Shown here one piece after another: positions 1-64,000 of a stretch of 64,000 nucleotides of DNA. Location: sequence record PP430345. One strand, written 5' to 3'. A program made the position numbers and the translations under genes. The notes beneath the pieces were generated by a model. It searched no databases, was not told where the DNA came from, and saw nothing but the letters and a program-made list of their open reading frames with translations. Positions within the stretch are counted from its first letter, which is position 1, and each line of letters starts with the position of its first letter. Source of the stretch: Escherichia phage vB_EcoM-LTH01.

Positions 1-9732: not shown

Positions 9733-10040
9733 CTTATCCTACGGTCACACAAGTCTGACCATCTATCTCTGAGCAAGGGATTTCAAAATGTCTCCCGTCC
9801 CCAAATACATCTCGCCACATAGTCTATTCGGAAGCGGGAGTCTATGCACACCCCTTGCGGTAAGTGACCTCACTTTGAGATCAGCATCTTCCTTATTCGA
9901 CGAGTTAAATTCTCTTTAAGGTAGCCAGTGTTCGCAGCACTAACTATGAGGTATCCGTAAGATGATTTCAGTCATCTACCGAAAAATTACACCAAGCAAC
10001 TACCTTAAAGAGAACTTCTTAGTAAAGGCCCTTGCGAGCC

Positions 10041-10421
10041 TTAATCTTCACCTTCTGCCATTTTATACTCACGAATCTGAGTAGTTAATGGAATAGCATC
10101 TTTAAATGCATCAGAAGGGCCTTGATGAGTTTCTGAATTTGCAGAAGTAGTTCCTCCTGCCAGATCCTCTTCATTATCTTCCATTGTGTACAGATTGTTT
10201 GCCTTTTCAGCTTGCTCAAGAATATACTTCGCAGTAGTTTCTTTAACTTTCTCTGTACCGGAAGTCAGTAGACCTTCCAGAGTTTTAATTGCTTGAGGAG
10301 TAAGTCTTGCAAACTCGGAACGAGCATGAAGAATTGCTCTCTCAGTATTGATTGCAATGCTTTCCTCTGTAGTAGGCCGACCGCGTTTTCGAGTAACGAT
10401 TTCAGCTTTAGCCATAAACAC
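10041..10421 (-). CDS. hypothetical protein with AT-hook-like KRGRP motif
   Basis: 126-aa ORF inside the tRNA region; N-terminal RKRGRPTTEE. Confidence 0.4.
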   Translation of the reverse strand: MFMAKAEIVTRKRGRPTTEESIAINTERAILHARSEFARLTPQAIKTLEGLLTSGTEKVKETTAKYILEQAEKANNLYTMEDNEEDLAGGTTSANSETHQGPSDAFKDAIPLTTQIREYKMAEGED

Positions 10422-10607
10422 CTCAATTCAGTCGATATAACTATATTAGCAGTATAATAGGATTATGTCAAGAACTTATTGAAATGTATTAAGAAATGAA
10501 ATGGGGGTGCGCCGTTTCTGCTGTAATCTACGTCGTTATCGTTGAGGGAACTCGTAGTCAGGGAACATCAGTCCGACGACTTATCGGGAGCGACCCGACT
10601 TCTTATG

Positions 10608-10682
10608 TGGTGGCCCTGGGTGGAATCGAACCACCGTCTGGCGATTATGAGTCGCTTGCTTGAACCGTCCAGCTACAGGGCC
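10608..10682 (-). tRNA. tRNA-Met (anticodon CAT)
   Basis: Acceptor GGCCCTG/CAGGGCC, anticodon loop CTCATAA, T-arm GGTGG-TTCGATT-CCACC, CCA encoded. Confidence 0.75.
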
Positions 10683-10697
10683 TGTATTTAAAAGAAC

Positions 10698-10782
10698 TTA
10701 GCGCGGGAGGAAGGACTCGAACCTTCATACTCCAATTACTCGATTAACGACGGTTTAGAAGACCGTTGAGATACACCCGCGC
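10698..10782 (-). ncRNA. tRNA-like element (Arg-TCT-like anticodon arm) lacking a recognisable D-arm
   Basis: Closing 10-bp stem TTAGCGCGGG/CCCGCGCTAA, canonical anticodon arm ACGGT-CTTCTAA-ACCGT, T-arm GAAGG-TTCGAGT-CCTTC, ~24-nt insert before T-arm; no 3' CCA encoded. Confidence 0.3.
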
Positions 10783-11093
10783 TAAATTCTCTTGTGGGTG
10801 GTGACAGGTTTTGGATATTTAACGACAGGATAACCTTAAACCTCGTCATCATGACAAGGGGTACACCGTAAAAGATTGTCGTGGTATTAAAACTATAATG
10901 ATCCGTGGATCACTAATCAGACGATCTTCGACGGCTCCCCGATATACACAGGGATGGACTGGGCATCCCATTTAGTCGCAGTCAACCAAAAGCGTAAATC
11001 GCGGCGGTGGTATATTGGTTCCAACATATATTTATCCACCCAGCCTTCAAGATGACTAATCTCTCAGGCAACAAAATAATCTTACATATTTAA

Positions 11094-11276
11094 TCAGCTA
11101 TTGTCAACAGGTTTTTTACCATTAATGCAGAGATTACACATCACTGATCTCTTTGGTCCTAAAAACCTGTAACCGCAAACAAAACACTGACAAGTGTAGC
11201 CTTTTTGTTTTTCATGGTTGCGAGGATCATCGAAACTTAGAGATTCAAAGGTCTGGTCTTTCATCATACATCCCAA
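11094..11276 (-). CDS. small Cys-rich zinc-ribbon-like protein
   Basis: 60 aa with CQCFVCG...CNLC pattern. Confidence 0.35.
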   Translation of the reverse strand: MGCMMKDQTFESLSFDDPRNHEKQKGYTCQCFVCGYRFLGPKRSVMCNLCINGKKPVDNS

Positions 11277-11371
11277 TTCTCCTCGTTAATAATTCCTTCT
11301 CCGAATCCTACGAAACCATCAAATTCGTCTTTCATTAACCTTCTCCGTATCCAATCATGTATCTTCTCCTA

Positions 11372-11590
11372 TTACAGTTTAACAACACTAACGCTAAAGC
11401 CAGGTATGGTTTTACACTCAGCTTCCATAGATTCAAGAGTCCCTTCAACAAGTTCTTTTTCTACAGCTTCGAAAATCTCTTCGATGCTCAAGCCGGACTT
11501 TTCCATCTTAGCTTTTAACATCTCTTCCATATCTTCGTTAGTGTAGTCAATTTCATAAGTAACCTTGAGTTCTACAACCTGTTTAGTCAT
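11372..11590 (-). CDS. hypothetical small acidic protein
   Basis: 72-aa ORF in tightly packed leftward operon. Confidence 0.4.
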   Translation of the reverse strand: MTKQVVELKVTYEIDYTNEDMEEMLKAKMEKSGLSIEEIFEAVEKELVEGTLESMEAECKTIPGFSVSVVKL

Positions 11591-11807
11591 TGGCGATCTC
11601 CGAAACGGTAACTTCAGTAGTTAACCCAGGGAATTCTGAATCATCATTAGGGAACTGTTCTACAAACCCCTCAAGAAATTGCTGCGGGAATGTCTTGTAG
11701 AGTTCTTCAACTGTAATACCTTGACGCTCAGAAGCTTCTTTCATTTCTTTGCTAAGAGCTTCATTAGTCTTATCTACGGTAAAGTTCAATGTAATGCTAA
11801 ATTTCAT
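11583..11807 (-). CDS. hypothetical small acidic protein
   Basis: 74-aa ORF, overlapping start/stop with neighbours. Confidence 0.4.
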   Translation of the reverse strand: MKFSITLNFTVDKTNEALSKEMKEASERQGITVEELYKTFPQQFLEGFVEQFPNDDSEFPGLTTEVTVSEIAND

Positions 11808-12052
11808 TTTGCCTCCATAAAAGTCATCTTGTAACGAGAAGTTAAGTCACCCTCGTTGGGGTAGAAGAAGTATATTCGATTTCCTTTCCCAAAGTCAATC
11901 TTTTTCCAACACTCCAGAGAAAACCCTGTAGTCTCAAAAGCAATGTCGTTACCCTCATCGAAAGCTTCATCATAGCTGTTAAAGGTATCGATATACTCTT
12001 CCGTTACGTATCCAGCAGCACCGTATTCCAGTGCAAGTTTAAAGTTTTTCAT
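11804..12052 (-). CDS. hypothetical protein
   Basis: 82-aa ORF, overlapping start/stop with upstream gene. Confidence 0.4.
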   Translation of the reverse strand: MKNFKLALEYGAAGYVTEEYIDTFNSYDEAFDEGNDIAFETTGFSLECWKKIDFGKGNRIYFFYPNEGDLTSRYKMTFMEAK

Positions 12053-12110
12053 ATTAGTTAACCAGTCAAATAAAAGTATACCTCCATTTTACTGGCATAA
12101 CCAATGATAG

Positions 12111-12356
12111 TCAATGTAACTCAAGCGATTGAAGAAGTCCAGAAATTTCTTCTTCAAGTTTAGACTCTATTTGAATCTCCTTACATGGAATCATAAACTC
12201 TGGAACCATATCGGCATAAACTCTCTCAGAAACGATTTGAGCGTTCATTGCACTCCAGTCAAGAAAAGACATGACTTCATCTGTTTCTTTCATGAGAGAG
12301 CTTCCTATTGCGTTTAAACGGCATTCTGAAACCTGATTCACGATTACCTCCATCAA
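12111..12356 (-). CDS. hypothetical protein
   Basis: 81-aa ORF; ATGA overlap with upstream gene. Confidence 0.4.
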   Translation of the reverse strand: MMEVIVNQVSECRLNAIGSSLMKETDEVMSFLDWSAMNAQIVSERVYADMVPEFMIPCKEIQIESKLEEEISGLLQSLELH

Positions 12357-12739
12357 TATCCGTACTTCTCTTTAAGTATTGGGTCGTTAACCACAATGTA
12401 ATGACGTGGTTTCGACTTCCCGTTGATTATCACCTTATCTCTGTAAATCCTGATGTAACCGCCAGTCTCCATCTTCTTAAGGAATGCACTTACCTTGGCT
12501 TGACTGGTCGGTGACATTTGAAACAACTCACACAATGCCACCTGTGATTCATAGAAACACGTTTCCACTGATTCGCCCTGTCGAGAAGCAAACTCCGCAA
12601 AGAATGAAAATCTCCACCTCAAAAGTATCATCCTCTTTAAATCCTCGCCGGACATTTCAGTAACCCAACGAAGAGGAAGCATGGCGAACGCATCGTCTTC
12701 AAAAGTCTTCTTCCCAACAGAGGTGTTTATCTCAAACAT
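12353..12739 (-). CDS. hypothetical protein, possible winged-helix DNA-binding regulator
   Basis: 128 aa; first gene of leftward operon; C-terminal SQAKVSAFLKKMETGGYIRI resembles a recognition helix/wing. Confidence 0.35.
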   Translation of the reverse strand: MFEINTSVGKKTFEDDAFAMLPLRWVTEMSGEDLKRMILLRWRFSFFAEFASRQGESVETCFYESQVALCELFQMSPTSQAKVSAFLKKMETGGYIRIYRDKVIINGKSKPRHYIVVNDPILKEKYGY

Positions 12740-12766
12740 AGACCCTCCTCTTAATCTTACCTTCGC

Positions 12767-12795
12767 TATCTTACATGACTATCCCAACATGTCAA
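12767..12795 (-). promoter_or_regulatory. putative leftward sigma70-like promoter
   Basis: Minus-strand TTGACA, 16-bp spacer, TAAGAT; about 30 nt upstream of the 12739 start. Confidence 0.3.
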
Positions 12796-12880
12796 ACCCT
12801 TTATGCCCGTTTAGGCATACAATACTATATTAGATTTCCCTGGCTCGAAGCCTCTCGCCAAACCCTTTATCATTATAATT

Positions 12881-12929
12881 TATTCATTTCATTCATAAAT
12901 TATATAATAATTATTCATTTCATTCATAA
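12881..12929. repeat. perfect 18-bp direct repeat TATTCATTTCATTCATAA x2 in AT-rich divergent region
   Basis: Copies at 12881-12898 and 12912-12929. Confidence 0.8.
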
Positions 12930-12954
12930 TTATTATTAAAAACAATAAAAACAA

Positions 12955-13013
12955 GATCTTTTATAAGATCTTTTTATATATATGATCTATAGATCTACAG
13001 ATCTTAAAGGATC
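12955..13013. promoter_or_regulatory. cluster of six GATC sites with AGATCTTTTATA-like repeats
   Basis: GATC at 12955, 12967, 12984, 12992, 13000, 13010 within 59 bp. Confidence 0.7.
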
Positions 13014-13052
13014 TTTTATAGATTTTATACTAAATTTTTTAAATTTAAAGTC

Positions 13053-13081
13053 TTGACATGGAGTTTTTACATAGGTATAGT
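13053..13081 (+). promoter_or_regulatory. sigma70-like promoter for rightward operon
   Basis: TTGACA, 17-bp spacer, TATAGT. Confidence 0.5.
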
Positions 13082-13116
13082 GACTCTACTTTAACAAACA
13101 ACAGGTTATCTTTATA

Positions 13117-13398
13117 ATGATTTTGAATAATAAATGTAAAAAGTTATCAGAGAATGAATTAAGTCATCTTCAAGCTATGAGAGAAGCTTGGCATTCAGCA
13201 AAAGCTGGACTGAAAGTATGTGTTGTGACTGTTTACGAATGTGACTGGTACACCATTTTGGGGAACTATTACGGAGTAATGAATCAGTATGTGGAAAAAG
13301 GCTTGATTTATCATCGTGTGGAAGATAGTATGAATCCTGACTTACAGCTTGTGGCTGAAGATTTGGATAATGTACTAATAACTTTGGAGATGATCTAA
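13117..13398 (+). CDS. hypothetical protein
   Basis: 93-aa ORF, first gene after promoter. Confidence 0.45.
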   Translation: MILNNKCKKLSENELSHLQAMREAWHSAKAGLKVCVVTVYECDWYTILGNYYGVMNQYVEKGLIYHRVEDSMNPDLQLVAEDLDNVLITLEMI

Positions 13399-13537
13399 TG
13401 AAAGAGTGTAACGATATTGTTGCGTTTGGATTGAACATCGTGGAGTTTGGAACAGTGTGGTTTCTGATGCTAATAGCATTTGGTGTCAGTTTGGTTAAGT
13501 ATCTTAACAAAGGTATTGGAGAGAGGAAAAGTAAATC

Positions 13538-13837
13538 ATGAAATTGATCTTTAGTGATGAATTAAGCGAGCAGTTGGAAAACATCTTTCGTGCACAGGAA
13601 AAGCCTCGGTTCTACTTGTGGTGTACAGAACTGAATGACCAGTTTAAATACCTCGAAGAAATCCTCGAAGGGAGGGGTGTAGAACTCACTGTGGCGAAAG
13701 TAAGACAGAACTGTGACAACTTATGCCTCTCTGTGATTGGTGACGCTGACGAGGTTGCTTGGATGGATATGGCCCTATTGGTCTATTCACATAATCATCG
13801 TTATAAGCACCTTCTTGTTTTGGAGCATATGGAATGA
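13538..13837 (+). CDS. hypothetical protein
   Basis: 99-aa ORF. Confidence 0.45.
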   Translation: MKLIFSDELSEQLENIFRAQEKPRFYLWCTELNDQFKYLEEILEGRGVELTVAKVRQNCDNLCLSVIGDADEVAWMDMALLVYSHNHRYKHLLVLEHME

Positions 13838-14172
13838 AAAAGTCTATTGTGGCGTACAAGTTGTTTAGAGTCAGGAAAGACGGTACAATAGGCCCCCTAT
13901 TTATCAATAGATCTTTAGTCGTAGAAAAGAATAAGTGGATGGAAGCTGAAAATCATCCTACTCGGGGATTTTCTGTACGACCAGGTTGGCATTGTACACT
14001 TAAACCTGAAGCTCCTCATCTGAAGATAAACCTTAAATCGGGAGAGATCCGTAAATGGTTCAAGGTTGAAGTTCAAGGCACTGTTAATTTTCAAAGACCT
14101 GAATCTCAAGGCGGCACTTGGATATTGGCAGAAAGATTACGCGTTCTGGAGGAGGTATCTGGCAGTGTGTGA
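13834..14172 (+). CDS. hypothetical protein
   Basis: 112 aa; ATGA overlap with upstream gene. Confidence 0.45.
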   Translation: MKKSIVAYKLFRVRKDGTIGPLFINRSLVVEKNKWMEAENHPTRGFSVRPGWHCTLKPEAPHLKINLKSGEIRKWFKVEVQGTVNFQRPESQGGTWILAERLRVLEEVSGSV

Positions 14173-14404
14173 ATGTGATAATTGTAAGCTTGGGAAAAGG
14201 ATCGGGGATGTTCGAGAATACCTGAAAGATCGCCCTGATCTTGTTGACACTCTTGATGAACTGTATAGTGAATACATTCATGTAAGTACGGATCTTGAGT
14301 GGCTTGAGAACGTTGTAAATAAAAGGTGGCCTAATTACCAGGGGTGTATGAAGGCTTATGGTTGGGTAGAGGACAAAAAGGAGACTAATGATGAAAGTTG
14401 TTGA
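14165..14404 (+). CDS. hypothetical Cys-containing small protein
   Basis: Start reassigned to GTG 14165 with GGAGG upstream; ORF-track start 14066 overlaps previous gene. Confidence 0.35.
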   Translation: MCECDNCKLGKRIGDVREYLKDRPDLVDTLDELYSEYIHVSTDLEWLENVVNKRWPNYQGCMKAYGWVEDKKETNDESC

Positions 14405-14582
14405 TATAGAGATCAGTGAGAACATTGCTGGTGGGTATTCTCTTCTGGTATGTAATCGTGAAGGTGGTGAGATTGTTCACGGCTATAAGGTTGGTGGGAT
14501 GGACACTGTAGAGTCATTCACTGTTCCTTTGGACGTATTACTGGAAGCAATCAAGAATAACACCTACGATACTGAAGAGTGA
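14388..14582 (+). CDS. hypothetical protein
   Basis: 64-aa ORF. Confidence 0.35.
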   Translation: MMKVVDIEISENIAGGYSLLVCNREGGEIVHGYKVGGMDTVESFTVPLDVLLEAIKNNTYDTEE

Positions 14583-14586
14583 TGCT

Positions 14587-14958
14587 ATGACGACAGAGAA
14601 GAAGCCTTTTGACAAGACGGCCTTTGTTTTTAATACGCCAGTTGAAAAACTTGAAGAATGTTTGTTGACATGCAATGAAGAGTTGAGTAGACTGCTCACT
14701 ATTCCGAAACCGGACCCTTGGGTACAGGATCGTATCGACGATCTGTCTTATTGGTTGGGTATTTGGGAGCTACAGCTTCCTGACGCTAAGAGACGGAAGA
14801 TGACAACCGTTCCTATGAGTGCGATAGAAAGAGTCGTGCTTGGGCTGTATGAGAAGCCAGAGGAGCCTAAAAAGGCTTGGACCAAACCGAAAAAGAAAGC
14901 ACCACCAAAGGTGGAAAAGGAGAAGAAACGTGTCACAAAAAAGAAAAAGTCTGTCTGA
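14587..14958 (+). CDS. hypothetical protein with Lys-rich basic tail
   Basis: 123 aa; C-terminus KKAPPKVEKEKKRVTKKKKSV. Confidence 0.45.
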   Translation: MTTEKKPFDKTAFVFNTPVEKLEECLLTCNEELSRLLTIPKPDPWVQDRIDDLSYWLGIWELQLPDAKRRKMTTVPMSAIERVVLGLYEKPEEPKKAWTKPKKKAPPKVEKEKKRVTKKKKSV

Positions 14959-14977
14959 GAAATGGCTTAGTAACGGA

Positions 14978-15331
14978 ATGTCAAACCAGTGGATTGATTC
15001 TGGATTGGCAACCTGCTTGAAAAAGCCAAACAAGACGCTCATCGAAGAAGAACCAAAAGATGAAGTTTTCGAATCTCCGAATGGAAGTGTTTGGATTGTG
15101 GCTGTCGATTACAGTGGACGGGTAACCGTCCTTAAAGCACCAAATATTCATCCTGCATTGCTTGACGAGGGTCCTGAAGCGGAGTATATTGGTCTTCCAC
15201 CTGATTCAGATTCTGGCCCTGGTGTTTACCGTTGGACGTGTAGTTATCATGAAAGTAAGGATCGAGAATCTAATCTTGTGGACGGTTTTGAGTTTCATGT
15301 GGAGAAAGAAGAGGTTCTTTTCTCTGTTTAG
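14978..15331 (+). CDS. hypothetical protein
   Basis: Start reassigned to first in-frame ATG after upstream stop. Confidence 0.4.
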   Translation: MSNQWIDSGLATCLKKPNKTLIEEEPKDEVFESPNGSVWIVAVDYSGRVTVLKAPNIHPALLDEGPEAEYIGLPPDSDSGPGVYRWTCSYHESKDRESNLVDGFEFHVEKEEVLFSV

Positions 15332-15340
15332 GAGGAAACA

Positions 15341-15562
15341 ATGAGGATAAGTAAGAAGACTCATCCGTTTTATTTCACCAATGTCTATATGGGTGGGGAA
15401 CTGAAGAAATCCAGCTTTGATGCTTGGTATCGAGGGATCAAAGCATTCGCATTTCTCCGTCGGAACATTGGTGGCATCATTAAAAAGAATGATCAGTTCT
15501 TTAAAGAGAATCCTGATTATGTTGAAGGTGCTCTTTGTGGAAAACTAAAGGAGACTAAATGA
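15341..15562 (+). CDS. hypothetical protein
   Basis: 73-aa ORF with GGAGG RBS. Confidence 0.4.
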   Translation: MRISKKTHPFYFTNVYMGGELKKSSFDAWYRGIKAFAFLRRNIGGIIKKNDQFFKENPDYVEGALCGKLKETK

Positions 15563-15894
15563 AATATCGGTTCAATGGCTACAAAACTAAATTTACCTCT
15601 CTTAAGTTTGTTGTTGGTAAGGTATATGATTTCAAAGATCGAGTTTTTGAAGTTGCTAATGAAGATGGGATCATGCTATCGGGTAGCGACGAGAATGGTA
15701 CAACCGGAGTGATCGTATTTTTTAAGGACTATGATTTCGAAGTTGTTGGGGAGGGAAGTCCTGAGATACGGTATATTGTTAGTGGCAAGAATGTAACTAA
15801 AGAGGTCTTTGAAGAGGTTAAAAAATCCCTAGAAGATCTTGACAAGATTGGGTTTGGTCTGGCAAAATACACATTAGAAATCAAAGCAAACTAA
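15559..15894 (+). CDS. hypothetical protein
   Basis: 111 aa; ATGA overlap. Confidence 0.45.
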   Translation: MKYRFNGYKTKFTSLKFVVGKVYDFKDRVFEVANEDGIMLSGSDENGTTGVIVFFKDYDFEVVGEGSPEIRYIVSGKNVTKEVFEEVKKSLEDLDKIGFGLAKYTLEIKAN

Positions 15895-15903
15895 GGAGAA
15901 GTG

Positions 15904-17271
15904 ATGAGCGTAACTAAGATTATCGAACAACTGGCAGCAACCGGATCAACAAAAGAAAAAGAAGCGATCTTACGTAGTCATGCGGATAACGATGGCCTGC
16001 GTGAAGTATTTCGGGTAGCATATAGCAAAGAGTTAAACTTCTTTGTTCGCAGTTTTAAGGTTGATCCTGCAACTTTCCACCAAGGAAGCCGTAATCTGCA
16101 AGAGAGTATTGATCTTATCGTCAACGATGTTGCAAGCCGTATGTACACTGGGCATGAAGCTCGTGATGTTCTCACGAATGCCGTTCAACTGTGTGAAGAA
16201 CCCGAAACCCTGATAAAGATCATCAACCGCGATCTTGAGTGTGGTATCCAGACAACTCTGACCAACAAGGTTTGGAAGGACCTGATTACAGAGCCTCCTT
16301 ACCAGAGCTATACTCTTTTCAAAGAGGATCTCCTTCGTAATTTCAACTATGAGGGTGCTTTCTCCGACGAGAAGATGGACGGACTTTATGCAGACATTAT
16401 GGTTTGGCCTGAGCAGGTCATTTATCGTTCACGATCAGGGAAAGAGCTTAATTTCCGGTGTATTACTTCACTTGAGCAAAACCTGAAAGAAAAAGCCAAT
16501 TCTGATGGTCCTTTTGTTATGCACGGGGAAGGTTTAGTTATTGACCTGTCATACCCGCACGGGGTTCAACCACGAGAGATCGGTAACGGATATCTTAACC
16601 AAGATCCTGAAAACATTGATCCTAATCTGGTACGTTTGGTTGTTTGGGATGTTGTTTCTATGGACGAGTATATCGCACGTAAATCCAAGAAAAAATATAA
16701 AGACCGTCGTAAGCAGGTTGAAAATATTGTCAACTATGTTGATGAGTCTTCTCATTTCCAGATGATCCGTGGTCGTCAGATAGGCAGTCTTAAAGAGGCT
16801 ATTGACCACTTTATCGAAATGCGTTTGCAGAAGAAAGAGGGTACGGTTCTTAAAGAAGCGAATATGCCTTGGGGAGATAACAAGACTAAGAAAGGGATCA
16901 AACTTAAAAATGAGTTCGATGTTGATCTTGAGGTTGTGGCGACAACGCCTCACAAGAAGAAGCCTGGGCTTATTGGATCTCTGGTCTGCCGGACTCGTGA
17001 TGGACTTCTTGAAGTTGGTGCTGGGTCTGGACTTACTGATGCGCTTCGTAAAAAGCCGAGTGAGTATTTCATTGGGCAGATTATTACGATCAAGGCTAAT
17101 GACATTACTGATGCGGAGAATAAAGATCTGAAATCGCTGTTTTTGCCACGTTTAAATTATAAGTTTGTTGAACTTCGCTTTGATAAGAGCGTAGCCAACA
17201 GCCTGGAAGAAGTGATCGAAGCATCGAACTCTCTTCTGGATCTTCTTCGTAAAATTGCAGAGGAGGTTTAA
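15904..17271 (+). CDS. ATP-dependent DNA ligase
   Basis: Adenylation motif KMDG (DEKMDGLYADIMV); 455 aa; AGGAG RBS. Confidence 0.6.
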   Translation: MSVTKIIEQLAATGSTKEKEAILRSHADNDGLREVFRVAYSKELNFFVRSFKVDPATFHQGSRNLQESIDLIVNDVASRMYTGHEARDVLTNAVQLCEEPETLIKIINRDLECGIQTTLTNKVWKDLITEPPYQSYTLFKEDLLRNFNYEGAFSDEKMDGLYADIMVWPEQVIYRSRSGKELNFRCITSLEQNLKEKANSDGPFVMHGEGLVIDLSYPHGVQPREIGNGYLNQDPENIDPNLVRLVVWDVVSMDEYIARKSKKKYKDRRKQVENIVNYVDESSHFQMIRGRQIGSLKEAIDHFIEMRLQKKEGTVLKEANMPWGDNKTKKGIKLKNEFDVDLEVVATTPHKKKPGLIGSLVCRTRDGLLEVGAGSGLTDALRKKPSEYFIGQIITIKANDITDAENKDLKSLFLPRLNYKFVELRFDKSVANSLEEVIEASNSLLDLLRKIAEEV

Positions 17272-17273
17272 TA

Positions 17274-17735
17274 GTGGAAGCTTTAATTATCGCTGTTGTG
17301 GGGATTACACTTTACCTTTCCGTAATTTTGGGCGTTCCCGTGTTGCTTACTCGTAAGCCAGCAGGTAAGATCTTGAAGTTGATTCGTGAAGGATCTTCTC
17401 GGTTTGAGGTACATTCTGGAGTTTTTGTTCCTGAGGGCCATGAAGATCCTTGTGAGGATAATGATGATCTTTGGTATGTTGATTATACAATTGTTGATAC
17501 GGTCACAGGTAAGGTTACTTACATTGAAAAGGTTTGTGGTATTATCTCCGATAGCCTTTTCGTAAATGGCGATCTGTTCTGGATGAATGATTATGAAGGT
17601 ACACGACTTTACCACACCTGTCGTCGAATCGTTAAGCGACGTAATAAGGCTTCAAAAAAGGACAAACGATCTAAGTTCGAGATCGAAAAGGATGAAGCAC
17701 GTAAAGTTGCACTAGAAACTTATAAAGACTGTTGA
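17274..17735 (+). CDS. hypothetical membrane-anchored protein
   Basis: 153 aa; N-terminal hydrophobic helix; GTG start after GAGGAGG. Confidence 0.4.
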   Translation: MEALIIAVVGITLYLSVILGVPVLLTRKPAGKILKLIREGSSRFEVHSGVFVPEGHEDPCEDNDDLWYVDYTIVDTVTGKVTYIEKVCGIISDSLFVNGDLFWMNDYEGTRLYHTCRRIVKRRNKASKKDKRSKFEIEKDEARKVALETYKDC

Positions 17736-17788
17736 CAATGATAAGGGGCCATTATACATGACCCCAAGTTAAACGAAAGGAGATTAAA

Positions 17789-18526
17789 TTGAAATACAAT
17801 GAATTGAGTACTGATCAAAAAACCTTTATTTCCGAGATGATTGATGTTAAGGGCAATAGCTTCTTTCGGGAAGCAGCAGAGCGAGTAAAAAATTGGAATT
17901 TTGTTGCTCGTGGTTTTCATGACTTCTCTGAAGATGTTTCAAAATTCCAAAAAACTCTTGTTATGGAAGAGTACAATGAACTTTATGATCTTGGTTTAAC
18001 TAAAAAGAATCGTAAGGAAATCATAGATGCACTTTGCGACTTGTTTGTAGTTGGATCATATTACAACTTCTTGAAAGGTGGTTCTGAAAACATCTGTCCT
18101 GCTGACAATGTTGGTACGTATAATCTGACTTCGCTTTATCGAACTCTTGATCAATTTATCGAGAGTGACAATACAAACGGGATCGTTATGGCGGTTGTTG
18201 CAATCATGCAGAACTCCAACTTTAATGCTCATCGTGCTTTAAATGAGGTTTTGGATTCAAATGATTCCAAGATCCCAACCGTGAAAGAATTTACAGAAGG
18301 TTTCTACAAGACGTATTACTTTTTTGCAGAAGCTGATTTTGATCTTGATGCCATGATGCGTTTGGAAGCAGAACAGATTGAACTGCGTAACCGTAACCGT
18401 TATCATGGTGTGAAGGGAAGTATCGTAAAAGGTGGTGATGGTATGGATCGAGTAGTATTTAAAGATAAGAACGGCAAGATCATGAAGCCGATCACTTATT
18501 TTGAAGCAAACCTAGAGGGAATGTAA
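17789..18526 (+). CDS. hypothetical protein (weak MazG-like all-alpha NTP pyrophosphatase resemblance)
   Basis: 245 aa; MEEYNELYD...IIDALCDLFVV resembles EExxE...D motif; TTG start. Confidence 0.3.
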   Translation: MKYNELSTDQKTFISEMIDVKGNSFFREAAERVKNWNFVARGFHDFSEDVSKFQKTLVMEEYNELYDLGLTKKNRKEIIDALCDLFVVGSYYNFLKGGSENICPADNVGTYNLTSLYRTLDQFIESDNTNGIVMAVVAIMQNSNFNAHRALNEVLDSNDSKIPTVKEFTEGFYKTYYFFAEADFDLDAMMRLEAEQIELRNRNRYHGVKGSIVKGGDGMDRVVFKDKNGKIMKPITYFEANLEGM

Positions 18527-18529
18527 TTA

Positions 18530-18706
18530 ATGCCGTTGTATTCTTACAAATGTGAAAAATGTGGTGAAGTTTTCGATCAAAATAGAAAGATCGCAGAACG
18601 TGAAAATGCTCCTTGCAAGTGTGGAGAGATTGCAGTAAAATGTTTGTCTGCTCCACGAGGAATTAAAAACGGTTATTGTGACCAGGGTAAAATGTTTGTA
18701 CGATAG
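18530..18706 (+). CDS. zinc-ribbon protein (FmdB-like CxxC...CxxC)
   Basis: 58-aa ORF missing from the ORF track: MPLYSYKCEKCGEVF...PCKCGE. Confidence 0.45.
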   Translation: MPLYSYKCEKCGEVFDQNRKIAERENAPCKCGEIAVKCLSAPRGIKNGYCDQGKMFVR

Positions 18707-18714
18707 GGGGAATT

Positions 18715-19059
18715 ATGAATCAAGAAAAAGATGTTGAAAAACCTGGCTTACCTGTGTATGATGGTTCTCAGACTAAAATTTCTTTTGATGGTTTAGTTAT
18801 TACGGGTCTTGCAAGTGGTAAAAAATATGCTCGTCGTCCAAACGGTTATCATGAGATCTATGTCAGTGCATTAAGTCCTTTTGTCCGTCAGTTCCAAATT
18901 GGACTAAAAGGTAATTTAACCTTGAAGATCCATACGGGTTATGAAACATTTGCAACGTGTACTTTACCTTGTGAAACTGTAGCTCTGCTTGTGTCAGAGA
19001 TCAGTGATGAAATCCCAGTCTTTCAGGTTGTTTTTAAAGAACTTAAAAATCCTGCTTGA
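18715..19059 (+). CDS. hypothetical protein
   Basis: 114-aa ORF. Confidence 0.45.
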   Translation: MNQEKDVEKPGLPVYDGSQTKISFDGLVITGLASGKKYARRPNGYHEIYVSALSPFVRQFQIGLKGNLTLKIHTGYETFATCTLPCETVALLVSEISDEIPVFQVVFKELKNPA

Positions 19060-19144
19060 CATAAGATATTGAATGGGGTATTCTTACCCCATCGAAGCAA
19101 AGAAGTTAACTTACTATTTAAACATTAAAGAGGAGAAATACAAA

Positions 19145-19456
19145 ATGGCTAAATCTAAAACTGACCTGATCACTACCCTGCCTTCTGACCTGGAAGTTCG
19201 TAAGCGTCTGGCTAACATTGTTCAGGAAGGTGTTGAAGCTGTTCGTCGTCAGAAAGATGCTGCTGAAGATCTGAAAAGCATCCTGGCGATCACTAAAGAA
19301 GACCTGAACATCGACCCTAAATTCCTACGTACCCTGATCAACGGTGAATATGATAAGCAAGATGCAGCAGAGAAGAAACGTGCAGCGCTTGAAAGCCAGA
19401 TTGAACAACTGAACGAACTTGATATCTTGATGGGCCGTGAAGTTGGTGAAGAATAA
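19145..19456 (+). CDS. hypothetical small acidic protein with strongly optimised codon usage
   Basis: Start at ATG 19145 with AAAGAGGAGAAA RBS; CTG/CGT/GAA-dominated codons unlike neighbours. Confidence 0.5.
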   Translation: MAKSKTDLITTLPSDLEVRKRLANIVQEGVEAVRRQKDAAEDLKSILAITKEDLNIDPKFLRTLINGEYDKQDAAEKKRAALESQIEQLNELDILMGREVGEE

Positions 19457-19496
19457 TATAAAGTTAATATCTTAAACTTCTATAAGGAGAAATTCT

Positions 19497-19718
19497 GTGA
19501 ATATCAAAGAAGTTAATCCAGGGCAGACAGTTAAGTTCAACCCACTGGGTAATTATGAGGATCGCTATAATTTGTACGGTGTTCAAGTTGGTGATACAGG
19601 TGTTGTTGAATTCGTTGATGAAGAATGTGAATATGTCACTGTTGCATTCACACGTCAGGACGGTGTTATCGTTGATGGTTTCTACGCAGAAGCTGAAGAT
19701 TTAGAACTCGTAGCTTAA
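19497..19718 (+). CDS. hypothetical protein
   Basis: 73 aa, GTG start after AAGGAG. Confidence 0.4.
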   Translation: MNIKEVNPGQTVKFNPLGNYEDRYNLYGVQVGDTGVVEFVDEECEYVTVAFTRQDGVIVDGFYAEAEDLELVA

Positions 19719-19781
19719 GTAACGATCGGGCCACATTAGTGTGGCCCTTATAATGAAAAATACAAAAAAGGAGATACAAAT

Positions 19782-20024
19782 ATGAATATTAATTTTAACG
19801 ACGCAACTTACGAAAAACTGAAATACCTGGCTACTCTGGAAGGTCGATCAGTTGCAGCGTATATCTCCCAAAAGATGGATGAGCTTACAGGTCAACTGGT
19901 AAATGTTGAATATTCACTGAATGATATTCCAGAAGGTACGCCTCTTGCTCATATGGATCTAACTCCAAAGCCACGAATCGTAGATCGTGACACTGATGAA
20001 CAAGATGGTTACGCAAATTGGTAA
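19782..20024 (+). CDS. putative ribbon-helix-helix DNA-binding protein
   Basis: N-terminal ATYEKLKYLATLEGRSVAAYISQKMDEL resembles Arc/CopG-type RHH. Confidence 0.35.
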   Translation: MNINFNDATYEKLKYLATLEGRSVAAYISQKMDELTGQLVNVEYSLNDIPEGTPLAHMDLTPKPRIVDRDTDEQDGYANW

Positions 20025-20033
20025 AAATTTTTA

Positions 20034-20058
20034 AGCCGCCCTTCGGGGCGGTTTTTCT
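20034..20058 (+). terminator. rho-independent terminator
   Basis: GCCGCCCTTCGGGGCGG hairpin then T5. Confidence 0.7.
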
Positions 20059-20069
20059 TTATCTATCTC

Positions 20070-20097
20070 TTGACACCTGCCTCCAGTTCTGTATAAT
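20070..20097 (+). promoter_or_regulatory. sigma70-like promoter
   Basis: TTGACA, 16-bp spacer, TATAAT. Confidence 0.55.
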
Positions 20098-20126
20098 ACC
20101 TATATCAACCAACAACAGGAGATAAA

Positions 20127-20315
20127 ATGAATATTAAACTTACAAAAGAAATGATTGCCGTGTTTATGCAAATTTCGTCAGTTCGTGATGGGATGAGTAA
20201 AGAATCTAAGAGTATTAAGTTACCTGAAGTTGACTCTCTCGTAACACTTCTTGAAAATGTTGGAGCACTTATTCTTCGTGAAATGACCAAGCAAGATTCT
20301 ACTACAGAGGGGTGA
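20127..20315 (+). CDS. hypothetical protein
   Basis: 62-aa ORF with AGGAG RBS directly downstream of promoter. Confidence 0.4.
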
Positions 20316-20319
20316 TCAA

Positions 20320-20784
20320 TTGAAAACTTTTAAAGAACGTATGGAATTGTTAGATAAAGCTTTGTCTCGTGAAACTCCAGAGAGTTTGTTTGAAAAACTA
20401 CAGTCATACGGAAATGCTGATTACTCTTTCGAAGATATGATGGATGAGATTCCTGAGATCTGTTGGCAAACATGTTATTGGAATAACGATCAAAAAGTTC
20501 AACGTACTATTGTATGTGCAGCTAATCGGTTTAAATTGAAAGATGGTGGAACTCTGATTATCCCTGGATCTCGTCATTACTCTAAGGATATGGCAGAAGT
20601 GCTTGATGTGGTGGGGCCACAATTAGTATCTCAGCAAGTTTGTGGAGACGATCAAGGCTTTATCGACCAATACGGTAATTATTGGAATCGTGAAGAAGCA
20701 ATGATTATTGCAACTTATGCCGGACAGGTACGTATCGAACGTGGTGGAAGTGAGAAAGAACTTTACTCGGAGGACCTTTACTGA
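20320..20784 (+). CDS. hypothetical protein
   Basis: 154-aa ORF. Confidence 0.4.
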
Positions 20785-21056
20785 TGAACACTAAACAGCT
20801 TACTATTGAAGCTTTGCAGCTTAAGATAAAACAAATCGAGTATCTTAACCAGATGATGAAAGAGGGTTGGGGTACGTATACTAATCAGCCTGCCTGGGAG
20901 GCTTTAGGTCATCCATACCTGAACGATGCTTGTAATGGTAATATTCCTCGTGATGGGTTGAAACCTTTCTTACGGGATATGTACATTAAGGTTAACGAAG
21001 AGATCATTGATTCCCTTTACTATCAGATCAGGAAACTCGAAAATGAGAGTAATTGA
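20784..21056 (+). CDS. hypothetical protein
   Basis: 90-aa ORF. Confidence 0.4.
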   Translation: MNTKQLTIEALQLKIKQIEYLNQMMKEGWGTYTNQPAWEALGHPYLNDACNGNIPRDGLKPFLRDMYIKVNEEIIDSLYYQIRKLENESN

Positions 21057-21243
21057 TTCTAAAAGTGATTATTTCAATTCTTTAAATGATAAGGACAAGA
21101 CTAAGATTCGTCACTTCATCGTAGAGATGGGATACACCAACTCTGAAGATTTGAAAGAGCATATTCTCGAATGTTACGTAGCTAAGAAATTTTCTTTGAC
21201 AAGTAAGTGTTTAAATGAGATTATACAGCACTACACGGCTTAA
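21043..21243 (+). CDS. hypothetical protein
   Basis: Start reassigned to in-frame ATG 21043. Confidence 0.35.
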   Translation: MRVIDSKSDYFNSLNDKDKTKIRHFIVEMGYTNSEDLKEHILECYVAKKFSLTSKCLNEIIQHYTA

Positions 21244-21256
21244 GGGGGATAGTTGA

Positions 21257-21589
21257 ATGGGTAAATTAGTTGTTTTGGAAGTTCGGGCAGCAGACTTAGC
21301 AAAGGCAGTTGGTTTCTTTAAATTTGAAGATTCTGAATTTCGTGAGCGATGGGGACTTAACTTACCATCCAAAATCTGTGGTCTTTTTAAGGCAAGTCAG
21401 ATCGAAGACCTGATTATTAAAAAGATTGTTAATCTTGATGGTGTGGAATTTAATAATATTGTCGTTTTCGACGAAGACTTTGATTGGTCTGCCTATTGCA
21501 GCCTTTCAGATTGGATTGCTAAATTCCCGATGGCAGAAAACTGTTCTGTTTCAATTCCTGGATCTTTACTGGAGATTGTGAATGTATAA
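21257..21589 (+). CDS. hypothetical protein
   Basis: 110-aa ORF. Confidence 0.4.
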   Translation: MGKLVVLEVRAADLAKAVGFFKFEDSEFRERWGLNLPSKICGLFKASQIEDLIIKKIVNLDGVEFNNIVVFDEDFDWSAYCSLSDWIAKFPMAENCSVSIPGSLLEIVNV

Positions 21590-21818
21590 TCAAGATATCG
21601 AAACGATTAAAGAAAGGCTTAAGTTGATGACAGCTTCGCCCAATGTAACGACTAAGGATGTTGATCTTATTCGTCAAACACTTCATGTAATAAATTCATT
21701 AGAAGAGGAGATCAAGTCTCTCAATGTTGATGTAGGTTGTTACAAACATGCTTATGTTGCGTTTGCTGACATTACGAAGATTATGGCTCGGGAGTTAGAA
21801 AAATCGAAACATTCTTAG
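21582..21818 (+). CDS. hypothetical protein
   Basis: 78-aa ORF. Confidence 0.4.
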   Translation: MYNQDIETIKERLKLMTASPNVTTKDVDLIRQTLHVINSLEEEIKSLNVDVGCYKHAYVAFADITKIMARELEKSKHS

Positions 21819-21954
21819 GGGTTATCGTTTTAATACTGGCATTCTACCTCTTCACAAGAGCGTGCTGGATTGGATTTTTCAGTACGCCTGACGGATTACT
21901 TTCGGTAGTGCTATTCTTGATTTCAATATCTGCATTGGATCTATAGGAGTTTTT

Positions 21955-22506
21955 ATGCGAGTCACTGATAAACATGTGTTCTTTTATTCTTATCGCGATG
22001 TTTTTAGTAATCATTACCAGGAGATCTCTCCATTCTCAAACTTCGACCAGAAGATGAAGGGGGTTTATTTCCACACTGGTGAGCATTACATGATGTATGA
22101 AAAGGCTATGCTTTTCGGTGACAAAGCTTCAGCGGAAAGGATCATTAAGGCCGTAACGCCGCAAGGTGCTAAAACGCTCGGTCGTAAGGTAAAGAATTTT
22201 GATCAGGCAGTTTGGGATGAAAATAAATTTAACATTGTGACCCGTTTAGTGTATAGTCGTATGTGTGATAATGGTAATCTCCGTGAACTTGCGGTAGGTT
22301 ACCGTAAAAAGGGTTTGAAGTTTGTAGAAGCCTCGCCGAGAGATCGTATATGGGGGATCGGTATGGACGAGAATCATCCTATGGTAGATGATGAAAGTTT
22401 CTGGTATGGAGAGAATCTTTTGGGGAAAGCCTGGGACGAAGCAACGGATATGATTATCGATGTTTCGGAAGCTATGAATATGATTGGTAAATGTGAGGCA
22501 TACTAA
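21955..22506 (+). CDS. NADAR-domain protein (YbiA-like)
   Basis: Motifs FFYSY, FSNF, GEHY, KA.LF, LGRKV, LVEASPRDRIWGIG matching the YbiA/NADAR fold. Confidence 0.75.
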   Translation: MRVTDKHVFFYSYRDVFSNHYQEISPFSNFDQKMKGVYFHTGEHYMMYEKAMLFGDKASAERIIKAVTPQGAKTLGRKVKNFDQAVWDENKFNIVTRLVYSRMCDNGNLRELAVGYRKKGLKFVEASPRDRIWGIGMDENHPMVDDESFWYGENLLGKAWDEATDMIIDVSEAMNMIGKCEAY

Positions 22507-23010
22507 ATGAAATTAACTATCGAATTAATCCCAAGCACAGCTTGGGACAACAACCTTCGGTCTTACCTTACCCAATCTGGTTGGGACAAAGTTCGTCGAA
22601 AGTGCTATCAAGAAGCAAACTACCACTGTGAGGTTTGTGGAGGTCAAGGTGGAAATGGACGTAAGCATCCATGTGAAGCTCACGAGGTATGGGACTTTGT
22701 TGATGGGGAAGTTGTGTTAAGGGGTGTGATCGCTTTATGTCCTCCTTGCCACGAAGTAAAACATATCGGTCGTGCTCAAGCGACTGGTAACATGACTCGT
22801 GCAATACGACACTTTATGAAAGTTAACGGTGTTGACAAGAAGGCTGCTGAAGAATACATTAGGCAAGCTGCGGCATTGTGGCGAGAAAGAAGTAAGCAAG
22901 AGTGGTCTTTGAATATCGATTATCTGTATGAATACATGGGTAAAGATTTCAAATTCAAGCGACCAGTAAAAGAAGTTAAAGAAGACGAAGATTACGGCGA
23001 AGCATTTTAA
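22507..23010 (+). CDS. putative HNH-like zinc-finger nuclease
   Basis: CEVCG...HEVWDF...LCPPCHEVKH pattern; 167 aa. Confidence 0.35.
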   Translation: MKLTIELIPSTAWDNNLRSYLTQSGWDKVRRKCYQEANYHCEVCGGQGGNGRKHPCEAHEVWDFVDGEVVLRGVIALCPPCHEVKHIGRAQATGNMTRAIRHFMKVNGVDKKAAEEYIRQAAALWRERSKQEWSLNIDYLYEYMGKDFKFKRPVKEVKEDEDYGEAF

Positions 23011-23023
23011 TAAGGAGAGGTCT

Positions 23024-24133
23024 ATGGGTTATCCGGTAATTGAAGATTGGTCAGGTATTATCGAAGACAACGTGGTTGTTGCACTTGATCTCGATCAAAC
23101 TTGCTATGTTGCTGCGGCTGGTGCAGAAAAAAGAACGATCATCGCTCGACACAAGGAGACTGGAAGGGAAAAAGAATTTCGCAACAAAACAGAGTTTTGG
23201 GGTCGCCAAAAGAATGTTGTTGGTGGATGGTTAAAAGACCAAAACATTAATATGGAAGCAAAAGCGGTTGCTCGCGGAAAAGAATTTACTCCGTGGACCC
23301 GTGATGATTTCGAGATCATTGAAAAGCAAACTCCAGAACCAGTGGAGAACTGTCTTCACTTATTGAAGATTAAGATCAATGCTATTCTTGAACACGTAGG
23401 ATCAGCAAACGGGCTTGGTGTTTTAGGTGGGAGTGGTAACTTCCGTCTTGCACTCCCGACCCCTGAGATCTATAAGGGTAACCGTGAAGATACTTTACGT
23501 CCTCTGTTGCTTGGGGAGACTCGTCGATATGTTCAGCAGAAGTATGGTGCGATCATTGTGGATGGTATTGAGGCAGATGATTATTTATCGATCCTTGGTT
23601 ACAAAGGTTATTTAAATTATCGAAAGACTGGAAAGTTCAGTCATATTGTGGCATCCTTTGATAAGGATCAGGTTCAGGTTCCTTCTCTGTTGTTTAACAC
23701 GATGCGTGATTCAACAGAGCGTACTTGGAAACATCCTGAACTCTGGTTGATTGATGATTCTATGGGTGAGATCTGGATGGAGTCTGGAAAGGTAAAAGGC
23801 TGGGGTAAGAAATTCTTCGGTTACCAAATGCTATTTGGTGATGCAGCGGATAACGTTAAACCATATCAAACCTTCGAGGGTCTTCGCTTTGGTGAAACAT
23901 CGGCTTTCCAGGTCATCTCCCCTTGTGCAGACGAGAAGAGTATGTGGTTAGCTATTATTGATCAGTATAAGAAGTGGTTTCCTGAGGGTGTTGAATATAC
24001 AGACCACTTAGGGAATCATCGTAAGTTTTCAGCGGGTCAGTGGGCTTCTGTCATTTTCCAGTGTGTTTATATGAAGCGCACAGAAAATGATAAGACAACA
24101 TTATCCTCAACTTTAAAACGGGTAGGTATTTAA
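23024..24133 (+). CDS. putative 5'-3' exonuclease / flap endonuclease (RNase H-like)
   Basis: VVVALDLDQT and IVDGIEADDYL resembling FEN-family metal-binding motifs. Confidence 0.4.
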   Translation: MGYPVIEDWSGIIEDNVVVALDLDQTCYVAAAGAEKRTIIARHKETGREKEFRNKTEFWGRQKNVVGGWLKDQNINMEAKAVARGKEFTPWTRDDFEIIEKQTPEPVENCLHLLKIKINAILEHVGSANGLGVLGGSGNFRLALPTPEIYKGNREDTLRPLLLGETRRYVQQKYGAIIVDGIEADDYLSILGYKGYLNYRKTGKFSHIVASFDKDQVQVPSLLFNTMRDSTERTWKHPELWLIDDSMGEIWMESGKVKGWGKKFFGYQMLFGDAADNVKPYQTFEGLRFGETSAFQVISPCADEKSMWLAIIDQYKKWFPEGVEYTDHLGNHRKFSAGQWASVIFQCVYMKRTENDKTTLSSTLKRVGI

Positions 24134-24444
24134 TGTCAGGCTTTTCTGAGAGTTTTGATGATGTTATGATCGCTGACGAAATTCGTGCAGCACTCGTTCC
24201 TGGCGCAAAGCGCCAGGTCTACAAGATTGAAGAACCTTGGACTATGCTGGAGGAGCCTTGGAGAATTCAATGGTTTGACAAGCGTGTTGATTCTATCTGT
24301 CAGGTCTATGTTGTTGGTGATCCGTTCTACGATGAGAAATATGTAACTTTTATGGTTTACATGGACGGAGAAGTAAAGAACTATGTGTTCTTAATCGACC
24401 AATATCATTATCTTGATAATACCGAAGAAGGGGAATCAGCGTGA
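24133..24444 (+). CDS. hypothetical protein
   Basis: 103-aa ORF. Confidence 0.4.
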   Translation: MSGFSESFDDVMIADEIRAALVPGAKRQVYKIEEPWTMLEEPWRIQWFDKRVDSICQVYVVGDPFYDEKYVTFMVYMDGEVKNYVFLIDQYHYLDNTEEGESA

Positions 24445-25019
24445 AAATTTTATCCATCGATCAGAGTATGGCTTCTTGTGCATGTGTAGTTTTTGACGGT
24501 AATGAACCGATCTTTAAAGAAGTATTGAAAACAACAGGATCTGCAAATGCCAAAGACTGGCAGATTCGTTTTGATAATCCTGTTGAGCAGATGGCATACA
24601 TTTCTCGACACATTGCGGATATTTGTGAGTCTTTCCAGGTCGAGAAGATCGTGCTGGAGTCTTTGAGCTTTGGATCTGCTGGTAATGCCACAAGGGATCT
24701 TGCAGGATTATTTTTCTGTATTCAGTTGACACTACTTCGAGATGGATATAGTATGGACAACATACACACCATTGCACCAACATCTGTTAAATCTTGGGCG
24801 CGAGGTAAATTACCTGGTGAGGAACAAGAGGTGATGAATGCAAAAGGTACGAAGATGGAAAAAATTAAAATGGATAAAGATCAAATGATGAAGGTTTGCG
24901 AGTTGATGGAACCTGGGTTTTTAGCTGGATATTCAAAGACAGGTAAGAACGGCGGGGCTACAGATCTTGCAGATGCCTACTTAATTGGGAGATGCTACCT
25001 TGAACGAAACGGTTATTGA
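24441..25019 (+). CDS. RuvC-like Holliday junction resolvase
   Basis: N-terminal ILSIDQS, IVLES, C-terminal TDLADAYLIG typical of RuvC-fold resolvases; GTG start. Confidence 0.55.
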   Translation: MKILSIDQSMASCACVVFDGNEPIFKEVLKTTGSANAKDWQIRFDNPVEQMAYISRHIADICESFQVEKIVLESLSFGSAGNATRDLAGLFFCIQLTLLRDGYSMDNIHTIAPTSVKSWARGKLPGEEQEVMNAKGTKMEKIKMDKDQMMKVCELMEPGFLAGYSKTGKNGGATDLADAYLIGRCYLERNGY

Positions 25020-25653
25020 ACGCTACGAATCTGAAGAGTTTTACCAGAGTAAGAAATTAGTGATCTGTTGGAATACCCTCGAAAGGGGGGATTTCATTGC
25101 TAAACTAAAGCACACTGCAAATAAGTTGGGGTTTGGTTCTTATCAGAAGGATCGTAGTGGTTACGATATAAACCTGTTTAATGAGCGATCTAAGCTGAAC
25201 ATGCACATTCAGACGATCAGTTCTGCACAGTGGTCTTTTTGGCAAAAAGTCAGAGGTATGTGTTTTGACGAAATCATCATCAGTGGGTATTCTTTTAAGT
25301 CTGTTTCTGATAAAGCTTCACTGAAAGAATTACTTTATTTGACGAAGCAAAAAGGTAATCCGATTTTTGATAATGCTTTAAGGGTTTTTATAAACTCAAG
25401 TCGATCTGAATTCTTTAAGGATTTTGATTCGAACGTTCCATCAGAGTTTAAAAATAATGTTGACAACAGTCTGTTTAGTAATATAAACTTTCCAATGTCA
25501 CTTTATCGCTTCGGAATGGAAGAGTATTTTGAAAACCCTGTTGCACCTACACACGGTGAGTTCTTAATGGCTTTGGCCTTGGAGGGAGTACATGCGAGTA
25601 CCGAGAGTGAGGAAGCGGCGGTCAAAGAGGCCACTATTCACAGCGAAGGATAA
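24985..25653 (+). CDS. hypothetical protein
   Basis: 222-aa ORF. Confidence 0.4.
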   Translation: MGDATLNETVIERYESEEFYQSKKLVICWNTLERGDFIAKLKHTANKLGFGSYQKDRSGYDINLFNERSKLNMHIQTISSAQWSFWQKVRGMCFDEIIISGYSFKSVSDKASLKELLYLTKQKGNPIFDNALRVFINSSRSEFFKDFDSNVPSEFKNNVDNSLFSNINFPMSLYRFGMEEYFENPVAPTHGEFLMALALEGVHASTESEEAAVKEATIHSEG

Positions 25654-25696
25654 GGCAACTACACCTATCCGTGTTAAATTGAATAAGGATCTTTGG

Positions 25697-26170
25697 GTGA
25701 GTGGGTCGAAGGAAATAGCAAAATATCGTGATGAAATATTGCTTGACCAACAGGGAGTTTGTGCTATACTAGGTGAAGTTATGGAGAAGCCTTGTTTAGA
25801 CCATGATCACTTTGATGGAAAGGTTAGGGGTGTTATTGGAAGCACCCTGAACCTTTTCGAAGGTGGTGTACAAAAACTTTGGTCTAAACACATGGAAGAT
25901 AAAACAGACTTGACAATGAGTGAAGTTCTACGTAGAATGGCTGACTATCTCGAAAGGGATTACTCTTCAAGAAAGTTTCATGGTGAGATTGTTGCTGACC
26001 TGAAAAAATATTTGAAGAGATTAAAGAAAGAAACAATTGCAATGAACGCTTTATTGAGGTACAATGTAGTTATCGATGATAGTTTGGATAAAGGTGAAAT
26101 GATAACTCTTTATGTGAAAGCGTTTATCGATAAACTTGAGGAGGGTTATCTGTATGAGTCAAGAAGTTGA
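25697..26170 (+). CDS. recombination endonuclease VII-like protein
   Basis: CLDHDHFDGKVRGV matching the DHDH..G.VRG core of T4 endonuclease VII; start set to GTG 25697 after AAGGA. Confidence 0.55.
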   Translation: MSGSKEIAKYRDEILLDQQGVCAILGEVMEKPCLDHDHFDGKVRGVIGSTLNLFEGGVQKLWSKHMEDKTDLTMSEVLRRMADYLERDYSSRKFHGEIVADLKKYLKRLKKETIAMNALLRYNVVIDDSLDKGEMITLYVKAFIDKLEEGYLYESRS

Positions 26171-26381
26171 CAATAACACCTACGGTTTACCAACCCTGCG
26201 GTTTTATTATCGCAATTGGAAAGGTGATTGTGGTTATCGTACTGTAACTGGTACGCCAGTGATGTGGTATGGTGAATCGCCGTATCATCGTGGCGAACAG
26301 TGGTTTATGAAAGCGTATGATGTAGATAAACAAGATATCCGTGACTTTGCTGTTGCCGATGTAATCGAATTTTTTAAATAA
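26154..26381 (+). CDS. hypothetical protein
   Basis: Start at ATG 26154 with GAGGAGG upstream. Confidence 0.4.
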   Translation: MSQEVDNNTYGLPTLRFYYRNWKGDCGYRTVTGTPVMWYGESPYHRGEQWFMKAYDVDKQDIRDFAVADVIEFFK

Positions 26382-26391
26382 GGAGTTTTTA

Positions 26392-27486
26392 GTGACTAAT
26401 AAAGTAACTTTTACTGTTGAACAAGTTCTGCAACTGATGAAACACGGTTTGTCTCAGCGCGAAGTAGCTCGCCAATTGGGTAAAGAGTCTCAGGAATCTA
26501 CGGTTCGTAATATGATCCGTCGTGAAATTCAAAAGAATGATGTTTCAAGTGTTAAGGAACTCCTTGAAATCACCCCAGCTTATGAAGATTACGAAAACTA
26601 TGCAGAATATATGCAGCAGAAAGAGTCAGGTGGGGAGTCTGTCGCTAAGATTGAAAAAGATTTCATTGAAAAGATCAAAGAGCAGAACCCAGGTGCTAAA
26701 GTTTTCCTTGGTGACATTGAAACATCTCCTTCTATAGCATATTCGTTTGGACGATTTAAACAGTTCATTGCACCGAAGCAGGTAATTATGGAACCGTACA
26801 TGCTGACATTCGCTGGTAAGTGGCTGCACAACCCATCGATCTTCAGCCGGAAGCTGACTGACTATCCAGAAGAGTTTGCACGAGATCACCAGTCAGATCG
26901 CAAGTTGATCGAAGACCTGTGGAAAGTTCTGGACGAATGTGATATCTTTATCGCACATAATGCTCGCTTTGACCGTGGTTGGGCAAATCAGCGTTTCGCA
27001 TATTACGGTATGCAACCGCCAAGCCCCTACATCACGATCGATACATTGGCTGCACTGAAAGAAGCTTTCTCTCTTCCTTCAAATGCACTTGAAGCAGCAT
27101 GTAACTATTTTGAACTTGATAGTCGTAAGCTGTCGCATGAAGGTTTCAGTCTGTGGCGACGTTGTGTTGAAGGTGACCCAACCGCATTTGAAGAGATGGA
27201 AGAATATAACATTGGTGATATTCCAACGCTGGAAGAACTGTATCTGACTGTACGACCTTTCATGCGGAAACATCCGAACATTGCATTGTTCCACAAAGAT
27301 CAATCAACTATGCGTTGTGTTCGTTGTGGTAGTGACGACTTAGTTATTGAGGAAGGTAAGTCAGCAGTAACGTTCTTGTCTAAGTTCAAGGTGTATCGTT
27401 GCCAGGAATGTGGTTCTTGTGCACGAGATCGTCAGAATGTTCGCGAGAAGGCAGCGATGAAGAAAACGCTGGCAAACATTCTGTAA
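26392..27486 (+). CDS. DnaQ-like 3'-5' exonuclease (DEDDh) with C-terminal zinc finger
   Basis: Exo motifs FLGDIETS and IFIAHNARFDRGW; C-terminal CxxC...CxxC. Confidence 0.55.
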   Translation: MTNKVTFTVEQVLQLMKHGLSQREVARQLGKESQESTVRNMIRREIQKNDVSSVKELLEITPAYEDYENYAEYMQQKESGGESVAKIEKDFIEKIKEQNPGAKVFLGDIETSPSIAYSFGRFKQFIAPKQVIMEPYMLTFAGKWLHNPSIFSRKLTDYPEEFARDHQSDRKLIEDLWKVLDECDIFIAHNARFDRGWANQRFAYYGMQPPSPYITIDTLAALKEAFSLPSNALEAACNYFELDSRKLSHEGFSLWRRCVEGDPTAFEEMEEYNIGDIPTLEELYLTVRPFMRKHPNIALFHKDQSTMRCVRCGSDDLVIEEGKSAVTFLSKFKVYRCQECGSCARDRQNVREKAAMKKTLANIL

Positions 27487-27494
27487 TTTTATTT

Positions 27495-27522
27495 AACCGC
27501 CCTTCGGGGCGGTTTTTTTTAT
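27495..27522 (+). terminator. rho-independent terminator
   Basis: ACCGCCCTTCGGGGCGGT hairpin then T8. Confidence 0.75.
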
Positions 27523-27545
27523 TGTGAAAATGAGAGGAGATTAGT

Positions 27546-28184
27546 ATGAAATTCATTAATTTAAATGGTCCTGCTTTTTCTGGTAAAGATGCTCTTGCTA
27601 AAGAGATTGCAGAGTTAGTTACGGTAGATAATAACGTAGGTATTCATGTTGAGTTTAAAGGTTCCCTTATCGATCTAGCTATTCGTATTGCAGGTATTAA
27701 TCGTGAACTGTGGGATGCACTTTACCACCGCGATTATAAAGAAGTACCTCAACCATATTTTAATGTTGCAGGTAAACAAGTGTCCCCACGTAACTGGCTG
27801 ATCCATATCTCTGAGAATGTTGCGAAGCCTCTCTTCGGAGAAGAATACTTTGGTGTTGCTCTTGCCAAGCGTGTTAAAGATATTGCGAAAGGTATGGAAA
27901 TGAATGGTTATACCTGTACGTTTATTAGCTCTGATGGTGGATTTGTTCATGAAAGTGTTCCGGTAGTGAAGGCGGTAAATGGCGATTACACATTGATCCG
28001 TCTGCACCGTACTGATCCACGAACTGGTAATAAATTAACTTTTGAAGGCGATTCTCGTAATTATATTTACTCTGAGAATTTTCCTGAAAGTGCACGACCT
28101 AGAGATTTCGACGTTGAAAACGTTAATGGTAAGCTAACTGAAACTGCAAAATTAATTATCAAACTCTCAGAGGGGAAAGAGTAA
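27546..28184 (+). CDS. deoxynucleoside monophosphate kinase (T4 gp1-like)
   Basis: N-terminus MKFINLNGPAFSGKDA resembles T4 dNMP kinase P-loop. Confidence 0.55.
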   Translation: MKFINLNGPAFSGKDALAKEIAELVTVDNNVGIHVEFKGSLIDLAIRIAGINRELWDALYHRDYKEVPQPYFNVAGKQVSPRNWLIHISENVAKPLFGEEYFGVALAKRVKDIAKGMEMNGYTCTFISSDGGFVHESVPVVKAVNGDYTLIRLHRTDPRTGNKLTFEGDSRNYIYSENFPESARPRDFDVENVNGKLTETAKLIIKLSEGKE

Positions 28185-28790
28185 ATGAAAAAAGCGATCA
28201 TTGTGGATGTTGACTTAACTATCGTTGATTCTGGATGGCCTTGGTTGCACTGGATGGAAAGCATCTATAATATGGAGGCTGATTCTGACCTTATGGAAAA
28301 GGACATTAGCGAGAATGGGTATTTTGATTACAATCTTTCTCGGTACTTTCCTGATCGCTGTAAGAAGGCTATCCCTCCATATGATTATTGGGAAGACCCT
28401 TTCTTGTATGATAAGATGTTCCCTATTGCGGGAGCAGTAGAGGCAATCAATAAGTTACATGCCGCAGGATTCCCTATTCGGTTTGTGTCTTATTGCAAGA
28501 AAGGTCATTTTAGTAGTAAAGTTCGTTTCTTGAAGCGACACTTCCCTAACCTGGATCTTGAAAATGGAACAGACGGGTGTGGTTTTTATGCTACAAAGTA
28601 CAAGGCTGGAGTTTCGGGTGATTACATCATTGATGATCGTAATAAATTTTTGAATCAATTTAGTGACAAGGTAGTAAAAATCAAGTATGATACACCCTTC
28701 AGTCAAGACGAAGAAGAGATCGGGTGTTACGACTTGGTAACTAGCGATTGGGCATCAATTGCTGAATTTATTTTGGAGAGAGAATCTTGA
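28185..28790 (+). CDS. HAD-family phosphatase, 5'(3')-deoxyribonucleotidase-like
   Basis: N-terminal DVDLT motif; C-terminal IIDDRNKF. Confidence 0.45.
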   Translation: MKKAIIVDVDLTIVDSGWPWLHWMESIYNMEADSDLMEKDISENGYFDYNLSRYFPDRCKKAIPPYDYWEDPFLYDKMFPIAGAVEAINKLHAAGFPIRFVSYCKKGHFSSKVRFLKRHFPNLDLENGTDGCGFYATKYKAGVSGDYIIDDRNKFLNQFSDKVVKIKYDTPFSQDEEEIGCYDLVTSDWASIAEFILERES

Positions 28791-28972
28791 GATGTGGTAA
28801 AGGAAGATGGGTAGTTAGGGAAGGTGATTATGTAGAGATCCTTTCTAAAGAAAAGGGAAGCCTTTTGGCTTCCTTCAAAGTAAAAAGCGACATGTGCAAA
28901 GAAATGTTTGACATGTATCTTCACATTATGTACGATATTAGCGTTGATTACAAAATCAGGAAAATAAAATGA
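28787..28972 (+). CDS. hypothetical small protein
   Basis: 61-aa ORF. Confidence 0.3.
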   Translation: MRCGKGRWVVREGDYVEILSKEKGSLLASFKVKSDMCKEMFDMYLHIMYDISVDYKIRKIK

Positions 28973-29175
28973 ATATAGTATTTTTCGAAGGTGAAGATTG
29001 GGAAGGTATTTATGTTGACGGTAAGTTAGTGTTAGAAGGCCACAGGGTAGACATTAAGGAATTTATTTCTTACTTGGCAAAGAAAAGACTTGCTAACTTA
29101 GAGATTGTAAGGGAAAATGATTTGAGTAGTCCAATTGAAGATTACTTGCCACAATTTGTTGAAGATTTAAATTAA
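28969..29175 (+). CDS. hypothetical small protein
   Basis: 68-aa ORF. Confidence 0.35.
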   Translation: MNIVFFEGEDWEGIYVDGKLVLEGHRVDIKEFISYLAKKRLANLEIVRENDLSSPIEDYLPQFVEDLN

Positions 29176-29191
29176 TAGAGAGGAGATTTGA

Positions 29192-30220
29192 ATGTCCATG
29201 ATTGAAGCCCGTATTATTGCAGATTCTGTTGGCTATCGTAGTAAAGCTCGTATCACCACGTTTGAATTGACCTATCCTCGATTCATTCACTCAGAACTTA
29301 TGACACACCGACTGTTTAGTAGAAATGCAATGTCTTCTCGTGCAGTGCCGATCAAGACAATGGTTAAACTGATCCGTGAAAATATGGCAATGCCTGTTCG
29401 ATTTGGTGCTAACCAACCTGGTATGCAGGATAAAGGAACAGAACATGATGGTAAAGTATGGTATGATTGGGTGGAAGATACAAGTGGCGTGTGTCATGAA
29501 CTGTACTGTACCGGACGAGAAGCTTGGGCGAAGGCTGCGGAAAATGCCTGTGAATGGGCAGAACGTTTCGAGGCAGCGGGGTTCCATAAGCAGATTGCTA
29601 ACCGATTGATCGAGCCGTTCCAGATGATGAAGACTATCGTTACAGCAACAGAATTTGAAAACTTCTTCTGGTTACGTGTTGATGCAGACGCAGACCCAAC
29701 GATCGAAGTATTGGCTAAGAAAATGCACGAAGCTTATAAAGCTTCTACTCCAGAATGGTTACAACCTGGTGTGTGGCATACGCCTTACGTAGACCATTGT
29801 TTCGACTCTGGACCTTTGGGTGATGGGCATATTTTTGCAGGGTATTGTGTACAGGATGAAGATGGAAATCACATTATGCTGTCCGAAGAAGAGGCTTTGT
29901 CTATCTCTTCCTCTTGTTGTGGACAGGTAAGTTATCGTCGTCTTAACAATACGAAAGATAAGGCTTTGGATATTTATGCCAAGCTCGTATCCGGTAAAAA
30001 GGTCCACGCTTCTCCGTTCGAGCATCAGGCGAAGGAGATAGAAGAGACATTTGAACCCGATGAAGTACAAGACGGTTACAATATGGTAAATGTCCCTTGG
30101 TGTTCAGCATCTTGGGAAGAGGGTATTACTCACGTAGATCGTGACGGTAACTTCTGGAGTGGAAACCTGAAAGGGTTTGTTCAACATCGTCAGTTAATTC
30201 CTGGTCATGTTGCAAAATAA
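29192..30220 (+). CDS. putative flavin-dependent thymidylate synthase (ThyX-like)
   Basis: THRLFSRNAMSSR resembling the ThyX RHR-x7-S motif; nucleotide-metabolism context; longer (342 aa) than typical. Confidence 0.4.
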   Translation: MSMIEARIIADSVGYRSKARITTFELTYPRFIHSELMTHRLFSRNAMSSRAVPIKTMVKLIRENMAMPVRFGANQPGMQDKGTEHDGKVWYDWVEDTSGVCHELYCTGREAWAKAAENACEWAERFEAAGFHKQIANRLIEPFQMMKTIVTATEFENFFWLRVDADADPTIEVLAKKMHEAYKASTPEWLQPGVWHTPYVDHCFDSGPLGDGHIFAGYCVQDEDGNHIMLSEEEALSISSSCCGQVSYRRLNNTKDKALDIYAKLVSGKKVHASPFEHQAKEIEETFEPDEVQDGYNMVNVPWCSASWEEGITHVDRDGNFWSGNLKGFVQHRQLIPGHVAK

Positions 30221-30223
30221 GTG

Positions 30224-30252
30224 TTGACATTGGTTAGTTAATTTTATATTAT
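30224..30252 (+). promoter_or_regulatory. sigma70-like promoter
   Basis: TTGACA, 17-bp spacer, TATTAT. Confidence 0.5.
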
Positions 30253-30287
30253 TATCGGCGCTGGGGCATATTGCCCCTCTTTTTAAA

Positions 30288-30782
30288 ATGTTGTACGAGG
30301 AGATTAAAATGGGTTTTAAGAAAGAAGTTAAATACGGTGCAGTAACTCTGGATTTCATTTTGGAATGTGCAAAAATCATGAACTTCGACCCGAAGGATGA
30401 CAAAACTCTTCGTAAAGTCCTTCACCTGATCGGTTTCCAAGTTTCAATTCTGAATGAAGAGACTGGTGAGTATAAACCTTGCCAGATTGACCGAATTAAC
30501 CGAGTGAATGTGCGTTGTATTGATAAACCGTACCTTTGCCGTGAAACAACAGTGTTTTCTGGACGTTTACGTGACAAATCAGAATTCCCACTGGTAGATA
30601 TCTACGAAAAGATGGATATCTTAGATGTTAGCAGTTCTAAAGCAACAGCTTTTGTTAATTCTTTGGATTTTGATATTCCGGTTGTTGAAAAAGTGAATAC
30701 CCGTAAATACACACGAAAAGAAGATCGTTCTGAAACAATCGTTATGGATCTTCCTGAGTTTTCTGAGACACTGATTAAATAA
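30288..30782 (+). CDS. hypothetical protein
   Basis: 164-aa ORF. Confidence 0.45.
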   Translation: MLYEEIKMGFKKEVKYGAVTLDFILECAKIMNFDPKDDKTLRKVLHLIGFQVSILNEETGEYKPCQIDRINRVNVRCIDKPYLCRETTVFSGRLRDKSEFPLVDIYEKMDILDVSSSKATAFVNSLDFDIPVVEKVNTRKYTRKEDRSETIVMDLPEFSETLIK

Positions 30783-30796
30783 TAAGGAGAAATTTT

Positions 30797-31045
30797 ATGG
30801 GTAAAGCTAAATTAACAGTTCCGGTTGAGCAGACTAAGTGGTTCCAACGTGGTTTTGCAAGCAAGCATGAATACTTGGGTTGGTTGCAGTTTAATGATCT
30901 GGTTGATGATTCGTTTGGTTATGACGACACTTACCACGATCAGTACTCTGGATTAACTGTTCGATTAGGTGAACCGACATTTGAAAATGTCGATAAATAT
31001 GATACACTGATCAACAAGTCTGCAACTAAAACTGAAACTAAATAA
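30797..31045 (+). CDS. hypothetical protein
   Basis: 82-aa ORF. Confidence 0.4.
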   Translation: MGKAKLTVPVEQTKWFQRGFASKHEYLGWLQFNDLVDDSFGYDDTYHDQYSGLTVRLGEPTFENVDKYDTLINKSATKTETK

Positions 31046-31056
31046 GGAGAAATAAA

Positions 31057-33315
31057 TTGGGTATTACTGTTCGTAAGCGTAATGGTTCTGTAGAGAAATT
31101 CGAAGCTGAGAAGATCAACCGTGTTGTAGTTTGGTCTTGTGAAGGGGTTAATGATGTAAGTCCTTCTGATATCCTGATGAAATCTCAGATTCAGATGTAT
31201 GATGGTGTAGAAACCGACGCGATTCACGATACCCTGATCAAGTCCGCAGCGGACCTAATTAGTGTAGAAAGTCCAAACTATCAGTATCCAGCAGCACGTC
31301 TGCTTCTGTTTAAACTGCGTAAGCAGGCTTATGGTGGTTTTGAACCTCGTCCACTGTACGCTCACATTCTTATGACTGTAGCTCGCGGTAAATACGATGA
31401 ACATCTGATTTCAGATTACACGAAAGAAGAGATTGAATTTTTAGATACAGTTATCGATCATGACCGTGATTTTGATTACACTTACGCAGCTATGCGTCAG
31501 TACGAAGATAAATATCTGGTCAAGGATCGTGTAACAGGTGAAATCTTTGAATCTCCTCAGACAGCACTGATGCTGATCGCAATGTGCTTGATGAGTAAAG
31601 AAGATCCTAAGAAGCGTCTACAAAAAGTGATTGATCTGTACAACATGGTTTCTACCATGAAGGTTTCTCTGCCTACTCCGATTATGGGTGGTGTACGAAC
31701 TCCGACTCGCCAATTCAGTTCTTGTGTTCTGATTGAATCAGGTGATGATATTAACCAGATCTTTGCAGCAGTTGAAGCACAAGGTAAGTATGCAGCACAG
31801 CGAGCAGGCATTGGTTTGAACTTTGGCGCTATTCGTGGACAGGACGCTCCTATTCGCGGTGGGGAAGTTAAACATGCAGGTACGGTCGGCATTGTTCGAA
31901 TGTATCAAGAATCTTTAGGTTGGGCATCTCAAGGTGGTCTGCGTAAAGCTTCAGCTAACTACTTTTATCCGATTTGGCACTGGGACTTTGAAAACCTGAT
32001 CGTAATGAAGAACAACCGTGGTACTGAAAGCACCCGTGCACGACATGTTGATTATGGTGTGCAGATCAATAAGTTCTTCTATACTCGCTTACAGAAAGGT
32101 GGCAAGATCAGTTTCTTCCATCCAAACGTAGCAAACGGTGATCTGTATAAATACTTCTTCTCGGATCAAGAAGCATTTGCAGAACTGTATGAGAAATTGG
32201 AGGCAGATCCTTCCATTCCTCGCAAAGAGCTTGAAGCGACTGATGCTTTCACTCGTTTAGCTCAAGAACGTAGCCAGACAGGTCGTATTTATATTCAGAA
32301 CGTTGACCATTGCAATAGCAACAGTCCGTTCCTTCCTGATGTGGCTCCGATTAAGCAGTCTAACCTGTGTATGGAAATTGCATTACCTACGGCTCCGATC
32401 AATAACATTAAGGACCCGAAAGATTCTGGTGAAGTTGCACTGTGTACTTTATCAGCAATCAACCTCGGGAAGATTGAGAAGCTTGAAGATTTAGAAGAAC
32501 CTGTTATGATCACGGTACGTGCTCTTGATAACCTACTTGATTATCAGAACTATCCTGTTCTTGCAGCAGAGAAAACGTTACTGCGTCGTACTTTGGGTAT
32601 TGGCTGGACTAACTTGGCGTATTACTTAGCTAAACGTGGACTTAAATATAGTTCGCCGGAAGCTGCCAATGAAGTTCATAAACTTGCGGAAGCATTCCAG
32701 TTCTACCTGCTGAAAGCTTCTGTTCAGTTGGCGAAAGAGCGTGGTGCTTGTGAGTGGTACGATCAAACATCTTATTCTCGTGGCATCTTACCTATCGATC
32801 GCTACAAGAAAGAAGTTGATCAGTTACATACCGCAGAATTGCAACAAGATTGGGAAAGTTTGCGTCTGGATATCGCATTGCACGGATTACGTAACTCAAC
32901 GTTGTCCACAATGATGCCTTGTGAAACATCAAGCCAGATTACTAACTCTACCAACGGCATTGAACCTCCTCGTGGTCCAGTGACGTTTAAGAAGTCACCT
33001 GCGGGTATGCTTCCGACGCTGGTTCCTGGTGTTGGTGAGGAAGGTGTGGTGTACGAGTACAAATGGGATATGAATGGACCGACAGCTTATCTTAACCTGA
33101 TGGCTATCATCCAGAAGTTTATTGACCAGTCGATCTCGACCAATACTTTCTACAAACCTTGGGATTATCCAGGTGGCAAACTGCCGATTAAGATTGTACT
33201 GCGTGATCTGATGTATGCTTACAAGATTGGCCTGAAGACCGTTTACTATCAAGAAACTCGTGATGGTGAAGATGAAGAAGATGATGGCTGCGAATCAGGG
33301 GCTTGTAAATTGTGA
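31057..33315 (+). CDS. nrdA: ribonucleoside-diphosphate reductase alpha subunit (class Ia)
   Basis: N-terminal ATP-cone, 752 aa, C-terminal CESGAC redox tail; TTG start. Confidence 0.9.
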   Translation: MGITVRKRNGSVEKFEAEKINRVVVWSCEGVNDVSPSDILMKSQIQMYDGVETDAIHDTLIKSAADLISVESPNYQYPAARLLLFKLRKQAYGGFEPRPLYAHILMTVARGKYDEHLISDYTKEEIEFLDTVIDHDRDFDYTYAAMRQYEDKYLVKDRVTGEIFESPQTALMLIAMCLMSKEDPKKRLQKVIDLYNMVSTMKVSLPTPIMGGVRTPTRQFSSCVLIESGDDINQIFAAVEAQGKYAAQRAGIGLNFGAIRGQDAPIRGGEVKHAGTVGIVRMYQESLGWASQGGLRKASANYFYPIWHWDFENLIVMKNNRGTESTRARHVDYGVQINKFFYTRLQKGGKISFFHPNVANGDLYKYFFSDQEAFAELYEKLEADPSIPRKELEATDAFTRLAQERSQTGRIYIQNVDHCNSNSPFLPDVAPIKQSNLCMEIALPTAPINNIKDPKDSGEVALCTLSAINLGKIEKLEDLEEPVMITVRALDNLLDYQNYPVLAAEKTLLRRTLGIGWTNLAYYLAKRGLKYSSPEAANEVHKLAEAFQFYLLKASVQLAKERGACEWYDQTSYSRGILPIDRYKKEVDQLHTAELQQDWESLRLDIALHGLRNSTLSTMMPCETSSQITNSTNGIEPPRGPVTFKKSPAGMLPTLVPGVGEEGVVYEYKWDMNGPTAYLNLMAIIQKFIDQSISTNTFYKPWDYPGGKLPIKIVLRDLMYAYKIGLKTVYYQETRDGEDEEDDGCESGACKL

Positions 33316-33355
33316 CAATGAATAACCACCCTTTGGGGTGGTTCTGAGGAGGAAT

Positions 33356-33544
33356 ATGAAGTTTATCTCGTGGTTCTTTATTGATCGTTGGACATTTAAA
33401 CGGCAGGCAAAAAGATTCGGAACGAAATATCCAGGTTGTGGCACAGAGATCTATATGGCTGCACTTCGTAACAATCTTGCTGGTTGTCGAGACAATAAAT
33501 ATATTGCAAAAGATATGTTTAAGATTCTCAACAAGTACAATTGA
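33356..33544 (+). CDS. hypothetical small protein
   Basis: Start at ATG 33356 after GAGGAGG. Confidence 0.35.
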   Translation: MKFISWFFIDRWTFKRQAKRFGTKYPGCGTEIYMAALRNNLAGCRDNKYIAKDMFKILNKYN

Positions 33545-33548
33545 AATT

Positions 33549-33573
33549 AACCGCCCTTCTGGGCGGTTTTTTA
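33549..33573 (+). terminator. rho-independent terminator
   Basis: CCGCCCTTCTGGGCGG hairpin then T6. Confidence 0.7.
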
Positions 33574-33601
33574 TTGACTTTGATAACGTAATCTGTATAA
33601 T
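33574..33601 (+). promoter_or_regulatory. sigma70-like promoter
   Basis: TTGACT, 16-bp spacer, TATAAT. Confidence 0.55.
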
Positions 33602-33630
33602 AAACCACATAAAAGAGACAGGAGGAAAAG

Positions 33631-33972
33631 ATGAAGATTTGGCTTGATGATTTGAGAGATCCGAAAGATTACGGGCATGATGATGCCACCTGGTTTAAAA
33701 ATTCTGACCAGTTTATCGAGTTCCTTGAGGACCCTAATAAAATGTATCGTCGGGTAACAGAATGGCATTTCGACAATGACCTCGGTGAAGATTCAAAAGA
33801 AGGTTACCGCTGCTTAGAAATGTTAGAAGAAAAGCTTGTGTTTGGCAAACCGATCCTGTATCCTGCTGTTCTGTTTGTTCACACTTCAAATCCGAGTGCC
33901 GCACAAAAGTTTATGGCAGCAAAGGAAGTCTTTAAGCGATATGGGATTGAAATTTTAAGAAATAACTATTGA
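33631..33972 (+). CDS. hypothetical protein
   Basis: 113-aa ORF with GGAGG RBS. Confidence 0.45.
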   Translation: MKIWLDDLRDPKDYGHDDATWFKNSDQFIEFLEDPNKMYRRVTEWHFDNDLGEDSKEGYRCLEMLEEKLVFGKPILYPAVLFVHTSNPSAAQKFMAAKEVFKRYGIEILRNNY

Positions 33973-33996
33973 TTTCCTGGTAAGTTTAGGTATAAT
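33969..33996 (+). promoter_or_regulatory. sigma70-like promoter upstream of nrdB
   Basis: TTGATT, 16-bp spacer, TATAAT. Confidence 0.4.
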
Positions 33997-34027
33997 GGTT
34001 TTCAGATTAGCGAAGAGGAGATAATAA

Positions 34028-35125
34028 GTGAGTTACACAACTTTTAACAAAAACCAGTTTGATTTTATGGAACAACCGATGTTCTTTGGCGAGTCTGTTA
34101 ACGTTTCTCGTTATGACAAGCAAAAACACAACAAATTTGAAAAGCTGACAGAAAAGCAGTTGGCATTCTTCTGGCGACCGGAAGAAATCGATGTGACCCG
34201 TGACCGAATTGACTTTATGGGATTACCTGATCATGAAAAACATATTTTCATTAGTAACCTTAAGTATCAAACATTGCTTGATTCAGTTCAAGGGCGTGGC
34301 CCGAATGCAGTATTACTTCCAATTGTTTCTGACCCAGCTTTGGAAACTTGGATTGAGACTTGGGGTTTCAGTGAAACAATCCACAGCCGTTCATATACAC
34401 ACATTATTCGAAATGTATTTAGTGATCCTTCTGCAATTCTTGATGAGATCATGAAAACTCCAGAAATTCTGGAACGTGCAGATGCAGTTACGAAGCTGTA
34501 TGACGATTTATTCCAGTTGAACAGTCGTTACGCTTTGAACTTGCCAGTCGATCGTTATGCACATGCACGAGCACTGTATCTGTGTATGCACAGTATTAAT
34601 GCTTTGGAAGCAATCCGCTTCTATGTGAGTTTTGCATGTTCGTTTGCATTTGGTGAGCGTAGTATCATGACTGGCAACACCAACATTATCGAACTGATCG
34701 CTCGTGATGAAGCATTGCATTTGTCGGGTACTCAGTATATTCTGAACGAAATGCAGAGTGGTCGTGAAGGTGACCTTATTGCACGAGTCGCAGAAGATTG
34801 TAAAGATGAAGCCCGTGAGTTGTTCTTACAGGCACGACAGCAAGAACGTGATTGGGCAGAATACCTGTTCAAAGATGGTTCGATGGTTGGACTGAATAAA
34901 GAGATCCTGTGGCAATACGTAGATTATATGGCTGACCAACGTATGCGAGCAGTTGGTTTAGATAGTTTCATCGGTAAGCCACTGAAGAACCCGATCCCTT
35001 GGATCAATAGCCACCTGAATACTAAAAACGTCCAGGTGACTCCACAGGAACTAGAAAATGGTCAATATCTGTCTGGTCAGGTTGACTCTTCAGTAAGTGC
35101 ATCTGACTTCGATTTCGAACTTTAA
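34028..35125 (+). CDS. nrdB: ribonucleoside-diphosphate reductase beta subunit
   Basis: 365 aa with di-iron ligand pattern; GTG start after GAGGAG. Confidence 0.85.
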
Positions 35126-35165
35126 TAAGCTGGGCCGAAAGGCCCTTAACCTGGAGATTCTAAAA

Positions 35166-35360
35166 GTGAAAAAACTTATTTGTACTTTTGCAGTGGAAGG
35201 TTTTGTGTTTGAACAGAATTCTGTTTATGAGGGATCAGATGATCTCCAATATGTGAGCACTGATCTTGGTGTACCTTGGGCATTGAATGAAGATATTAAA
35301 GTTCGTGAAAATTATTACGAAATTGAATCAACAGTGCTTGCAACGTTCAAAGAAGTGTGA
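35166..35360 (+). CDS. hypothetical small protein
   Basis: Start tentatively at GTG 35166; ORF-track start overlaps nrdB. Confidence 0.3.
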   Translation: MKKLICTFAVEGFVFEQNSVYEGSDDLQYVSTDLGVPWALNEDIKVRENYYEIESTVLATFKEV

Positions 35361-35397
35361 TTAAATAGTTTTGTTTTCTGGATAAAGGAGATTGATA

Positions 35398-35685
35398 ATG
35401 AGTAATGTGATTTTTGGTAAAGTAAACTGCCCATTCTGTGACAATGCAAAAACCCTCCTTGGTCAGAAAGGTTATGAGTATGAGTATATTGACGTGGGTG
35501 CAAACTCTGGCAATCTGCAAGAGATGGTTAAAAAGGTAAGCGATGCTGTTGGTTATGTTCCACGTACAGTTCCTCAGATTTTTATTGACAGCGAGTACGT
35601 TGGTGGCTACACTGAACTGGTAGCAAAGAATTTGCCGAGCAAAGTAGAACTTGACTTCAATAACGATGACCTGGGAGATCTGTAA
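35398..35685 (+). CDS. glutaredoxin-like protein (NrdH/NrdC-type)
   Basis: CPFC active site near N-terminus; start at ATG 35398. Confidence 0.6.
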   Translation: MSNVIFGKVNCPFCDNAKTLLGQKGYEYEYIDVGANSGNLQEMVKKVSDAVGYVPRTVPQIFIDSEYVGGYTELVAKNLPSKVELDFNNDDLGDL

Positions 35686-36095
35686 TGACTAATACCGTTG
35701 ATAAAATTGAAAAAGAACTGACTGATCGTGAGCGTCTGCTTCATAAAATTGCAAAGTACGTTGTTGGTAAGGCAATTGACGCAAACCTTGAGGTGGCAGT
35801 GATGACACTGGACTTCCTGAAAGGTATTGAAGATAAGACAGAAGAAGATATCATTAAGGTCCGAAATCAACAGAAGATCGTTGAAGCGATGACTTCTGAA
35901 AATTACGAAAAGGTAATGCAGAATGCGATCGTGGAAAATATGGATTCGTTATCCACTGAACATCTTCAACGCTTTGTAGACGAAATTGAATATTCAGAAG
36001 CTATCGCTGAAGTTCAGTTGAAAATGTCTGTGGCGATGAAAGAGATCCAAGATGATTTGATCTTGGGGTATGTAAAAACTGAAGTTACTCACTAG
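35685..36095 (+). CDS. hypothetical protein
   Basis: 136-aa ORF, ATGA overlap. Confidence 0.45.
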   Translation: MTNTVDKIEKELTDRERLLHKIAKYVVGKAIDANLEVAVMTLDFLKGIEDKTEEDIIKVRNQQKIVEAMTSENYEKVMQNAIVENMDSLSTEHLQRFVDEIEYSEAIAEVQLKMSVAMKEIQDDLILGYVKTEVTH

Positions 36096-36103
36096 GAGAC
36101 TTA

Positions 36104-36487
36104 ATGGGATTTGTATTAGGTAAACGGAGTATTGAACGTCTTAAGGGCGTTCATCCCGACTTGGTTGAAGTTGTGAAACTGGCAATCAAAAAGAGTACGA
36201 TTGACTTTACTGTTGGTGAAGGTCTACGTACAATAGAAACCCAACGTAAGTATGTTGCAGAAGGTAAGAGTAAGACGATGAATAGTCGTCATCTGACCGG
36301 ACATGCTGTAGATTTGTGGCCTTTGGTTAACGGATCGGTTACTTGGGACTGGAAATATTATTACCCGATGGCAGAAGCTGTTAAGGATGCAGCAAAAGAA
36401 TTAAACATCCCGATTGAGTGGGGCGGTGATTGGACTTCATTTAAAGATGGTCCTCATTTCCAACTCCCTCATAAACTCTACCCTTAA
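36104..36487 (+). CDS. endolysin, L-alanyl-D-glutamate peptidase (T5 Lys-like)
   Basis: 127 aa; GEGLRTIETQ...SRHLTGHAVDL...GGDW layout recalled from T5 endolysin. Confidence 0.6.
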   Translation: MGFVLGKRSIERLKGVHPDLVEVVKLAIKKSTIDFTVGEGLRTIETQRKYVAEGKSKTMNSRHLTGHAVDLWPLVNGSVTWDWKYYYPMAEAVKDAAKELNIPIEWGGDWTSFKDGPHFQLPHKLYP

Positions 36488-36502
36488 GAAGCGAGGTACT
36501 CT

Positions 36503-37255
36503 ATGCAACGTCATACTAATCGTAAATCTCGTCAGGATCGTCGTGAAGAGAAGCGTTCAAAAGGCCGTCAGGTAACACCTAAAGCATATGAAGAGTTGAA
36601 AAAACCTATTACTCCAAAGAACCGATTCCAAAAGGAATTGTTATCCCTGGTTAACGAGAAGGAAGTTGTTTTCGTTAACGCTCCGGCGGGTACAGGTAAG
36701 ACATTTGTCATTATGAGTACCGTTATTGATTGGCTGAAGCAAGGTAAGATTGAAAAGATCGTCCTTACTCGACCAACATTGGGAATGGGGAACAGCCTCG
36801 GGTTACTACCTGGGACTATCCGTGAGAAATTCGAGCCTTTCCTTCAGGCACTTATTCAGGTTATTCAGCAACGCTACGGTCACGGTTTCTTTGAAACTCA
36901 GTTGGGTTGTGGTAACATTGAATTTGTTCCTCTGGAATATATCCGTGGACGTTCTTTCGATAATGCGGTTGTTATTGTCGATGAGTTTCAGAACACAGAT
37001 GAAGATACGGCTTACACGATTATGACTCGTAAAGGTGAAAGTTCTAAGCTGTTCTGCTTAGGCGATATCACACAGAACGATATGCGTAATCGTGAAACTG
37101 GATTAGAATGGGCAATCGAATTCATTGATCGTCATGAACTTTACGACTTTGCTGACTATGTGGAAGCAACAAGTGAAGAAATTGTCCGTAGTCCATTCTG
37201 TAAGGCAGTTGTTAAAGCTCGTGAAAGGGATCTTAAAGGAGGTAATTTAGTTTGA
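36503..37255 (+). CDS. phoH: PhoH-like ATPase
   Basis: Walker A VNAPAGTGKTF; PhoH-like downstream motifs. Confidence 0.8.
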   Translation: MQRHTNRKSRQDRREEKRSKGRQVTPKAYEELKKPITPKNRFQKELLSLVNEKEVVFVNAPAGTGKTFVIMSTVIDWLKQGKIEKIVLTRPTLGMGNSLGLLPGTIREKFEPFLQALIQVIQQRYGHGFFETQLGCGNIEFVPLEYIRGRSFDNAVVIVDEFQNTDEDTAYTIMTRKGESSKLFCLGDITQNDMRNRETGLEWAIEFIDRHELYDFADYVEATSEEIVRSPFCKAVVKARERDLKGGNLV

Positions 37256-39330
37256 TTATTGCAAAACGTGACGGGCGTGAAGAAACCTTGTGCACGGATA
37301 AGATCGGAGCAGCCCTTCGGGGCGCTCTTTTATCTGCTGGCACTAAAGCCGATATTGATAAACTTATTGCTAAAGTTGTCAGCCAGATTGAAGGGAAAGA
37401 CCGTGTATCGGTAGAAGAGATTCATAAGGTTGTTGAAAATACTCTAATGAGTCAGAAAAATCTTCAAGATGCTGCTCGATGCTATATCGAATATCGTCAT
37501 GACAGAGATTCAATTCGTGAAGGTAAAGGTAAACTTTATGCGGATATTAGTGGATTTTTGGATCAGACGGCTGAAGAATTTACTCGTGAGAATGCGAATA
37601 AGCCCAGCAACTTGGTAAATACTCATCGAGATTTACTGGCAGGTATTTTGAGTAAACATATTAGTGTTAATCAAATCTTACCGAAAGATCTTGCGGCTTG
37701 GCACAATGACGGATACGGCCACATTCATGATTTGGATTATCTGGTTAGTCCTTTGACAAACTGTTGCCTGGTTAACTATCGGGATATGCTGGAAAATGGT
37801 TTTAAGATTGGTAACGCAAAGATTGAAAAACCTAAATCTATTGGTGTAGCAACAACAGTTCTAACACAGATTATTCAGGCTGTAGCATCCAGTCAATACG
37901 GAGGACAAACATGTGCTCATATTGATGAGGGTTTGAAAACATATGTTGAGATGAGCCACAAAAAGAATGTTGAGTTTTTAGAAAAGATCGGAAAACCTAA
38001 TGAATCTTTAGCAATGGAAATGACAGACAGGGATGTGTATGATGCAATGCAAACTCTGGTTTATCAGGTTAATACTTTAATGAGTGTTAACGGTCAATCA
38101 CCTTTCATTACGATCAGCATGGGTCTTGAAACTTCAGAGTTTGGGAGAATGATTACCAAAAACTACCTAAAGGTCCATACCGAGGGGCTTGGTAAAGATA
38201 AGGTAACTCCAGTTTTTCCGAAGGTTGTCTTCTTTTTGCAAGATGGTGTAAACCTGAAGCCAGATGATGTTAATTATGATCTGAAACAAATGGCAATGCA
38301 GTGCTGTGTTGAAAGGATCTATCCTGACTTCATCTCTGTGCCATTAAATAAAGAGGTTACTGGATCTTCAGATGGGAAAGTTACAAGTATGGGTTGTAGG
38401 AGCTTCCTTTCCAAATTTACGACAGAACATGGAGAGAAGTATGATGGGAGGTTCAACCTGGGTGTTGTGTCGATCAACCTACCATTGATTGCGGCAGAGT
38501 ATAAAGCCAAAGGTGGTAATTTTTATGCACTTCTTGACCAGCACATGGAAAACGCATATGAATCGCATATGGTTCGTGTCAACCGACTTAAAAATGTAAA
38601 AGCTTCTCAAAACCCCACGCTTTTTATGGAAGGAGCTTTGGCAAGACTGGGAGCTAACGAAAAGATCGGTAAGTTATTCTACGATGGGTATGCCTCAATC
38701 AGTGTCGGGTATGTGGGATTATCTGAAACTGTTGAGATTATTGTTGGGAAAAAGGATAAGGGTTTGGCGGTAATGATCCTCAATCACATGAAAATAAAAT
38801 GTGATGAATTTAAAGAGCGCTCACGTATTTCCTTTAGCCTCTACGGAACACCTGCTGAGAGTTTATGTTATCGTTTCGCTACCAAGCTTAAGGAAAAATA
38901 TCCAGGGGTTCTTGATCGGGATTACCTTACAAACTCCTTTCATGCACCTGTTTGGGAACATTCAGATCCTTTCAGTAAATGGAAGTACGAGTCAGGTTTT
39001 GCAACAATAAGTTCTGGTGGTAATATCGGGTACGTTGAAACGCCAAACTTGAAAAATAACATTAAGGCGCTTGAAACATTGATCGACTATGGTTATGATA
39101 CTATACCTTACTTTGGTGTCAATCAACCTGTGGACCAGTGCTTTAAGTGTAACTTTAGTGGTGAGTTTCATGCAACAGCAAAAGGTTTTGAATGCCCTTG
39201 TTGCGGGAATAAAGAAGAAGGAACAATTTCAGTAATCCGACGGGTTTCTGGTTATTTATCGGCTCCGAATGCAAGACCTTATAATAAGGGTAAGATGCAG
39301 GAGGTCTTACAAAGGGAAAAACACGTTTGA
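37252..39330 (+). CDS. nrdD: anaerobic ribonucleoside-triphosphate reductase
   Basis: 692 aa; C-terminal Cys cluster and glycyl-radical region RRVSGYLS. Confidence 0.85.
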   Translation: MIIAKRDGREETLCTDKIGAALRGALLSAGTKADIDKLIAKVVSQIEGKDRVSVEEIHKVVENTLMSQKNLQDAARCYIEYRHDRDSIREGKGKLYADISGFLDQTAEEFTRENANKPSNLVNTHRDLLAGILSKHISVNQILPKDLAAWHNDGYGHIHDLDYLVSPLTNCCLVNYRDMLENGFKIGNAKIEKPKSIGVATTVLTQIIQAVASSQYGGQTCAHIDEGLKTYVEMSHKKNVEFLEKIGKPNESLAMEMTDRDVYDAMQTLVYQVNTLMSVNGQSPFITISMGLETSEFGRMITKNYLKVHTEGLGKDKVTPVFPKVVFFLQDGVNLKPDDVNYDLKQMAMQCCVERIYPDFISVPLNKEVTGSSDGKVTSMGCRSFLSKFTTEHGEKYDGRFNLGVVSINLPLIAAEYKAKGGNFYALLDQHMENAYESHMVRVNRLKNVKASQNPTLFMEGALARLGANEKIGKLFYDGYASISVGYVGLSETVEIIVGKKDKGLAVMILNHMKIKCDEFKERSRISFSLYGTPAESLCYRFATKLKEKYPGVLDRDYLTNSFHAPVWEHSDPFSKWKYESGFATISSGGNIGYVETPNLKNNIKALETLIDYGYDTIPYFGVNQPVDQCFKCNFSGEFHATAKGFECPCCGNKEEGTISVIRRVSGYLSAPNARPYNKGKMQEVLQREKHV

Positions 39331-39809
39331 ACATCTGCGGATATGAAAGCACAGACTTCATCAACGGGGAGGGTGTAAGAACCTCCCTGTGGGTTAGTGG
39401 ATGCAGTCATAAGTGCAAAGGCTGTTTTAATCAAAAGGCATGGTCATATAGTTACGGAAAAGAATTTGCAGATGAAGATATGGAGAGATTGAAAAAAGAT
39501 CTTTCTCGTAATTTTATCAGTGGATTATCGATCATGGGTGGAGAACCTCTTGACCCTGAGAATATTGATATTGTAAAAAGAATCATCAAGGAAGTAAAGT
39601 CGTCCTTTGGTGAGAGTAAAGATATCATGGTGTGGACAGGGTATCTTTTTGAAGATTTAGATGAGGAAATAAAGAAACACGTTGACTTAATCATGGACGG
39701 TAAGTATAATGAAAACAAACCTACAACTAAAAGATTCAGGGGATCAGATAACCAAAGGCTTTGGAAAAAAGTTAATGGGTACTGGTCAACTGAAGATGAA
39801 GGAGGTTAA
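39327..39809 (+). CDS. nrdG: anaerobic RNR activating protein (radical SAM)
   Basis: CSHKCKGC cluster; directly follows nrdD. Confidence 0.8.
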   Translation: MNICGYESTDFINGEGVRTSLWVSGCSHKCKGCFNQKAWSYSYGKEFADEDMERLKKDLSRNFISGLSIMGGEPLDPENIDIVKRIIKEVKSSFGESKDIMVWTGYLFEDLDEEIKKHVDLIMDGKYNENKPTTKRFRGSDNQRLWKKVNGYWSTEDEGG

Positions 39810-39810
39810 A

Positions 39811-40428
39811 GTGCCAGCTTATACAGGAATAGGTTCAAGGGAGACTCCTGAAGAAATATTAAAAATTATGGAAGATGCAGGTTGGAGATTAGCAAGAGTT
39901 GGGTACACATTACGATCTGGTGGTGCAGGTGGCGCAGATGCAGCATTCCAAAGGGGTATGCAGAGGTTTCATGAAGATTGTAATATGACCCAATCACCGA
40001 GTAGACTTGCAGAGATATATGTTCCTTGGAATAACTTTAAAGGTGGACAGGGACTTAAGGACCTGTATAATATCTCTCTGAATGAAATCGACAAAGATTT
40101 CCCACAGCATAAAGAGATGCGTTGGGATTGGGTGAAAGAAGTTCATGGTGGTTGGGATAAGTTGAGTCAGGGAGCAAGGAAGTTGCACGAAAGAAACGTA
40201 CACCAGATTTTTGGTAAAAATCTTTCAAATGCATACTTGATGCAAAGTAAATTTGTGATATACTACGCAAAGGAAACAAGAACGGGCAATCCCAAGGGTG
40301 GCACTGCTACAGCAGTCAATCTTGCAAAGAAGAGTGGAGTAAGAACACTTAATCTTTGGAAAGAAGACAACATCACAGTGCTTGAGAATTTCTTAGTTAA
40401 CTTGGAGTCAAAACGTGGTCTTAGATAA
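39811..40428 (+). CDS. SLOG/DprA-like Rossmann-fold protein
   Basis: GIGSRETP...LRSGGAGGADAAFQRG; start set to GTG 39811 after AGGAGG (ATG 39796 is an alternative). Confidence 0.4.
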   Translation: MPAYTGIGSRETPEEILKIMEDAGWRLARVGYTLRSGGAGGADAAFQRGMQRFHEDCNMTQSPSRLAEIYVPWNNFKGGQGLKDLYNISLNEIDKDFPQHKEMRWDWVKEVHGGWDKLSQGARKLHERNVHQIFGKNLSNAYLMQSKFVIYYAKETRTGNPKGGTATAVNLAKKSGVRTLNLWKEDNITVLENFLVNLESKRGLR

Positions 40429-40732
40429 AGCAAAGATGTTAAACAACACTTATGCACTTGGTCGTCCTAAAAAAGAAAAGAATTTCGTTGTTGGTATGTG
40501 GGTCAATCAGGACCTTTGGACGACAGATGGCAAAAATAAACTAATCTGTAATTTTAAAGACATGGTTCAGTGGAAGTATTTTCTTGAAAGTAAGGAGTAC
40601 GTTTCCGAGGTTGAGTTGAAAACTGGTGATCGTGTGAAAGAGGAAGATGAAGACGGAATTGAAAATTGGTTCTATGTAATCCACAAGATCGCAGAGAACG
40701 ACGGGAAGTTTAAATATTTAATCGGAATTTAA
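40415..40732 (+). CDS. hypothetical protein
   Basis: 105-aa ORF. Confidence 0.4.
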   Translation: MVLDKAKMLNNTYALGRPKKEKNFVVGMWVNQDLWTTDGKNKLICNFKDMVQWKYFLESKEYVSEVELKTGDRVKEEDEDGIENWFYVIHKIAENDGKFKYLIGI

Positions 40733-40740
40733 GGGGTGAT

Positions 40741-41211
40741 ATGGATAAGGGTATGTACGCAACAGTTGATCATCGTAAACTGATGGAATTGAAAAATTGT
40801 GGGGCTATTGTTCCTGATCGTATTGAAGAAATCGCAACAGCCCTGTTCGAAGAGTTAATATTTGGAATTAAGACTTTGCGTAAAAACAACGATGAGTATC
40901 GTGGATGGTTTTCTCGCTTATTCTTAGGCTCTCTTAGTATCGATCAGGAAGTTGATATTATGTTCTCTACTCGAAAAGAGTTGATAGAGCATTTATCAGC
41001 CATTGAGGTCCCAAGTAAGTTATGTCCAATCACGGAAGAACTTAAAGAGCAGATTATCTTTTTAGATCGTGCGGCACTTTACACTGCCGAAGCAGCAAAG
41101 ATTCTTGATATGTTCAAACGTCATCATGAAGTAATTGTTGACTCTGATCATTCTGTCGTAGTAGACTGGGTTCTGCAAAACGCTACCCGCATCCGTACTT
41201 TAATTAGCTAA
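40741..41211 (+). CDS. hypothetical protein
   Basis: 156-aa ORF. Confidence 0.45.
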   Translation: MDKGMYATVDHRKLMELKNCGAIVPDRIEEIATALFEELIFGIKTLRKNNDEYRGWFSRLFLGSLSIDQEVDIMFSTRKELIEHLSAIEVPSKLCPITEELKEQIIFLDRAALYTAEAAKILDMFKRHHEVIVDSDHSVVVDWVLQNATRIRTLIS

Positions 41212-41223
41212 GGGGGAATTAAT

Positions 41224-42069
41224 ATGGAAGAAATCGTAATGAATGGTCCGGCAAAAAACATTTGGGTGTCTCCAGTAACTTCTAACGATTGGCGTATTTA
41301 TGTTACGGATCTGCACAATTCACCTGAAGCACATATCGAGGCTGTTGACCTGATTCGTTCAGCACCAGAAGGTGATATTGTAAATCTGTACATTACTTCT
41401 TGCGGTGGTTATTGTGATATCGCAGATATGTACATGACAGCGATCTCTGAAGCTAAGGCGACTGTTGTGACACACGGCATTGGTGAAGTGGCAAGTGCTG
41501 CAACAATGATCTTCTTATCTGGTCATGTTCGAATTTGTCGTCCAGGTTCTCATTACATGTTTCACAACGTCCAGATGAGTATGGGTGGTGACTCGGCGCT
41601 GGTATTTAAACGTAGCGATTTCTACAAAGACCTGTTCAAAGAGAAATACTACGATCTGTACAAGGGTGTTATGACAGAAGATGAACTCGTTGAACTGTTT
41701 GATCGTGCTGGCGAAATTTACTTCACTTCCTCTCAGATGCAAGCCCGTTTGACCGCTGAAGATGAAGCAATTAAAAAGCAAATGGAAGCCGATCAACAAA
41801 ATACAGGGGGGATTAAGGTTGAAGGGTCAATCGAATCGAGTGATGTTGATGATGCGAAGGAAATCGGAGAGGGAGAATTTGAAATCGTCCTCGACGAAGG
41901 CTACGCCAAAAAATTCAACATCTTTACTCTTAACCCGCGAGACTTTGACGAGTACAACCTCGACGAACTAGACGAGATTGCGGAATGTTTCGGTGTTGAA
42001 CAGTACGTTTATTATCGTGACGAGTTAATTGAACAGATCATCACTGCGGCGAAAGAAGGGGGCAAATAA
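41224..42069 (+). CDS. ClpP-like serine peptidase (S14 family)
   Basis: GEVASAATMIFLSG and MFHNV matching ClpP Ser/His regions; acidic C-terminal extension. Confidence 0.6.
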   Translation: MEEIVMNGPAKNIWVSPVTSNDWRIYVTDLHNSPEAHIEAVDLIRSAPEGDIVNLYITSCGGYCDIADMYMTAISEAKATVVTHGIGEVASAATMIFLSGHVRICRPGSHYMFHNVQMSMGGDSALVFKRSDFYKDLFKEKYYDLYKGVMTEDELVELFDRAGEIYFTSSQMQARLTAEDEAIKKQMEADQQNTGGIKVEGSIESSDVDDAKEIGEGEFEIVLDEGYAKKFNIFTLNPRDFDEYNLDELDEIAECFGVEQYVYYRDELIEQIITAAKEGGK

Positions 42070-42071
42070 GA

Positions 42072-42581
42072 GTGGCAGCATTGAAACCTAAAGCAGAGCG
42101 CCGTGAAAATGATCGCTATGAAACTCCGAAATGGGCAGTAGATGCTTTCTTGAATTTAGTTCCAATCCGTCAGGATTGGACTTATCTGGAACCTTGCAGA
42201 GCCTCTGGAAGTTTTTATAATGAAATGCCAATTGGTTCAGCCTGGGGAGAGATTCAAGAAGGTGTTGATTATCTTGCAACTAAATACAATAAGGTAGATT
42301 GTGTGTTAACTAATCCACCTTACAATTTAGCTCAAGAGTTTGTAGAAAAAGCGCACAAGGATGCTGATGTAGTGATCATGCTTCTTCGTTTAGGTTTCCT
42401 TGAGAGTACCAAACGTGTTGAGTTCTGGAAGCAATACCCTGTTGATCACTTAGTTACTTTATCTAAGCGACCTTCTTTTACTGACGATGGTAAAACAGAT
42501 GGTGCAGCATATGGTTATTTTATTTGGGATAAAAAAGGTAAACTTGGTTTAACAAAACCTTTTTACTGGATTCACCCTTAA
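42072..42581 (+). CDS. small putative N6-adenine DNA methyltransferase
   Basis: EPCRASGSF (motif I-like) then LTNPPY (motif IV); only 169 aa. Confidence 0.4.
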   Translation: MAALKPKAERRENDRYETPKWAVDAFLNLVPIRQDWTYLEPCRASGSFYNEMPIGSAWGEIQEGVDYLATKYNKVDCVLTNPPYNLAQEFVEKAHKDADVVIMLLRLGFLESTKRVEFWKQYPVDHLVTLSKRPSFTDDGKTDGAAYGYFIWDKKGKLGLTKPFYWIHP

Positions 42582-42587
42582 ATTTAA

Positions 42588-42613
42588 AGGTCACCTTTGG
42601 GTGGCCTTTTTTA
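42588..42613 (+). terminator. rho-independent terminator
   Basis: GGTCACCTTTGGGTGGCC hairpin then T6. Confidence 0.65.
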
Positions 42614-42641
42614 TTGACTTGAATTCATGGATGTGTATAAT
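42614..42641 (+). promoter_or_regulatory. sigma70-like promoter
   Basis: TTGACT, 16-bp spacer, TATAAT. Confidence 0.55.
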
Positions 42642-42666
42642 GATAGTCATCAACTAGGAGAACATA

Positions 42667-42996
42667 ATGAAATATTACATTTACTTTCGAAGAGTGTTTG
42701 GTATCAAGACAAAGAAATTAGAAGGCTACGAGATGAAGGTCACCCTTGAAACTCTCAACAACCTTGAAGATTACGATGTTATTCCTGTTGCACCAAAGTC
42801 AGAAGATGAGTATAATCGTTTTGAAAGGATGCTTAAGTTAGTTGAGTGTCCGATCGATAATATTTCTTTTGTTAAGCAAGACCCGCTTGAAATCATCAAC
42901 TATCTTCGTGGTCAAAAGCAAGACATTAAGAGAAATACAAACTGGAAAGAAGAAATAAAAGATTGGTCTTTAAACTTAAGAGGGGAAAGAGTATGA
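42667..42996 (+). CDS. hypothetical protein
   Basis: 109-aa ORF with AGGAG RBS. Confidence 0.45.
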   Translation: MKYYIYFRRVFGIKTKKLEGYEMKVTLETLNNLEDYDVIPVAPKSEDEYNRFERMLKLVECPIDNISFVKQDPLEIINYLRGQKQDIKRNTNWKEEIKDWSLNLRGERV

Positions 42997-43157
42997 CTAG
43001 AAATGGTAGTTCAGCATACGAGAAGGGCCGAGCAGCCGGATTCAAGTTTGGGATGTTCAAGAGAAACAACCCGTATGATCCAAACACCATGCCGGAGCAA
43101 TTTCAAGATTGGGAATCAGGATTTACAAAAGGGTATCAAGAAAAGGGGTGGTTATGA
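42993..43157 (+). CDS. ribosome modulation factor (RMF)-like small protein
   Basis: 54 aa from ATG 42993; GRAAGF...NPY...QDWESGF parallels E. coli RMF RGYQAG...CPY...QWLGGW (recalled). Confidence 0.35.
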   Translation: MTRNGSSAYEKGRAAGFKFGMFKRNNPYDPNTMPEQFQDWESGFTKGYQEKGWL

Positions 43158-43198
43158 GTGGATATGTGGGGATGGAAATAATAGGAGAAGAGAGAGTA

Positions 43199-44449
43199 AT
43201 GAAAGTTTACTTGGTAGGTGGCGCAGTTCGTGATGAACTGATGAGTGTTGAAAGTAAGGATCGGGACTATGTAGTCGTCGGCGCGACCCATGAAGAAATG
43301 ATTGAAAAGGGATTTACTAAGGTTGGTGCAGCTTTCCCTGTGTACCTTGAACCAAACACAAAAGAAGAGTACGCTCTTGCTCGAACGGAAAGATCAACAG
43401 GTCCTGGTTATCACGACTTCGAGGTTGTGTTCTCTCCCGACGTTACAATTGAACAAGACCTGATGCGAAGAGATTTGACCATTAATGCTATTGCCAAGGA
43501 TCTTTCTACGGGTGAAATTATTGACCCTTGCGGTGGTGTACTCGATATTGAACTTCGTCGGTTACGTTGTGTATCCACTAAAGCATTTATCGAAGACCCT
43601 TTACGTGTATACCGATTAGCCAGATTACATGCCAGATACGGCGGCGAGTTTACAATTGATCCTGAGACTTGGGGAATGTGCAAGGATGTTGATTTAAGTG
43701 CATTGCCAAAAGAGCGTAAATTTGCAGAGATTAAGAAATGCTTTAGTGATCAGTCAGAAATGAATAAACCTTCGGTAATGATCCGTATGTTGACTCAACT
43801 GGGAGAATTTCCTGAGCTTGTGGATTTATACGATGTTGTTCAACCCAAGGAGCACCACCCTGAAGGTGATGCATTTGTTCACACTTTACTTTGCATGGAT
43901 TATGCCCAAGCGACTCGTGCAAGTGAAGCTGTGAAGTGGGCAGTTCTGTGTCACGACTTAGGGAAATGCATTTATTGGTTAACAGGTAAATTGCACGGGC
44001 ATGAAGAACATGGTATCAAGTTGACTGAACAAGTTTGCGATCGCTTTGGTGTTCCTAACAATTGGAAGAAGTTAGCTTTAGCTGTAACTGAGCACCATAC
44101 ACGACTTCACCGTATCAAAGAGATGAAGCCAAAGAAAGTTTACGACTTGTTGGTAGCCTTACGTGGTGAAAAGGACCAGGCATTCCTTTCTGAGTTTATT
44201 GACGCTTGCATCTGTGATGCTCGTGGTCGTGGCCCTGAAAAAATGTTTGACAACTACACCCAGCCTTTGGTATTATTCTCAGCACTGGCGGGGATTGTTC
44301 AAAACAGCGTTGCAATCTCAAAAGAAAGTAAAGAGATTTCTGAAAGATTTGCTGGACGTCCAGAAGAGATCAAGAATAGAATCCGAAATGTAAAAGTAAG
44401 GTACGTTACACAATACATCGATAAGATGAAGGAGAGTGAAAATGGTTGA
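43199..44449 (+). CDS. cca: tRNA nucleotidyltransferase (CCA-adding enzyme) with HD domain
   Basis: MKVYLVGGAVRD head motif, HD-domain histidines (CHDLGK); start at ATG 43199 after AGGAGAAG. Confidence 0.8.
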   Translation: MKVYLVGGAVRDELMSVESKDRDYVVVGATHEEMIEKGFTKVGAAFPVYLEPNTKEEYALARTERSTGPGYHDFEVVFSPDVTIEQDLMRRDLTINAIAKDLSTGEIIDPCGGVLDIELRRLRCVSTKAFIEDPLRVYRLARLHARYGGEFTIDPETWGMCKDVDLSALPKERKFAEIKKCFSDQSEMNKPSVMIRMLTQLGEFPELVDLYDVVQPKEHHPEGDAFVHTLLCMDYAQATRASEAVKWAVLCHDLGKCIYWLTGKLHGHEEHGIKLTEQVCDRFGVPNNWKKLALAVTEHHTRLHRIKEMKPKKVYDLLVALRGEKDQAFLSEFIDACICDARGRGPEKMFDNYTQPLVLFSALAGIVQNSVAISKESKEISERFAGRPEEIKNRIRNVKVRYVTQYIDKMKESENG

Positions 44450-44765
44450 AGGTTATTTGATCGGTTGTCTTATTAGTTGCCCACTTTGGTTCTTACTGAT
44501 CAAATTACGGCAGAAGGGTTTTAACATTCCGTTCCCCAAGGATAGTGAAGACCTGTATATCCTAGAACCCCTGAACAATGAAAATGTAAATTTACGTATG
44601 GTCATGGTTGGTTGGCTATGTGCAACATTCTTCTGGTATCTTGTTTACCCAATTATTATCTGTGTTGCAATTGGGTCGTACTTGGTGTTCGGTATAAAAA
44701 GTTTATGTGGCCTTACTATAGGGAATGATAAATTACTAACTAAGATCTTTGGGGTTAAAAAATGA
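44436..44765 (+). CDS. small multi-pass membrane protein (paralogue A)
   Basis: 109 aa; WFLLIKLRQKGFNIPFP; paralogous to next gene. Confidence 0.5.
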   Translation: MKMVEGYLIGCLISCPLWFLLIKLRQKGFNIPFPKDSEDLYILEPLNNENVNLRMVMVGWLCATFFWYLVYPIIICVAIGSYLVFGIKSLCGLTIGNDKLLTKIFGVKK

Positions 44766-45082
44766 CAAGTTTATTAACGTATATTTTATGTTGCATTATA
44801 AGTTCTGCCGCTTGGTTCTTGTTAATCAAGCTTCGCCAGGGTGGGTTTCGTATCCCTTTGCCAGAAAACAGTAACTTACTCGACCCTTTAAATCACGGAA
44901 ATGTTAATTATAAACTCCTGATGCTAGGTTGGTTAATAATGACTGTATTCTGGTTTGTAGGGTGGCCTTTCTTGATTTTGTTTTATGCTCTTGCGTGGAT
45001 TGTTTATTCAACTATGGTTGTTTATAATCTAACGATTGGTAATGAAAAGTTTGCAAAACGAATTTTTGGAGGTAAGAATTGA
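44762..45082 (+). CDS. small multi-pass membrane protein (paralogue B)
   Basis: 106 aa; WFLLIKLRQGGFRIPLP; same architecture and LTIGN(D/E)K...IFG tail as paralogue A. Confidence 0.5.
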   Translation: MTSLLTYILCCIISSAAWFLLIKLRQGGFRIPLPENSNLLDPLNHGNVNYKLLMLGWLIMTVFWFVGWPFLILFYALAWIVYSTMVVYNLTIGNEKFAKRIFGGKN

Positions 45083-45534
45083 AAACTCGGATGTACGTAT
45101 TGGTAAACAGCTACATGATGGGAATCCAAGCAGGTATCCAAGCAGCACATGCAGCAGCAAACCTTGTAGGTCATTATGGCTTTGCCTATGCCGATCGATA
45201 TGATGACAGATACAACCTTGTAGATCAGTGGCAAAGCAAAGACCAAACAATGATCTTGTTGAACGGAGGCTATCAATCGAAGATGCTTAATTTTGCAGAA
45301 GGATTTTTAGCTCCAAACATAGAGAAGATTCCTTACGCATTTTTCTGCGAGGAGAATGATTCTTTGAATGGTGCACTTACGGCTATTGCTTTTATTCTTC
45401 CTCAACATATGTGGGATGTTAAGTTAGTTGATGGTCGTTGTCCTCTTTTCTCTGATACAATCGATCATAAGTATACGCAAAAAGAAATGGACTTTATCGA
45501 AGCATTTAAATCTTTCAAGCTTAAGCAGGGGTAA
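45079..45534 (+). CDS. peptidyl-tRNA hydrolase, PTH2-family-like
   Basis: RMYVLVNSYMMGIQAGIQAAHAAA parallels PTH2 [25 protein letters not shown]; QWQ...ILL follows as in PTH2. Confidence 0.45.
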   Translation: MKTRMYVLVNSYMMGIQAGIQAAHAAANLVGHYGFAYADRYDDRYNLVDQWQSKDQTMILLNGGYQSKMLNFAEGFLAPNIEKIPYAFFCEENDSLNGALTAIAFILPQHMWDVKLVDGRCPLFSDTIDHKYTQKEMDFIEAFKSFKLKQG

Positions 45535-45536
45535 CT

Positions 45537-45935
45537 ATGAAAGTTTCTGAATTGATTGAAGAGTTGCAGAAGTGCCGACCAGATGATAAGGTGTCCATCC
45601 CTGTTGAGGTAGGGCATGTAACAATTGGCGGGACACCACGCCGTGAAGTAGAGGCAGTGTACAGAGGATTTGACTGGGACAGCAAGCAAGTATTTTTGCA
45701 TATTTGTGCAGATGAACGCTTGACAGTAATGTCTAAAGAGGAGTATATTGAACTCATCCGATACAAGCAGTTGGTTAGCGGAATGCGTGGTAAGCAGGAC
45801 ATTGAGCATCTGTCGGATGTATTTGTGAAGAAAGACTTTGTTATCGAGCGCCTCCAGCGCTTGTCACACGTCGAAGAGTTAGAAACTTTCGAGATCTCGA
45901 ATCTCATTTCTGAAATTATTGAGGAGAAATTATAA
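45537..45935 (+). CDS. hypothetical protein
   Basis: 132-aa ORF. Confidence 0.45.
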   Translation: MKVSELIEELQKCRPDDKVSIPVEVGHVTIGGTPRREVEAVYRGFDWDSKQVFLHICADERLTVMSKEEYIELIRYKQLVSGMRGKQDIEHLSDVFVKKDFVIERLQRLSHVEELETFEISNLISEIIEEKL

Positions 45936-46330
45936 TGACTGCACCAATTTTTGAATACGTTACACTGATCTCTTTCTTTATCTTGGGGCTGATTATCCAG
46001 ATAGTGGCAGTTGCCTATTACAATCTGAACATCGATACCATGAAAAATAAAATCGTATATCAGAAAAAGAAAAGTGTAATTGGTTATTTGTTTACATTCC
46101 TTCTATCAGGTTTTGCAATGTACCTCTCATACTCTCTGATGCTTTGGGCGGGTAATGTTTCAGATATTGCCACCGCGATTTTAGTGATTCACTGGACTGG
46201 TGTAATTTATAGTACAATGATGTGCTTTAAGAAAAAGCTTAAAATCACCAGTCATGGACTTTATGGGAGCTTCTTTTATACGTTGACACTTGTTGTGTTG
46301 ATGATCATTTATGGTGTGAAATGCCTATAA
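45935..46330 (+). CDS. hypothetical 4-TM membrane protein
   Basis: 131 aa with four hydrophobic segments. Confidence 0.45.
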   Translation: MTAPIFEYVTLISFFILGLIIQIVAVAYYNLNIDTMKNKIVYQKKKSVIGYLFTFLLSGFAMYLSYSLMLWAGNVSDIATAILVIHWTGVIYSTMMCFKKKLKITSHGLYGSFFYTLTLVVLMIIYGVKCL

Positions 46331-46420
46331 ATAAAAAAGATTGCACAAGCTGCGTAAACTTTATAAAGATTAAACAGGCCAACTGGGTTGGCTTGTGTGA
46401 CTTACATGATTGGAGGATAA

Positions 46421-47548
46421 ATGGAAAATTCAGTTGTGAGTGCTGGAAAGGTAAAAAGTATCGTAGAGAAGATGGAAAAGCATCCAGACGTAGCAAAGGT
46501 CTTGATGTTGAGTCTGGCAGGATCTCATGCGTATGGTACGAATAACGAAGGCAGTGATATTGATATTCGTGGGGTTTTTGTTGCAACTCCAAATGTGGTT
46601 CGTACCCCATTCAAAGAGGTTACTGAATTAAACATCCCTGGTGAAGAGGATGCCAAGATCTACGAGTTGGGAACTTTCCTTCAACTGTTTTCGAAGATGA
46701 ACCCAAATATCATTGAACTGGGTTTTACTGATCCGAAAGCCACATTGTACGAGCACGAAGCTTGGAAAGAGATGAAAGAACATTTCTACTCCTTACTGTC
46801 TCGTGAAGTTGCATTTCGCTTCAGTGGTTATGCAATGTCTCAGTTAAAGCGGATCAAGGGTCACAACAAACACATTAATAATCCGCAACCAAAAGAGCCA
46901 CCAACTCAATTTGACTATTTCCGTCTGGTGCAGAGCTATCTCGGAGAAGGTGAGTTGAAGTATGAAGACTTTGTTCGTAAATTTAAAAACATGGAAGGCT
47001 TCTGTACTCTGGTTCCTTACGGTGGTAACATTTACGGTGTTGTAGAAGATCGTAGTGAAGATGTTCAACCAATGTTTAATAAAGATGGTTCTATCCGTAA
47101 GCTGGATTATGAAGAAATCCCAGAGGAGGTTAAAAGAGGTAAGACACTGATGATTGTTAAGTATTGTGCAGACGATCATAAATGGGCCAAGGATAAACAT
47201 CACAACTACTGGGAGTGGGTTAAGAATCGTAACGAGAAGCGTCATGAACTGGAAGAGAAGTTCGGTTACGACACTAAACATGCTATGCATTTGGTCCGGC
47301 TTCTTCGGATGGGTGAAGAAATCCTCACAGAAGGTAAAGTTTTAGTGAATCGACCAGACGCTGAAGAACTCCTCGCAATCCGAAATGGTGAATACCGCTA
47401 TGAAGAAATTGTTGACTGGGCTGAAGAAAAAGATAAAATGATCACAGATGTTCTTTATAAGCAATCGAGCTTACCGAAGAAAACAGATCTGAAGATTGTT
47501 GAAAAACTTATTCTGGAGGCACAAGACAAGGTATGGAAGGAAACCTAA
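46421..47548 (+). CDS. Pol-beta superfamily nucleotidyltransferase (substrate unknown)
   Basis: GSHAYGTNNEGSDIDI (GS-x9-DxD) near N-terminus; 375 aa with alpha-rich C-terminal region. Confidence 0.5.
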   Translation: MENSVVSAGKVKSIVEKMEKHPDVAKVLMLSLAGSHAYGTNNEGSDIDIRGVFVATPNVVRTPFKEVTELNIPGEEDAKIYELGTFLQLFSKMNPNIIELGFTDPKATLYEHEAWKEMKEHFYSLLSREVAFRFSGYAMSQLKRIKGHNKHINNPQPKEPPTQFDYFRLVQSYLGEGELKYEDFVRKFKNMEGFCTLVPYGGNIYGVVEDRSEDVQPMFNKDGSIRKLDYEEIPEEVKRGKTLMIVKYCADDHKWAKDKHHNYWEWVKNRNEKRHELEEKFGYDTKHAMHLVRLLRMGEEILTEGKVLVNRPDAEELLAIRNGEYRYEEIVDWAEEKDKMITDVLYKQSSLPKKTDLKIVEKLILEAQDKVWKET

Positions 47549-48021
47549 TCTATGAAAAAATAATCACTGCTCTGAACATGGATGTTCAGCGAGAAAGATT
47601 TTTCGTTATCCGATGGATTGAGGAAAGATTAGCAAAAGATCAAGATAACGAAAAAGAATTGATAGAGGAAGTTACTGTAAGACTTACTGAGGAGTTTTCT
47701 TACAAGGTAAGCAACGGTATAGTTCAAAACGTGATTTTGTTTTCCGAGATAGATGACTTCTTCATGGAGAAAGATAAGCCTACGATCGATGAACTTAAAC
47801 TTCTTGAAGCTTCTATGCCAAAAATGTTCGCTTGGTTAAGTAGACTCTGTGTTGAAATACAGGAGGCATTTGATCATCCTCACTCTTGCAGTATAGACTA
47901 TCATCCTCGTGAGGCTGTTTGTAGTGGACAAGGGTGCGGAAGGATAGGTTTTGTAAACTACAAAGATTCAGAAACCAATTGGCAATTCTTCTGTGGAAGA
48001 TCTCCACGGTGTTGCCCATAA
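47533..48021 (+). CDS. hypothetical protein with C-terminal Cys/His cluster
   Basis: 162 aa; HPHSCS...CSGQGCG...FFCGRSPRCC. Confidence 0.4.
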   Translation: MEGNLIYEKIITALNMDVQRERFFVIRWIEERLAKDQDNEKELIEEVTVRLTEEFSYKVSNGIVQNVILFSEIDDFFMEKDKPTIDELKLLEASMPKMFAWLSRLCVEIQEAFDHPHSCSIDYHPREAVCSGQGCGRIGFVNYKDSETNWQFFCGRSPRCCP

Positions 48022-48034
48022 GGGGAGAGGAAAA

Positions 48035-48538
48035 ATGAAAATTTTAAAATTACTAACGAAACTCCATAACGAAAATAAGGTTATCGAATTTCATACGGAG
48101 CAAGAACTCAACTTCTTCGGAAGTTTCAGTACAGAGGACAATCTTGTCGAAGGATTTTTTAAATTTAAAAATTTCGATACCCTCTTTGTTGTGGAGTCTT
48201 TAGAATACATTGTGTATTTCGAAGGTGTTTGGCGTTTAGCTGCTGGAAAATTTCGTGTTGTCGGACATGAAGAGATCGAAGAACAAAAACCAGGTTATCA
48301 TCTGGATACTTTCCCTCGTGGAGAACTTGGAGAGATCACTAAGATTCAAGAAGAACTTGATGAACTTAAGGATGCAGCCAAACAAAAATGCAAGATCATG
48401 GAGTTGGTAGAGCTTTCTGATCTGGTCGGTGCTATGGAAGCCTACCTGAATAAGCATCATCCAAACACTTCACTGGAAGACCTGATGGTTATGTCAAAAA
48501 TCACTAAACGTGCATTCCAGAATGGTAAGCGAGGCTAA
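48035..48538 (+). CDS. hypothetical protein (weak MazG-like helical motif)
   Basis: Start at ATG 48035 after AAGGGGAGAGG; IQEELDELKDAAKQ...ELVELSDLVGAMEAYL. Confidence 0.35.
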   Translation: MKILKLLTKLHNENKVIEFHTEQELNFFGSFSTEDNLVEGFFKFKNFDTLFVVESLEYIVYFEGVWRLAAGKFRVVGHEEIEEQKPGYHLDTFPRGELGEITKIQEELDELKDAAKQKCKIMELVELSDLVGAMEAYLNKHHPNTSLEDLMVMSKITKRAFQNGKRG

Positions 48539-48539
48539 A

Positions 48540-49118
48540 ATGTCAAACATTGACTTCACATTATTTATTGATGCTCATAGTTGGTGGAAATGTAAAGGTT
48601 TCAATGATAAGGTTGTCCCAAGCTATGTAGATGATGAAGCTATGGACCATACATGCCCCGAAGATGTTACTGATCTTCGCATTGTCCAGAACGGGAAATA
48701 TGCAGTGGCTTCAGCAGAGCAATCATTCCTTCAACTCGACAAAGAGGGGAAGTTGGAAGATGGCAGTTGGATGGCTGTGACTCCATGCTTTCGTGATGAG
48801 ATGGTTCTTGATGATATTCATTTCAATATTTTCTTAAAGATGGAACTGTTTAGAAGTGCCAGTAGTAAAAAGAATGCAGAGAAGATTTCTCACGAGATCG
48901 CAAAAGATGCCATATCGATGTTTACCCTCTTAGGGATTCCTCGTGACGTACTCTTTTTAGTTAAGACTCCGATCGGTTACGATGTTTATTGTGACGATAT
49001 GGAGATTGGGTCCTACGGTGCTCGAAAAACACTCACTGGTAAATGGTATGCATACGGAACTGGCCTGGCTGAACCAAGGACTTCGATCGCGATTCAAAAA
49101 TATCGAGGAAATGAATAA
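48540..49118 (+). CDS. hypothetical protein
   Basis: Start at ATG 48540; contains WMAVTPCFRDE. Confidence 0.4.
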   Translation: MSNIDFTLFIDAHSWWKCKGFNDKVVPSYVDDEAMDHTCPEDVTDLRIVQNGKYAVASAEQSFLQLDKEGKLEDGSWMAVTPCFRDEMVLDDIHFNIFLKMELFRSASSKKNAEKISHEIAKDAISMFTLLGIPRDVLFLVKTPIGYDVYCDDMEIGSYGARKTLTGKWYAYGTGLAEPRTSIAIQKYRGNE

Positions 49119-49280
49119 AATTTCACATTAAGGTATACCCTATGGGTCAGATCTGGTCCATAGGTATTTTCTATGTATTAAAATCGATTTAAGTTATTTA
49201 AATACTTTTTTGAAGTCTTGTTGTAAAAATTAACAACATAGTGTTCATGACCGATCTTCGCTGTTGTATTTTTTCATAAT

Positions 49281-49778
49281 ATGATAAAATGTGTTCAGCT
49301 TAGTGGAAGGATGGTCATTATGTACTTTACATATGTAAGTCAACTCCCTATGTTAGCTGACAACGTGGAACTAAATTCTGGAAAGAGATTGGAGTTTTTT
49401 GACGGATTCGTCAGAAGGGCCAGTCCCGATCAGGAAGGATTTAGAGCATACGTTTTTTATGACAAGTTCCGTTCGGTCAGTTATCGGGTGACAAAGGATG
49501 GTCTTCTCATAGAAAGTTATGATGGTAAAAAGTATCACAGCAGCTTTGTCGCAAACACAGAAGGTACATTTAAGTACACACCTTTTGCGGAAAATGCTGA
49601 AGATATCCATGTTAACTCTTTCATTATTTTGACAAACAAGATGGAGAAGGAGTACAGACGCAGATCAACTTTCATGGGAAAACTTAAGCGAGTAACCTCT
49701 GACCCCATTATGATAATTTTTGTTGCAATTGGATTTCTGTATGCTATAGTTACTGCATTCGTGGTGATTAGTAGCTAA
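49281..49778 (+). CDS. hypothetical protein with C-terminal TM anchor
   Basis: 165 aa; C-terminal IMIIFVAIGFLYAIVTAFVVI. Confidence 0.4.
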   Translation: MIKCVQLSGRMVIMYFTYVSQLPMLADNVELNSGKRLEFFDGFVRRASPDQEGFRAYVFYDKFRSVSYRVTKDGLLIESYDGKKYHSSFVANTEGTFKYTPFAENAEDIHVNSFIILTNKMEKEYRRRSTFMGKLKRVTSDPIMIIFVAIGFLYAIVTAFVVISS

Positions 49779-49784
49779 CTTTAG

Positions 49785-49818
49785 GCCAGTCACCGAAAGG
49801 TGGCTGGCTTTTCTTTTA
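49785..49818 (+). terminator. rho-independent terminator
   Basis: GCCAGTCACCgaaaGGTGGCTGGC hairpin then T-rich tract. Confidence 0.6.
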
Positions 49819-49829
49819 TGGGGGTTTTA

Positions 49830-50351
49830 ATGAGTAAACGTAACATTGAGAATCATGTTCTGAATGCGTATGGTAAAGGTGCTCGTTGGATTGGTTGGGA
49901 TCATTGGATCAAGCACCAGCCTTTCTTTAAGGCGGCAGAAAAGAAAATTGAAGAGTCTGTTGCAGTTGGGAATCGCAAAAGCATCTACGTTTATGCGATA
50001 TCTGAATCAAATTGGTCAACTCCTGCAATAACTTTGTATCTTGATGGAAACACAGGAGAACTGGAATGTGTCAAAATCCTGAGCGTAGATGATGTTTACA
50101 CGGTATTAAATATCTATCGTGATTCAACTGTATTGATTAAAAGAAATGAGGCCCAAGTGGTGTTTGAGGACTTATTTCAAAACCCTACGCATCCGACAGA
50201 TGAAGAACTCGATCTTTTCACGGCGTTGTATGGGGATGATGATATTCTTCTTGACTTGAACCCAATGTTCTTCCAGCGTGTTCAACATCTGAACAAAGCT
50301 GCTGTAAAGAATGCTATGAAATTTATTGTTGACGAGGACATACCATTTTGA
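49830..50351 (+). CDS. paralogous-family small protein (member 1)
   Basis: Start set to ATG 49830 downstream of terminator; carries FEDLFQNPTHPTDEELDLFTALYGDD. Confidence 0.45.
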   Translation: MSKRNIENHVLNAYGKGARWIGWDHWIKHQPFFKAAEKKIEESVAVGNRKSIYVYAISESNWSTPAITLYLDGNTGELECVKILSVDDVYTVLNIYRDSTVLIKRNEAQVVFEDLFQNPTHPTDEELDLFTALYGDDDILLDLNPMFFQRVQHLNKAAVKNAMKFIVDEDIPF

Positions 50352-50803
50352 AAACTAAAGAGATAATCGAGAGATTGAGCAGGCAGTGGACTTTTAATGC
50401 CCTAGGTAAAAACAGATACCGGAACAATATTTTTAAGAAGGGTGAAAAATGGACTCAATCCGAAGGAATGTCGGCATCCGTGAGTTTTAGAATCCCACTG
50501 GACAAGGCTGACAAAAGGATAAACATAAGTTCAAACAGGCATCTTTTTCAATGGAGAACATCCAAAGATTCTATTGGGAAACCTGATCGTTTCGTTTTTG
50601 TTACTTATGGCGACAAGAGCGGGACAAAACGAATAGTCCTTGAAGAGTATTTCTTCGATCCAACAGATATACTTGAAGAGGAGATAGAGATGTTTGAAGC
50701 GTTGTTCCCTGAAATTTCAAGGTATATCCTTGCAATGGGGGAAGCTTTAGATGAGGCAGAGATAAAAATTCAAGAGAGGGTAGAAAATGTCATTGTACGA
50801 TAA
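50348..50803 (+). CDS. paralogous-family small protein (member 2)
   Basis: EEYFFDPTDILEEEIEMFEALFPE. Confidence 0.45.
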   Translation: MKTKEIIERLSRQWTFNALGKNRYRNNIFKKGEKWTQSEGMSASVSFRIPLDKADKRINISSNRHLFQWRTSKDSIGKPDRFVFVTYGDKSGTKRIVLEEYFFDPTDILEEEIEMFEALFPEISRYILAMGEALDEAEIKIQERVENVIVR

Positions 50804-51158
50804 AAATATGAAAGGTTTCTTCAATAATACCGGAGGGAATACCTTTGTGAAGACAGGTGCATCGCCATTACCTATGACGGGTTTTCCTATTCCAAATCCC
50901 CCAACTACGACAATTGATAGGGAGGGAGCAATATCTCAAGGTTTTATGACAAAACGTTTGACGTTGAAATACAAAGGGATTTTGATAGAGGGTGTCTTCA
51001 ATGAGCAGATTTTGGATTTCTTTGCTGACCCTATGAACATAGAGAAAGAAGAGATACTTCTCTTAGAGGCTGCAAATCCAAAGTGGGCAGAGGTCCTCAA
51101 GGGGGCTTTTCGACAAGGTTGGTTGAATGAACAAGCAGATAAACTTTTTTACGAATAA
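50787..51158 (+). CDS. paralogous-family small protein (member 3)
   Basis: LDFFADPMNIEKEEILLLEAANPKW. Confidence 0.45.
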   Translation: MSLYDKNMKGFFNNTGGNTFVKTGASPLPMTGFPIPNPPTTTIDREGAISQGFMTKRLTLKYKGILIEGVFNEQILDFFADPMNIEKEEILLLEAANPKWAEVLKGAFRQGWLNEQADKLFYE

Positions 51159-51167
51159 GGTGATAAA

Positions 51168-51407
51168 ATGGTTGACGAGAGGAAGCTGAATCTTGTATAT
51201 TATCTCTTACCGGAGCGGGATAGAGAAGAATACTTCACTTCCCAAACCACAGAAGGGAGAGCAGAGGATTGGAAATTCTATGAATCTGTTCATCCCGAAA
51301 AGGTAAGAGAGATACTCATGGTTTGTGAGAAAATCGATGGTGATCTCGCAAAATCTTTAATCGAATACGTAAAAATAAAAGAAAACTTAACAAAATCAGG
51401 AGACTAA
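51168..51407 (+). CDS. paralogous-family small protein (member 4)
   Basis: ERDREEYFTSQTTEGRAEDWKFYESVHPEK. Confidence 0.45.
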   Translation: MVDERKLNLVYYLLPERDREEYFTSQTTEGRAEDWKFYESVHPEKVREILMVCEKIDGDLAKSLIEYVKIKENLTKSGD

Positions 51408-51410
51408 CGA

Positions 51411-51572
51411 ATGAATACCAAATTTTTGAAACGTGTAATTGCTATCTGGGCGGGTTCTGTTGTTGTTGGTGCAGCATGTGTTGCAGCAGATCTCAAAATG
51501 GTTGAAGCTATCATTGTCGCAGTCCCTGCTGGGTTCCTTATCGGTACAGCTGCTGCTCGGTACATCAAATGA
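51411..51572 (+). CDS. small hydrophobic membrane peptide (53 aa)
   Basis: Not in ORF track; MNTKFLKRVIAIWAGSVVVGAACVAADLKMVEAIIVAVPAGFLIGTAAARYIK; ATGA overlap with next gene. Confidence 0.35.
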   Translation: MNTKFLKRVIAIWAGSVVVGAACVAADLKMVEAIIVAVPAGFLIGTAAARYIK

Positions 51573-51877
51573 AAAATGAAACTTGGCGTTATGGTGAATT
51601 CGGTTATTACTTTGTTGACAGCATCGAAAGAGATCGGTACTTTACATCGGGAGACTCTTACGAAGACCGACTGGAAGATTGGAACCTCTTTGCAGCGTTG
51701 TTTCCAGAAAGGGCGAATCAAGTTTACAAGTTGATCGAAGAGAAAATTCTTCGTGCTGAAGAAGAAATGAAGTACAAGATGATGATTCGTGATTTCTCAG
51801 AAAGAAACGAGTCAAGGGCGGCAACCCTTCTTGAAGTCAGAACTGCACTGGCTAATTTGGAGGAAAATGATGATTAA
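51569..51877 (+). CDS. paralogous-family small protein (member 5)
   Basis: ERDRYFTSGDSYEDRLEDWNLFAALFPER. Confidence 0.45.
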   Translation: MKNETWRYGEFGYYFVDSIERDRYFTSGDSYEDRLEDWNLFAALFPERANQVYKLIEEKILRAEEEMKYKMMIRDFSERNESRAATLLEVRTALANLEENDD

Positions 51878-52121
51878 GATATTCAGTTTGGATGGTGGTC
51901 AGGGTTGGGCAACAGATGCGAAAACCGCAATTCTTTTGATGTTTCCTGGTTTAAAGGGTAGCGATATCTTTTTGTCAGGGGAAGTGGTAAAAGAGATGGA
52001 GAAGATAGATAATGAGACTCATGAAATCTTCTTCAATGAGCCAGAAGAGGGGAAACCCGTGCTGTTCAACTCTACTAAAGAAGGGTTGTTAAAAGAGATG
52101 AATTTGCTAGGTATGATTTAA
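51867..52121 (+). CDS. hypothetical protein
   Basis: Start at ATG 51867 after GGAGGA. Confidence 0.4.
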   Translation: MMIKIFSLDGGQGWATDAKTAILLMFPGLKGSDIFLSGEVVKEMEKIDNETHEIFFNEPEEGKPVLFNSTKEGLLKEMNLLGMI

Positions 52122-52243
52122 ACGCTCTCAGAACGATTCTAACGAGGTCTACGACGAGGTAAGGTGATTTATCATTCCCTTAAGAAAACCTCGTCAAAAT
52201 CGCTTCTGCGGGGCTTATATTTGATATGTAGAGAGATTATTAA

Positions 52244-52600
52244 ATGACGACGATTGTAATTAACGAAGTTACGGGACAAGTGTACAAGGAGAGAGGTCCT
52301 GTTACAGAAGAACATGTAGACTGGTACGGCTTTGAAGCTCTCGGGATGGAGATCGATAGTATGATCGCTAACCGGATATTTGAAGATAACTCTGTCGAAG
52401 AGGAGTACAGAGGTATCTACGATGCAATTAAGCGGGAAGGTAAATTCACCAAAGGGCTTAAAAAACGGGCAGCGGATTTGGAGAATGTCGTGATATTTTT
52501 CAGGATGCCTCTTAGAGCACAAAGAGAATTACTTGCCAAACAAAGATTAGAGAGAGGGGTATTTGAATATGAAACTGAAATGTCTGAACGTGATTGCTGA
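52244..52600 (+). CDS. hypothetical protein
   Basis: 118-aa ORF. Confidence 0.4.
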   Translation: MTTIVINEVTGQVYKERGPVTEEHVDWYGFEALGMEIDSMIANRIFEDNSVEEEYRGIYDAIKREGKFTKGLKKRAADLENVVIFFRMPLRAQRELLAKQRLERGVFEYETEMSERDC

Positions 52601-52802
52601 TTTTAAAGAAGTTTTTCCGAAAGGTGAATTGTTTGATGCAACAGAACTTCGGAATGATTTCTGCGATGTGGTTGGTAAGCGGCCTAAGAAGAATGATACT
52701 CCGTGGACAGGAGTCCAATCGCTAGGGCATGTGGTTGTCCTTGGCGTAGCAAAGTTCGAGATTGTTGGTGCTCTAGATAAGGAATCCTCCGATGGCGTAT
52801 GA
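52563..52802 (+). CDS. hypothetical protein
   Basis: 79-aa ORF. Confidence 0.35.
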   Translation: MNMKLKCLNVIADFKEVFPKGELFDATELRNDFCDVVGKRPKKNDTPWTGVQSLGHVVVLGVAKFEIVGALDKESSDGV

Positions 52803-53295
52803 AGCATTTAAGGAAGTCTATGAAATACTCATTCGAGATTGGAATTGGAAAAAGATCAGACATACTCAGTATCTTCGTCAACTGATCTATACGGGGGACC
52901 ACAGCTTTCGCCGAGATATGAAGATTAGTCAAAGAGTGGGAAAGACCAAGTTTAAATTTCAACGTGGTCGTGGATACTATGACGAGGGTTTTAAGGTTCA
53001 GGAAGTACCACGCTTCTGTGTTTCAACATTGCCGAATGCGAATGGTAAAGGATCTAGGATCTCCTGGATGGCTACCTGTAACAATGAAATCTTCATGGGT
53101 GTCCGAAAGGCAGGGTGTAAGGATTGGCAGATATTCAATCTTGACGAGTATTTCGAAGATATTCAAAAACCCACAGATGATGAGATTGACTTCGTTAATG
53201 TCCTCTATCCTGAGTTTATAAGAGATCTTCCAAAACTGAAACCAGGGTTGGATGAGGTTCATAAAGAGTTGCGATGGAGGTTCGGTGGATATTAA
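52792..53295 (+). CDS. paralogous-family small protein (member 6)
   Basis: LDEYFEDIQKPTDDEIDFVNVLYPEF. Confidence 0.45.
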   Translation: MAYEAFKEVYEILIRDWNWKKIRHTQYLRQLIYTGDHSFRRDMKISQRVGKTKFKFQRGRGYYDEGFKVQEVPRFCVSTLPNANGKGSRISWMATCNNEIFMGVRKAGCKDWQIFNLDEYFEDIQKPTDDEIDFVNVLYPEFIRDLPKLKPGLDEVHKELRWRFGGY

Positions 53296-53491
53296 ATATG
53301 AGAATGGTACAAGGGTAAGGATCACAAGAGGGAAGAATAAAGGCATGACAGCGAGGATAAGTTATATGGCTGATCCACATCACCTCTCGTCAGAGCGAAG
53401 ATTCTATCTTGTTTTAGACAATCGTAAGGATTTCTTCGGTAAATCCTTTGTCCTGATGAACGAATCAGGATTCTATGTAATCAGGGGTTAA
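53285..53491 (+). CDS. hypothetical small protein
   Basis: Start tentatively at GTG 53285 after GGAGG. Confidence 0.3.
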   Translation: MDIKYENGTRVRITRGKNKGMTARISYMADPHHLSSERRFYLVLDNRKDFFGKSFVLMNESGFYVIRG

Positions 53492-53492
53492 T

Positions 53493-53708
53493 ATGCTTAA
53501 GCTGGCTAAGGGTTTGAAATTTAGGGGGAAAGAAATAAATTGCCTTCTACCTATCCCTGTGGTAGAATACTTGGAAATGGAAGAGTGCGAAGATATCGAT
53601 GAGGATATTTACATCATGATTTGTGCTCTCTATCCCGAATGGAAAGATATGGTTGATCAAGCATTTATGACTTTTGGAGGATTGTATAATGAAAGTTCGG
53701 ATCGTTAA
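53493..53708 (+). CDS. paralogous-family small protein (member 7)
   Basis: VEYLEMEECEDIDEDIYIMICALYPEW. Confidence 0.45.
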   Translation: MLKLAKGLKFRGKEINCLLPIPVVEYLEMEECEDIDEDIYIMICALYPEWKDMVDQAFMTFGGLYNESSDR

Positions 53709-53901
53709 AGTTCGGAAAGGTGAATCAACGCATTACGAAGTTCATCGTAAAGTGTTTAACTTGTTTTGGGTAACTGTCCGTATTGGCCCACACGAAGAGT
53801 GGAAATTTGAAACATACGGTGAGGCTGTTGGTGTAGTTAATACGATGAAAGGATGGTACAGCGCAGATCATCGTGAGATTCTTAAAGAGGAGGTCATTTA
53901 A
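53689..53901 (+). CDS. hypothetical protein
   Basis: Start at ATG 53689 after GGAGG. Confidence 0.4.
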   Translation: MKVRIVKVRKGESTHYEVHRKVFNLFWVTVRIGPHEEWKFETYGEAVGVVNTMKGWYSADHREILKEEVI

Positions 53902-54239
53902 TGGTCGAACAAACAGAGATTGAACATCTGATTGAAATGGCTAAAAAAGACCATGAACTTGCCAAAGAACTGACGACTGTTTTTATGTGGGAATACAACG
54001 CAGAAAAATACTTTCGTATTGAAAACATGGTAGAAGATTACTTCCCTTTGCTCTACAAGGTGAGCTATATCGTTAAGTTTCTGATTACGAACATCAGCGT
54101 ACATAGCCGGATGGAAGAGTTAGCCGATTCGAAGTTTAAGAGCCAAATTGCAGAGGCTCTTGTTGAATCGTACACCATTGGCTTGAAAGATTTCTTGAGT
54201 GAACTGGCTCATGCTGTGGAAAATACTGAAGAATTATAA
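53901..54239 (+). CDS. hypothetical protein
   Basis: 112-aa ORF. Confidence 0.4.
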   Translation: MVEQTEIEHLIEMAKKDHELAKELTTVFMWEYNAEKYFRIENMVEDYFPLLYKVSYIVKFLITNISVHSRMEELADSKFKSQIAEALVESYTIGLKDFLSELAHAVENTEEL

Positions 54240-54450
54240 TAACTAAGGAGAATAAAATTAAAAATTTAACGAAAGTAATTGACAACATCATTCGTAACGG
54301 GCATTATGAAGACCAAGAAGACGAGATGCTTTACAGCTACGAAGACTCTGAACTGACTGGTAATTTTGGTGTGTGGAATGAATCAAGTAGTCTGGGGGTT
54401 TTTCGTGGTGATGAGTTCATCTTAGGTATTTACTAAACGAGGAGAAATTT

Positions 54451-54558
54451 ATGAGCATTTGGAAAAACAACGTGCCTGCAACAAACAAAGTGACTTTTAC
54501 CAAAACCGAGATCACTGTGATGGTCATTGCAACATTCATCGTTTTAGTGCTGCTGTGA
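54451..54558 (+). CDS. small membrane peptide (35 aa)
   Basis: Not in ORF track; GAGGAG RBS; hydrophobic C-terminus ITVMVIATFIVLVLL. Confidence 0.3.
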   Translation: MSIWKNNVPATNKVTFTKTEITVMVIATFIVLVLL

Positions 54559-54565
54559 TGTTACT

Positions 54566-54793
54566 ATGCTTAAGTTCATGAATAGATTTGTGAATAGATA
54601 CAGGATCGTACTAATTGAATATAATCATACACATGCAGGCAAAAAGGTTACTTATGCCTTGCAAAAACGAATAGGTTTTTTCTTTTGGTACACAATGACA
54701 AAGTGTGATAGTAAATCTCAGACTGAATACTATTACAGCAGGGTAAAAGATAAATCCGACAAACTGGTAAAGATCATAGGTTACAGAGAATAA
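54566..54793 (+). CDS. hypothetical protein
   Basis: 75-aa ORF. Confidence 0.35.
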   Translation: MLKFMNRFVNRYRIVLIEYNHTHAGKKVTYALQKRIGFFFWYTMTKCDSKSQTEYYYSRVKDKSDKLVKIIGYRE

Positions 54794-54803
54794 GGGGCAA
54801 AAC

Positions 54804-55010
54804 ATGATTTCTTCAGAGCAGGTTCAATTTTGTGAATTAAAACAGGATTTCGGGCAGCACAAGAAAGGTGATCGATTTGAGTTTCACTTTGGTAACACTT
54901 ATCGTGACCCACGTAGAACTTTCGTTGTTGATACCCACTCTGGAGCAATGGTGTTTTGGGAAGAGGACTTTATGAAATTGTTTTTCACGGAGGGTATCGT
55001 TGAAATTTGA
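54804..55010 (+). CDS. hypothetical protein
   Basis: 68-aa ORF. Confidence 0.4.
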   Translation: MISSEQVQFCELKQDFGQHKKGDRFEFHFGNTYRDPRRTFVVDTHSGAMVFWEEDFMKLFFTEGIVEI

Positions 55011-55071
55011 AAATAATGAAGAAAAACAAGGGTATGTGTCTACAGTACCTGAAAGTAAGTCTCGCTCCTTT

Positions 55072-55101
55072 TTGGACTTTGTAAGGAAAAACAGGTATAA
55101 T
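55072..55101 (+). promoter_or_regulatory. putative promoter upstream of RCC1-like gene array
   Basis: TTGGAC, 18-bp spacer, TATAAT. Confidence 0.3.
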
Positions 55102-55176
55102 AGTAAAGTAGATAATGAAACAAAGGAACCTCTTTATGGGGTTCTTTGTGGTATTCCAAAACAACAGGAGAATTAA

Positions 55177-56376
55177 ATGTTAGAAATGTTGAACTTAGGT
55201 GCTGTGGCCTCTCTACCGCCGATTGATGGTGAAATTTCACCTGAATTTATCCAAGCGCAGCAATCGATAGTTATGTATCTTCACAGGCCAACTGGCAATC
55301 TTTACGGGTATGGTAATGCACCTGTATACCGATTCGGAGACGGTATCCCAACAGAAGTGCCGAGCTTTAAACTTATCTATTCAAACTGTAAATATTTCTG
55401 GTTGGGTCAGGCTAGTACACTTGTTGCAACAAACGATGATAAATTCTATTATGCTGGGGTCAGAAACGCATTTCCACCACTGGGGACAGGTGGTGGTAAC
55501 GTTGCTTACTTTACTGAAGTTACAGTACATTTTAACAATATTGGTGTGACACCTGATGATATAAAAACTCTGGCGCTCGGTAGCGGATCTTGTAGGCTTC
55601 TGACAAAAGATGGTCGTGTTTTCTGCTGTGGTCTTAACTCTAATGGTGAGTGTGGGAACGGTACAAGAAATATGATTGCAAACTTTGTCCAGATCACCAA
55701 TATGGGACCTATATCTCAATTGGCTACAAGGGCTTTCGGTACTCATTTCTTAACTGAAGATGGCAGGGAATTCTTTGCAGGGTACGATGCTTACGGGGAA
55801 AGTGGCCTAGGTGCTCTTAACAGCCACTTACAAACTCCAACATTGGTTACTTCGGGTGTTAAAAACATAATTGTTGCTACGGTATGTACTTGGAGAATAA
55901 TGCAAAATGGAGACGTGTATTGGAGCGGTTTGAATACTCAAGGTTCTGCGGGAACAGGTTCATTTAACAACGCAGGTACGGTCCTAAGACCTATAAAAAA
56001 CGATGCCTTGAGTGGAAACTTACCGGAGGGTGATTTATTATATCCATCAGGCATCCAAACAGGTGATGCAACGGGTGCTCCGATCATTTGTTTCGGGAGA
56101 AACACTATCAAAAACGGTGGTGAAAACGGATCAGGTCAAGTGGGTGATGGTGTAAGTTATACATCGGTATATAACTATGTGGACATGTACAAACCTGCAA
56201 CCTTCGGAGATAAAAAGGTTATTGGGGTGGCTAAAGATTATGTACGATCATTTATCTTAACTGAAGATTATCAATTGTTTGCCGCAGGTGGTAGAACAGC
56301 AAGTGGATGGACACTCCCTGATGGAGGGACCAGTGTTACACCCATGCGCCTCATGGCTAGTATGCCTTGGTACTAA
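55177..56376 (+). CDS. RCC1-like beta-propeller repeat protein (paralogue 1)
   Basis: Starts MLEMLNLG; repeated Gly-rich units e.g. CCGLNSNGECGNGT, WSGLNTQGSAGTG. Confidence 0.55.
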   Translation: MLEMLNLGAVASLPPIDGEISPEFIQAQQSIVMYLHRPTGNLYGYGNAPVYRFGDGIPTEVPSFKLIYSNCKYFWLGQASTLVATNDDKFYYAGVRNAFPPLGTGGGNVAYFTEVTVHFNNIGVTPDDIKTLALGSGSCRLLTKDGRVFCCGLNSNGECGNGTRNMIANFVQITNMGPISQLATRAFGTHFLTEDGREFFAGYDAYGESGLGALNSHLQTPTLVTSGVKNIIVATVCTWRIMQNGDVYWSGLNTQGSAGTGSFNNAGTVLRPIKNDALSGNLPEGDLLYPSGIQTGDATGAPIICFGRNTIKNGGENGSGQVGDGVSYTSVYNYVDMYKPATFGDKKVIGVAKDYVRSFILTEDYQLFAAGGRTASGWTLPDGGTSVTPMRLMASMPWY

Positions 56377-56389
56377 TAAGGAGAATAGA

Positions 56390-57523
56390 ATGTTAGAGAT
56401 GTTAAATTTATCTGGCGCGGCAGGGAAGGTCCCATTTAAGTTGAAAAAGTTTGATATTACAGCAAGCGAAAGTATTCACTTGCTTAGTGAAGCTGGCAAT
56501 CTGTACTCAATATCACCTACAAATGTAAACTTATCGGGAACGGGTGTTACCACAACGCAGTGGACGTTAGTCTCTTCGGGTGTAGATGACTTCTGGGCTG
56601 GGCAAGCTTCGCTCTTGTTCAAAACAAAAGGGGGATCGTGGTTTATTACAGGGTATAACTTCTTCGTACCTAGAGTAGAGAATACGCCCGTTGACGTAAC
56701 GGCTAAGGTAATGGCAATCAATAAGCCGATAAGAAAAATAGAAATGGGTGCTAATGCGATCGCTTTCCTTTATACAGATAATACTCTGGCAGTTGCGGGA
56801 TCAGGCCCCCATTTAGGCTTAGGTTCCAATACTTCAGTCCCGAATTTAACTTATGTTGAACCACCAAATACTTCGTTGGGTATCAAAGATGTTGCGATAT
56901 TGGATACTTCAGTTACTACCTGGATTATAAGCGGGGGTGATGTATACGGATGTGGAAACGGGGCTTACTCTAAGTTTTCTTCTTCCAACGGGACAGGCCA
57001 AAGGACCTCTTTTGTTAGGATACCAAACCCAATAAACTCAGCACCACTTGCATTAAAGACTGGATATGAGTGCGTGTATATTTCAGGCTCACGCACAGAC
57101 GGGGATGAATTGATACTCGGCTTAGGTAGCAACGCATATGGGTCATTAGGTGCAGCATCTACTGTTGCAACTGTAACTGACATATCTGTAGTCACAAGCA
57201 GTGTTTATTCACCCGCTTACGGGTTTTACCCTCTCGCCCAAGGTCTTGTGAGGAGAATAAATAACAATATCGGTATTACGGGGAGGACTGCGGGGACAGG
57301 CTGGGGATTGGGAACTCAGACGTATTACGGTATTACTAGAATAACCACTACAGCAAGTCCGTTATGGGGTCAAATATTTCAAAGGGGTGAGTATACAAAC
57401 ACTTACGTTCTGGCAGAAGATGGTATTTTGTATGGGTCGGGTGGGGCTTCAACAGGTAAATTACCTGGTTACACAACAGATCAGTCAACCTATGTGCCAC
57501 TGGACCTTACCGGACTTGAATAA
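56390..57523 (+). CDS. RCC1-like beta-propeller repeat protein (paralogue 2)
   Basis: Start at ATG 56390 (MLEMLNLS) after AAGGAG; same repeat type. Confidence 0.55.
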   Translation: MLEMLNLSGAAGKVPFKLKKFDITASESIHLLSEAGNLYSISPTNVNLSGTGVTTTQWTLVSSGVDDFWAGQASLLFKTKGGSWFITGYNFFVPRVENTPVDVTAKVMAINKPIRKIEMGANAIAFLYTDNTLAVAGSGPHLGLGSNTSVPNLTYVEPPNTSLGIKDVAILDTSVTTWIISGGDVYGCGNGAYSKFSSSNGTGQRTSFVRIPNPINSAPLALKTGYECVYISGSRTDGDELILGLGSNAYGSLGAASTVATVTDISVVTSSVYSPAYGFYPLAQGLVRRINNNIGITGRTAGTGWGLGTQTYYGITRITTTASPLWGQIFQRGEYTNTYVLAEDGILYGSGGASTGKLPGYTTDQSTYVPLDLTGLE

Positions 57524-57532
57524 GGAAAAATT

Positions 57533-58672
57533 ATGTTAGAGATGATGAACTTAGGTTCTGTCGAATTGCCAGAAGTGGAAGGTAACGTTAAGAAATTCGC
57601 CGCCGGAGGTACGGGGATTGTTGTACTTATGAAATCCGGCAACGCCTACGGTATCGGAGATCAATACTTCAGCGGTACAGGGGGGAATGTTACAACATGG
57701 AGGCTTCTGGCAAGAAACGTTGCAGATATATGGGCTGCAACTGGCTCTGTGCTTATGAGGACAACCGCAGATAGATGGTTGTTTATGGGGTTTAACCAAT
57801 ATTTTAATACTGGTTTTGGAACTACGATAACCACCCCCAGAGATATAACTACAGATATGCCTATACCCGAAGGATTTGAGATCAAGCAGTTGGTACTCGG
57901 GTATCGTAACTTGGCTGTTGTCTTTACCAATGGGCGGTATGCAATGTGCGGGACTAATAACGCAGGAGGTCTGGGGACAGGGGACACTTTTGCAGTAAGA
58001 ACCTTAACCTTAAGAACTGACTTCACAAACGTTGAAAAAATAGATCTTGATTGGGCAACCTACGACACATCTTATCTTCTTACCCAAGCTGGTGAAGTTT
58101 ATGTATCAGGTGTTTCAAATAATGGACAAAACGGGACAACTTCAAACACTACAACTTGGTTTAGGCAAAGCCCAATTAGTGGTGGTACGGTAGTTGACAT
58201 AATCGCGACAACGCTTGGGTTTTTTAGGGTTGTACTTTTAAATGGTAATTACTACGTCTACGCACAAGGGCGAAGTTCGTCAGGGAGTCTTGGGGTAAAT
58301 AACTCAGGTAACATAAACGTTCTTTCACCCTCATTGGTATTTTCTAATGTACCTTCAAGACCTCCTTTGTACATTGGTCACCTTAGCGCCCGTATTCTCC
58401 ACCCCGAAGAAAGGGTATACTATACAGGGGCGGCTACGGGTAGTTTACAAGGAGCAGGTGCACAATTTCAGTCGTCGTATTCAGTATTTACACGGCTTGC
58501 AGAGACTGTACCGTATGGTGGAGAATATTCATCCCTAAAAGGTGGCTATGTTGCACACTACTATGTAGATAAAGGAAACCTATATGGTGTCGGTAATAGC
58601 AGTGCAGGATTGCTCCCAGGTTACATAGGTACACAACTCTTCGAATTTACACCGTTGGAATTGCCGGAGTAA
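57533..58672 (+). CDS. RCC1-like beta-propeller repeat protein (paralogue 3)
   Basis: MLEMMNLG; near-collinear with paralogue 4 (FMGFNQYFNTGFGTT, TLTLRTDFTNVEKIDLDW). Confidence 0.55.
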   Translation: MLEMMNLGSVELPEVEGNVKKFAAGGTGIVVLMKSGNAYGIGDQYFSGTGGNVTTWRLLARNVADIWAATGSVLMRTTADRWLFMGFNQYFNTGFGTTITTPRDITTDMPIPEGFEIKQLVLGYRNLAVVFTNGRYAMCGTNNAGGLGTGDTFAVRTLTLRTDFTNVEKIDLDWATYDTSYLLTQAGEVYVSGVSNNGQNGTTSNTTTWFRQSPISGGTVVDIIATTLGFFRVVLLNGNYYVYAQGRSSSGSLGVNNSGNINVLSPSLVFSNVPSRPPLYIGHLSARILHPEERVYYTGAATGSLQGAGAQFQSSYSVFTRLAETVPYGGEYSSLKGGYVAHYYVDKGNLYGVGNSSAGLLPGYIGTQLFEFTPLELPE

Positions 58673-58694
58673 AAAACTTCAAAAGGGGAATTAA

Positions 58695-59846
58695 ATGTTA
58701 GAAATGATGAACTTAGGCACTGTTAAACTTCCTGCGGGAGGAGGCAGGGTCAAGAAGTTTGCAGCGGGGCAACAAGGCATCGTTGTACTTATGGAGTCTG
58801 GGAAACTCTATGGTCGCGGAAGTCAGTATTTTAGTGGTACAGGGTCTACTGTAAACACTTGGAAACTGCTAGGAACAGATATCGCAGACGTATGGACGGG
58901 TCCCGTATCAACTCTTGCAAGGACAACAGACGACAGATGGTTGTTTATGGGATTGAACCAATATTTTAACACTGGTTTTGGGACAACATGGTCCGCGCTG
59001 ACGGATGTTACAGTGGATATGCCTATCCCTGTTGGCCTTACGGTTAAGCAGGTAGTGATGGGATACATAAACGTTGCAGTAGTCTTTGCAAATGGACAAT
59101 ATGCCATGTGTGGGACAAATGTCTCCGGTGGATTGGGTGTTGGTAACACATCACCTGTGAGAACCTTAACATTAAGGACCGATTTTACGAACGTGGAGAA
59201 GATAGACCTCGATTGGGGGACATATGATACCTCCTATCTTCTTACCCAAGCTGGTGATGTTTATGTGGCCGGACAATCTTCTTATGGTCAAAACGGAACA
59301 CAGTCTAGCTCCACAACTTGGTTCAGGCAAAGTTCAGTTAGCGGCGGGACAGTGGTAGATATAGTTGCAACAACCTTAGGGTTCTTCAGGATCGTTCTTT
59401 CATCAGGGAGTTACCGAATATATGCGCAAGGGAGGGACATAAACAATAGTCTTGGAACTAACACCACAAGCAACACACCTCGACTGGCCCCTGTATTAGT
59501 TCTTTCGGGAATAGCAAGTGCAGTAAGACCAAGGGTATATATCAGTCACTATGCTGCCCGAGTTATAGATAGCGATGGAGTAGTATACTTTACAGGACAA
59601 GGGACGGGAGATCTACAGGGTGTTGGGACCACACCTCAACCAACGTATCGTGTTTTTTCACAGCTTGACCCAATAGTTCCGTCCGTAGGTGATTATTTTT
59701 CCACAAGATCTCAGTACCTGACTAACTATTATTTGGAAGATGGTGTTCTGTATGGTGTTGGTCAGGGTGCTCAAGCAACACAGTTACTACCTGGTTATGG
59801 AACGACACAGGTTCTGACTTTCTCTGTTCTGGAATTACCGGAATAA
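58695..59846 (+). CDS. RCC1-like beta-propeller repeat protein (paralogue 4)
   Basis: MLEMMNLG; closest to paralogue 3. Confidence 0.55.
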   Translation: MLEMMNLGTVKLPAGGGRVKKFAAGQQGIVVLMESGKLYGRGSQYFSGTGSTVNTWKLLGTDIADVWTGPVSTLARTTDDRWLFMGLNQYFNTGFGTTWSALTDVTVDMPIPVGLTVKQVVMGYINVAVVFANGQYAMCGTNVSGGLGVGNTSPVRTLTLRTDFTNVEKIDLDWGTYDTSYLLTQAGDVYVAGQSSYGQNGTQSSSTTWFRQSSVSGGTVVDIVATTLGFFRIVLSSGSYRIYAQGRDINNSLGTNTTSNTPRLAPVLVLSGIASAVRPRVYISHYAARVIDSDGVVYFTGQGTGDLQGVGTTPQPTYRVFSQLDPIVPSVGDYFSTRSQYLTNYYLEDGVLYGVGQGAQATQLLPGYGTTQVLTFSVLELPE

Positions 59847-59862
59847 CAAATTAATAAACACA

Positions 59863-59886
59863 AACCGCCTTTGGGCGGTTTTTTAT
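59863..59886 (+). terminator. rho-independent terminator
   Basis: ACCGCCTTTGGGCGGT hairpin then T6 after the RCC1-like array. Confidence 0.7.
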
Positions 59887-60056
59887 TACCTATCGCTTCA
59901 CAGAACGCATCGTAACGACCTAAACTGACTAACCTACCCGAATGTATACCCTACTTAAATAACCTCGTGAGAAGCCTTCTAAGAGGCTTTAAAAAGTTCT
60001 TGCATTCTCCCATTTTGTCCTGTACATTAAGTTCATCAACTAAACAGGAGGCTAAC

Positions 60057-60221
60057 ATGACACCACAAGAAAAATACTTTGACCTAATGGCAATGATCGA
60101 GGCATACGCAAACGCTGTTTCTGACTTCGAGGATAAACCTTGGGACAGGGATAAAGTACGGAAAGTGGCGACAATGCACACAGAATTACAAGAAAAGGTT
60201 GCAGAGTACACCGGAAACTAA
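60057..60221 (+). CDS. hypothetical small protein
   Basis: Start at ATG 60057 after ACAGGAGG. Confidence 0.4.
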   Translation: MTPQEKYFDLMAMIEAYANAVSDFEDKPWDRDKVRKVATMHTELQEKVAEYTGN

Positions 60222-60256
60222 TATACTGGGCATATCAAATCAAAGAGGAGAACAAA

Positions 60257-60724
60257 ATGTACAGCTTAACAGTCTATCGTCGTGAATTTCCTGAACATAC
60301 ATCCAGCTATTTCTTTGCTTTCTGCACCCCTGATCGTAAAGAACTGATCCAGAAGCTTGCAGATGAGATGTTCAAAGAAGCCTTAGCTCAGGATTATGAC
60401 ATTTCTAAAGGGGTTAGCTACTATACTAACTGGAATGATTTTATCGTCGGCATTGATGGCTATATGGGTGCTTGCTGGTCAAGTGGCAAGACTGCAACGC
60501 CGGAATGTTTAGAACTCGACGACAAAATCGATGCTATTCTGGCAGAGGCATATGATATCTCTGAGCAAATGCTGAAAGATAAGTATGGCGAACTTCTTAA
60601 AGAGGTGCAAGAAGAGCGCAATCAAGAAGCAAAAGCAAAACTTCTGGCATTGATCGAAGAATATGAAATTCCTTTCGACCAAGCCGTTGAAAACATTCAG
60701 AAATTAATCATTAGCAAAAAGTGA
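60257..60724 (+). CDS. hypothetical protein
   Basis: 155-aa ORF with AGAGGAG RBS. Confidence 0.45.
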   Translation: MYSLTVYRREFPEHTSSYFFAFCTPDRKELIQKLADEMFKEALAQDYDISKGVSYYTNWNDFIVGIDGYMGACWSSGKTATPECLELDDKIDAILAEAYDISEQMLKDKYGELLKEVQEERNQEAKAKLLALIEEYEIPFDQAVENIQKLIISKK

Positions 60725-60734
60725 GGAGGTTATA

Positions 60735-61019
60735 ATGGAAAAGAAACGTCGTGCGGGTATGTTAGATAATCAATTTTTCTGTCCATTTAAGTTCCATGCG
60801 GAGTATAATCGAGGAGAATTTGAGATGAACGCTACTAATCTGGCAAGCATTCAAGAGGTGATCTACGGTGATGGTCACGTAGAGTACATCTTTTGGGATG
60901 AGTCAGACCTCGCTATGCCAGCAGGGTTTACTCTGGAAGATGCAAAGACCTCATTCCGTACTTATTGCACAGATTACCTCGGTGATCCTAAGCCAGTGGA
61001 CTTCTATGACTGGAAATAA
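60735..61019 (+). CDS. hypothetical protein
   Basis: 94-aa ORF with GAGGAGG RBS. Confidence 0.45.
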   Translation: MEKKRRAGMLDNQFFCPFKFHAEYNRGEFEMNATNLASIQEVIYGDGHVEYIFWDESDLAMPAGFTLEDAKTSFRTYCTDYLGDPKPVDFYDWK

Positions 61020-61338
61020 AGACAACCCGAACGCCCTTTGGGAGAATTGTGACTACCTTTTATGGCCTAACTGGTATCATTACTTGACTTATGGCATTAT
61101 CTTAGTGTTAATCGCATCCGTCGCCGTACTGTCGGCTATGGAGCAACTACGATGACTGCTGGGGTAGTGATCGCGCTACCACTACTGATACTGGCGTTCT
61201 CCATGATTATGGTGGACATTATGGAGAAAGGACGATGAATCACACTGACACAAAGAAGGGTCAGTGGGGCACTTGGTGAACACTTAACATCAGGGTTTAA
61301 ATCATAATTACCCTATCGACAATAAAGAGGAAATTACT

Positions 61339-61548
61339 ATGAAAACTGTACGCATTGAAGACGTTGATTTCGACGAAACCGAGGTTAGCATCAAGAAGTC
61401 TGGGATCGGCAACCTCGTCTCTGTAGACTTCAATCCCGATGAATATGAAGAAGGAAATACATTAATGTATTATACACCAGAGGCAGCACGTAAGCTTGCG
61501 GCAGCACTTATCACCGCAGCAGACGAAGCAGAGCAGGGTGAGAAGTGA
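61339..61548 (+). CDS. hypothetical protein
   Basis: 69-aa ORF with AGAGGA RBS. Confidence 0.4.
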   Translation: MKTVRIEDVDFDETEVSIKKSGIGNLVSVDFNPDEYEEGNTLMYYTPEAARKLAAALITAADEAEQGEK

Positions 61549-61673
61549 GATATGAACATTTACGAAATGGTAACAGTTGAGCACGTCCTGTTTGACCTTA
61601 ATAACGGATACATTAACGTTTGTTGCGGTGATACATTAACTTCAATTGTTAAATTGGAAATTGAAGATTAGAT

Positions 61674-61868
61674 ATGGTATACCGTACATTTGAAGAATGG
61701 AAAAAGAAAGGTCGTGTCGTCGTAAAAGGAGAGGAAGCTGCGGGATTCCTTAAGGACGGCACGGCATTGTTCTCTAAAGAGCAGACAAAGAAAACACCAA
61801 CTAAATTATACACTCACAACCAAGGGTACGACTCATGGTACATGGGTGATGAGTATGAATACTATTGA
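61674..61868 (+). CDS. hypothetical protein
   Basis: 64-aa ORF. Confidence 0.4.
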   Translation: MVYRTFEEWKKKGRVVVKGEEAAGFLKDGTALFSKEQTKKTPTKLYTHNQGYDSWYMGDEYEYY

Positions 61869-61879
61869 TAAGAGGTAAT

Positions 61880-62116
61880 ATGGCACACTATAACTTTCAA
61901 GAAATTAAAAGAGGTGCATACTTCGGTCATGTGGACGGCCCTAATGACGAAGTGTTCAGGAAATCGGGGACGTTTACGTTCTACGATGTTAAGAGCAAAG
62001 ACTGTCTGGACATTCGAGAGACGACTTGGAGACATAACTTCAGTAGTGATGAACGTCCTTTCGTGTTGGCACAGGTAGAAATTAAGGTCGATATCACTTG
62101 GAGGCCGGAATGGTAA
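61880..62116 (+). CDS. hypothetical protein
   Basis: Start at ATG 61880. Confidence 0.4.
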   Translation: MAHYNFQEIKRGAYFGHVDGPNDEVFRKSGTFTFYDVKSKDCLDIRETTWRHNFSSDERPFVLAQVEIKVDITWRPEW

Positions 62117-62496
62117 ATAAAATCGCACATCGTTGGAATGGTACACGTAAATCTTTGGCAGAAGAGGCCGAAAGGCGTAAAGAACAAGAGGAGAAGATTG
62201 TTTCTGGCTCTGTACGTAGGATCTATATAGAACCGAAAGATAAGAAGGTAATTTATGACGGAACAGAGGCGCAATTTGTCTACGAAATAGCTAAGAAGGA
62301 TGCAGATGCCCTTGGGTTTACTCAGAGCTACCTTGAGTATGCCTACGATAATGGAATTGAATCTATCATCCTTCAAGAAGATAAAGATAAATCTCAATAC
62401 AAGTCAGTAAAAGCACAGAGCTACAGAATTGTTAAGCTTGTCAATCTATTTGACATTGACAATCCAACGTATGCCCTCAGACGACTGGCTGTATGA
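62110..62496 (+). CDS. hypothetical protein
   Basis: Start at ATG 62110 after GGAGG; last plus-strand gene before the non-coding repeat region. Confidence 0.4.
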   Translation: MVNKIAHRWNGTRKSLAEEAERRKEQEEKIVSGSVRRIYIEPKDKKVIYDGTEAQFVYEIAKKDADALGFTQSYLEYAYDNGIESIILQEDKDKSQYKSVKAQSYRIVKLVNLFDIDNPTYALRRLAV

Positions 62497-62568
62497 TCCT
62501 GAACTACAGAGAGCACCCCAAAAGTGGGTGCTTTTTGCATCTGGATTGCAACCAAACTCATCTGCTCA

Positions 62569-62650
62569 TCCCAAAATGTTGTACACCTCTCCAAAATGTT
62601 GTGCCCACCAAACTATATAGTCCTTCCAAACTGTTGTACTCCAGCTACAA
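62569..62650. repeat. three copies of CCAAA(A/C)TGTTGT(A/G)C-type direct repeat
   Basis: Copies near 62570, 62591, 62636. Confidence 0.6.
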
Positions 62651-63162
62651 TAATGCCCAAATATCGTACAACGATTCCCACAAATATCGATTCATCCCAA
62701 AATTAGGTAGTTTGCCTAAAGAGTAACCACTACTTGGCCTACTGAGGCGCATCTTTTGCCACAGAGTTACCTCCCTTCCCTATACATCCATCCCTCATAG
62801 TTTAGAATTTCCAGTATATGTCTACTCTGAGTGGACCTCCATCATGAATTTTAAACGACAACTTTTTAGTTTTTATACCCTCCCGCCAAAATTTTGAGTC
62901 ACCTCTTATGGGGTATGCCGCCTGTGAATATCCCACAAAATATCTCACAGGTCATAAAATATACCTCCCCGCCAAATTTTATGATGGATACTCCACGGGG
63001 GTGGGTCCATTATTTATCCTGCCCAAATATATCTAAAGGGGGTAGCCTAAAGAGGCTCGCCAGTAGTGTCCCTTGACCTTGTTCCTCGTCAGCAAGAAAG
63101 AAGAGGATGTTTGCATCTTTTTTGTTGAGTGCGTTGGCACTGTTGCCAGGCACGGCGACCGT

Positions 63163-63183
63163 GGGGGAGGGGGAGGGGGTCGG
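63163..63183. repeat. polypurine tract GGGGGAGGGGGAGGGGG
   Basis: Read directly; a second purine-rich run GGGAGAGAAGAGAGAAGAGAG lies near 63593-63613. Confidence 0.6.
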
Positions 63184-63675
63184 ATGTTTTCAAAATATCC
63201 AGGAAGTCAAGCATTATTTCTATTTATTTTCAATCCACAATACATCTTTGATTCGACTTGTCAAGAAAAATGTTGTGCTCTTCCAACAATAAAGTTAAAG
63301 ATTTCTATTGACTTCTGAATCTGATTTAGAATACTGATTTCAATCTGCATTTAACATAATACAACTTATACGCACTACAAGCGACTTGCAAGCGCCCTTC
63401 TTCCAGTCCAACAAGTGAGGCGACCTCAAGCCCCGCCAGGTCTGGCCCCTTCCAACTTGTGAGAAGAATAATCCCAACTTGTTACTATCCAACTGTGAAT
63501 TATTCCAACTGTACAGAAGCGACTCCATCAGGGCCATCAATAGCCTGAGCGCCCCGCCATACTCTGGCAATAAAAGCAAGAAAAAATTTATTTTGGGAGA
63601 GAAGAGAGAAGAGAGTTTTACCTAGCAATATTCTATTGTCTGTTCATTCTGTGGGCAAGTAACAGCCTTTTACGG

Positions 63676-63726
63676 CCTCTTTGTGTACTGTGCATCCTCT
63701 TTGTGTACCCTACAGCCTCTTTGTGT
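63676..63726. repeat. 3 x CCTCTTTGTGT direct repeats at 20-bp periodicity (iteron-like)
   Basis: Copies at 63676, 63696, 63716. Confidence 0.8.
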
Positions 63727-64000
63727 GGTCACACTAACGGCCTTCCTATTGACTAGCTATTCACTTTATATGAATAACAAAGCATTAAATAATTCAATAT
63801 TATCTTCGATAATGTATTGACAAAAGATAAAAGATTACTACAAGTAGACACTATAAAACGAGGAAACGAAGAGAACAGATAGCAACAATCTGTTTCGTTG
63901 ATATCGGTTATCACCGATGACCGCATAGCGGTAGGAGGGGTATACTCGTTTTATAGTGTCGCTCCCTACGGTCGCGCCACCTCCATACTCTGGCAATGGT

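What the first reader, a model, noticed from the sequence alone, without database searches (positions are those of the whole stretch)
10698..10782. D-arm-less tRNA-like RNA with Arg(TCT)-type anticodon arm and long closing stem
A perfect 10-bp terminal stem (TTAGCGCGGG/CCCGCGCTAA) encloses a textbook anticodon arm (ACGGT-CTTCTAA-ACCGT) and a textbook T-arm, but there is no D-arm, a ~24-nt insert precedes the T-arm and no CCA is encoded. The co-encoded CCA-adding enzyme would be needed to mature it if it is functional.
Basis: seen in the sequence. Interest (0 to 1): 0.55.

Follow-up and report, generated by a model that had tools for sequence, protein, structure and literature searches.

The report
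Phage tRNA-Arg with a rewired D-arm
The "D-arm-less" RNA is one member of a large, apparently undescribed class of phage tRNAs whose D-arm is built from two separated segments, keeping the parts needed for the normal tRNA shape in a different order along the strand.

Summary
On the minus strand (10780-10699) lie an acceptor stem, a CUUCUAA anticodon arm (UCU, Arg), a 23-nt insert and a T-arm, with no CCA. A CCA-adding enzyme is encoded at 43109-44449.

"D-arm-less" is wrong. The 5' CUC (10770-10768) pairs with GAG in the insert (10741-10739). This helix is 100% paired in 53 distinct homologs, and every change in it is compensatory. The rest of the insert, U-AAUUGGA-GUAU, is a D-loop with canonical A14/G18-G19 spacing, A20 (the main E. 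coli ArgRS determinant) and U48.

So the order is 8-9 | 22-26 + anticodon arm | linker | 10-21 | 48 | T-arm.

The scaffold occurs in 251 sequenced phages, including Felix O1 and phi92, and in many viral contigs. It always lies in tRNA clusters on the tRNA strand and takes the slot of the canonical tRNA-Arg(UCU). Only Arg anticodons were found on it (UCU, CCU, UCG, ACG).

A sister Ile family (GAU/UAU/CAU, A73, U20) shows D-stem covariation at all three pairs and 15:48 Levitt covariation (G:C 37, A:U 20, other 1).

The likeliest function is an AGA/AGG-decoding tRNA. No prior description was found. The L-shape, expression and charging are untested.

The parts
10781..10793 (-). 5' leader (AAGAGAAUUUAGC) that pairs with the 3' trailer, giving 13 extra base pairs stacked on the acceptor stem
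   Evidence: Pair-by-pair check. The same CCA-less subtype with 12-15 extra pairs, each with a different sequence, recurs in 7 lineages.
10774..10780 (-). Acceptor stem, 5' strand (G1-G7: GCGGGUG)
   Evidence: Pairs with 10709-10703 except U6.U67. All 7 pairs co-vary across 53 homologs.
10772..10773 (-). U8 A9
   Evidence: Invariant in alignment A2. This includes sequences recovered with a pattern that left the position free.
10768..10771 (-). U22-C23-U24-C25: geometric equivalent of the D-stem 3' strand. It leads through A26 straight into the anticodon stem.
   Evidence: CUC pairs with GAG at 10741-10739. The helix is 100% paired with only two-sided changes. Across 75 unique elements the pair types are CUC/GAG, CGC/GCG, CGG/CCG, CAC/GUG, CAG/CUG, CCC/GGG, CAU/AUG, CUU/AAG and CGU/ACG.
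10767..10767 (-). A26
   Evidence: Its position between the D-stem analogue and the anticodon stem. In some homologs (C26 or U26) it pairs with the base just before position 10.
10750..10766 (-). Anticodon arm: stem ACGGU/ACCGU and loop CUUCUAA. The anticodon UCU (Arg, AGA/AGG) is at 10759-10757.
   Evidence: All 5 stem pairs co-vary. The arm is identical to that of the canonical tRNA-Arg(UCU) of phage Moogle.
10742..10749 (-). Linker CGUUAAUC joining position 43 to position 10. It replaces variable-loop positions 44-47.
   Evidence: The length varies among homologs: 3-4 nt (UCA, AUA, AGYC), 8 nt (CRUUAAYN) or 10 nt (GUCGUUAAAY). That is consistent with a connector.
10738..10741 (-). G10-A11-G12-U13: D-stem 5'-strand equivalent, relocated 3' of the anticodon arm
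   Evidence: It pairs with 10770-10768. U13 opposite U22 is conserved in 74 of 75 elements.
10727..10737 (-). D-loop equivalent A14-A15-U16-U17-G18-G19-A20, followed by G-U-A21-U48
   Evidence: The A14...G18-G19 spacing is canonical. A20 is present in all Arg-type members and replaced by U in Ile-type members. A20 is the main E. coli ArgRS determinant (PMC9976931). 15:48 is A:U in 73 of 75 Arg-type elements and G:C in one. In the Ile-type family it co-varies as G:C 37 / A:U 20 / other 1.
10710..10726 (-). T-arm GAAGG-UUCGAGU-CCUUC
   Evidence: Three of the five stem pairs show two-sided changes.
10703..10709 (-). Acceptor stem, 3' strand (CUCCCGC)
10690..10702 (-). Discriminator G73 (10702), then CUA where most homologs have CCA (10701-10699), and the trailer that pairs with the leader
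   Evidence: 50 of 73 unique homologs encode CCA and show no leader:trailer pairing.
43109..44449 (+). Phage CCA-adding enzyme (446 aa), the candidate for completing the 3' end of this CCA-less tRNA
   Evidence: Pfam PolyA_pol head domain (E 4e-19) plus HD domain (E 2e-8). Its link to this tRNA is inferred.
9235..10682 (-). Rest of the tRNA cluster on the same strand: Met (10682-10608), Tyr, Pro, Gly and Gln, all encoding CCA
   Evidence: ARAGORN and Rfam. CCA ends were read. Promoter-like site at 11107-11079(-) and terminator-like hairpin at 9186-9165(-); these are consensus matches only.

Best explanation
The locus encodes a tRNA-Arg(UCU) with a non-canonical strand order, which I call a 'transposed D-arm' tRNA.

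In a normal tRNA the order is 8-9, D-stem 5' strand + D-loop (10-21), D-stem 3' strand (22-25), 26, anticodon arm, variable loop, T-arm. Here it is U8-A9, then U22-C23-U24-C25-A26 and the anticodon arm, then a linker, then G10-A11-G12-U13 with the D-loop (A14 A15 U U G18 G19 A20 ... A21), then U48 and the T-arm.

Shown: the D-stem forms between the two separated segments, CUC with GAG.

Inferred:
- This helix stacks on the anticodon stem.
- The relocated D-loop reaches the T-loop (G18-G19 with 55-56). U8-A14 and A15-U48 close the core, giving the ordinary L-shape with different connectivity.
- The RNA is arginylated by host ArgRS through A20, C35, U36 and G73. It decodes AGA/AGG, which this phage uses heavily.
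- For the window copy specifically: it is made as a precursor whose leader and trailer form a 13-bp duplex on top of the acceptor stem. It is trimmed by RNase P at the 5' end and by an endo- or exonuclease at the 3' end. It then receives CCA from the phage or host CCA-adding enzyme.

Why phages use this topology is unknown. My guess is escape from a host or phage factor that recognises the canonical D-arm and variable-loop face of tRNA.
For: Structure
- The new helix is 100% paired in 53 distinct Arg-type sequences. There are 18 two-sided changes and no one-sided or broken pairs. Shuffles give 83% paired (0 of 500 reach the observed value) and slid registers give 7-39%.
- These sequences came from scans that left both strands of the helix free.
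- In 58 Ile-type sequences from a metagenome scan with both strands free, all three pairs co-vary and pairing is 100%.
- The insert core GAGUAAnyGGA keeps the canonical A14...G18-G19 spacing.
- 15:48 co-varies as G:C 37, A:U 20, other 1.
- Acceptor, anticodon and T helices co-vary strongly.

tRNA function
- The element always lies in tRNA clusters on the tRNA strand. In 87 Arg-type loci no neighbouring tRNA is on the opposite strand. In 88 Ile-type loci the count is 619 same strand to 3 opposite.
- It occupies the syntenic slot (Ile-GAU | X | Ser-UGA | Leu-UAG | Lys-CUU) that holds a canonical tRNA-Arg(UCU) in Moogle-like phages.
- Only 2 of 87 loci also hold a separate canonical Arg(UCU), even where the cluster has 22-28 tRNAs.
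- With the anticodon loop left free, only Arg anticodons were found: UCU, CCU and UCG, plus ACG found by the covariance model. Single phages carry UCU+CCU, UCU+UCG or UCU+ACG pairs.
- Identity elements track the anticodon. Arg-type members have A20, C35 and U/G36. Ile-type members have U20 and A73 in 64/64 and 62/62. These match the published identity sets (PMC9976931).
- 50 of 73 unique Arg-type members encode a discriminator plus CCA.
- AGA and AGG make up 13.3% and 9.5% of Arg codons in 51 window ORFs.
- A CCA-adding enzyme gene is in the window.
Against: - There are no expression, end-mapping, charging or structural data. The L-shape and the tertiary contacts are inferred from sequence logic.
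- RNAalifold, given no hints, does not predict the 3-bp helix. The single-sequence fold is not significantly stable (z = -1.75).
- In the Arg family G12-C23 never varies, apart from one divergent copy, and 15:48 is almost invariant. The tertiary covariation therefore comes from the sister Ile family.
- The window copy departs from the majority. It has a U6.U67 mismatch, no CCA and a long leader:trailer duplex. These could impede RNase P or 3' processing, or indicate a different use.
- The shuffle and Fisher statistics are not corrected for phylogeny.
- Sampling used fixed sequence patterns, so the true diversity is under-sampled and each scan is biased toward the blocks it held fixed.
Confidence: 0.7

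Rival explanations
1. It is a non-translational tRNA mimic. The RNA would fold like a tRNA-Arg but act as a decoy or sponge, for example for a host tRNA-directed nuclease or toxin, or for ArgRS or a modification enzyme. Alternatively it could serve as a processing or regulatory element of the tRNA operon, without delivering arginine to the ribosome.
For: - The topology is non-canonical and ARAGORN misses it.
- The window copy has no CCA, has a U6.U67 mismatch, and is enclosed in an 18-bp terminal helix whose extension is conserved by compensatory change in 7 lineages.
- Phage tRNAs have been proposed to counter tRNA-targeting defences (PMC10264068, title and abstract).
Against: - A decoy would not need four different Arg anticodons, or UCU+CCU, UCU+UCG and UCU+ACG pairs within single phages.
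- It would not need aaRS identity elements that switch with the anticodon: A20 for Arg, U20 and A73 for Ile.
- It would not need an encoded discriminator plus CCA, present in two thirds of members.
- It replaces the canonical tRNA-Arg(UCU) rather than accompanying it.
Confidence: 0.15
2. One reading: a true D-arm-less tRNA like mitochondrial tRNA-Ser(AGY/UCU). It would have an unstructured D-replacement segment and an unrelated 24-nt insertion in the variable region.
For: There is no contiguous D hairpin. Infernal aligns it to RF00005 with the D-arm deleted and the insert looped out. RNAalifold predicts only three helices.
Against: - The 5' segment and the insert pair, with strictly compensatory changes, in two independent families.
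- The insert carries the D-loop signature A14/R15/G18-G19 and isotype-specific position 20.
- Position 15 co-varies with the base before the T-stem.
- None of this is expected for an unrelated insertion.
Confidence: 0.05
3. It is a class-II-like tRNA whose long extra arm makes it a substrate for SerRS, LeuRS or TyrRS, so that AGA would be recoded.
For: A 23-nt segment lies between the anticodon arm and the T-arm, where class II tRNAs carry their long variable arm.
Against: - The segment has no self-contained stem. The candidate internal pairings (AAU/AUU, UC/GG) are broken by natural variants, and RNAalifold finds none.
- Its conserved bases pair with the 5' segment instead.
- A20, C35 and U36 fit ArgRS.
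Confidence: 0.03
4. It is a decaying tRNA-Arg pseudogene or a rearrangement scar with no function.
For: The Rfam score is marginal. The locus is unannotated or overlapped by 'hypothetical protein' calls in most GenBank records. The window copy lacks CCA and has one acceptor mismatch.
Against: - It is present in 251 sequenced phages from several unrelated groups and in many viral and metagenomic contigs.
- The stems have diverged completely while pairing is kept at 98.6%.
- The single-stranded core is almost invariant.
Confidence: 0.02

Closest known systems
Canonical phage and bacterial tRNA-Arg(UCU), for example Citrobacter phage Moogle tRNA-Arg (L077:1476-1552). E. coli argU and T4 tRNA-Arg are cited from my own knowledge.
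   Same: - Identical anticodon arm (ACGGU-CUUCUAA-ACCGU) and a very similar T-arm.
- 7-bp acceptor stem, U8, A14, G18-G19, A20, and an A/G discriminator.
- Same genomic slot in the Ounavirinae tRNA array.
- Presumably the same job, reading AGA/AGG.
   Different: - The order of segments along the strand differs. The D-stem 5' strand and D-loop lie after the anticodon arm instead of before the D-stem 3' strand.
- There is no ordinary variable loop. A 3-10 nt linker joins 43 to 10, and 21 runs directly into 48-49.
- The D-stem is 3 bp plus a conserved U.U.
Mitochondrial D-arm-less tRNAs: mammalian mt-tRNA-Ser(AGY) and nematode mt-tRNA-Ser(UCU) (PMC7609411, PMC4013460)
   Same: There is no contiguous D hairpin. 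By coincidence some also have a UCU anticodon. Both are natural departures from the cloverleaf.
   Different: - The mitochondrial tRNAs really lack a D-stem and the G18-G19/T-loop elbow contacts. They are flexible and work with co-evolved mitochondrial factors.
- The phage RNA keeps a D-stem, the D-loop signature, the Levitt pair and a full T-arm. It must work with ordinary bacterial machinery.
Viral tRNA-like structures (for example the TYMV TLS) and the tRNA-like domain of tmRNA (from my own knowledge; viral TLSs are mentioned in PMC9976931)
   Same: Both reach a tRNA-like shape and aaRS recognition with a backbone connectivity different from that of tRNA.
   Different: TLSs are 3' ends of RNA genomes and build the acceptor arm from a pseudoknot. 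The tmRNA domain has no anticodon arm. Neither acts as a decoding adaptor. The phage RNA is a free-standing gene in a tRNA array with a normal acceptor/T minihelix and an anticodon.
Circularly permuted and split tRNA genes (Cyanidioschyzon, Nanoarchaeum; reviewed in PMC4033280; details from my own knowledge)
   Same: The gene order of tRNA segments differs from the canonical order.
   Different: In those cases processing restores a canonical mature tRNA. Here the 5' and 3' ends are in their normal places and the permutation is internal (10-21 exchanged with 22-43). The mature RNA itself would therefore have the new connectivity. No splicing signals are evident.
Other non-canonical bacterial tRNAs: tRNA-Sec and allo-tRNAs with 8/4 or 9/3 acceptor/T geometry (PMC7609411)
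   Same: They are bacterial-type tRNAs that depart from the standard cloverleaf, and gene finders often miss or mislabel them.
   Different: They keep the normal order of arms and a contiguous D-arm, changing only helix lengths. The phage tRNAs keep standard 7/5 helix lengths but change the strand order.

Membership tests
tRNA (Rfam RF00005 / functional transfer RNA) | Score at or above the curated Rfam gathering threshold | tested here: met
   35.8 bits against a gathering score of 29, but only with the D-arm deleted and 20 nt looped out. Homologs score 29-37 bits.
tRNA (Rfam RF00005 / functional transfer RNA) | 7-bp acceptor stem, 5-bp anticodon stem with a 7-nt loop (U33, purine 37), and 5-bp T-stem with a GTTCRANNC loop | tested here: met
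   All three helices co-vary. The window copy has one U6.U67 mismatch.
tRNA (Rfam RF00005 / functional transfer RNA) | A contiguous D-arm hairpin between position 9 and position 26 | tested here: not met
   Only UCUC lies between A9 and A26. ARAGORN fails to call it.
tRNA (Rfam RF00005 / functional transfer RNA) | A D-stem helix and the conserved core nucleotides U8, A14, R15:Y48, G18-G19 and A21 | tested here: met
   The D-stem is formed in trans-order by 23-25 with 10-12. U8, A14, G18 and G19 are invariant. 15:48 covariation is shown in the Ile-type family. Whether these bases make the canonical contacts is inferred.
tRNA (Rfam RF00005 / functional transfer RNA) | A 3' CCA end, aminoacylation and use on the ribosome | not testable with these tools
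   CCA is not encoded in the window copy but is encoded in 50 of 73 unique homologs. A CCA-adding enzyme gene is present. No expression or charging data are available.
Bacterial tRNA-Arg identity (ArgRS substrate) | A20 in the D-loop, C35, U36 or G36, and an A/G73 discriminator (PMC9976931) | tested here: met
   In the window: A at the position following G18-G19 (10731), C35, U36 and G73. A20 is present in all Arg-type members and replaced by U in Ile-type members. Discriminators across 73 unique elements are G 35, A 28, U 9, C 1. Actual recognition by ArgRS was not tested.
D-arm-less (mitochondrial type III) tRNA | No D-stem; a short unpaired connector replaces the D-arm; the D-loop/T-loop contacts are lost | tested here: not met
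   A co-varying D-stem analogue and a D-loop signature are present.
Class II tRNA (Leu/Ser/Tyr type) | A long variable arm that forms its own stem-loop | tested here: not met
   The 23-nt segment has no co-varying internal stem. It pairs with the 5' segment instead.

The most novel reading that the evidence does not exclude
Bacteriophages use a third, so far unrecognised tRNA architecture, the 'transposed D-arm' tRNA. In it, segments 10-21 and 22-43 are exchanged along the strand, yet the molecule still folds into an L-shape, is charged by host ArgRS or IleRS, and decodes on bacterial ribosomes.

It is used for the codons that are rare in the host (AGA/AGG/CGN for Arg, AUA/AUY for Ile). It occurs in hundreds of phages, including the classics Felix O1 and phi92. 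It may have evolved to escape host or phage factors that recognise the canonical D-arm and variable-loop face of tRNA.
Probability: 0.55. Interest if true: 0.9.

Novelty: new variant of a known kind. Interest (0 to 1): 0.82.

Why it matters
- **tRNA architecture.** The cloverleaf order of arms is treated as universal outside mitochondria. A widespread family that keeps every element of the tRNA core but wires it in a different order would show that the L-shape can be reached by another topology. It would also show that ordinary bacterial enzymes (RNase P, CCA-adding enzyme, ArgRS/IleRS, EF-Tu, the ribosome) accept it.
- **Annotation.** Gene finders miss or mislabel these genes. ARAGORN finds 5 tRNAs in this window, and the Septuagintavirus paper reports 5 per genome. 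GenBank records carry 'tRNA-OTHER', 'tRNA-TERM', 'hypothetical protein' or nothing at this spot. Phage tRNA inventories and codon-usage analyses therefore under-count Arg(UCU) and Ile decoders.
- **Phage-host conflict and engineering.** If the rewiring gives resistance to tRNA-directed defences, it is a new counter-defence principle. The scaffold could also be useful as an orthogonal or nuclease-resistant tRNA chassis.

Tried and rejected
- **Single-sequence folding.** The MFE structure is not tRNA-like and not significantly stable (z = -1.75). The proposed structure has about the same energy as the MFE (-19.9 against -19.7 kcal/mol). Thermodynamics neither supports nor excludes it.
- **RNAalifold on A2.** It recovers three helices but not the 3-bp helix. 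The claim therefore rests on covariation.
- **Hairpins inside the insert.** AAU/AUU with a CGAGUA loop, and U7.G18/C8-G17, are both broken by natural variants.
- **Extending the anticodon stem through C13-G45.** Rejected because G45 changes to A or U with no partner change.
- **Other Rfam families.** Nothing beyond weak chance hits.
- This scan used a mis-counted spacer (24 N instead of 23). Its zero result means nothing. It was repeated correctly.
- **Cellular genomes.** The scan of 185,579 species' genomes gave only 3 MAG contigs. Two hold full elements and one is partial. This is not a cellular tRNA type.
- **Weak covariance-model hit at window 37061-37137(+).** 17 bits. On inspection it has no tRNA features.
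- **Literature.** Eight full-text searches, including the conserved sequence as a search string, and six papers read. No description of this layout was found. Subscription-only literature is not covered.
- **Pfam scan of ORFs around the CCA-adding enzyme.** It found only a Clp-protease-like protein and an RlaP-family protein. No RNA ligase or kinase was found.
- **Promoter and terminator scan.** Counts were near the shuffle expectation, so I treat the sites as suggestive only.
Full report
**1. What is at the locus**

The feature reads on the minus strand. From 10780 down to 10699 the sequence is:

GCGGGUG UA UCUC A ACGGU CUUCUAA ACCGU CGUUAAUC GAGU AAUUGGA GUAU GAAGG UUCGAGU CCUUC CUCCCGC G CUA.

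The terminal stem is longer than reported. Thirteen leader:trailer pairs (10793-10781 with 10702-10690) continue into acceptor pairs 1-5:68-72. A U6.U67 mismatch and G7-C66 follow.
- Rfam's tRNA model matches at 35.8 bits against a gathering score of 29. It does so only by deleting the D-arm and looping out 20 nt. ARAGORN does not call it. It finds five ordinary tRNAs on the same strand at 9235-10682.
- All five ordinary tRNAs encode CCA. This RNA has CUA instead.
- A 446-aa protein with PolyA_pol head and HD domains, the architecture of a CCA-adding enzyme, is encoded at 43109-44449.

**2. Where the window comes from**

- The region is 96-98% identical to Escherichia phages UPEC06, A7_1, A5-4, A73 and W70, in Vequintavirinae.
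- A7-1, A5-4, A73 and W70 are the genus Septuagintavirus. The paper describing them reports five tRNA genes per genome, found with ARAGORN (PMC11370258). The sixth gene studied here has been overlooked.

**3. The element is widespread and always sits among tRNAs**

- blastn with the 82-nt element finds 251 sequenced phage genomes with 80% coverage or more. They include Felix O1, phi92, Klebsiella phage Sugarland (T5-like), KB57/Mydo and 121Q-like jumbo phages.
- Annotations at the site are absent, 'tRNA-OTHER', 'tRNA-TERM', 'tRNA', 'hypothetical protein' or 'HNH endonuclease'.
- Pattern scans of IMG/VR added about 100 more loci.
- One scan of 185,579 bacterial and archaeal species' genomes gave only three MAG contigs.
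- In 87 loci, every ARAGORN tRNA is on the element's strand and none is opposite.

**4. The key result: a split D-stem**

- A first alignment of seven distant copies showed compensatory changes in the acceptor, anticodon and T stems. The segment GUAUCUCA, the loop CUUCUAA and nearly all of the insert were invariant.
- That invariance was partly imposed by my search patterns, so I freed each block in turn. When the 5' block and the insert were freed together, the 5' CUC and the insert's GAG changed together: CGC/GCG, CUU/AAG, CAC/GUG, CAG/CUG, CAU/AUG, and later CGG/CCG, CGU/ACG and CCC/GGG.
- On 53 distinct 82-nt sequences (alignment A2) the helix at columns 11-13 with 40-42 is 100% paired.
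  - There are 12 and 6 two-sided changes at two of its pairs, and no one-sided or broken pairs.
  - Shuffles give 83% paired (0 of 500 reach the observed value). Slid registers give 7-39%.
  - My filters never required this pairing.
- RNAalifold does not predict this helix. It is a 3-bp helix across an asymmetric internal loop, so the support is comparative and not energetic.

**5. The 'insert' is the D-loop**

- Homologs have inserts of about 19-28 nt. They share the core GAG-U-A-A-n-y-G-G-A.
- Read as G10 A11 G12 U13 A14 A15 N16 Y17 G18 G19 A20, this has exactly the canonical spacing between the D-stem, A14 and G18-G19. It also carries A20.
- The segment ends in A-U just before the T-stem. 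That fits A21 and U48, the Levitt partner of A15.
- Compare the canonical tRNA-Arg(UCU) of phage Moogle: GCACCCU UA GUUC AAACGGAUA GAGC A ACGGU CUUCUAA ACCGU CAGUU ACAGG... Its anticodon arm is identical to the window's.
- The strand that runs 5'-to-3' into the anticodon stem is UCUC-A. So UCUC takes the place of positions 22-25, and GAGU, which runs on into the D-loop, takes the place of 10-13.
- The layout is therefore 8-9 | 22-26 + anticodon arm | linker | 10-21 | 48 | T-arm. Segments 10-21 and 22-43 are exchanged.
- The linker varies from 3 to 10 nt, as expected for a connector.
- From my own knowledge of tRNA crystal structures, not computed here: A9 lies against the 12-23 pair, 44-45 lie next to the 10-25 pair, and A21 stacks beside the 15-48 layer. 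The three new joins (9 to 22, 43 to 10, 21 to 48) therefore connect residues that are neighbours in the L-shape.

**6. Evidence that it is a working tRNA-Arg**

- *Synteny.* Moogle and Sf14 have Ile(GAU)-Arg(UCU)-Ser(UGA)-Leu(UAG)-Lys(CUU). Felix-O1-like VpaE1 has Ile(GAU)-[element]-Ser(UGA)-Leu(UAG)-Lys(CUU).
- *Replacement, not addition.* Only 2 of 87 loci also contain a separate canonical Arg(UCU), even where clusters have 22-28 tRNAs.
- *Anticodons.* With the anticodon loop unconstrained, the scaffold carries only Arg anticodons: UCU (most), CCU and UCG. The covariance model added an ACG copy. Single contigs carry UCU+CCU (L060, L075), UCU+UCG (L076, L097) or UCU+ACG (L055).
- *Identity elements.* Bacterial arginine identity is A20, C35, U/G36 and A/G73 (PMC9976931). 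The window copy has all four. A20 is present in every Arg-type member.
- *3' ends.* 50 of 73 unique members encode a discriminator plus CCA.
- *Codon demand.* AGA and AGG are 13.3% and 9.5% of Arg codons in 51 window ORFs. From my own knowledge, these are among the rarest E. coli codons.

**7. A sister family confirms the architecture**

- The covariance model (R1) also picked up copies with Ile anticodons.
- A viral scan found 90 such loci with 64 unique sequences.
  - Anticodons are UAU (49) and GAU (15).
  - The discriminator is A in 64/64. U replaces A at position 20 in 62/64. A73 and U20 are both bacterial Ile determinants.
  - Neighbouring tRNAs are 619 on the same strand and 3 opposite.
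- The single metagenome scan left the D-stem analogue free.
  - It gave 62 unique sequences in which the helix is fully paired in 62/62, using ten different triplet combinations.
  - The discriminator is A in 62/62, and 15:48 is G:C or A:U in 61/62.
- On the 58 equal-length sequences (A3) the formal count gives the following:
  - all three pairs have two-sided changes (12, 34 and 18 sequences);
  - 15:48 is G:C 37, A:U 20, other 1;
  - the whole structure is 93.8% paired, against 58% in shuffles and 38-49% when slid.
- In the earlier viral set the 15:48 association gave Fisher p = 1.8e-10, not corrected for relatedness.
- In the Arg family 15:48 is A:U in 73 of 75, with one G:C (L069).
- So the helix and a hallmark tertiary pair are both supported. 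Position 20 switches with the amino-acid identity.

**8. What is special about the window copy**

- It belongs to a minority subtype without encoded CCA. Seven lineages of this subtype have 12-15 contiguous leader:trailer pairs, each with a different sequence. CCA-encoding members average 0.6 such pairs. The extension is therefore selected.
- Its role is unknown. One inference is a processing stalk analogous to the leader:trailer stems of rRNA precursors. After cleavage, the ends would be trimmed and CCA added by the phage enzyme (43109-44449) or the host enzyme.
- A sigma-70-like match upstream (11107-11079, minus strand) and a terminator-like hairpin after tRNA-Gln (9186-9165) would fit one operon. 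Both are only consensus matches.
- The U6.U67 mismatch and the missing CCA make function less certain for this copy than for the family.

**9. Comparison with known systems and novelty**

- It is a tRNA in function-defining features, but it fails one structural criterion, a contiguous D hairpin.
- It is not a mitochondrial-type D-arm-less tRNA, because it has a D-stem and D-loop. It is not a class II tRNA, because it has no self-contained extra arm.
- The nearest concepts are viral tRNA-like structures and the tmRNA tRNA-like domain, which reach an L-shape with other connectivity, and permuted tRNA genes, whose mature product is canonical.
- Eight full-text searches, including the conserved sequence itself, and the reviews of non-canonical tRNAs found no description. 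Rfam has no dedicated family.
- I therefore rate it a new variant of a known kind. The caveat is that subscription-only literature could not be searched.

**10. Limits**

- There are no expression, end-mapping, charging or structural data.
- The tertiary fold is inferred.
- The statistics are not corrected for phylogeny.
- Sampling relied on exact patterns that fixed some blocks in each scan.
- The covariance-model E-values are rough.
- Why phages use this topology is not explained. Escape from factors that recognise the canonical D-arm and variable-loop face is a guess, not a result.

Noticed in passing
L074:1078-1156, L097 (second copy), L106-L191 (viral contigs), L194-L280 (metagenome contigs): A second large family of tRNAs has the same transposed D-arm topology but Ile-type anticodons (GAU, UAU, CAU). 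It has A73 in all members, U at position 20, a 5-nt NGAAA linker and a conserved U27.U43 mismatch. Few members encode CCA (9 of 64). The CAU members could be Met or lysidine-dependent Ile2.
   Followed up: partly
window 10690-10702 with 10781-10793; also L011, L018, L021, L030, L079, L098: This is a CCA-less subtype of the rewired tRNA-Arg. Its leader and trailer form 12-15 extra base pairs on top of the acceptor stem, with compensatory differences between lineages. Members that encode CCA have none. The purpose is unknown; a processing stalk is one possibility.
   Followed up: partly
L002:111-195 (Klebsiella phage Roth50, annotated tRNA-OTHER): A different odd tRNA-like gene. It has a normal acceptor stem, D-arm and T-arm, but the anticodon loop is replaced by a hairpin-containing segment of about 20 nt (CGCGGGGAGCUAUCCCCAGA).
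   Followed up: no
L060:5748-6218: A GOLLD RNA (Rfam RF02032, 176.5 bits) sits inside a 28-tRNA array on a viral contig. The same contig carries two rewired tRNA-Arg genes (UCU and CCU).
   Followed up: no
window 46421-47548 (+): A 375-aa protein of the RlaP family ('RNA repair pathway DNA polymerase beta family') lies 2 kb downstream of the CCA-adding enzyme gene. No RNA ligase or kinase was found among the neighbouring ORFs that were scanned.
   Followed up: partly
L104 (Felix O1, AF320576 25953-26025); L001 (UPEC06); other GenBank records: Protein-coding annotations overlap the rewired tRNA gene: ORF100 'unknown' in Felix O1, and 'hypothetical protein' or 'HNH endonuclease' elsewhere. In UPEC06 short hypothetical CDSs cover the tRNA cluster. 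These calls are probably spurious.
   Followed up: no
L030:1522-1598 and 1611-1692; L051: Two contigs carry both a canonical tRNA-Arg(UCU) and a rewired one. In L030 they are 13 nt apart. This pair would allow a direct comparison of the two forms within one phage.
   Followed up: no
L077:669-1417 (phage Moogle): ARAGORN reports a 749-nt permuted 'tmRNA*' that spans several tRNA genes. This is almost certainly a false call.
   Followed up: no
L022, L060, L079: In three loci ARAGORN does call the rewired element, as an over-long (94-98 nt) tRNA-Arg(tct). Detection therefore depends on flanking sequence, which explains the inconsistent annotation across genomes.
   Followed up: no

What the first reader, a model, noticed from the sequence alone, without database searches (positions are those of the whole stretch)
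12740..13116. Divergent control region with six GATC sites in 59 bp and an 18-bp direct repeat
The region separating leftward and rightward operons is AT-rich and holds a perfect 18-bp direct repeat (TATTCATTTCATTCATAA x2) and six GATC sites within 59 bp embedded in AGATCTTTTATA-like repeats, flanked by outward promoters. Dense GATC clusters are typical of Dam/SeqA-regulated origins and promoters, so this is a candidate replication origin or methylation-sensitive switch.
Basis: partly seen in the sequence, partly recalled or inferred. Interest (0 to 1): 0.55.

Follow-up and report, generated by a model that had tools for sequence, protein, structure and literature searches.

The report
Phage divergent control region, GATC-rich
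This is the conserved back-to-back promoter region of a large E. coli phage, and its unusual DNA (an almost pure A+T stretch with two hairpin repeats and six GATC sites beside a DNA-binding protein's site) could be a methylation-sensitive switch, a replication origin or both.

Summary
Window 12740-13116 lies in a Septuagintavirus-like phage (Vequintavirinae). It holds six GATC sites in 59 bp, all GATCT, the densest cluster in a relative's whole genome. It holds the exact 18-bp repeat twice, and outward sigma-70 promoters on both sides.

New anatomy:
- Each repeat is a conserved 11-nt centre between perfect A/T-only inverted arms, and the arms change in a compensatory way in relatives.
- Window 12873-13072 is by far the least stable duplex in the 145-kb genome.
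- A 22-bp palindrome beside the leftward promoter is swapped together with the adjacent 128-aa winged-helix gene between near-identical phages, so it is that protein's site.
- The GATC tract stays with the rightward promoter.
- High GATC density is limited to a few genera. Only an AAGATCT core next to an A-rich motif is subfamily-wide.

Function is unproven. My best reading (0.45) is an early-promoter hub with a supercoil- and Dam/SeqA-sensitive upstream element. The close rival (0.35) is a transcription-activated origin. GC skew cannot decide, because it follows transcription direction. A packaging site is unlikely, since termini and an insertion-free region in relatives map to a different, convergent non-coding region. 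This is a new variant of a known kind, of moderate interest.

The parts
12353..12739 (-). 128-aa extended winged-helix DNA-binding protein (phrog_8453), the first gene of the leftward unit that runs on to the tRNAs, spanins, terminase and structural genes
12768..12795 (-). Leftward sigma-70 promoter, TTGACA-16-TAAGAT, for the winged-helix gene
   Evidence: The TGTCAA hexamer is conserved at the same place in CR3, CR9, F1M1E, PVP-SE1, KB57, Hena1, Ro1, Av05 and Kashira.
12800..12821 (.). 22-bp palindromic operator TTTATGCC-CGTTTA-GGCATACA, the inferred binding site of the 128-aa protein, centred about 50 bp upstream of the leftward start site
   Evidence: TGCC-N6-GGCA occurs exactly twice in the A7_1 genome, against 0.9 expected. 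The two copies are extended 38-bp matches. Each winged-helix variant in relatives has its own palindrome type. Gene and palindromes are exchanged together between KB57 and KpS8, whose flanks are 97.8% identical.
12819..12835 (+). ACAATACTATATTAGAT, a conserved motif that follows the operator. ACAATACTA(AC) is kept across genera and in the second genomic copy.
   Evidence: Its function was not determined.
12874..12904 (.). Hairpin repeat 1: arms TATAATTTAT / ATAAATTATA around the centre TCATTTCATTC.
   Evidence: The arms are perfect, 9-12 bp long and made of A and T only.
12904..12936 (.). Hairpin repeat 2: arms ATAATAATTAT / ATAATTATTAT around the same centre. It contains 18-mer copy 2.
   Evidence: Five different arm sequences occur across Septuagintavirus, Certrevirus, SSBI34, Kashira and ChuuTotoro, and every one is perfectly complementary. 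The changes include A:T to T:A swaps and one G:C pair. The centre keeps the form TC..T..CA.TC. A single-strand DNA fold gives both hairpins, z = -3.4.
12938..12959 (+). AAAAACAATAAAAACAAGATCT, an A-rich core ending in the first GATC. It is the one part of the tract conserved in all genera compared.
   Evidence: Alignment (AAAAAC-AA(T/G)AAAAC-...-AAGATCT). It marks the left boundary of the segment that is not exchanged in the KB57/KpS8 cassette swap.
12954..13029 (.). GATCT-repeat tract: six GATC sites at 12955, 12967, 12984, 12992, 13000 and 13010, plus a decayed copy AGATTTTATA at 13020
   Evidence: The unit number varies: A7_1 lacks one 8-bp GATCTATA unit plus AT, while UPEC06 is identical to the window.
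12873..13072 (.). Least stable 200 bp of duplex in the whole genome. Window 12873-13052 is 14% G+C.
   Evidence: Nearest-neighbour free energy is -204 kcal/mol, against a genome mean of -262 (sd 9.8). The next least stable window is -230. G+C content.
13029..13081 (+). Rightward early promoter: an UP-like A/T tract, then TTGACA-17-TATAGT
   Evidence: with 11 of 12 consensus positions matched. It fits the Certrevirus early-promoter consensus AAAA(N3)TGTTGAC(N19)TATAAT, which includes an UP element (PMC7344957). It is the only TTGAC promoter in the window with more than 3 GATC sites in the 120 bp upstream.
13117..13398 (+). First gene of the roughly 49-kb rightward unit (93 aa, phrog_12865, function unknown). 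At the DNA level it is conserved together with the AT tract.
   Evidence: The blastn matches to Certrevirus phages cover window 12873-13436 only.
42072..42581 (+). Phage N6-adenine DNA methyltransferase (169 aa, NPPY motif), a possible source of GATC methylation
   Evidence: Annotated as a DNA N-6-adenine methyltransferase in A7_1. Present throughout the subfamily. ClaI digestion of Certrevirus CB7 DNA is consistent with Dam-type methylation (PMC7344957). Its specificity was not tested here, and Pfam gave no hit.

Best explanation
This is the subfamily-conserved divergent early control hub of the phage. It is built from two separable modules.

Module 1 is the 128-aa winged-helix protein and its 22-bp palindromic operator, which lies next to the -35 element of the protein's own leftward promoter. 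This is autoregulation. A second operator lies elsewhere in the genome.

Module 2 travels with the strong rightward sigma-70 promoter and its first gene. It is a 200-bp, 14% G+C tract made of two cruciform-capable hairpin repeats, an A-rich core and GATCT repeats.

Proposed mechanism, all inferred:
1. The two outward promoters push negative supercoils into the tract.
2. The tract melts or extrudes its hairpins easily, and so tunes promoter firing.
3. The six closely spaced GATC sites, methylated by host Dam and/or the phage methyltransferase, form a high-affinity SeqA platform once the DNA has been replicated and is hemimethylated.
4. In this way the tract reports 'unreplicated versus replicated' to the early rightward promoter.

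Shown: the anatomy, its uniqueness in the genome, its conservation, and the link between protein and operator. Inferred: supercoil sensitivity, Dam/SeqA action, and the direction of the effect. The same tract could also serve as an origin (see the first rival). The two readings do not exclude each other.
For: - Promoters and an UP-like tract are present and match the published Certrevirus early-promoter consensus.
- Operator and protein are linked. The cassette swap replaces the gene and its palindromes but not the GATC tract or the promoter, and each protein variant has its own type of palindrome.
- The operator occurs at a second locus, A7_1 69454, upstream of another promoter, as expected for a regulator with a small regulon.
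- In Seunavirus and Mydovirus a third palindrome sits between the promoter and the ribosome-binding site, the classic autorepression position.
- The GATC tract is conserved at the DNA level together with the rightward promoter and gene 1.
- In Certrevirus two GATC sites lie in the promoter spacer and in SSBI34 one does, while the total stays at 5-6. Positions turn over but density around this promoter is kept.
- The cluster is unique among the window's promoters and in the genome.
- A phage adenine methyltransferase is present, and relatives are reported to be Dam-methylated.
- SeqA is known to modulate the lambda pR promoter (PMC7466680).
- In Bas54, insertions in the analogous winged-helix gene and its sites are tolerated at a fitness cost, which fits a regulator.
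Against: - No experiment bears on methylation or SeqA at this site.
- The GATC sites are far upstream, at -133 to -78.
- GATC density is not significant in Mydovirus, Henunavirus, Kashira or TH18, so a Dam-dependent role cannot be the conserved function.
- The flanks of the motif are conserved (AAGATCT), and some copies have decayed to GACC or GATT while keeping those flanks. That pattern points to a sequence-specific factor rather than to 'any GATC'.
- A region this extreme (z about 6 for instability, compensatory hairpins, more than 100 bp of pure A+T in Av05 and TH18) is more than ordinary promoters need.
- The protein's nearest structural neighbours are replication-initiator winged helices rather than MarR-type regulators, though by a small margin.
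Confidence: 0.45

Rival explanations
1. A replication origin activated by transcription. The AT tract would be the DNA-unwinding element. The divergent promoters would supply negative supercoiling, and the RepA_N/DnaD-like winged-helix protein bound next to the tract would help to open it or mark it. The phage's T7-like primase-helicase and family-A polymerase would load there. Methylated GATC sites would lower duplex stability, and hemimethylated sites would be sequestered by SeqA, as at oriC and P1 oriR.
For: - This is the single least stable 200 bp in 145 kb.
- Av05 and TH18 carry more than 100 bp of pure A+T at the same place.
- The tract is a unique, non-coding element conserved across genera.
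- The inverted repeats show compensatory changes.
- The protein and its sites are exchanged as one cassette, as lambdoid O and ori are.
- Long family members carry acidic C-terminal tails ending in ..VPF..PPF or ..TNF, like the tips of SSB and T7 gp2.5/gp4 (the comparison rests on my own knowledge).
- rV5 has an analogous unit: a winged-helix gene annotated 'replication initiation protein', four palindromic 18-mers, and an AT tract with AGATCT.
- There are four AGATCT hexamers here, the single-strand ATP-DnaA box of the E. coli unwinding element (PMC4285127).
- The cumulative GC-skew minimum falls here.
Against: - This phage has only one palindrome at the locus, not an iteron array.
- A second operator copy exists elsewhere in the genome.
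- There is no match to Pfam RepA_N or Phage_rep_O, and the 128-aa protein lacks any C-terminal effector domain.
- There are no DnaA boxes.
- The skew is explained by transcription direction.
- The tract lies upstream of both promoters, so no R-loop primer would form in it.
- In Bas54 the analogous gene and sites are not essential, and a different 2.5-kb non-coding region is the one free of insertions.
Confidence: 0.35
2. The GATC content is incidental. The tract would be an array of binding sites (AAGATCTWW) for an unidentified sequence-specific protein, phage or host. Alternatively it is simply slippage-prone, curved A/T DNA that serves as a promoter upstream element, with methylation playing no part.
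For: - The flanks of the motif are conserved, and copies that have decayed to GACC or GATT keep those flanks.
- The number of units varies by 8-bp steps between near-identical phages.
- Only 2-3 GATC sites are present in several genera.
- All six sites point the same way, as GATCT.
Against: - In Certrevirus the GATC sites also sit in a different context, the promoter spacer GGATCATTGGATCA, while the total is maintained.
- GATC is favoured across the genome (observed/expected 1.66) in a phage that encodes an adenine methyltransferase.
Confidence: 0.13
3. A packaging (pac) site of the P1 type, in which clustered GATC hexamers must be methylated before the terminase cuts.
For: - The GATC cluster recalls P1 pac (my own knowledge).
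- The leftward unit leads to the terminase gene about 4.4 kb away.
- Certrevirus genomes are reported to be circularly permuted and packaged by the headful.
Against: - In the Mydovirus KPP-1, which shares this locus architecture, the 514-bp terminal repeat maps to a convergent non-coding region elsewhere.
- That region has a counterpart at window 62.7-64.0 kb and corresponds to the insertion-free region of Bas54.
- For CB7 no preferred end was seen.
- The cluster is not in or next to a small-terminase gene.
Confidence: 0.05

Closest known systems
E. coli oriC unwinding element (13-mers, AGATCT single-strand ATP-DnaA boxes) with SeqA sequestration
   Same: It is an AT-rich, thermodynamically weakest segment with densely spaced GATC sites, four of them AGATCT. 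Six sites in 59 bp is denser than my recollection of 11 in about 245 bp at oriC.
   Different: There are no DnaA 9-mer boxes and no IHF or Fis sites. The match to the 13-mer consensus is no better than background. It lies between divergent phage promoters, and replication from it has not been shown.
P1 oriR core (GATC-containing heptamer repeats in an AT-rich segment, beside RepA iterons; bound by SeqA when hemimethylated)
   Same: GATC-bearing short repeats in an AT-rich stretch, next to the binding sites of a small initiator-like protein whose gene is adjacent. This comparison rests on my own knowledge.
   Different: There is one palindromic site rather than five 19-bp iterons, and no DnaA boxes. 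The protein is unrelated in sequence to P1 RepA. The host genome is a virulent 145-kb phage with its own replisome.
Lambda ori (palindromic iterons, an AT-rich tract, activation by pR transcription, SeqA modulation of pR)
   Same: Palindromic sites with an A-rich centre lie next to an A-rich AT tract. The protein and its sites are exchanged as a specificity cassette. There is a nearby strong promoter and GATC sites upstream of it (PMC7466680).
   Different: The sites are not inside the initiator gene. There is one site here (2-3 in Seunavirus and Mydovirus, 4 in rV5). There is no homologue of the O C-terminal domain or of the P helicase loader. The tract is not transcribed.
RepA_N-type initiators and their origins (pSK41 and pTZ2162 RepA; PLE RepA of Vibrio cholerae)
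   Different: There is no Pfam RepA_N match. The window protein is an N-terminal domain alone, with no C-terminal domain, and has no iteron array. ORC2 winged helices score as high and ordinary winged-helix regulators only about 1.5 Z units lower.
Dam-controlled promoters (Mu mom, IS10 pIN, pap, agn43; SeqA-stimulated lambda pR)
   Same: GATC sites are clustered upstream of, and in Certrevirus inside, a sigma-70 promoter, in a Dam-positive host and a phage that encodes an adenine methyltransferase.
   Different: No OxyR-like or Lrp-like competitor site was identified. There are six sites rather than two to four, they lie far upstream (-133 to -78), and they sit in a tract with other structural features.

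Membership tests
oriC-like, DnaA-dependent, SeqA-sequestered origin | Cluster of GATC sites well above background | tested here: met
   Six sites in 59 bp. This is the densest cluster in the window and in the A7_1 genome. P = 1.8e-4 against local composition and 0.026 genome-wide.
oriC-like, DnaA-dependent, SeqA-sequestered origin | DnaA 9-mer boxes (TTATCCACA) next to the unwinding element | tested here: not met
   Nothing within 1 mismatch of the strict box in 12701-13160. The relaxed pattern gives only two 1-mismatch matches, both outside the tract.
oriC-like, DnaA-dependent, SeqA-sequestered origin | AT-rich 13-mers of the form GATCTnTTnTTTT | tested here: inconclusive
   The best copies have 2-3 mismatches, and 66 sites in the window match as well. 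The AGATCT hexamer occurs four times here, against 34 in 64 kb.
oriC-like, DnaA-dependent, SeqA-sequestered origin | Replication starts here | not testable with these tools
   This needs marker-frequency sequencing or 2D gels. GC skew is confounded by transcription.
Iteron-type origin (lambda O/ori; RepA_N plasmids; PLE) | Adjacent initiator with a family-specific DNA-binding domain | tested here: inconclusive
Iteron-type origin (lambda O/ori; RepA_N plasmids; PLE) | Array of two or more directly repeated initiator sites at the origin | tested here: not met
   There is one palindrome at this locus in the window phage. There are two to three in Seunavirus, Mydovirus and Henunavirus, two in Av05 and four in rV5.
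Iteron-type origin (lambda O/ori; RepA_N plasmids; PLE) | AT-rich unwinding element beside the sites | tested here: met
   Window 12873-13072 is the genome's least stable 200 bp, and it begins about 50 bp from the palindrome.
Iteron-type origin (lambda O/ori; RepA_N plasmids; PLE) | Protein and sites co-vary as a specificity unit | tested here: met
   The KB57/KpS8 cassette swap. The same pattern is also expected for a repressor-operator pair.
Iteron-type origin (lambda O/ori; RepA_N plasmids; PLE) | Initiator and sites are needed for replication | not tested
   Only indirect evidence exists. In Bas54 the analogous bas54_0212 has 17 of 20 TA sites disrupted, is classed 'Intermediate', and has about 10-fold lower counts.
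P1-type pac site | Virion DNA ends, or the first packaging cut, map to the GATC cluster | tested here: not met
   By literature on relatives only. The KPP-1 terminal repeat lies in a convergent non-coding region, and CB7 shows no preferred end. No reads were available for this phage.
Dam-regulated promoter | GATC sites in or near a promoter, together with a source of Dam methylation | tested here: met
   The sites lie at -133 to -78 here and in the spacer in Certrevirus. A phage N6-adenine methyltransferase is present, but its GATC specificity has not been verified.
Dam-regulated promoter | Promoter output depends on methylation state | not testable with these tools
   This needs reporter assays or RNA-seq in dam and seqA backgrounds.

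The most novel reading that the evidence does not exclude
Vequintavirinae use a previously undescribed type of origin. A stand-alone RepA_N/DnaD-like winged-helix protein would bind one or a few palindromes next to a Dam-methylatable, cruciform-forming, nearly pure A+T tract. Divergent host-polymerase transcription would melt the tract, and the phage's T7-like primase-helicase would load there. In other lineages the winged-helix protein carries an SSB-like acidic tail that recruits the replisome. The protein-plus-site cassette would be freely exchanged between phages, while the unwinding element stays fixed.
Probability: 0.3. Interest if true: 0.7.

Novelty: new variant of a known kind. Interest (0 to 1): 0.45.

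Why it matters
No origin, early regulatory switch or role for DNA methylation has been defined for Vequintavirinae, a common and therapeutically used group of broad-host-range enterobacterial phages. I found none in the papers I read. The rV5 authors tried skew analysis for an origin and failed.

This locus offers a compact and directly testable candidate. It contains:
- one protein and one 22-bp site;
- two hairpins;
- six GATC sites;
- one strong promoter.

If it is an origin, it would show how a T7-like replisome is started in a 145-kb myovirus that depends on host RNA polymerase. If it is a Dam/SeqA-sensitive switch, it would be a way for a virulent phage to tell unreplicated from replicated genomes. 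In either case the exchangeable protein-plus-operator cassette and the fixed AT tract are useful handles for phage engineering.

Tried and rejected
1. GC skew as a test for an origin. The minimum falls at the locus, but every turn in the skew coincides with a change of transcription direction, and the four blocks show no separable replication term.
2. DnaA boxes, IHF sites and oriC 13-mers. Absent, or no better than background.
3. Rfam. No match in window 12000-13700 at E up to 1.
4. PDB sequence search with the single protein. It returned designed 'Symfoil' beta-trefoils through a short repeated motif, which I regard as spurious. The profile search gave only weak DeoR and ArsR helix-turn-helix hits.
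5. A direct link between the 128-aa protein and rV5 gp075. BLASTP found nothing, and hhalign gave E = 0.011 at 4% probability. The only bridge is a shared weak match to Pfam DUF6945 through P0029. I therefore treat the two as positional analogues, not proven homologues.
6. Genomic context of the long-tailed homologues. Three of the four contigs are 1-3 kb and uninformative. P0029 lies upstream of portal, capsid and terminase genes.
7. The pac hypothesis. Rejected on the terminal-repeat mapping in KPP-1 and the Bas54 data.
8. Whether presence of the methyltransferase tracks GATC density. It does not. The enzyme is present across the subfamily.
9. The experimentally mapped theta origin of ICP1, whose polymerase is related, as a model. 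The divergent spacers near 57.6 and 63.5 kb are plain promoter regions with no comparable tract, and the neighbouring protein is unrelated.
10. Other early promoters with GATC clusters. None found.
Full report
**Identity of the window.** Window 12300-13600 is 97-98.5% identical to Escherichia phages UPEC06, A7_1, A5-4, A73 and W70. These are the recently named genus Septuagintavirus in the subfamily Vequintavirinae (PMC11370258). I assembled the complete A7_1 genome of 144,828 bp from three fetches. The window is its reverse complement. The locus separates two units. The leftward unit runs through the 128-aa gene, small genes, five tRNAs, the spanins and the terminase into the structural genes. 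The rightward unit is about 49 kb and carries the ligase, nucleotide metabolism genes and the methyltransferase.

**Check of the observation.**
- Six GATC sites start at 12955, 12967, 12984, 12992, 13000 and 13010.
- The exact 18-mer occurs twice, at 12881 and 12912, and nowhere else.
- A near-consensus promoter points each way: TTGACA-17-TATAGT at 13053-13081 on the + strand, and TTGACA-16-TAAGAT from 12795 to 12768 on the - strand.

The cluster is the densest in the window. It is also the densest in the whole A7_1 genome, where one 8-bp unit is missing and five sites remain. GATC is the most over-represented 4-bp palindrome in the window (observed/expected 1.66), so a uniform-placement null gives only P = 0.026 for six sites in 60 bp. 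Against the local 27% G+C composition, P is about 1e-4. All six sites read GATCT, compared with 32% of sites genome-wide. None of the other 27 TTGAC-type promoter matches in the window has more than three GATC sites in its upstream 120 bp.

**Finer anatomy.** The '18-bp direct repeat' is the core of two adjacent inverted repeats. Repeat 1 (12874-12904) is TATAATTTAT-[TCATTTCATTC]-ATAAATTATA. Repeat 2 (12904-12936) is ATAATAATTAT-[TCATTTCATTC]-ATAATTATTAT. Across Septuagintavirus, Certrevirus, SSBI34 and two Serratia phages I found five different arm sequences. Every one pairs perfectly over 9-12 bp, through A:T to T:A swaps and one G:C pair. The 11-12-nt centre keeps the form TC..T..CA.TC. A conserved loop with co-varying stems is the signature of a hairpin or cruciform rather than of a dimeric protein site. 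As single-stranded DNA the tract folds into exactly these hairpins, z = -3.4. No promoter that would transcribe them was found, and Rfam has no match. I therefore read them as DNA-level structures.

Window 12873-13052 is 14% G+C. The 200 bp at 12873-13072 have a nearest-neighbour stability of -204 kcal/mol, against a genome mean of -262 (sd 9.8). The next weakest window in 145 kb is -230. The tract is a lone outlier.

**The neighbouring protein and its site.**
- *Sequence family.* No Pfam family reaches threshold. The family is tiny, with 19 representatives among 1.84 billion proteins. Four long members (233-253 aa) add a helical segment and an acidic tail ending in VPF, PPF or TNF. From my own knowledge this resembles the tips of SSB and of T7 gp2.5 and gp4. 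The window protein has no such tail.
- *Its site.* Next to its own -35 element lies the 22-bp palindrome TTTATGCC-CGTTTA-GGCATACA (12800-12821). Three observations tie the site to the protein.
  1. Each protein variant in other genera sits beside its own palindrome type: TGCC-N6-GGCA, ATTCCC-N4-GGGAAT, GTCCCC-N4-GGGGAC, GTGCTCA-N3-TGAGCAC. A metagenomic relative shows TTGTTCC-N6-GGAACAA.
  2. Klebsiella phages KB57 and KpS8 have flanks 97.8% identical, yet carry different winged-helix genes and different palindromes. The exchange ends just to the left of AAAAACAATAAAACATAAGATCT.
  3. The window-type palindrome occurs exactly twice in the A7_1 genome, as 38-bp matches. The second copy, at 69,454, lies upstream of another promoter.

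The KpS8-type protein resembles rV5 gp075. RefSeq calls both 'replication initiation protein', on weak grounds. In rV5 that gene is followed by four palindromic 18-mers and an AT tract carrying AGATCT and GGATCT. The same design therefore recurs with a different protein family.

**What is and is not conserved.**
- The order is kept in every genus examined: winged-helix gene, promoter, palindrome(s), extreme AT tract, UP-like tract, TTGACA promoter, small early gene.
- Within the tract, only AAAAAC-AA(T/G)AAAAC followed by AAGATCT is universal.
- GATC counts are 5-6 in Septuagintavirus, Certrevirus and SSBI34, 4 in Seunavirus, and 2-3 in Mydovirus, Henunavirus and the Serratia phages.
- Av05 and TH18 instead have more than 100 bp of pure A+T.
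- In Certrevirus two of the GATC sites sit in the promoter spacer.
- Some copies have decayed to GACC or GATT while keeping their flanks.

The dense cluster is therefore a lineage-specific amplification of a conserved core, probably by slippage of 8-12-bp units. The property that is conserved across the subfamily is an exceptionally meltable tract between divergent promoters.

**What it does.** The tools cannot show function, so I weigh four readings.
- *(a) Regulatory hub, 0.45.* The promoters and the operator are as good as sequence evidence allows. The operator has a second genomic copy. The AT/GATC module is inherited together with the rightward promoter. GATC density is maintained around that promoter even as positions change. 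The phage encodes an adenine methyltransferase, and relatives appear to be Dam-methylated. SeqA is known to modulate lambda pR.
- *(b) Origin, 0.35.* The evidence in favour is the extreme instability, the unique conserved non-coding block, the hairpins and the initiator-like fold. The iteron-style palindromes converging on a poly-A tract, the cassette exchange and the tailed homologues point the same way. Against it: this phage has only one palindrome at the locus. There are no DnaA boxes, and no family-level sequence match. The tract is untranscribed. In the rV5-type phage Bas54 the analogous gene (bas54_0212, 17 of 20 TA sites hit, 'Intermediate') and its spacer tolerate insertions with about 10-fold lower counts. 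The insertion-free 2.5-kb region lies between convergent genes. Non-essentiality does not exclude an origin, because T4 and T7 tolerate the loss of single origins (my own knowledge).
- *(c) GATC incidental to another binding motif, 0.13.*
- *(d) P1-like pac site, 0.05.* The 514-bp terminal repeat of KPP-1 maps to the convergent non-coding region. Its counterpart is at window 62.7-64.0 kb.

Readings (a) and (b) are not exclusive.

**Comparison with known systems and verdict.** The region works like a mixture of known designs.
- GATC-laden unwinding elements, as in oriC and P1 oriR.
- A palindromic-iteron-plus-AT-tract origin with transcriptional activation, as in lambda.
- Dam-sensitive promoters.

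It fails at least one defining test for each family. There are no DnaA boxes, no iteron array, no RepA_N or O sequence membership, and no termini at the site. I found no description of this element in the Vequintavirinae papers I read. I rate it a new variant of a known kind, of moderate interest, with a clear experimental route to a decision.

Noticed in passing
window 62727-64000 (runs off the window end); A7_1 88,600-90,500 = L014 38600-40500: A non-coding region of about 1.9 kb lies between convergent transcription units. It has three 20-bp tandem repeats (TACGGCCTCTTTGTGT at 63671, 63691 and 63711), a 21-bp inverted repeat (63847-63867 / 63940-63960), C-rich runs and early-type promoters. 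By position it matches the 514-bp terminal-repeat region of KPP-1 (a 30-bp match at 63348-63377) and the 2.5-kb region of Bas54 that takes no transposon insertions. It is a better candidate than the studied locus for packaging signals or termini, and is an alternative candidate for an origin.
   Followed up: partly
outside the window: A7_1 69,454-69,490 (L014 19454-19490): A second copy of the operator plus the ACAATACTATATTAGAT motif (38 bp, 97% identical). It lies between a stop codon and a terminator-like hairpin, about 140 bp upstream of another TTGACA promoter. The 300 bp just downstream hold 8 GATC sites, the highest 300-bp count in the genome, though this is not significant genome-wide.
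   Followed up: partly
L007 (KB57) 1169-1866 versus L027 (KpS8) 1070-1664: Between Mydovirus phages whose flanks are about 98% identical, the winged-helix gene and its palindromes have been replaced as one cassette by an unrelated winged-helix gene of the rV5 gp075 type, with different palindromes. At least six phages carry each version.
   Followed up: yes
proteins P0025, P0027, P0028, P0029 (metagenomic homologues); L023 830-1080: Long homologues (233-253 aa) of the 128-aa protein end in acidic tails with ..DTVPF, ..DWVPF, ..IDPPF or ..WRTNF, which resemble the SSB C-terminal tip. Upstream of P0027 lie three palindromes (TTGTTCC-N6-GGAACAA type) flanking an AT tract with two GATC sites.
   Followed up: partly
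whole window: Tetranucleotide biases: GATC is the most over-represented 4-bp palindrome (385 sites, observed/expected 1.66). CTAG is strongly avoided (0.14), and CGCG, GCGC and CCGG are also low (0.28-0.45).
   Followed up: no
window 12984-12991, compared with A7_1: The window and UPEC06 carry one extra 8-bp GATCTATA unit plus an AT dinucleotide relative to A7_1. The number of GATC units therefore varies within the genus, which is consistent with slippage.
   Followed up: yes
window 12793-12804 and 12859-12870: The exact 12-bp direct repeat CAAACCCTTTAT occurs 66 bp apart. One copy overlaps the leftward -35 element and the left arm of the operator. The other lies just before hairpin repeat 1. 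Its meaning is unknown.
   Followed up: no
window 9235-9732 and 10608-10682 (- strand): Five tRNA genes (Gln, Gly, Pro, Tyr, Met) lie in the leftward unit, between the small genes and the spanin and terminase genes.
   Followed up: no
window 10041-10421 (- strand): A 126-aa protein (phrog_3330, no Pfam hit) has an N-terminal RKRGRPT motif and a helical body. It looks like a small terminase subunit, which is not annotated in these phages. This is a guess from the motif only.
   Followed up: no
window 58000-58270 and 59162-59432: A 271-nt direct repeat at 73% identity lies within two adjacent ORFs of 379 and 383 aa (57533-58672 and 58695-59846), which appear to be tandem paralogues.
   Followed up: no

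What the first reader, a model, noticed from the sequence alone, without database searches (positions are those of the whole stretch)
19145..19456. Small acidic early gene with atypically optimised codon usage
This 103-aa ORF uses almost exclusively host-preferred codons (CTG, CGT, GAA, AAA, GGT) and has a strong AAAGAGGAGAAA RBS, in contrast to the AT-rich codon usage of surrounding genes, suggesting very high expression or recent acquisition from a host-like source.
Basis: seen in the sequence. Interest (0 to 1): 0.35.

Follow-up and report, generated by a model that had tools for sequence, protein, structure and literature searches.

The report
Abundant DsbA/GapR-like phage DNA-binding protein
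This small phage gene really is written almost entirely in the host's preferred codons, as heavily as the phage's capsid genes, because it encodes a relative of phage T4 DsbA and bacterial GapR, a small DNA-binding protein that the phage probably makes in very large amounts; it was not borrowed from the host.

Summary
ORF 19145-19456 (103 aa) has an E. coli CAI of 0.64, against a window mean of 0.30 (sd 0.095). None of 200,000 synonymous resamplings reached that value.

Only the major head gene (0.70) and the head-decoration gene (0.68) score higher. The next gene scores 0.46. GC3 is ordinary (0.40), so the bias reflects selection for efficient translation, not foreign base composition. The Shine-Dalgarno site is good but unexceptional (rank 25 of 109).

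The window comes from a Vequintavirinae coliphage of the proposed genus Septuagintavirus, 96% identical to phage A5-4.

- **Family.** The protein belongs to phrog_639, the PHROG that holds phage T4 DsbA. Its distant relatives reach Pfam Phage_DsbA.
- **Conserved bias.** Orthologues in four other Vequintavirinae phages rank 1st to 3rd locally in CAI. T4 dsbA ranks second, behind gene 32.
- **Conserved signals.** Four of those five relatives keep their own consensus TTGACA promoter upstream of the gene.

I read it as an early, very abundant, GapR-type dsDNA clamp. It probably acts as a phage nucleoid-associated protein, not as a low-copy regulator. It is a new member of a known kind and of moderate interest.

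The parts
19056..19084 (+). Sigma-70-type promoter TTGACA-17 nt-TATTCT. The predicted transcript start is near 19091.
   Evidence: Consensus scan, 10 of 12 matches. An equivalent TTGACA promoter lies 60-90 nt upstream of the orthologue in UPEC06 (-10 TATTAT), CR9 (CATAAT), Salmonella R7 and Klebsiella KpS8 (both TATACT). Function is inferred, not measured.
19130..19135 (+). Shine-Dalgarno GAGGAG, 9 nt upstream of the ATG.
   Evidence: Read from the sequence. Duplex energy with the anti-SD is -9.1 kcal/mol, rank 25 of 109 window genes.
19145..19456 (+). CDS of 103 aa. It encodes a DsbA/GapR-superfamily small all-helical protein with extreme host-optimal codon usage.
19497..19718 (+). Downstream ORF of 73 aa (GTG start, own SD), probably co-transcribed. 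Function unknown.
   Evidence: phrog_7871, unknown function, and no Pfam hit. CAI 0.445, among the highest of the non-head genes. No promoter or terminator was scanned between it and the DsbA-like gene. It is not related to T4 gp33.
19782..20024 (+). Third ORF of the unit, 80 aa. The N-terminus looks like a ribbon-helix-helix by eye.
   Evidence: phrog_12907, unknown function. 60% identical to the gene directly downstream of the CR9 orthologue, which has CAI 0.588. The ribbon-helix-helix reading is my inspection only.
20033..20064 (+). Intrinsic-terminator-like hairpin (9 bp stem, 6 GC pairs) plus a T-run that closes the three-gene unit.
   Evidence: Terminator scan. A perfect TTGACA-16-TATAAT promoter follows at 20070-20097.

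Best explanation
The gene encodes the Vequintavirinae version of phage T4 DsbA. DsbA is a roughly 100-residue, all-helical, net-acidic dsDNA-binding protein of the GapR superfamily.

**Shown here.**
- Family membership, by sequence profiles and by fold.
- Codon optimisation at capsid-gene level.
- Conservation of the codon bias across Vequintavirinae and in T4, and of a private consensus -35 promoter across four of the five Vequintavirinae relatives examined.
- Unusually strong protein conservation.

**Inferred.**
- Host RNA polymerase transcribes the gene from its own strong promoter soon after infection.
- The mRNA is translated very efficiently from the host tRNA pool, because it avoids the codons served by the phage's own tRNAs.
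- The protein accumulates to stoichiometric, 'structural' amounts.
- By analogy with GapR it assembles into a tetrameric ring or clamp whose lysine-lined channel encircles duplex DNA. Binding would be largely sequence-non-specific, with a preference for AT-rich or overtwisted DNA.
- It would therefore coat or track along the rapidly replicated and transcribed phage genome as a phage nucleoid-associated protein. That would ease topological stress, possibly by helping host gyrase and topo IV, or keep the phage DNA accessible.

It probably does not act as a low-copy, site-specific regulator. These phages lack T4 gp33, gp55 and gp45, so the role cannot be the gp33-linked late-transcription role once proposed for T4 DsbA.
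For: **Family.**
- phrog_639 at E 3.3e-19 over the full length. T4 DsbA falls in the same PHROG at E 2.1e-40 and in PF11126 at E 4e-41.
- A profile search of 1.84 billion cluster representatives finds only 48, and all but one weak local match in a 1,033-aa protein are small proteins. 14 of 45 scanned hit PF11126 (best 53 bits against a cut-off of 25) and 2 hit GapR_DNA-bd.
- The bridging member P0107 is 41% identical to T4 DsbA.
- hhalign of the close family against T4-type DsbA gives E 3e-5.

**GapR link.**
- The top seven PDB hits of the family profile are all GapR, E 1.4e-3 to 1.3e-2, collinear over about 65 residues.
- The only PDB hits of the T4 DsbA profile are GapR.
- The DsbA-GapR homology is stated in PMC7824862 and PMC7349988.
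- GapR Lys42, 49, 56 and 59 align with K44, K51 (invariant), K59 and R62 (my mapping of the alignment).
- GapR is itself net negative and binds DNA through channel lysines (PMC6853979). The acidic pI is therefore no objection.

**Abundance proxies.**
- CAI 0.642, matched only by the major head and decoration genes.
- Orthologue CAI and local rank: CR9 0.663 (1st of 51 local genes), Salmonella R7 0.604 (1st of 50), rV5 0.471 (1st of 68), KpS8 0.506 (3rd of 52). T4 dsbA 0.423, 2nd of 41 behind gene 32.
- T4 DsbA MS intensity reaches 1.2-1.7e9. That is close to tail sheath and tube and 5-10 times RNase H, despite only 89 aa.
- It is the most conserved protein of its neighbourhood: 90% identical to CR9, against 72% for the ligase and 28-78% for the others.
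- Promoters are conserved.

**No T4 late-transcription partners.**
- tblastn with gp33 finds nothing at E<1 in the window plus A5-4 bases 1-100,000.
- The rV5 paper reports no gp33, gp45 or gp55 homologues (PMC3606486).
Against: - No expression or binding data exist for this phage. Codon bias, promoter and SD are proxies.
- The window protein does not itself reach PF11126 or PF10073 at E<=1. The link is transitive.
- The AF2 model is of medium confidence (pLDDT 75, pTM 0.44). It shows one long second helix where GapR has two short ones.
- Oligomeric state could not be modelled.
- T4 DsbA binds DNA weakly (micromolar Kd) and is non-essential (PMC2988020). A major architectural role is therefore unproven even in T4.
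- Stimulation of topoisomerases is pure analogy.
Confidence: 0.6

Rival explanations
1. It is a site-specific transcriptional regulator, as the databases label it ('transcriptional regulator', 'late transcription'). It would bind a few promoters of the phage and switch them on or off.
For: - PHROG 639 and RefSeq (CR9, CR8, KpS8) carry this label.
- T4 DsbA was reported to bind AT-rich sites overlapping two late promoters and to enhance late transcription (Gansz 1991, cited in PMC2988020).
- The rV5 paper found a T4-late-promoter-like motif upstream of late genes.
Against: - Regulators needed in a few copies are not normally codon-optimised to capsid-protein level.
- T4 DsbA had micromolar affinity and no effect in the defined late-transcription system (PMC2988020).
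- The partner proteins gp33, gp55 and gp45 are absent.
- The nearest structural relative, GapR, binds DNA non-specifically through a channel.
- A nucleoid-associated protein can still modulate transcription, so this rival overlaps with the best explanation.
Confidence: 0.2
2. It is a recently acquired host-like gene. Its codon usage would reflect its previous genome and not selection in the phage.
For: - Its codons are those of highly expressed E. coli genes and differ from its neighbours.
- Its overall GC is 0.449, against 0.412 for the window.
Against: - GC3 is 0.40, like the rest of the window.
- No bacterial chromosomal homologue was found. Hits named as bacterial sit on phage-sized contigs of 142-150 kb.
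- The whole superfamily search returns small proteins, with one weak local match in a 1,033-aa protein as the only exception.
- Synteny and codon bias are conserved across Vequintavirinae phages.
- The phage's own capsid genes use the same codons.
- There are 26 synonymous differences from the closest other phage lineage examined, CR9.
Confidence: 0.03
3. It is an abundant acidic early decoy or DNA mimic, in the manner of T7 Ocr. It would titrate a host restriction or defence protein instead of binding DNA.
For: - It is small, acidic (pI 4.9) and probably early, abundant and helical.
- It sits near genes annotated as anti-restriction.
- It has a variable acidic C-terminal tail.
Against: - Net charge is only -5. 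Conserved residues include many K and R: K5, R19, K37, K51, K77, K78, R79 and R98 are invariant.
- It is homologous to two experimentally confirmed DNA-binding proteins, which are themselves net acidic.
- No Ocr- or ArdA-like hit appeared in the Pfam, PDB or fold searches.
Confidence: 0.07
4. It is a virion or packaged DNA-condensing protein. That would explain why it shares codon bias with the head proteins.
For: - The only genes with equal CAI are the major head and decoration genes.
- The upstream neighbour matches a PHROG called 'virion structural protein'.
Against: - It lies in the early/replication region behind a sigma-70-type promoter.
- rV5 orthologue gp158 (102103-102408, 101 aa) carries no 'MS evidence' flag in the rV5 virion proteome table, whereas neighbouring gp152 does (PMC3606486 Table S3).
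- T4 DsbA appears as early RNA and middle protein.
Confidence: 0.05

Closest known systems
Phage T4 DsbA (P13320; Pfam PF11126 Phage_DsbA; phrog_639)
   Same: - Same PHROG.
- Similar size (89 aa against 103 aa), all-helical and net acidic (pI 5.0 against 4.9).
- Collinear core motif ...IKDI...AK-ELGVD-K.F..L.
- Pre-replicative gene with elevated codon bias: rank 2 of 41 locally, behind gene 32.
- Abundant in infected cells.
   Different: - Direct identity is too low for Pfam PF11126 to score the window protein. hhalign covers only residues 20-67.
- T4 dsbA overlaps and is translationally coupled to gene 33 (PMC2988020). Here there is no gene 33, and the downstream gene is unrelated.
- The gene has its own sigma-70-type promoter.
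- There is an extra conserved N-terminal LPSD motif and a longer C-terminal helix ending in ILMGR plus an acidic tail.
- The codon bias is much more extreme (0.64 against 0.42).
Caulobacter crescentus GapR (UPF0335/DUF2312, Pfam PF10073; PDB 6jyk, 6cg8, 6ozx)
   Same: - Long N-terminal helix followed by C-terminal helical segment(s).
- Net negative protein with conserved basic residues at aligned positions: K42/K49/K56/K59 against K44/K51/K59/R62.
- GapR is an abundant nucleoid-associated protein that clamps AT-rich or overtwisted DNA and stimulates gyrase and topo IV (PMC7349988).
   Different: - GapR is a cellular alpha-proteobacterial protein. This one is a virulent-phage protein.
- Sequence similarity is marginal (E about 1e-3, and only with the broad family profile).
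- The model shows one continuous second helix instead of two short ones.
- Tetramer formation, DNA clamping and topoisomerase stimulation are untested.
Other abundant phage-encoded DNA-coating proteins: T4 gp32, Bacillus phage SPO1 TF1 (HU-like), T4 MotB
   Same: - The logic is the same: early or middle phage proteins made in stoichiometric amounts to coat phage DNA.
- T4 gene 32 is the only gene that out-scores dsbA in CAI in its 30-kb region.
- There is an acidic C-terminal tail as in gp32. This comparison rests on my own knowledge.
   Different: - The folds are unrelated (OB-fold SSB, HU fold) and so are the substrates (ssDNA for gp32).
- No homology was detected. This is an analogy only.

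Membership tests
T4 DsbA family (phrog_639 / Pfam PF11126 Phage_DsbA) | Significant full-length match to the family profile. | tested here: met
   phrog_639 at E 3.3e-19, residues 1-99 on profile positions 1-93 of 95. T4 DsbA itself matches at E 2.1e-40. All 45 relatives fall in phrog_639.
T4 DsbA family (phrog_639 / Pfam PF11126 Phage_DsbA) | Match to the curated Pfam model PF11126 above its gathering score. | tested here: not met
   - The window protein has no PF11126 hit at E<=1.
- Support is transitive only. 14 of 45 relatives found by its profile hit PF11126, and some are above the 25-bit cut-off (P0107 at 53.4 bits).
- hhalign of A1 against T4-type DsbA gives probability 73%, E 3.1e-5.
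- It is therefore a divergent subfamily outside the present Pfam boundary.
T4 DsbA family (phrog_639 / Pfam PF11126 Phage_DsbA) | Small (about 90-100 aa) all-alpha protein. | tested here: met
   103 aa. The AF2 model has helices 5-9, 16-54 and 58-95, with pLDDT 75.
T4 DsbA family (phrog_639 / Pfam PF11126 Phage_DsbA) | Gene lies immediately upstream of, and overlaps, gene 33 (translational coupling conserved in T4-related phages, PMC2988020). | tested here: not met
   - The downstream gene is phrog_7871, of unknown function, and is separated by 40 nt.
- tblastn with T4 gp33 finds nothing below E 1 in the window plus A5-4 bases 1-100,000.
- rV5 lacks gp33, gp45 and gp55 (PMC3606486).
T4 DsbA family (phrog_639 / Pfam PF11126 Phage_DsbA) | Binds double-stranded DNA. 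| not testable with these tools
   This needs EMSA or ChIP. Conserved basic residues are the only hint.
GapR / UPF0335 (Pfam PF10073 GapR_DNA-bd) | Sequence match to the GapR profile or to GapR proteins. | tested here: inconclusive
   - The window protein has no PF10073 hit, and the close-family profile A1 has no GapR hit in the PDB at E<=10.
- The broad family profile A2 has its top 7 PDB hits all on GapR, E 0.0014-0.013.
- 2 of 45 relatives hit PF10073 at E 0.001.
GapR / UPF0335 (Pfam PF10073 GapR_DNA-bd) | Monomer fold: one extended N-terminal helix plus two short C-terminal helices. | tested here: inconclusive
   - Foldseek found nothing significant.
- The model has one long second helix.
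GapR / UPF0335 (Pfam PF10073 GapR_DNA-bd) | Tetrameric ring with a lysine-lined channel that encircles DNA. | not testable with these tools
   - Only single-chain prediction was available.
- GapR K42, K49, K56 and K59 align with K44, K51, K59 and R62 (my mapping).
- Whether these are among the six channel lysines of PMC6853979 was not verified.
GapR / UPF0335 (Pfam PF10073 GapR_DNA-bd) | Preference for AT-rich or overtwisted DNA and stimulation of type II topoisomerases. | not testable with these tools
   These are biochemical properties described in PMC7349988.
GapR / UPF0335 (Pfam PF10073 GapR_DNA-bd) | High cellular abundance, as expected of a nucleoid-associated protein. | tested here: inconclusive
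   Only proxies are available: capsid-level CAI, a conserved strong promoter and T4 DsbA proteome intensity. No measurement exists for this phage.

The most novel reading that the evidence does not exclude
DsbA-like proteins may be the 'chromatin' of large virulent coliphages. On this reading a GapR-type ring is made at capsid-protein levels from the first minutes of infection and coats the replicating phage genome. It would work independently of any T4-type late-transcription machinery, and it may recruit host gyrase and topo IV, or exclude H-NS and defence nucleases, in phages for which no topoisomerase gene has been reported (none is mentioned in the rV5 genome paper). That would finally assign a function to T4 DsbA, which has been unexplained since 1991. 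It would also show that the 'transcriptional regulator' label in phage databases is misleading.
Probability: 0.3. Interest if true: 0.55.

Novelty: new member of a known kind. Interest (0 to 1): 0.35.

Why it matters
T4 DsbA is conserved across T4-related phages, yet it is non-essential in the laboratory and has no established role.

This work adds three points.
- A divergent DsbA subfamily is present throughout Vequintavirinae, phages that lack gp33, gp55 and gp45.
- It is the most codon-optimised non-structural gene in the genome.
- It is the most conserved protein in its neighbourhood.

Together these argue that the family's core job is stoichiometric DNA binding of the GapR type, not late-promoter regulation.

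That gives a concrete and cheap experimental handle: quantify the protein, run ChIP, delete the gene, or de-optimise its codons. It also suggests re-annotating phrog_639.

Practically, the gene with its promoter, SD site and codon usage is a natural high-expression cassette for engineering these therapeutic-type coliphages.

The finding does not reveal a new kind of system.

Tried and rejected
1. **Longest-ORF gene calling.** It put the gene at rank 1, but it had picked a shadow ORF (2053-3249, +) antisense to the capsid gene and so hid the two head genes. I replaced it with a codon log-odds caller.
2. **Direct Pfam scan of the protein.** The only hit was a sub-threshold Sp-DndD match at E 0.055, treated as noise or, at most, a shared helical motif.
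3. **Single-sequence and close-family searches of the PDB.** The top hits were designed helical repeats and SSBP2/LUFS domains at E 0.003-0.05. I judged these compositional, because they disappear behind GapR once the broader profile is used.
4. **Foldseek against the PDB.** Nothing scored below E 1.
5. **5'-to-3' drop in CAI as a family feature or embedded signal.** The drop is 0.82 to 0.46. It is absent in CR9 and rV5, so it is lineage-specific drift. The excess of synonymous differences in the 3' third is only modestly significant (p 0.02).
6. **Virion protein.** The rV5 virion proteome table does not flag the orthologue gp158. The 'predominant' extra protein gp133 is a different gene.
7. 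**Is the downstream 73-aa ORF a gp33 analogue?** There is no similarity.
8. **Rfam scan of the window.** It found only tRNAs and no RNA element in or near the gene.
9. **Septuagintavirus description paper (PMC11370258).** It says nothing about this gene, codon usage or promoters.

Full report
**1. What the window is.**

Bases 18000-21000 are 95.9% identical to Escherichia phage A5-4 (OP744025). They are 92-95% identical to phages A73, W70, A7_1 and UPEC06, all Vequintavirinae. PMC11370258 describes these phages as the new genus 'Septuagintavirus': genomes of about 137-145 kb, 41% GC, five tRNAs. The window is 41.2% GC. It carries the head genes, a tRNA cluster and a long rightward block of early, nucleotide-metabolism and replication genes.

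**2.

- The ORF at 19145-19456 (+) encodes 103 aa.
- It uses CTG for 9 of 13 Leu, CGT for 7 of 7 Arg, GAA for 12 of 13 Glu, GTT for 5 of 5 Val and AAC for 4 of 4 Asn. It uses no AGA, AGG, ATA, GGA or CCA.
- Its CAI with the Sharp & Li E. coli weights is 0.642.
- Redrawing the same protein's codons from window-wide usage 200,000 times gave a mean of 0.262 and a maximum of 0.471.
- My first ranking was flawed. A longest-ORF caller chose a shadow ORF antisense to the capsid gene.
- With a codon log-odds caller, the 109 window genes have mean 0.297 and sd 0.095. This gene is third, behind 2119-3114 (0.697) and 3138-3569 (0.681). The next gene scores 0.458.
- PHROGs identify the two leaders as the major head protein and the head decoration protein.
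- Adding A5-4 bases 1-100,000 to approximate the whole genome leaves the same three genes isolated at the top of about 282.
- Using the phage's own two head genes as the reference set avoids any reliance on my remembered weights. The gene then scores 0.717, against a mean of 0.356 (sd 0.080) and a next-best of 0.519.
- GC3 is 0.40, the same as its neighbours. This is codon choice within a normal base composition.
- The Shine-Dalgarno GAGGAG is real (-9.1 kcal/mol) but ranks only 25th of 109.
- The protein is mildly acidic: pI 4.9, net charge -5.

**3. Anatomy of the locus.**

- A TTGACA-17-TATTCT promoter sits at 19056-19084.
- The ATG at 19073, which GenBank uses for A5-4 and A7_1 to give 127 aa, lies inside that promoter's spacer. 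All 35 aligned homologues begin at the MAK... start. The 103-aa form is therefore the right one.
- Two small ORFs follow (19497-19718 and 19782-20024). A strong hairpin terminator closes the unit at 20033-20054, and a perfect consensus promoter follows at 20070-20097. This looks like a three-gene unit.
- Equivalent TTGACA promoters stand 60-90 nt upstream of the orthologue in UPEC06, CR9, Salmonella phage R7 and Klebsiella phage KpS8.
- In rV5 the gene is third in line (gp158) behind the published promoter P156.
- The phage tRNAs read CAA, GGA, CCA, TAY and ATG. The gene uses no GGA or CCA. That fits translation from the host tRNA pool, but this is an inference.

**4. Identity.**

- Pfam does not score the protein. 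PHROGs places it full-length in phrog_639, 'transcriptional regulator', at E 3.3e-19.
- It has 66 close homologues, 55-98% identical. Those on long contigs sit on phage-sized contigs of about 140-150 kb.
- A profile of 35 of them, searched against 1.84 billion cluster representatives, found only 48. All but one weak local match in a 1,033-aa protein are small proteins.
- Of 45 of those, all fall in phrog_639. Fourteen hit Pfam PF11126 Phage_DsbA (best 53 bits against a cut-off of 25) and two hit GapR_DNA-bd.
- The bridging member P0107 is 41% identical to T4 DsbA.
- T4 DsbA itself falls in phrog_639 at E 2e-40.
- hhalign of the close family against a T4-type DsbA alignment gives probability 73% and E 3e-5, matching residues 20-67 to 16-63.
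- The broad family profile's seven best PDB hits are all GapR: 6cfx, 6cfy, 6jyk, 6cg8, 6ozz, 6k5x and 6ozx, at E 0.0014-0.013.
- The only PDB hits of the T4 DsbA profile are also GapR.
- An AlphaFold2 model (pLDDT 75) shows a long helix 16-54 and a second helix 58-95.
- The literature already states that T4 DsbA is a GapR homologue (PMC7824862; PMC7349988).
- GapR is itself net negative and binds DNA through conserved lysines lining a tetrameric channel (PMC6853979). In the HMM alignment, GapR K42, K49, K56 and K59 fall on K44, invariant K51, K59 and R62 of this protein (my mapping).

**5. Why the codon bias.**

The bias is a property of the family and not an accident of this genome.

| Phage | Gene CAI | Rank in its 30-kb neighbourhood |
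|---|---|---|
| CR9 | 0.663 | 1st of 51 |
| Salmonella R7 | 0.604 | 1st of 50 |
| rV5 | 0.471 | 1st of 68 |
| KpS8 | 0.506 | 3rd of 52 |
| T4 (dsbA) | 0.423 | 2nd of 41, behind gene 32 |

- Gene 32 encodes the famously abundant ssDNA-binding protein.
- In a published T4 infection proteome, DsbA reaches intensities of 1.2-1.7e9. That is comparable with tail sheath and tube and 5-10 times RNase H, although it has only 89 residues (PMC9697503 Table S3). That study classes it as early RNA and middle protein.
- The protein is also the best conserved of its neighbourhood: 90% identical to CR9, against 72% for DNA ligase and 28-78% for the rest. This is the pattern expected for a highly expressed protein.
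- The 26 synonymous differences from CR9 in 98 codons exclude recent transfer.
- No bacterial chromosomal homologue turned up.
'Recent acquisition from a host-like source' is not supported.

**6. Mechanism.**

- **Shown:** family and fold, capsid-level codon optimisation, conserved private promoters, and absence of gp33. The rV5 authors also report no gp33, gp45 or gp55.
- **Inferred:** the protein is made early and in stoichiometric amounts. Like GapR, it would form a ring or clamp around duplex DNA with little sequence specificity and would act as a phage nucleoid-associated protein on the replicating genome. It might relieve positive supercoiling by assisting host type II topoisomerases (GapR properties: PMC7349988). 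The rV5 genome paper mentions no phage topoisomerase.
- The classical idea of a late-promoter co-factor tied to gp33 (PMC2988020) cannot apply here, because the partners are missing. That review also notes micromolar affinity and no in vitro effect for T4 DsbA.
- The protein is unlikely to be a virion component. rV5 gp158 carries no MS-evidence flag, whereas neighbouring gp152 does.
- It is unlikely to be an Ocr-type mimic, given the modest charge, the conserved basic residues and the DNA-binding relatives.

**7. Comparison and novelty.**

- Membership of the DsbA PHROG is met.
- The Pfam PF11126 threshold is not met directly, which makes this a divergent subfamily.
- The T4-specific coupling to gene 33 is not met.
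- GapR-superfamily placement is supported by three weak but concordant lines.
- Databases already label orthologues 'transcriptional regulator'. This is a new member of a known kind.
- The new elements are quantitative: it is the most codon-optimised non-structural gene of the genome, and this is conserved across Vequintavirinae and in T4. There is also a functional implication: a stoichiometric DNA-binding role that does not depend on T4 late transcription.

**8. Verdict.**

The explanation is ordinary in kind but gives a useful, testable pointer to the unresolved function of DsbA. Interest is 0.35.

Noticed in passing
window 2053-3249 (+) against 2119-3114 (-): A 398-aa ORF with GC3 0.565 lies antisense to the strongly codon-biased major head gene. 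It is a shadow ORF and it fooled a longest-ORF gene caller, hiding the two head genes with the highest CAI in the genome. ORF 8-745 (+), with GC3 0.69, may be a second shadow ORF.
   Followed up: yes
window 19073-19144; L001 5074-5457: GenBank A5-4 (A54_192) and A7_1 (A71_77) annotate this gene as 127 aa from an ATG that lies inside the promoter spacer. UPEC06 and all other homologues use the 103-aa start. The start is probably mis-annotated in those two records.
   Followed up: yes
window 19145-19456: Codons 1-60 have CAI 0.82 and codons 61-103 have 0.46. Synonymous differences from the CR9 orthologue are 10 of 51 in the first part and 16 of 37 in the second (Fisher p 0.02). CR9 and rV5 do not show the gradient. 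The cause is unknown; it could be relaxed selection, AT drift or old recombination.
   Followed up: partly
window 20318-21000: This stretch is about 78% identical at the nucleotide level to hundreds of T4-like phages. It covers genes annotated 'anti-restriction nuclease' that sit next to motA in T4. This points to gene exchange between Vequintavirinae and Tevenvirinae.
   Followed up: no
window 20033-20097: A strong hairpin terminator (20033-20054) is followed 16 nt later by a perfect consensus sigma-70 promoter, TTGACA-16-TATAAT (20070-20097).
   Followed up: no
window 19782-20024; L004 14615-14893: This 80-aa ORF has an N-terminus that looks like a ribbon-helix-helix by eye. Its CR9 homologue has the second-highest CAI (0.588) in its 30-kb neighbourhood, but the window copy scores only 0.33.
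   Followed up: partly
window 18715-19059: The gene just upstream matches phrog_13903, 'virion structural protein', although it sits among early genes. In rV5, gp152, a similarly small acidic gene nearby, has virion MS evidence.
   Followed up: no
window 9235-10780 (-): The tRNA cluster holds Gln(UUG), Gly(UCC), Pro(UGG), Tyr(GUA) and Met. Rfam also calls a weak tRNA-like sequence at 10702-10780 (35.8 bits) that ARAGORN does not report. Rfam's gathering list lacks the Tyr tRNA at 9646-9732.
   Followed up: no
L005 11098-11415 (phage rV5_ev156): rV5 encodes a protein similar to a ribosome hibernation promotion factor (S30AE). Its CAI of 0.470 ties with the DsbA-like gene as the highest in that 30-kb region.
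   Followed up: no
one search hit list (MG065684, MG065682, MG065666, MG065677): Several records named 'Campylobacter phage' carry an rV5-type copy of this protein. It scores exactly the same against the query as the E. coli rV5-like copies (42.0% identity, identical E-value and bit score), and the genomes are about 135-141 kb. These may be mislabelled or contaminant rV5-like coliphages.
   Followed up: no

What the first reader, a model, noticed from the sequence alone, without database searches (positions are those of the whole stretch)
20034..20097. Recurrent terminator-promoter cassette built on a near-identical hairpin
At least four rightward terminators use the same hairpin core (CCGCCCTTCGGGGCGG at 20036 and 27497; CCGCCCTTCTGGGCGG at 33551; CCGCCTTTGGGCGG at 59866), and three terminators (20034, 33549, 42588) are followed within about 15 bp by a TTGAC(A/T)-16/17-TATAAT promoter. 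Reuse of one cassette suggests modular transcription units and possible recombination hotspots for gene-block exchange.
Basis: seen in the sequence. Interest (0 to 1): 0.35.

Follow-up and report, generated by a model that had tools for sequence, protein, structure and literature searches.

The report
Ordinary phage terminator-promoter units
These are compact "stop, then restart" transcription signals between early genes of an rV5-like E. coli phage: a very stable hairpin terminator followed by a near-consensus host-type promoter, which is real and conserved but an ordinary, already described kind of element.

Summary
The window comes from a Vequintavirinae (rV5-like) coliphage, 92-96% identical to UPEC06, A5-4, A7_1, A73 and W70. 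CCGCCCTTCGGGGCGG occurs exactly at 20036 and 27497, with one loop change at 33551, and as a shorter version at 59865. Three hairpins (20033, 33549, 42586) are followed 5-16 nt later by TTGAC(A/T)-16-TATAAT. All of this is far above chance.

They are intrinsic terminators with C(UUCG)G-type tetraloops, joined to sigma-70 promoters. They split the rightward DNA-metabolism cluster into transcription units. Across five genomes the stems and both hexamers never vary (0 of 96 columns), while loops, spacers and UTRs do (48 of 227).

Two sites are orthologous in the Certrevirus genus (CR3, phiTE). The phiTE and P7_Pc records already annotate one of them as a terminator.

The hairpin is not a phage-specific repeat. 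The exact 22-mer occurs in 74 IMG/VR loci, mostly with unrelated flanks, and in at least 120 bacterial genomes from many phyla.

The "recombination hotspot" idea is mostly unsupported. Only 1 of 9 ORF-level indels abuts a cassette, its breakpoints lie in ribosome-binding sites, and mosaic boundaries are not enriched at cassettes. The nrdA-nrdB gap does look like the PeSL cassettes of T4-like phages. Interest is low.

The parts
20033..20062 (+). Intrinsic terminator after the 80-aa gene 19782-20024: AAGCCGCCC-TTCG-GGGCGGTTT followed by a T-tract.
   Evidence: Folds at -16 kcal/mol, z = -3.6. Stem invariant in 5 genomes. Orthologous in CR3, phiTE and related phages, and annotated as a terminator in phiTE and P7_Pc.
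20070..20097 (+). Sigma-70 promoter TTGACA-16-TATAAT (12/12) upstream of gene 20127-20315 and the arn-like genes.
   Evidence: Hexamers invariant while 6 of 16 spacer positions vary. Conserved as TTGACT-16-TATACT in Certrevirus.
27495..27522 (+). Intrinsic terminator AACCGCCC-TTCG-GGGCGGTT plus T8, after the exonuclease gene 26392-27486. No promoter follows; the RBS of 27546 comes directly.
   Evidence: Folds at -15.1 kcal/mol.
33324..33343 (+). Hairpin AACCACCC-TTTG-GGGTGGTT directly after the nrdA stop codon, with no T-tract. It is the positional counterpart of the Certrevirus nrdA terminator and carries a compensatory G-C to A-T change.
33549..33573 (+). Intrinsic terminator AACCGCCC-TTCT-GGGCGGTT plus T6, after the small ORF 33356-33544.
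   Evidence: Folds at -15.9 kcal/mol. Relatives have the loop TTCG or TTTG.
33574..33601 (+). Sigma-70 promoter TTGACT-16-TATAAT upstream of the cREC_REC-domain ORF 33631-33972.
33969..33996 (+). Second promoter, TTGATT-16-TATAAT, directly upstream of nrdB. Its 5' UTR aligns with that of the Certrevirus nrdB promoter.
42586..42613 (+). Intrinsic terminator AAAGGTCACC-TTTG-GGTGGCCTTT plus a T-tract, after the Dam methylase gene 42072-42581. This is a different stem family.
   Evidence: Folds at -15.1 kcal/mol.
42614..42641 (+). Sigma-70 promoter TTGACT-16-TATAAT upstream of gene 42667-42996.
59862..59887 (+). Intrinsic terminator AAACCGCC-TTTG-GGCGGTTT plus a T-tract, after the last RCC1-like paralog. 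No promoter follows.
   Evidence: Folds at -12.8 kcal/mol.
30224..30285 (+). The reverse arrangement after thyX: promoter TTGACA-17-TATTAT, then hairpin GGGGCATATTGCCCC plus a T-tract.
   Evidence: A7_1 carries a different hairpin at the same place.
49783..49818 (+). Strong GAAA-tetraloop terminator (12-bp stem) with no promoter.
   Evidence: Folds at -21.9 kcal/mol.
2080..2103 (-). Twin of the 42586 hairpin (AAAGGTCACC-TTCG-GGTGGCCTTT) after the major capsid gene on the other strand.
17732..17765 (+). -35 box followed by a 21-bp palindrome. In all four relatives this site is a 12/12 promoter with a stem-loop over the -10 box; in the window the palindrome is inverted.

Best explanation
These are ordinary regulatory punctuation marks of a lytic rV5-like (Vequintavirinae) coliphage.

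Mechanism. Each hairpin is a Rho-independent terminator. It has a 5-7 bp G+C core closed on a UUCG-type tetraloop, flanked by an A-tract and a T-tract, and it stops host RNA polymerase arriving from upstream genes. At three sites a near-consensus sigma-70 promoter (TTGAC[A/T], 16-nt spacer, TATAAT) begins 5-16 nt after the stem. The host holoenzyme therefore re-initiates at once for the next block. The terminator's T-tract doubles as the A/T-rich stretch just upstream of the -35 box. The rightward DNA-metabolism cluster (about 13-62 kb) is thereby cut into units ending at 20033, 27495, 33549, 42586, 49783 and 59862.

Origin. The sites are inherited by descent and kept by purifying selection. 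The shared hairpin sequence mostly reflects convergence on one favoured terminator design, perhaps with occasional copying within the genome.

Shown versus inferred. Shown: sequence, fold, position, the conservation pattern and orthology. Inferred: actual termination and initiation.
For: Identity of the phage.

Hairpins, T-tracts and energies.

Promoters and their coupling to terminators:
- 4 pattern matches in the window against 0.05 expected.
- 3 coupled pairs in the window against 0.08 expected, and 5 of 27 promoters against 0.19 expected across the whole UPEC06 genome.

Selection: 0 of 96 stem and hexamer columns vary in five genomes, against 48 of 227 loop, spacer, gap and UTR columns (p = 1.7e-8).

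Structure is kept when sequence changes:
- A compensatory CCGCCC/GGGCGG to CCACCC/GGGTGG change at the nrdA hairpin.
- A different hairpin at the same spot in A7_1.

Orthology: the 20033 cassette is 80-87% identical over about 90 nt in CR3, CR8, CR9, phiTE, CB7, KaOmega and others, behind the orthologous gene. It is annotated as a terminator in phiTE and P7_Pc. The hairpin-plus-promoter between nrdA and nrdB is present in Certrevirus.

Generality of the design:
- 12 UPEC06 terminators use TTCG loops.
- 5 of rV5's 20 published terminators have TTCG loops, and several sit next to published promoters (PMC3606486).
- The exact 22-mer occurs in 74 IMG/VR loci, mostly with unrelated flanks, and in at least 120 bacterial genomes.

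Sigma-70-type promoters and Rho-independent terminators are already reported for rV5 and Certrevirus (PMC3606486, PMC7344957). The stability of UUCG hairpins in phage T4 mRNA is established knowledge (PMC4371310).
Against: There are no transcript data; termination efficiency and start sites are inferred.

27495, 49783 and 59862 have no recognisable sigma-70 promoter downstream. Either these terminators leak or an unrecognised promoter class serves the next genes, so the clean insulated-unit picture is incomplete.

Some facts suggest copying rather than pure convergence:
- The CCGCCC stem is 7-25 times commoner in IMG/VR than two composition-matched control stems.
- Exact repeats of whole terminators occur within one genome: CCGCCC three times, and GGTCACC twice on opposite strands.
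- The 20033 and 27495 copies are 55% identical over the 40 nt upstream.
Confidence: 0.8

Rival explanations
1. The units are PeSL-type mobile regulatory cassettes. These are composite promoter and stem-loop elements that serve as portable homology patches, so that ORFs flanked by them are inserted, deleted or swapped. That is how they were described for T4-like phages.
For: The composite architecture matches the PeSL description (PMC2839356; PMC4122927). All three PeSL placements occur here: stem-loop before the -35 (three sites), after the -10 (30224-30277), and over the -10 (17732 in the relatives).

In Certrevirus the nrdA-nrdB gap holds one hairpin and one promoter. In the window it holds hairpin, ORF, hairpin plus promoter, ORF, promoter. 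The two extra ORFs are thus bracketed by duplicated cassette parts.

The slot just downstream of the 20070 promoter has three states: no extra ORF, one extra ORF, or about 1 kb of extra ORFs.

The divergent thyX block of A7_1 ends at the 30224-30277 unit.
Against: There are only 3-5 units in 64 kb and about 6 per genome, against about 50 PeSLs per T4-like genome. They sit between core nucleotide-metabolism genes, not in ORFan clusters.

Copies share only the hairpin, the T-tract and the hexamers, not about 100 bp.

Of 9 ORF-level indels among five genomes, one abuts a cassette. Its junctions are RBS repeats. The others are RBS-to-RBS or start/stop junctions, homing-endonuclease genes, or crossovers between paralogs.

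Identity shifts at cassette junctions (median 0.041) are no larger than at 69 other gene junctions (median 0.050; p = 0.64).

The baseline of gene-content change against Certrevirus is high everywhere.
Confidence: 0.15
2. The hairpins act mainly as 3'-end stabilisers or processing barriers that protect mRNA from exonucleases, and termination is minor. The adjacent promoters are then independent features.
For: The 33324 hairpin has no T-tract yet is kept, with a compensatory change. Three hairpins have no promoter downstream, so read-through must feed the next genes. UUCG hairpins are known as stable mRNA structures in T4 (PMC4371310).
Against: Every other family member carries a T-tract of 5-8 T directly after the stem, which is the defining feature of intrinsic terminators. 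The tight coupling to promoters, 5-16 nt, is what a stop-then-restart arrangement predicts.
Confidence: 0.05

Closest known systems
Rho-independent terminators with C(UUCG)G or GNRA tetraloops, as in phage T4 mRNAs and the predicted terminators of rV5, phiTE and CB7
   Same: G+C stem, 4-nt UUCG-type loop closed by a C-G pair, A-tract and T-tract flanks, and a position just after stop codons. The orthologous site is annotated as a terminator in phiTE and P7_Pc. rV5's published table has five TTCG-loop terminators.
   Different: Nothing essential. In the window three loops have drifted to TTCT or TTTG where the relatives keep TTCG.
Sigma-70-type early/middle promoters of Vequintavirinae (33 predicted in rV5; 13 sites in CB7 with the consensus AAAA-N3-TGTTGAC-N19-TATAAT)
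   Same: Near-consensus -35 and -10 boxes read by the unmodified host polymerase, upstream of early and DNA-metabolism genes (PMC3606486, PMC7344957).
   Different: In the three cassettes the A/T-rich upstream region is replaced by the terminator hairpin and its T-tract. The spacer is 16 nt. A TG lies directly against TATAAT, one base closer than a canonical extended -10.
PeSLs (promoter-early stem-loops) of T4-like phages RB49/phi1, T4/PST and KVP40/nt-1
   Same: An intergenic composite of a strong sigma-70 promoter and a terminator-grade stem-loop. The stem-loop lies before the -35, over the -10 or after the -10. Some sites are associated with small variable ORFs.
   Different: A different phage lineage and about ten times fewer copies. 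They are not concentrated in ORFan-rich regions. Homology between copies is confined to the functional motifs. Indels and mosaic boundaries are not enriched at them among close relatives. Mini-circles were not tested.
Morons of lambdoid phages (a gene with its own promoter and terminator inserted between older genes)
   Same: The block from 33344 to 33968 between nrdA and nrdB brings its own terminator and promoter, compared with Certrevirus.
   Different: It lies in a lytic phage and on the same strand as its neighbours. It has no evident fitness-factor gene; the ORFs are a 62-aa protein of unknown function and a cREC_REC-domain protein.

Membership tests
Rho-independent (intrinsic) terminator | G+C-rich stem of at least 5 bp with a 3-8 nt loop, far more stable than shuffled sequence | tested here: met
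   Energies of -12.8 to -16 kcal/mol and z-scores of -3.6 to -5.2 for the five family members.
Rho-independent (intrinsic) terminator | A run of T (U in the RNA) directly 3' of the stem on the transcribed strand | tested here: met
   At least 5 T within 8 nt at 20033, 27495, 33549, 42586 and 59862. Not met at 33324.
Rho-independent (intrinsic) terminator | Located after a stop codon, co-oriented with the genes, and conserved in relatives | tested here: met
   Each lies 2-16 nt after a stop codon. 0 of 60 stem columns vary in five genomes. The site is orthologous in Certrevirus.
Rho-independent (intrinsic) terminator | RNA 3' ends or polymerase release at the T-tract | not testable with these tools
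   Needs Term-seq or in vitro transcription.
Sigma-70 promoter | -35 TTGACA and -10 TATAAT hexamers 16-18 nt apart | tested here: met
   Scores of 12/12, 11/12 and 11/12 with a 16-nt spacer. The pattern has 4 matches against 0.05 expected.
Sigma-70 promoter | Intergenic, upstream of an RBS and start codon, with hexamers under purifying selection | tested here: met
   Start codons lie 26-30 nt after the -10 box. 0 of 36 hexamer columns vary against 16 of 48 spacer columns.
Sigma-70 promoter | A mapped transcription start | not testable with these tools
   Needs 5'-end mapping.
PeSL (Arbiol 2010; Comeau 2014) | An intergenic composite of a sigma-70-like early promoter and a stable stem-loop | tested here: met
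   Three terminator-then-promoter units, one promoter-then-hairpin unit, and one hairpin over the -10 box in the relatives.
PeSL (Arbiol 2010; Comeau 2014) | Many copies (about 50 per genome), concentrated in hyperplastic ORFan regions | tested here: not met
   About 6 coupled units in the 143-kb UPEC06 genome, lying between nrd, thyX, dam and exonuclease genes.
PeSL (Arbiol 2010; Comeau 2014) | Sequence conservation between copies over about 100 bp, enough for homologous recombination | tested here: not met
   Flank identity is at the random level for most pairs. Shared sequence is limited to about 23-35 nt of hairpin, T-tract and hexamers.
PeSL (Arbiol 2010; Comeau 2014) | Indels and replacements between close relatives preferentially abut the elements (10 of 14 in RB49/phi1) | tested here: not met
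   1 of 9 indels, with junctions in RBS repeats. Mosaic boundaries are not enriched (p = 0.64). At the between-genus level the result is suggestive but has no proper baseline control.
PeSL (Arbiol 2010; Comeau 2014) | Formation of mini-circles by recombination between neighbouring elements | not testable with these tools
   Needs inverse PCR on infected cells.

The most novel reading that the evidence does not exclude
Terminator-promoter composites act in Vequintavirinae, a lineage unrelated to T4, as PeSL-like portable junctions at which small ORFs are inserted or lost. The nrdA-nrdB gap (two ORFs bracketed by duplicated hairpin and promoter parts) and the variable slot downstream of the 20070 promoter would be footprints of this. 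A related reading is that promoter-embedded palindromes flip, as at 17745-17765, and so switch promoters off or on.
Probability: 0.15. Interest if true: 0.4.

Novelty: already known. Interest (0 to 1): 0.15.

Why it matters
Practically, the sites give a ready transcription-unit map for annotating this little-studied clade of E. coli phages, which are candidates for therapy. They also supply compact, strong, insulated 60-70 bp terminator-promoter parts.

Conceptually the finding adds little. UUCG-loop terminators and sigma-70 promoters are textbook elements, already predicted or annotated in related phages. The only open point is whether such composites help shuffle genes outside the T4-like phages. 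The present data mostly argue against that among close relatives.

Tried and rejected
1. A phage-specific repeat or mobile element. Rejected: the exact 22-mer occurs in 74 IMG/VR loci, mostly with unrelated flanks, and in at least 120 bacterial genomes from many phyla. The 28-mer of hairpin plus T-tract plus -35 box has no exact match in IMG/VR.

2. Pure convergence with no preference for this stem. Not fully tenable: two composition-matched control stems gave only 3 and 11 loci.

3. Cassette-mediated indels among the five close genomes. Breakpoints were mapped and were not in the cassettes.

4. Mosaic boundaries at cassettes. No enrichment was found, though power is low with n = 8.

5. A known structured RNA. 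Rfam found only five tRNAs.

6. A spread-mode NrdB tblastn search to sample nrdA-nrdB gaps across genera. It was uninformative because NrdB is too widespread. IMG/VR loci were used instead.

7. The CB7 supplementary promoter tables are not held as text.

8. The 65-nt similarity between 19995-20059 and 27456-27520 (D4). It runs out of frame into two unrelated genes. I treated it as borderline (uncorrected p below 0.001, 30 comparisons) and not as proof of duplication.

Full report
What the window is. Megablast places the window in a small clade of E. coli myophages classified as Vequintavirinae (rV5-like). These are UPEC06, A5-4, A7_1, A73 and W70, at 92-96% identity and in the opposite orientation. 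Genes run rightward from about 13 kb to 62 kb. They encode DNA ligase, arn-like proteins, exonucleases, dNMP kinase, ThyX, NrdAB, NrdDG, PhoH, Dam and a CCA-adding enzyme, so this is an early/middle DNA-metabolism cluster. Late structural genes and a tRNA cluster lie on the other strand at 1-12 kb.

Checking the observation. The 16-mer CCGCCCTTCGGGGCGG is exact at 20036 and 27497 and has one loop mismatch at 33551, with none expected by chance. The shorter CCGCC-TTTG-GGCGG is at 59865. All fold as 8-9 bp hairpins including the A-T flanks, at -12.8 to -16 kcal/mol and z-scores of -3.6 to -5.2, and all are followed by T-tracts.

TTGACW-N16/17-TATAAT occurs four times against 0.05 expected. Three of these begin 16, 6 and 5 nt after the stems at 20033, 33549 and 42586, and all three spacers are 16 nt. 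Random placement would give about 0.08 such couplings in the window, where 3 are seen. Across the whole UPEC06 genome it would give 0.19, where 5 are seen.

Three details were missed or blurred. First, 42586 uses a different stem (GGTCACC), whose near-identical twin follows the major capsid gene on the other strand at 2080-2103. Second, further family members lie at 33324 (no T-tract) and 37308 (inside nrdD). Third, 30224-30277 has the reverse order, promoter then hairpin.

Evidence that the elements are functional. Across the five genomes no stem column (0 of 60) and no -35 or -10 column (0 of 36) varies. By contrast, 5 of 20 loop columns, 16 of 48 spacer columns, 14 of 87 gap columns and 13 of 72 UTR columns do vary (Fisher p = 1.7e-8).

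Structure is also kept where sequence changes. The hairpin after nrdA reads CCACCC/GGGTGG in the window where Certrevirus phages read CCGCCC/GGGCGG, a compensatory pair. A7_1 carries a different hairpin at the thyX site.

The 20033 cassette, including its C-rich spacer and 5' UTR, is 80-87% identical over about 90 nt in CR3, CR8, CR9, PBES 02, phiTE, CB7, KaOmega and others. It sits behind the ortholog of the same upstream gene. The phiTE and P7_Pc records annotate exactly this hairpin as a terminator. A hairpin plus a 12/12 promoter also lies between nrdA and nrdB in those phages. These are therefore old, vertically inherited regulatory sites.

Why the same hairpin recurs. In the complete UPEC06 genome 12 terminators use a TTCG loop closed by C-G and several use GAAA. 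The stems fall into a few types: CCGCC(C) five times, CCACC(C) or TCACC four times, and GGGGGC twice. rV5's published table likewise lists five TTCG-loop terminators among 20.

The exact 22-mer AACCGCCCTTCGGGGCGGTTTT occurs in 74 IMG/VR loci, most with unrelated flanks. So this is a generic, convergently favoured terminator design built on the hyperstable UUCG tetraloop first noticed in T4 mRNA (PMC4371310).

It is not merely one of many equivalent designs, however. Two composition-matched stems gave only 3 and 11 IMG/VR loci. Within the window, copies share nothing beyond the hairpin, the T-tract and the hexamers, with one exception: a borderline 55% identity over the 40 nt upstream of 20033 and 27495. 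Occasional copying within the genome cannot be excluded, and the 24-nt GGTCACC twins are the best case. It is not needed to explain the pattern.

Testing the recombination-hotspot idea. I mapped all large differences between the window and four relatives and read the junctions. There are nine ORF-level events in the rightward block.
- 19103: a probable homing-endonuclease ORF inserted in A73.
- 20121-20127: a 73-aa ORF.
- 22510-23043: homing-endonuclease variants.
- 42996-43214: a small ORF.
- 52221-52243: a small ORF.
- 58672-59830: a fourth RCC1-like paralog in the window.
- 60973, 61259 and 61548: small ORFs.

Only the 20121 event abuts a cassette, and its junctions lie in two similar ribosome-binding sites downstream of the promoter, not in the cassette. 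That ORF has a homolog in CR3, so the window and UPEC06 lost it. The other events are RBS-to-RBS or start/stop junctions, endonuclease genes, or crossovers between paralogs.

The genomes are fine-scale mosaics. Even so, the identity shift across the eight cassette or terminator junctions (median 0.041) is no larger than across 69 other gene junctions (median 0.050; Mann-Whitney p = 0.64). Two junctions, 20075 and 30254, are high.

At greater divergence the picture is more suggestive. Downstream of the 20070-type promoter, Certrevirus phages carry about 1 kb of extra ORFs. The nrdA-nrdB gap holds one hairpin and one promoter in Certrevirus. In the window it reads hairpin, ORF, hairpin plus promoter, ORF, promoter. 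This resembles the PeSL cassettes of T4-like phages (PMC2839356, PMC4122927). Gene content differs at many junctions at that distance, however, so there is no proper baseline.

Comparison with known systems. The elements meet every sequence-testable criterion for intrinsic terminators and sigma-70 promoters. Both classes are already reported for rV5, with 33 promoters and 20 terminators, several of them adjacent (PMC3606486). They are also reported for Certrevirus (PMC7344957).

The units work like PeSLs in being composites of a promoter and a stem-loop. They fail three tested PeSL criteria: copy number and location, about 100 bp of homology between copies, and association with indels among close relatives. 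I therefore do not file them as PeSLs.

Verdict. The features are real and the functional reading is correct. They are ordinary and essentially already known. The hotspot speculation is largely unsupported by the available genomes. The main caveats are the absence of transcript data and the lack of recognisable promoters after 27495, 49783 and 59862, which implies leaky termination or another promoter class.

Noticed in passing
window 17732-17765: In UPEC06, A5-4, A7_1 and A73 this site is a 12/12 promoter, TTGACA-16-TATAAT, with the hairpin GGGGTCAT/GTATA/ATGGCCCC over the -10 box. In the window the 21-bp palindrome (17745-17765) is the exact reverse complement. All 7 differences are explained by one inversion, which removes the TATAAT from the + strand. 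This looks like a hairpin flip that switches a consensus promoter off.
   Followed up: partly
window 55177-59846: Four tandem paralogs of about 380-400 aa with RCC1-like repeats (Pfam WD40_RLD, RCC1_2). The four relatives have three. The extra copy, 58695-59846, is only about 70-85% identical to UPEC06's last paralog and ends just before the 59862 terminator.
   Followed up: partly
window 33356-33544 and 33631-33972: Two small ORFs lie between nrdA and nrdB and are absent from Certrevirus phages. The second is a cREC_REC (cyclic-phosphate processing receiver) domain protein, E = 2e-18. UPEC06 annotates it oddly as 'RNA ligase 1 and tail attachment protein'.
   Followed up: partly
L001 4132-4353 (A5-4); missing at window 20121-20127: A 73-aa ORF with a signal-peptide-like N-terminus lies directly behind the promoter in A5-4, A7_1 and A73. 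It is not annotated in A5-4. It has a 68-aa homolog in CR3-like phages and is deleted in the window and in UPEC06.
   Followed up: yes
window 33557-33560, 42596-42599, 59870-59873: Three of the window's terminator loops read TTCT, TTTG and TTTG where most or all of the relatives keep TTCG. The stems are untouched. Repeated C-to-T change at the loop C suggests a mutational hotspot in the single-stranded loop.
   Followed up: no
window 37308-37330: A terminator-like hairpin, GAGCAGCCC-TTCG-GGGCGCTC followed by TTTTAT, lies about 60 nt inside the nrdD coding sequence. It could be an attenuator or a coincidence.
   Followed up: no
window 9165-9186, 8424-8451 and 2080-2103 (minus strand): Terminators in the late region are followed within about 15-30 nt by GGTGATAAAATA, TGGTAATATA and GGCAAAATAG. 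These resemble the T4-late-like motif TggTAaAAtA reported for rV5, so the stop-then-restart layout may also apply to late genes with a different promoter class.
   Followed up: partly
L005 (A5-4), orthologs of window 42607 and 59879: A5-4 has T17 and T12 tracts where the other genomes have T6. This is either homopolymer slippage at terminator T-tracts or a sequencing artefact.
   Followed up: no
window 22507-23043 and 19103-19128: Homing-endonuclease genes differ in presence and type among the five genomes. They account for several of the largest indels.
   Followed up: partly
window 12880-12941: A tandem 31-nt A/T-rich repeat (84% identical) lies in the divergent region between the leftward and rightward gene blocks, just upstream of two tandem 11/12 promoters at 13053 and 13091.
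   Followed up: no
window 9238-10780 (minus strand): A cluster of five tRNA genes.
   Followed up: no
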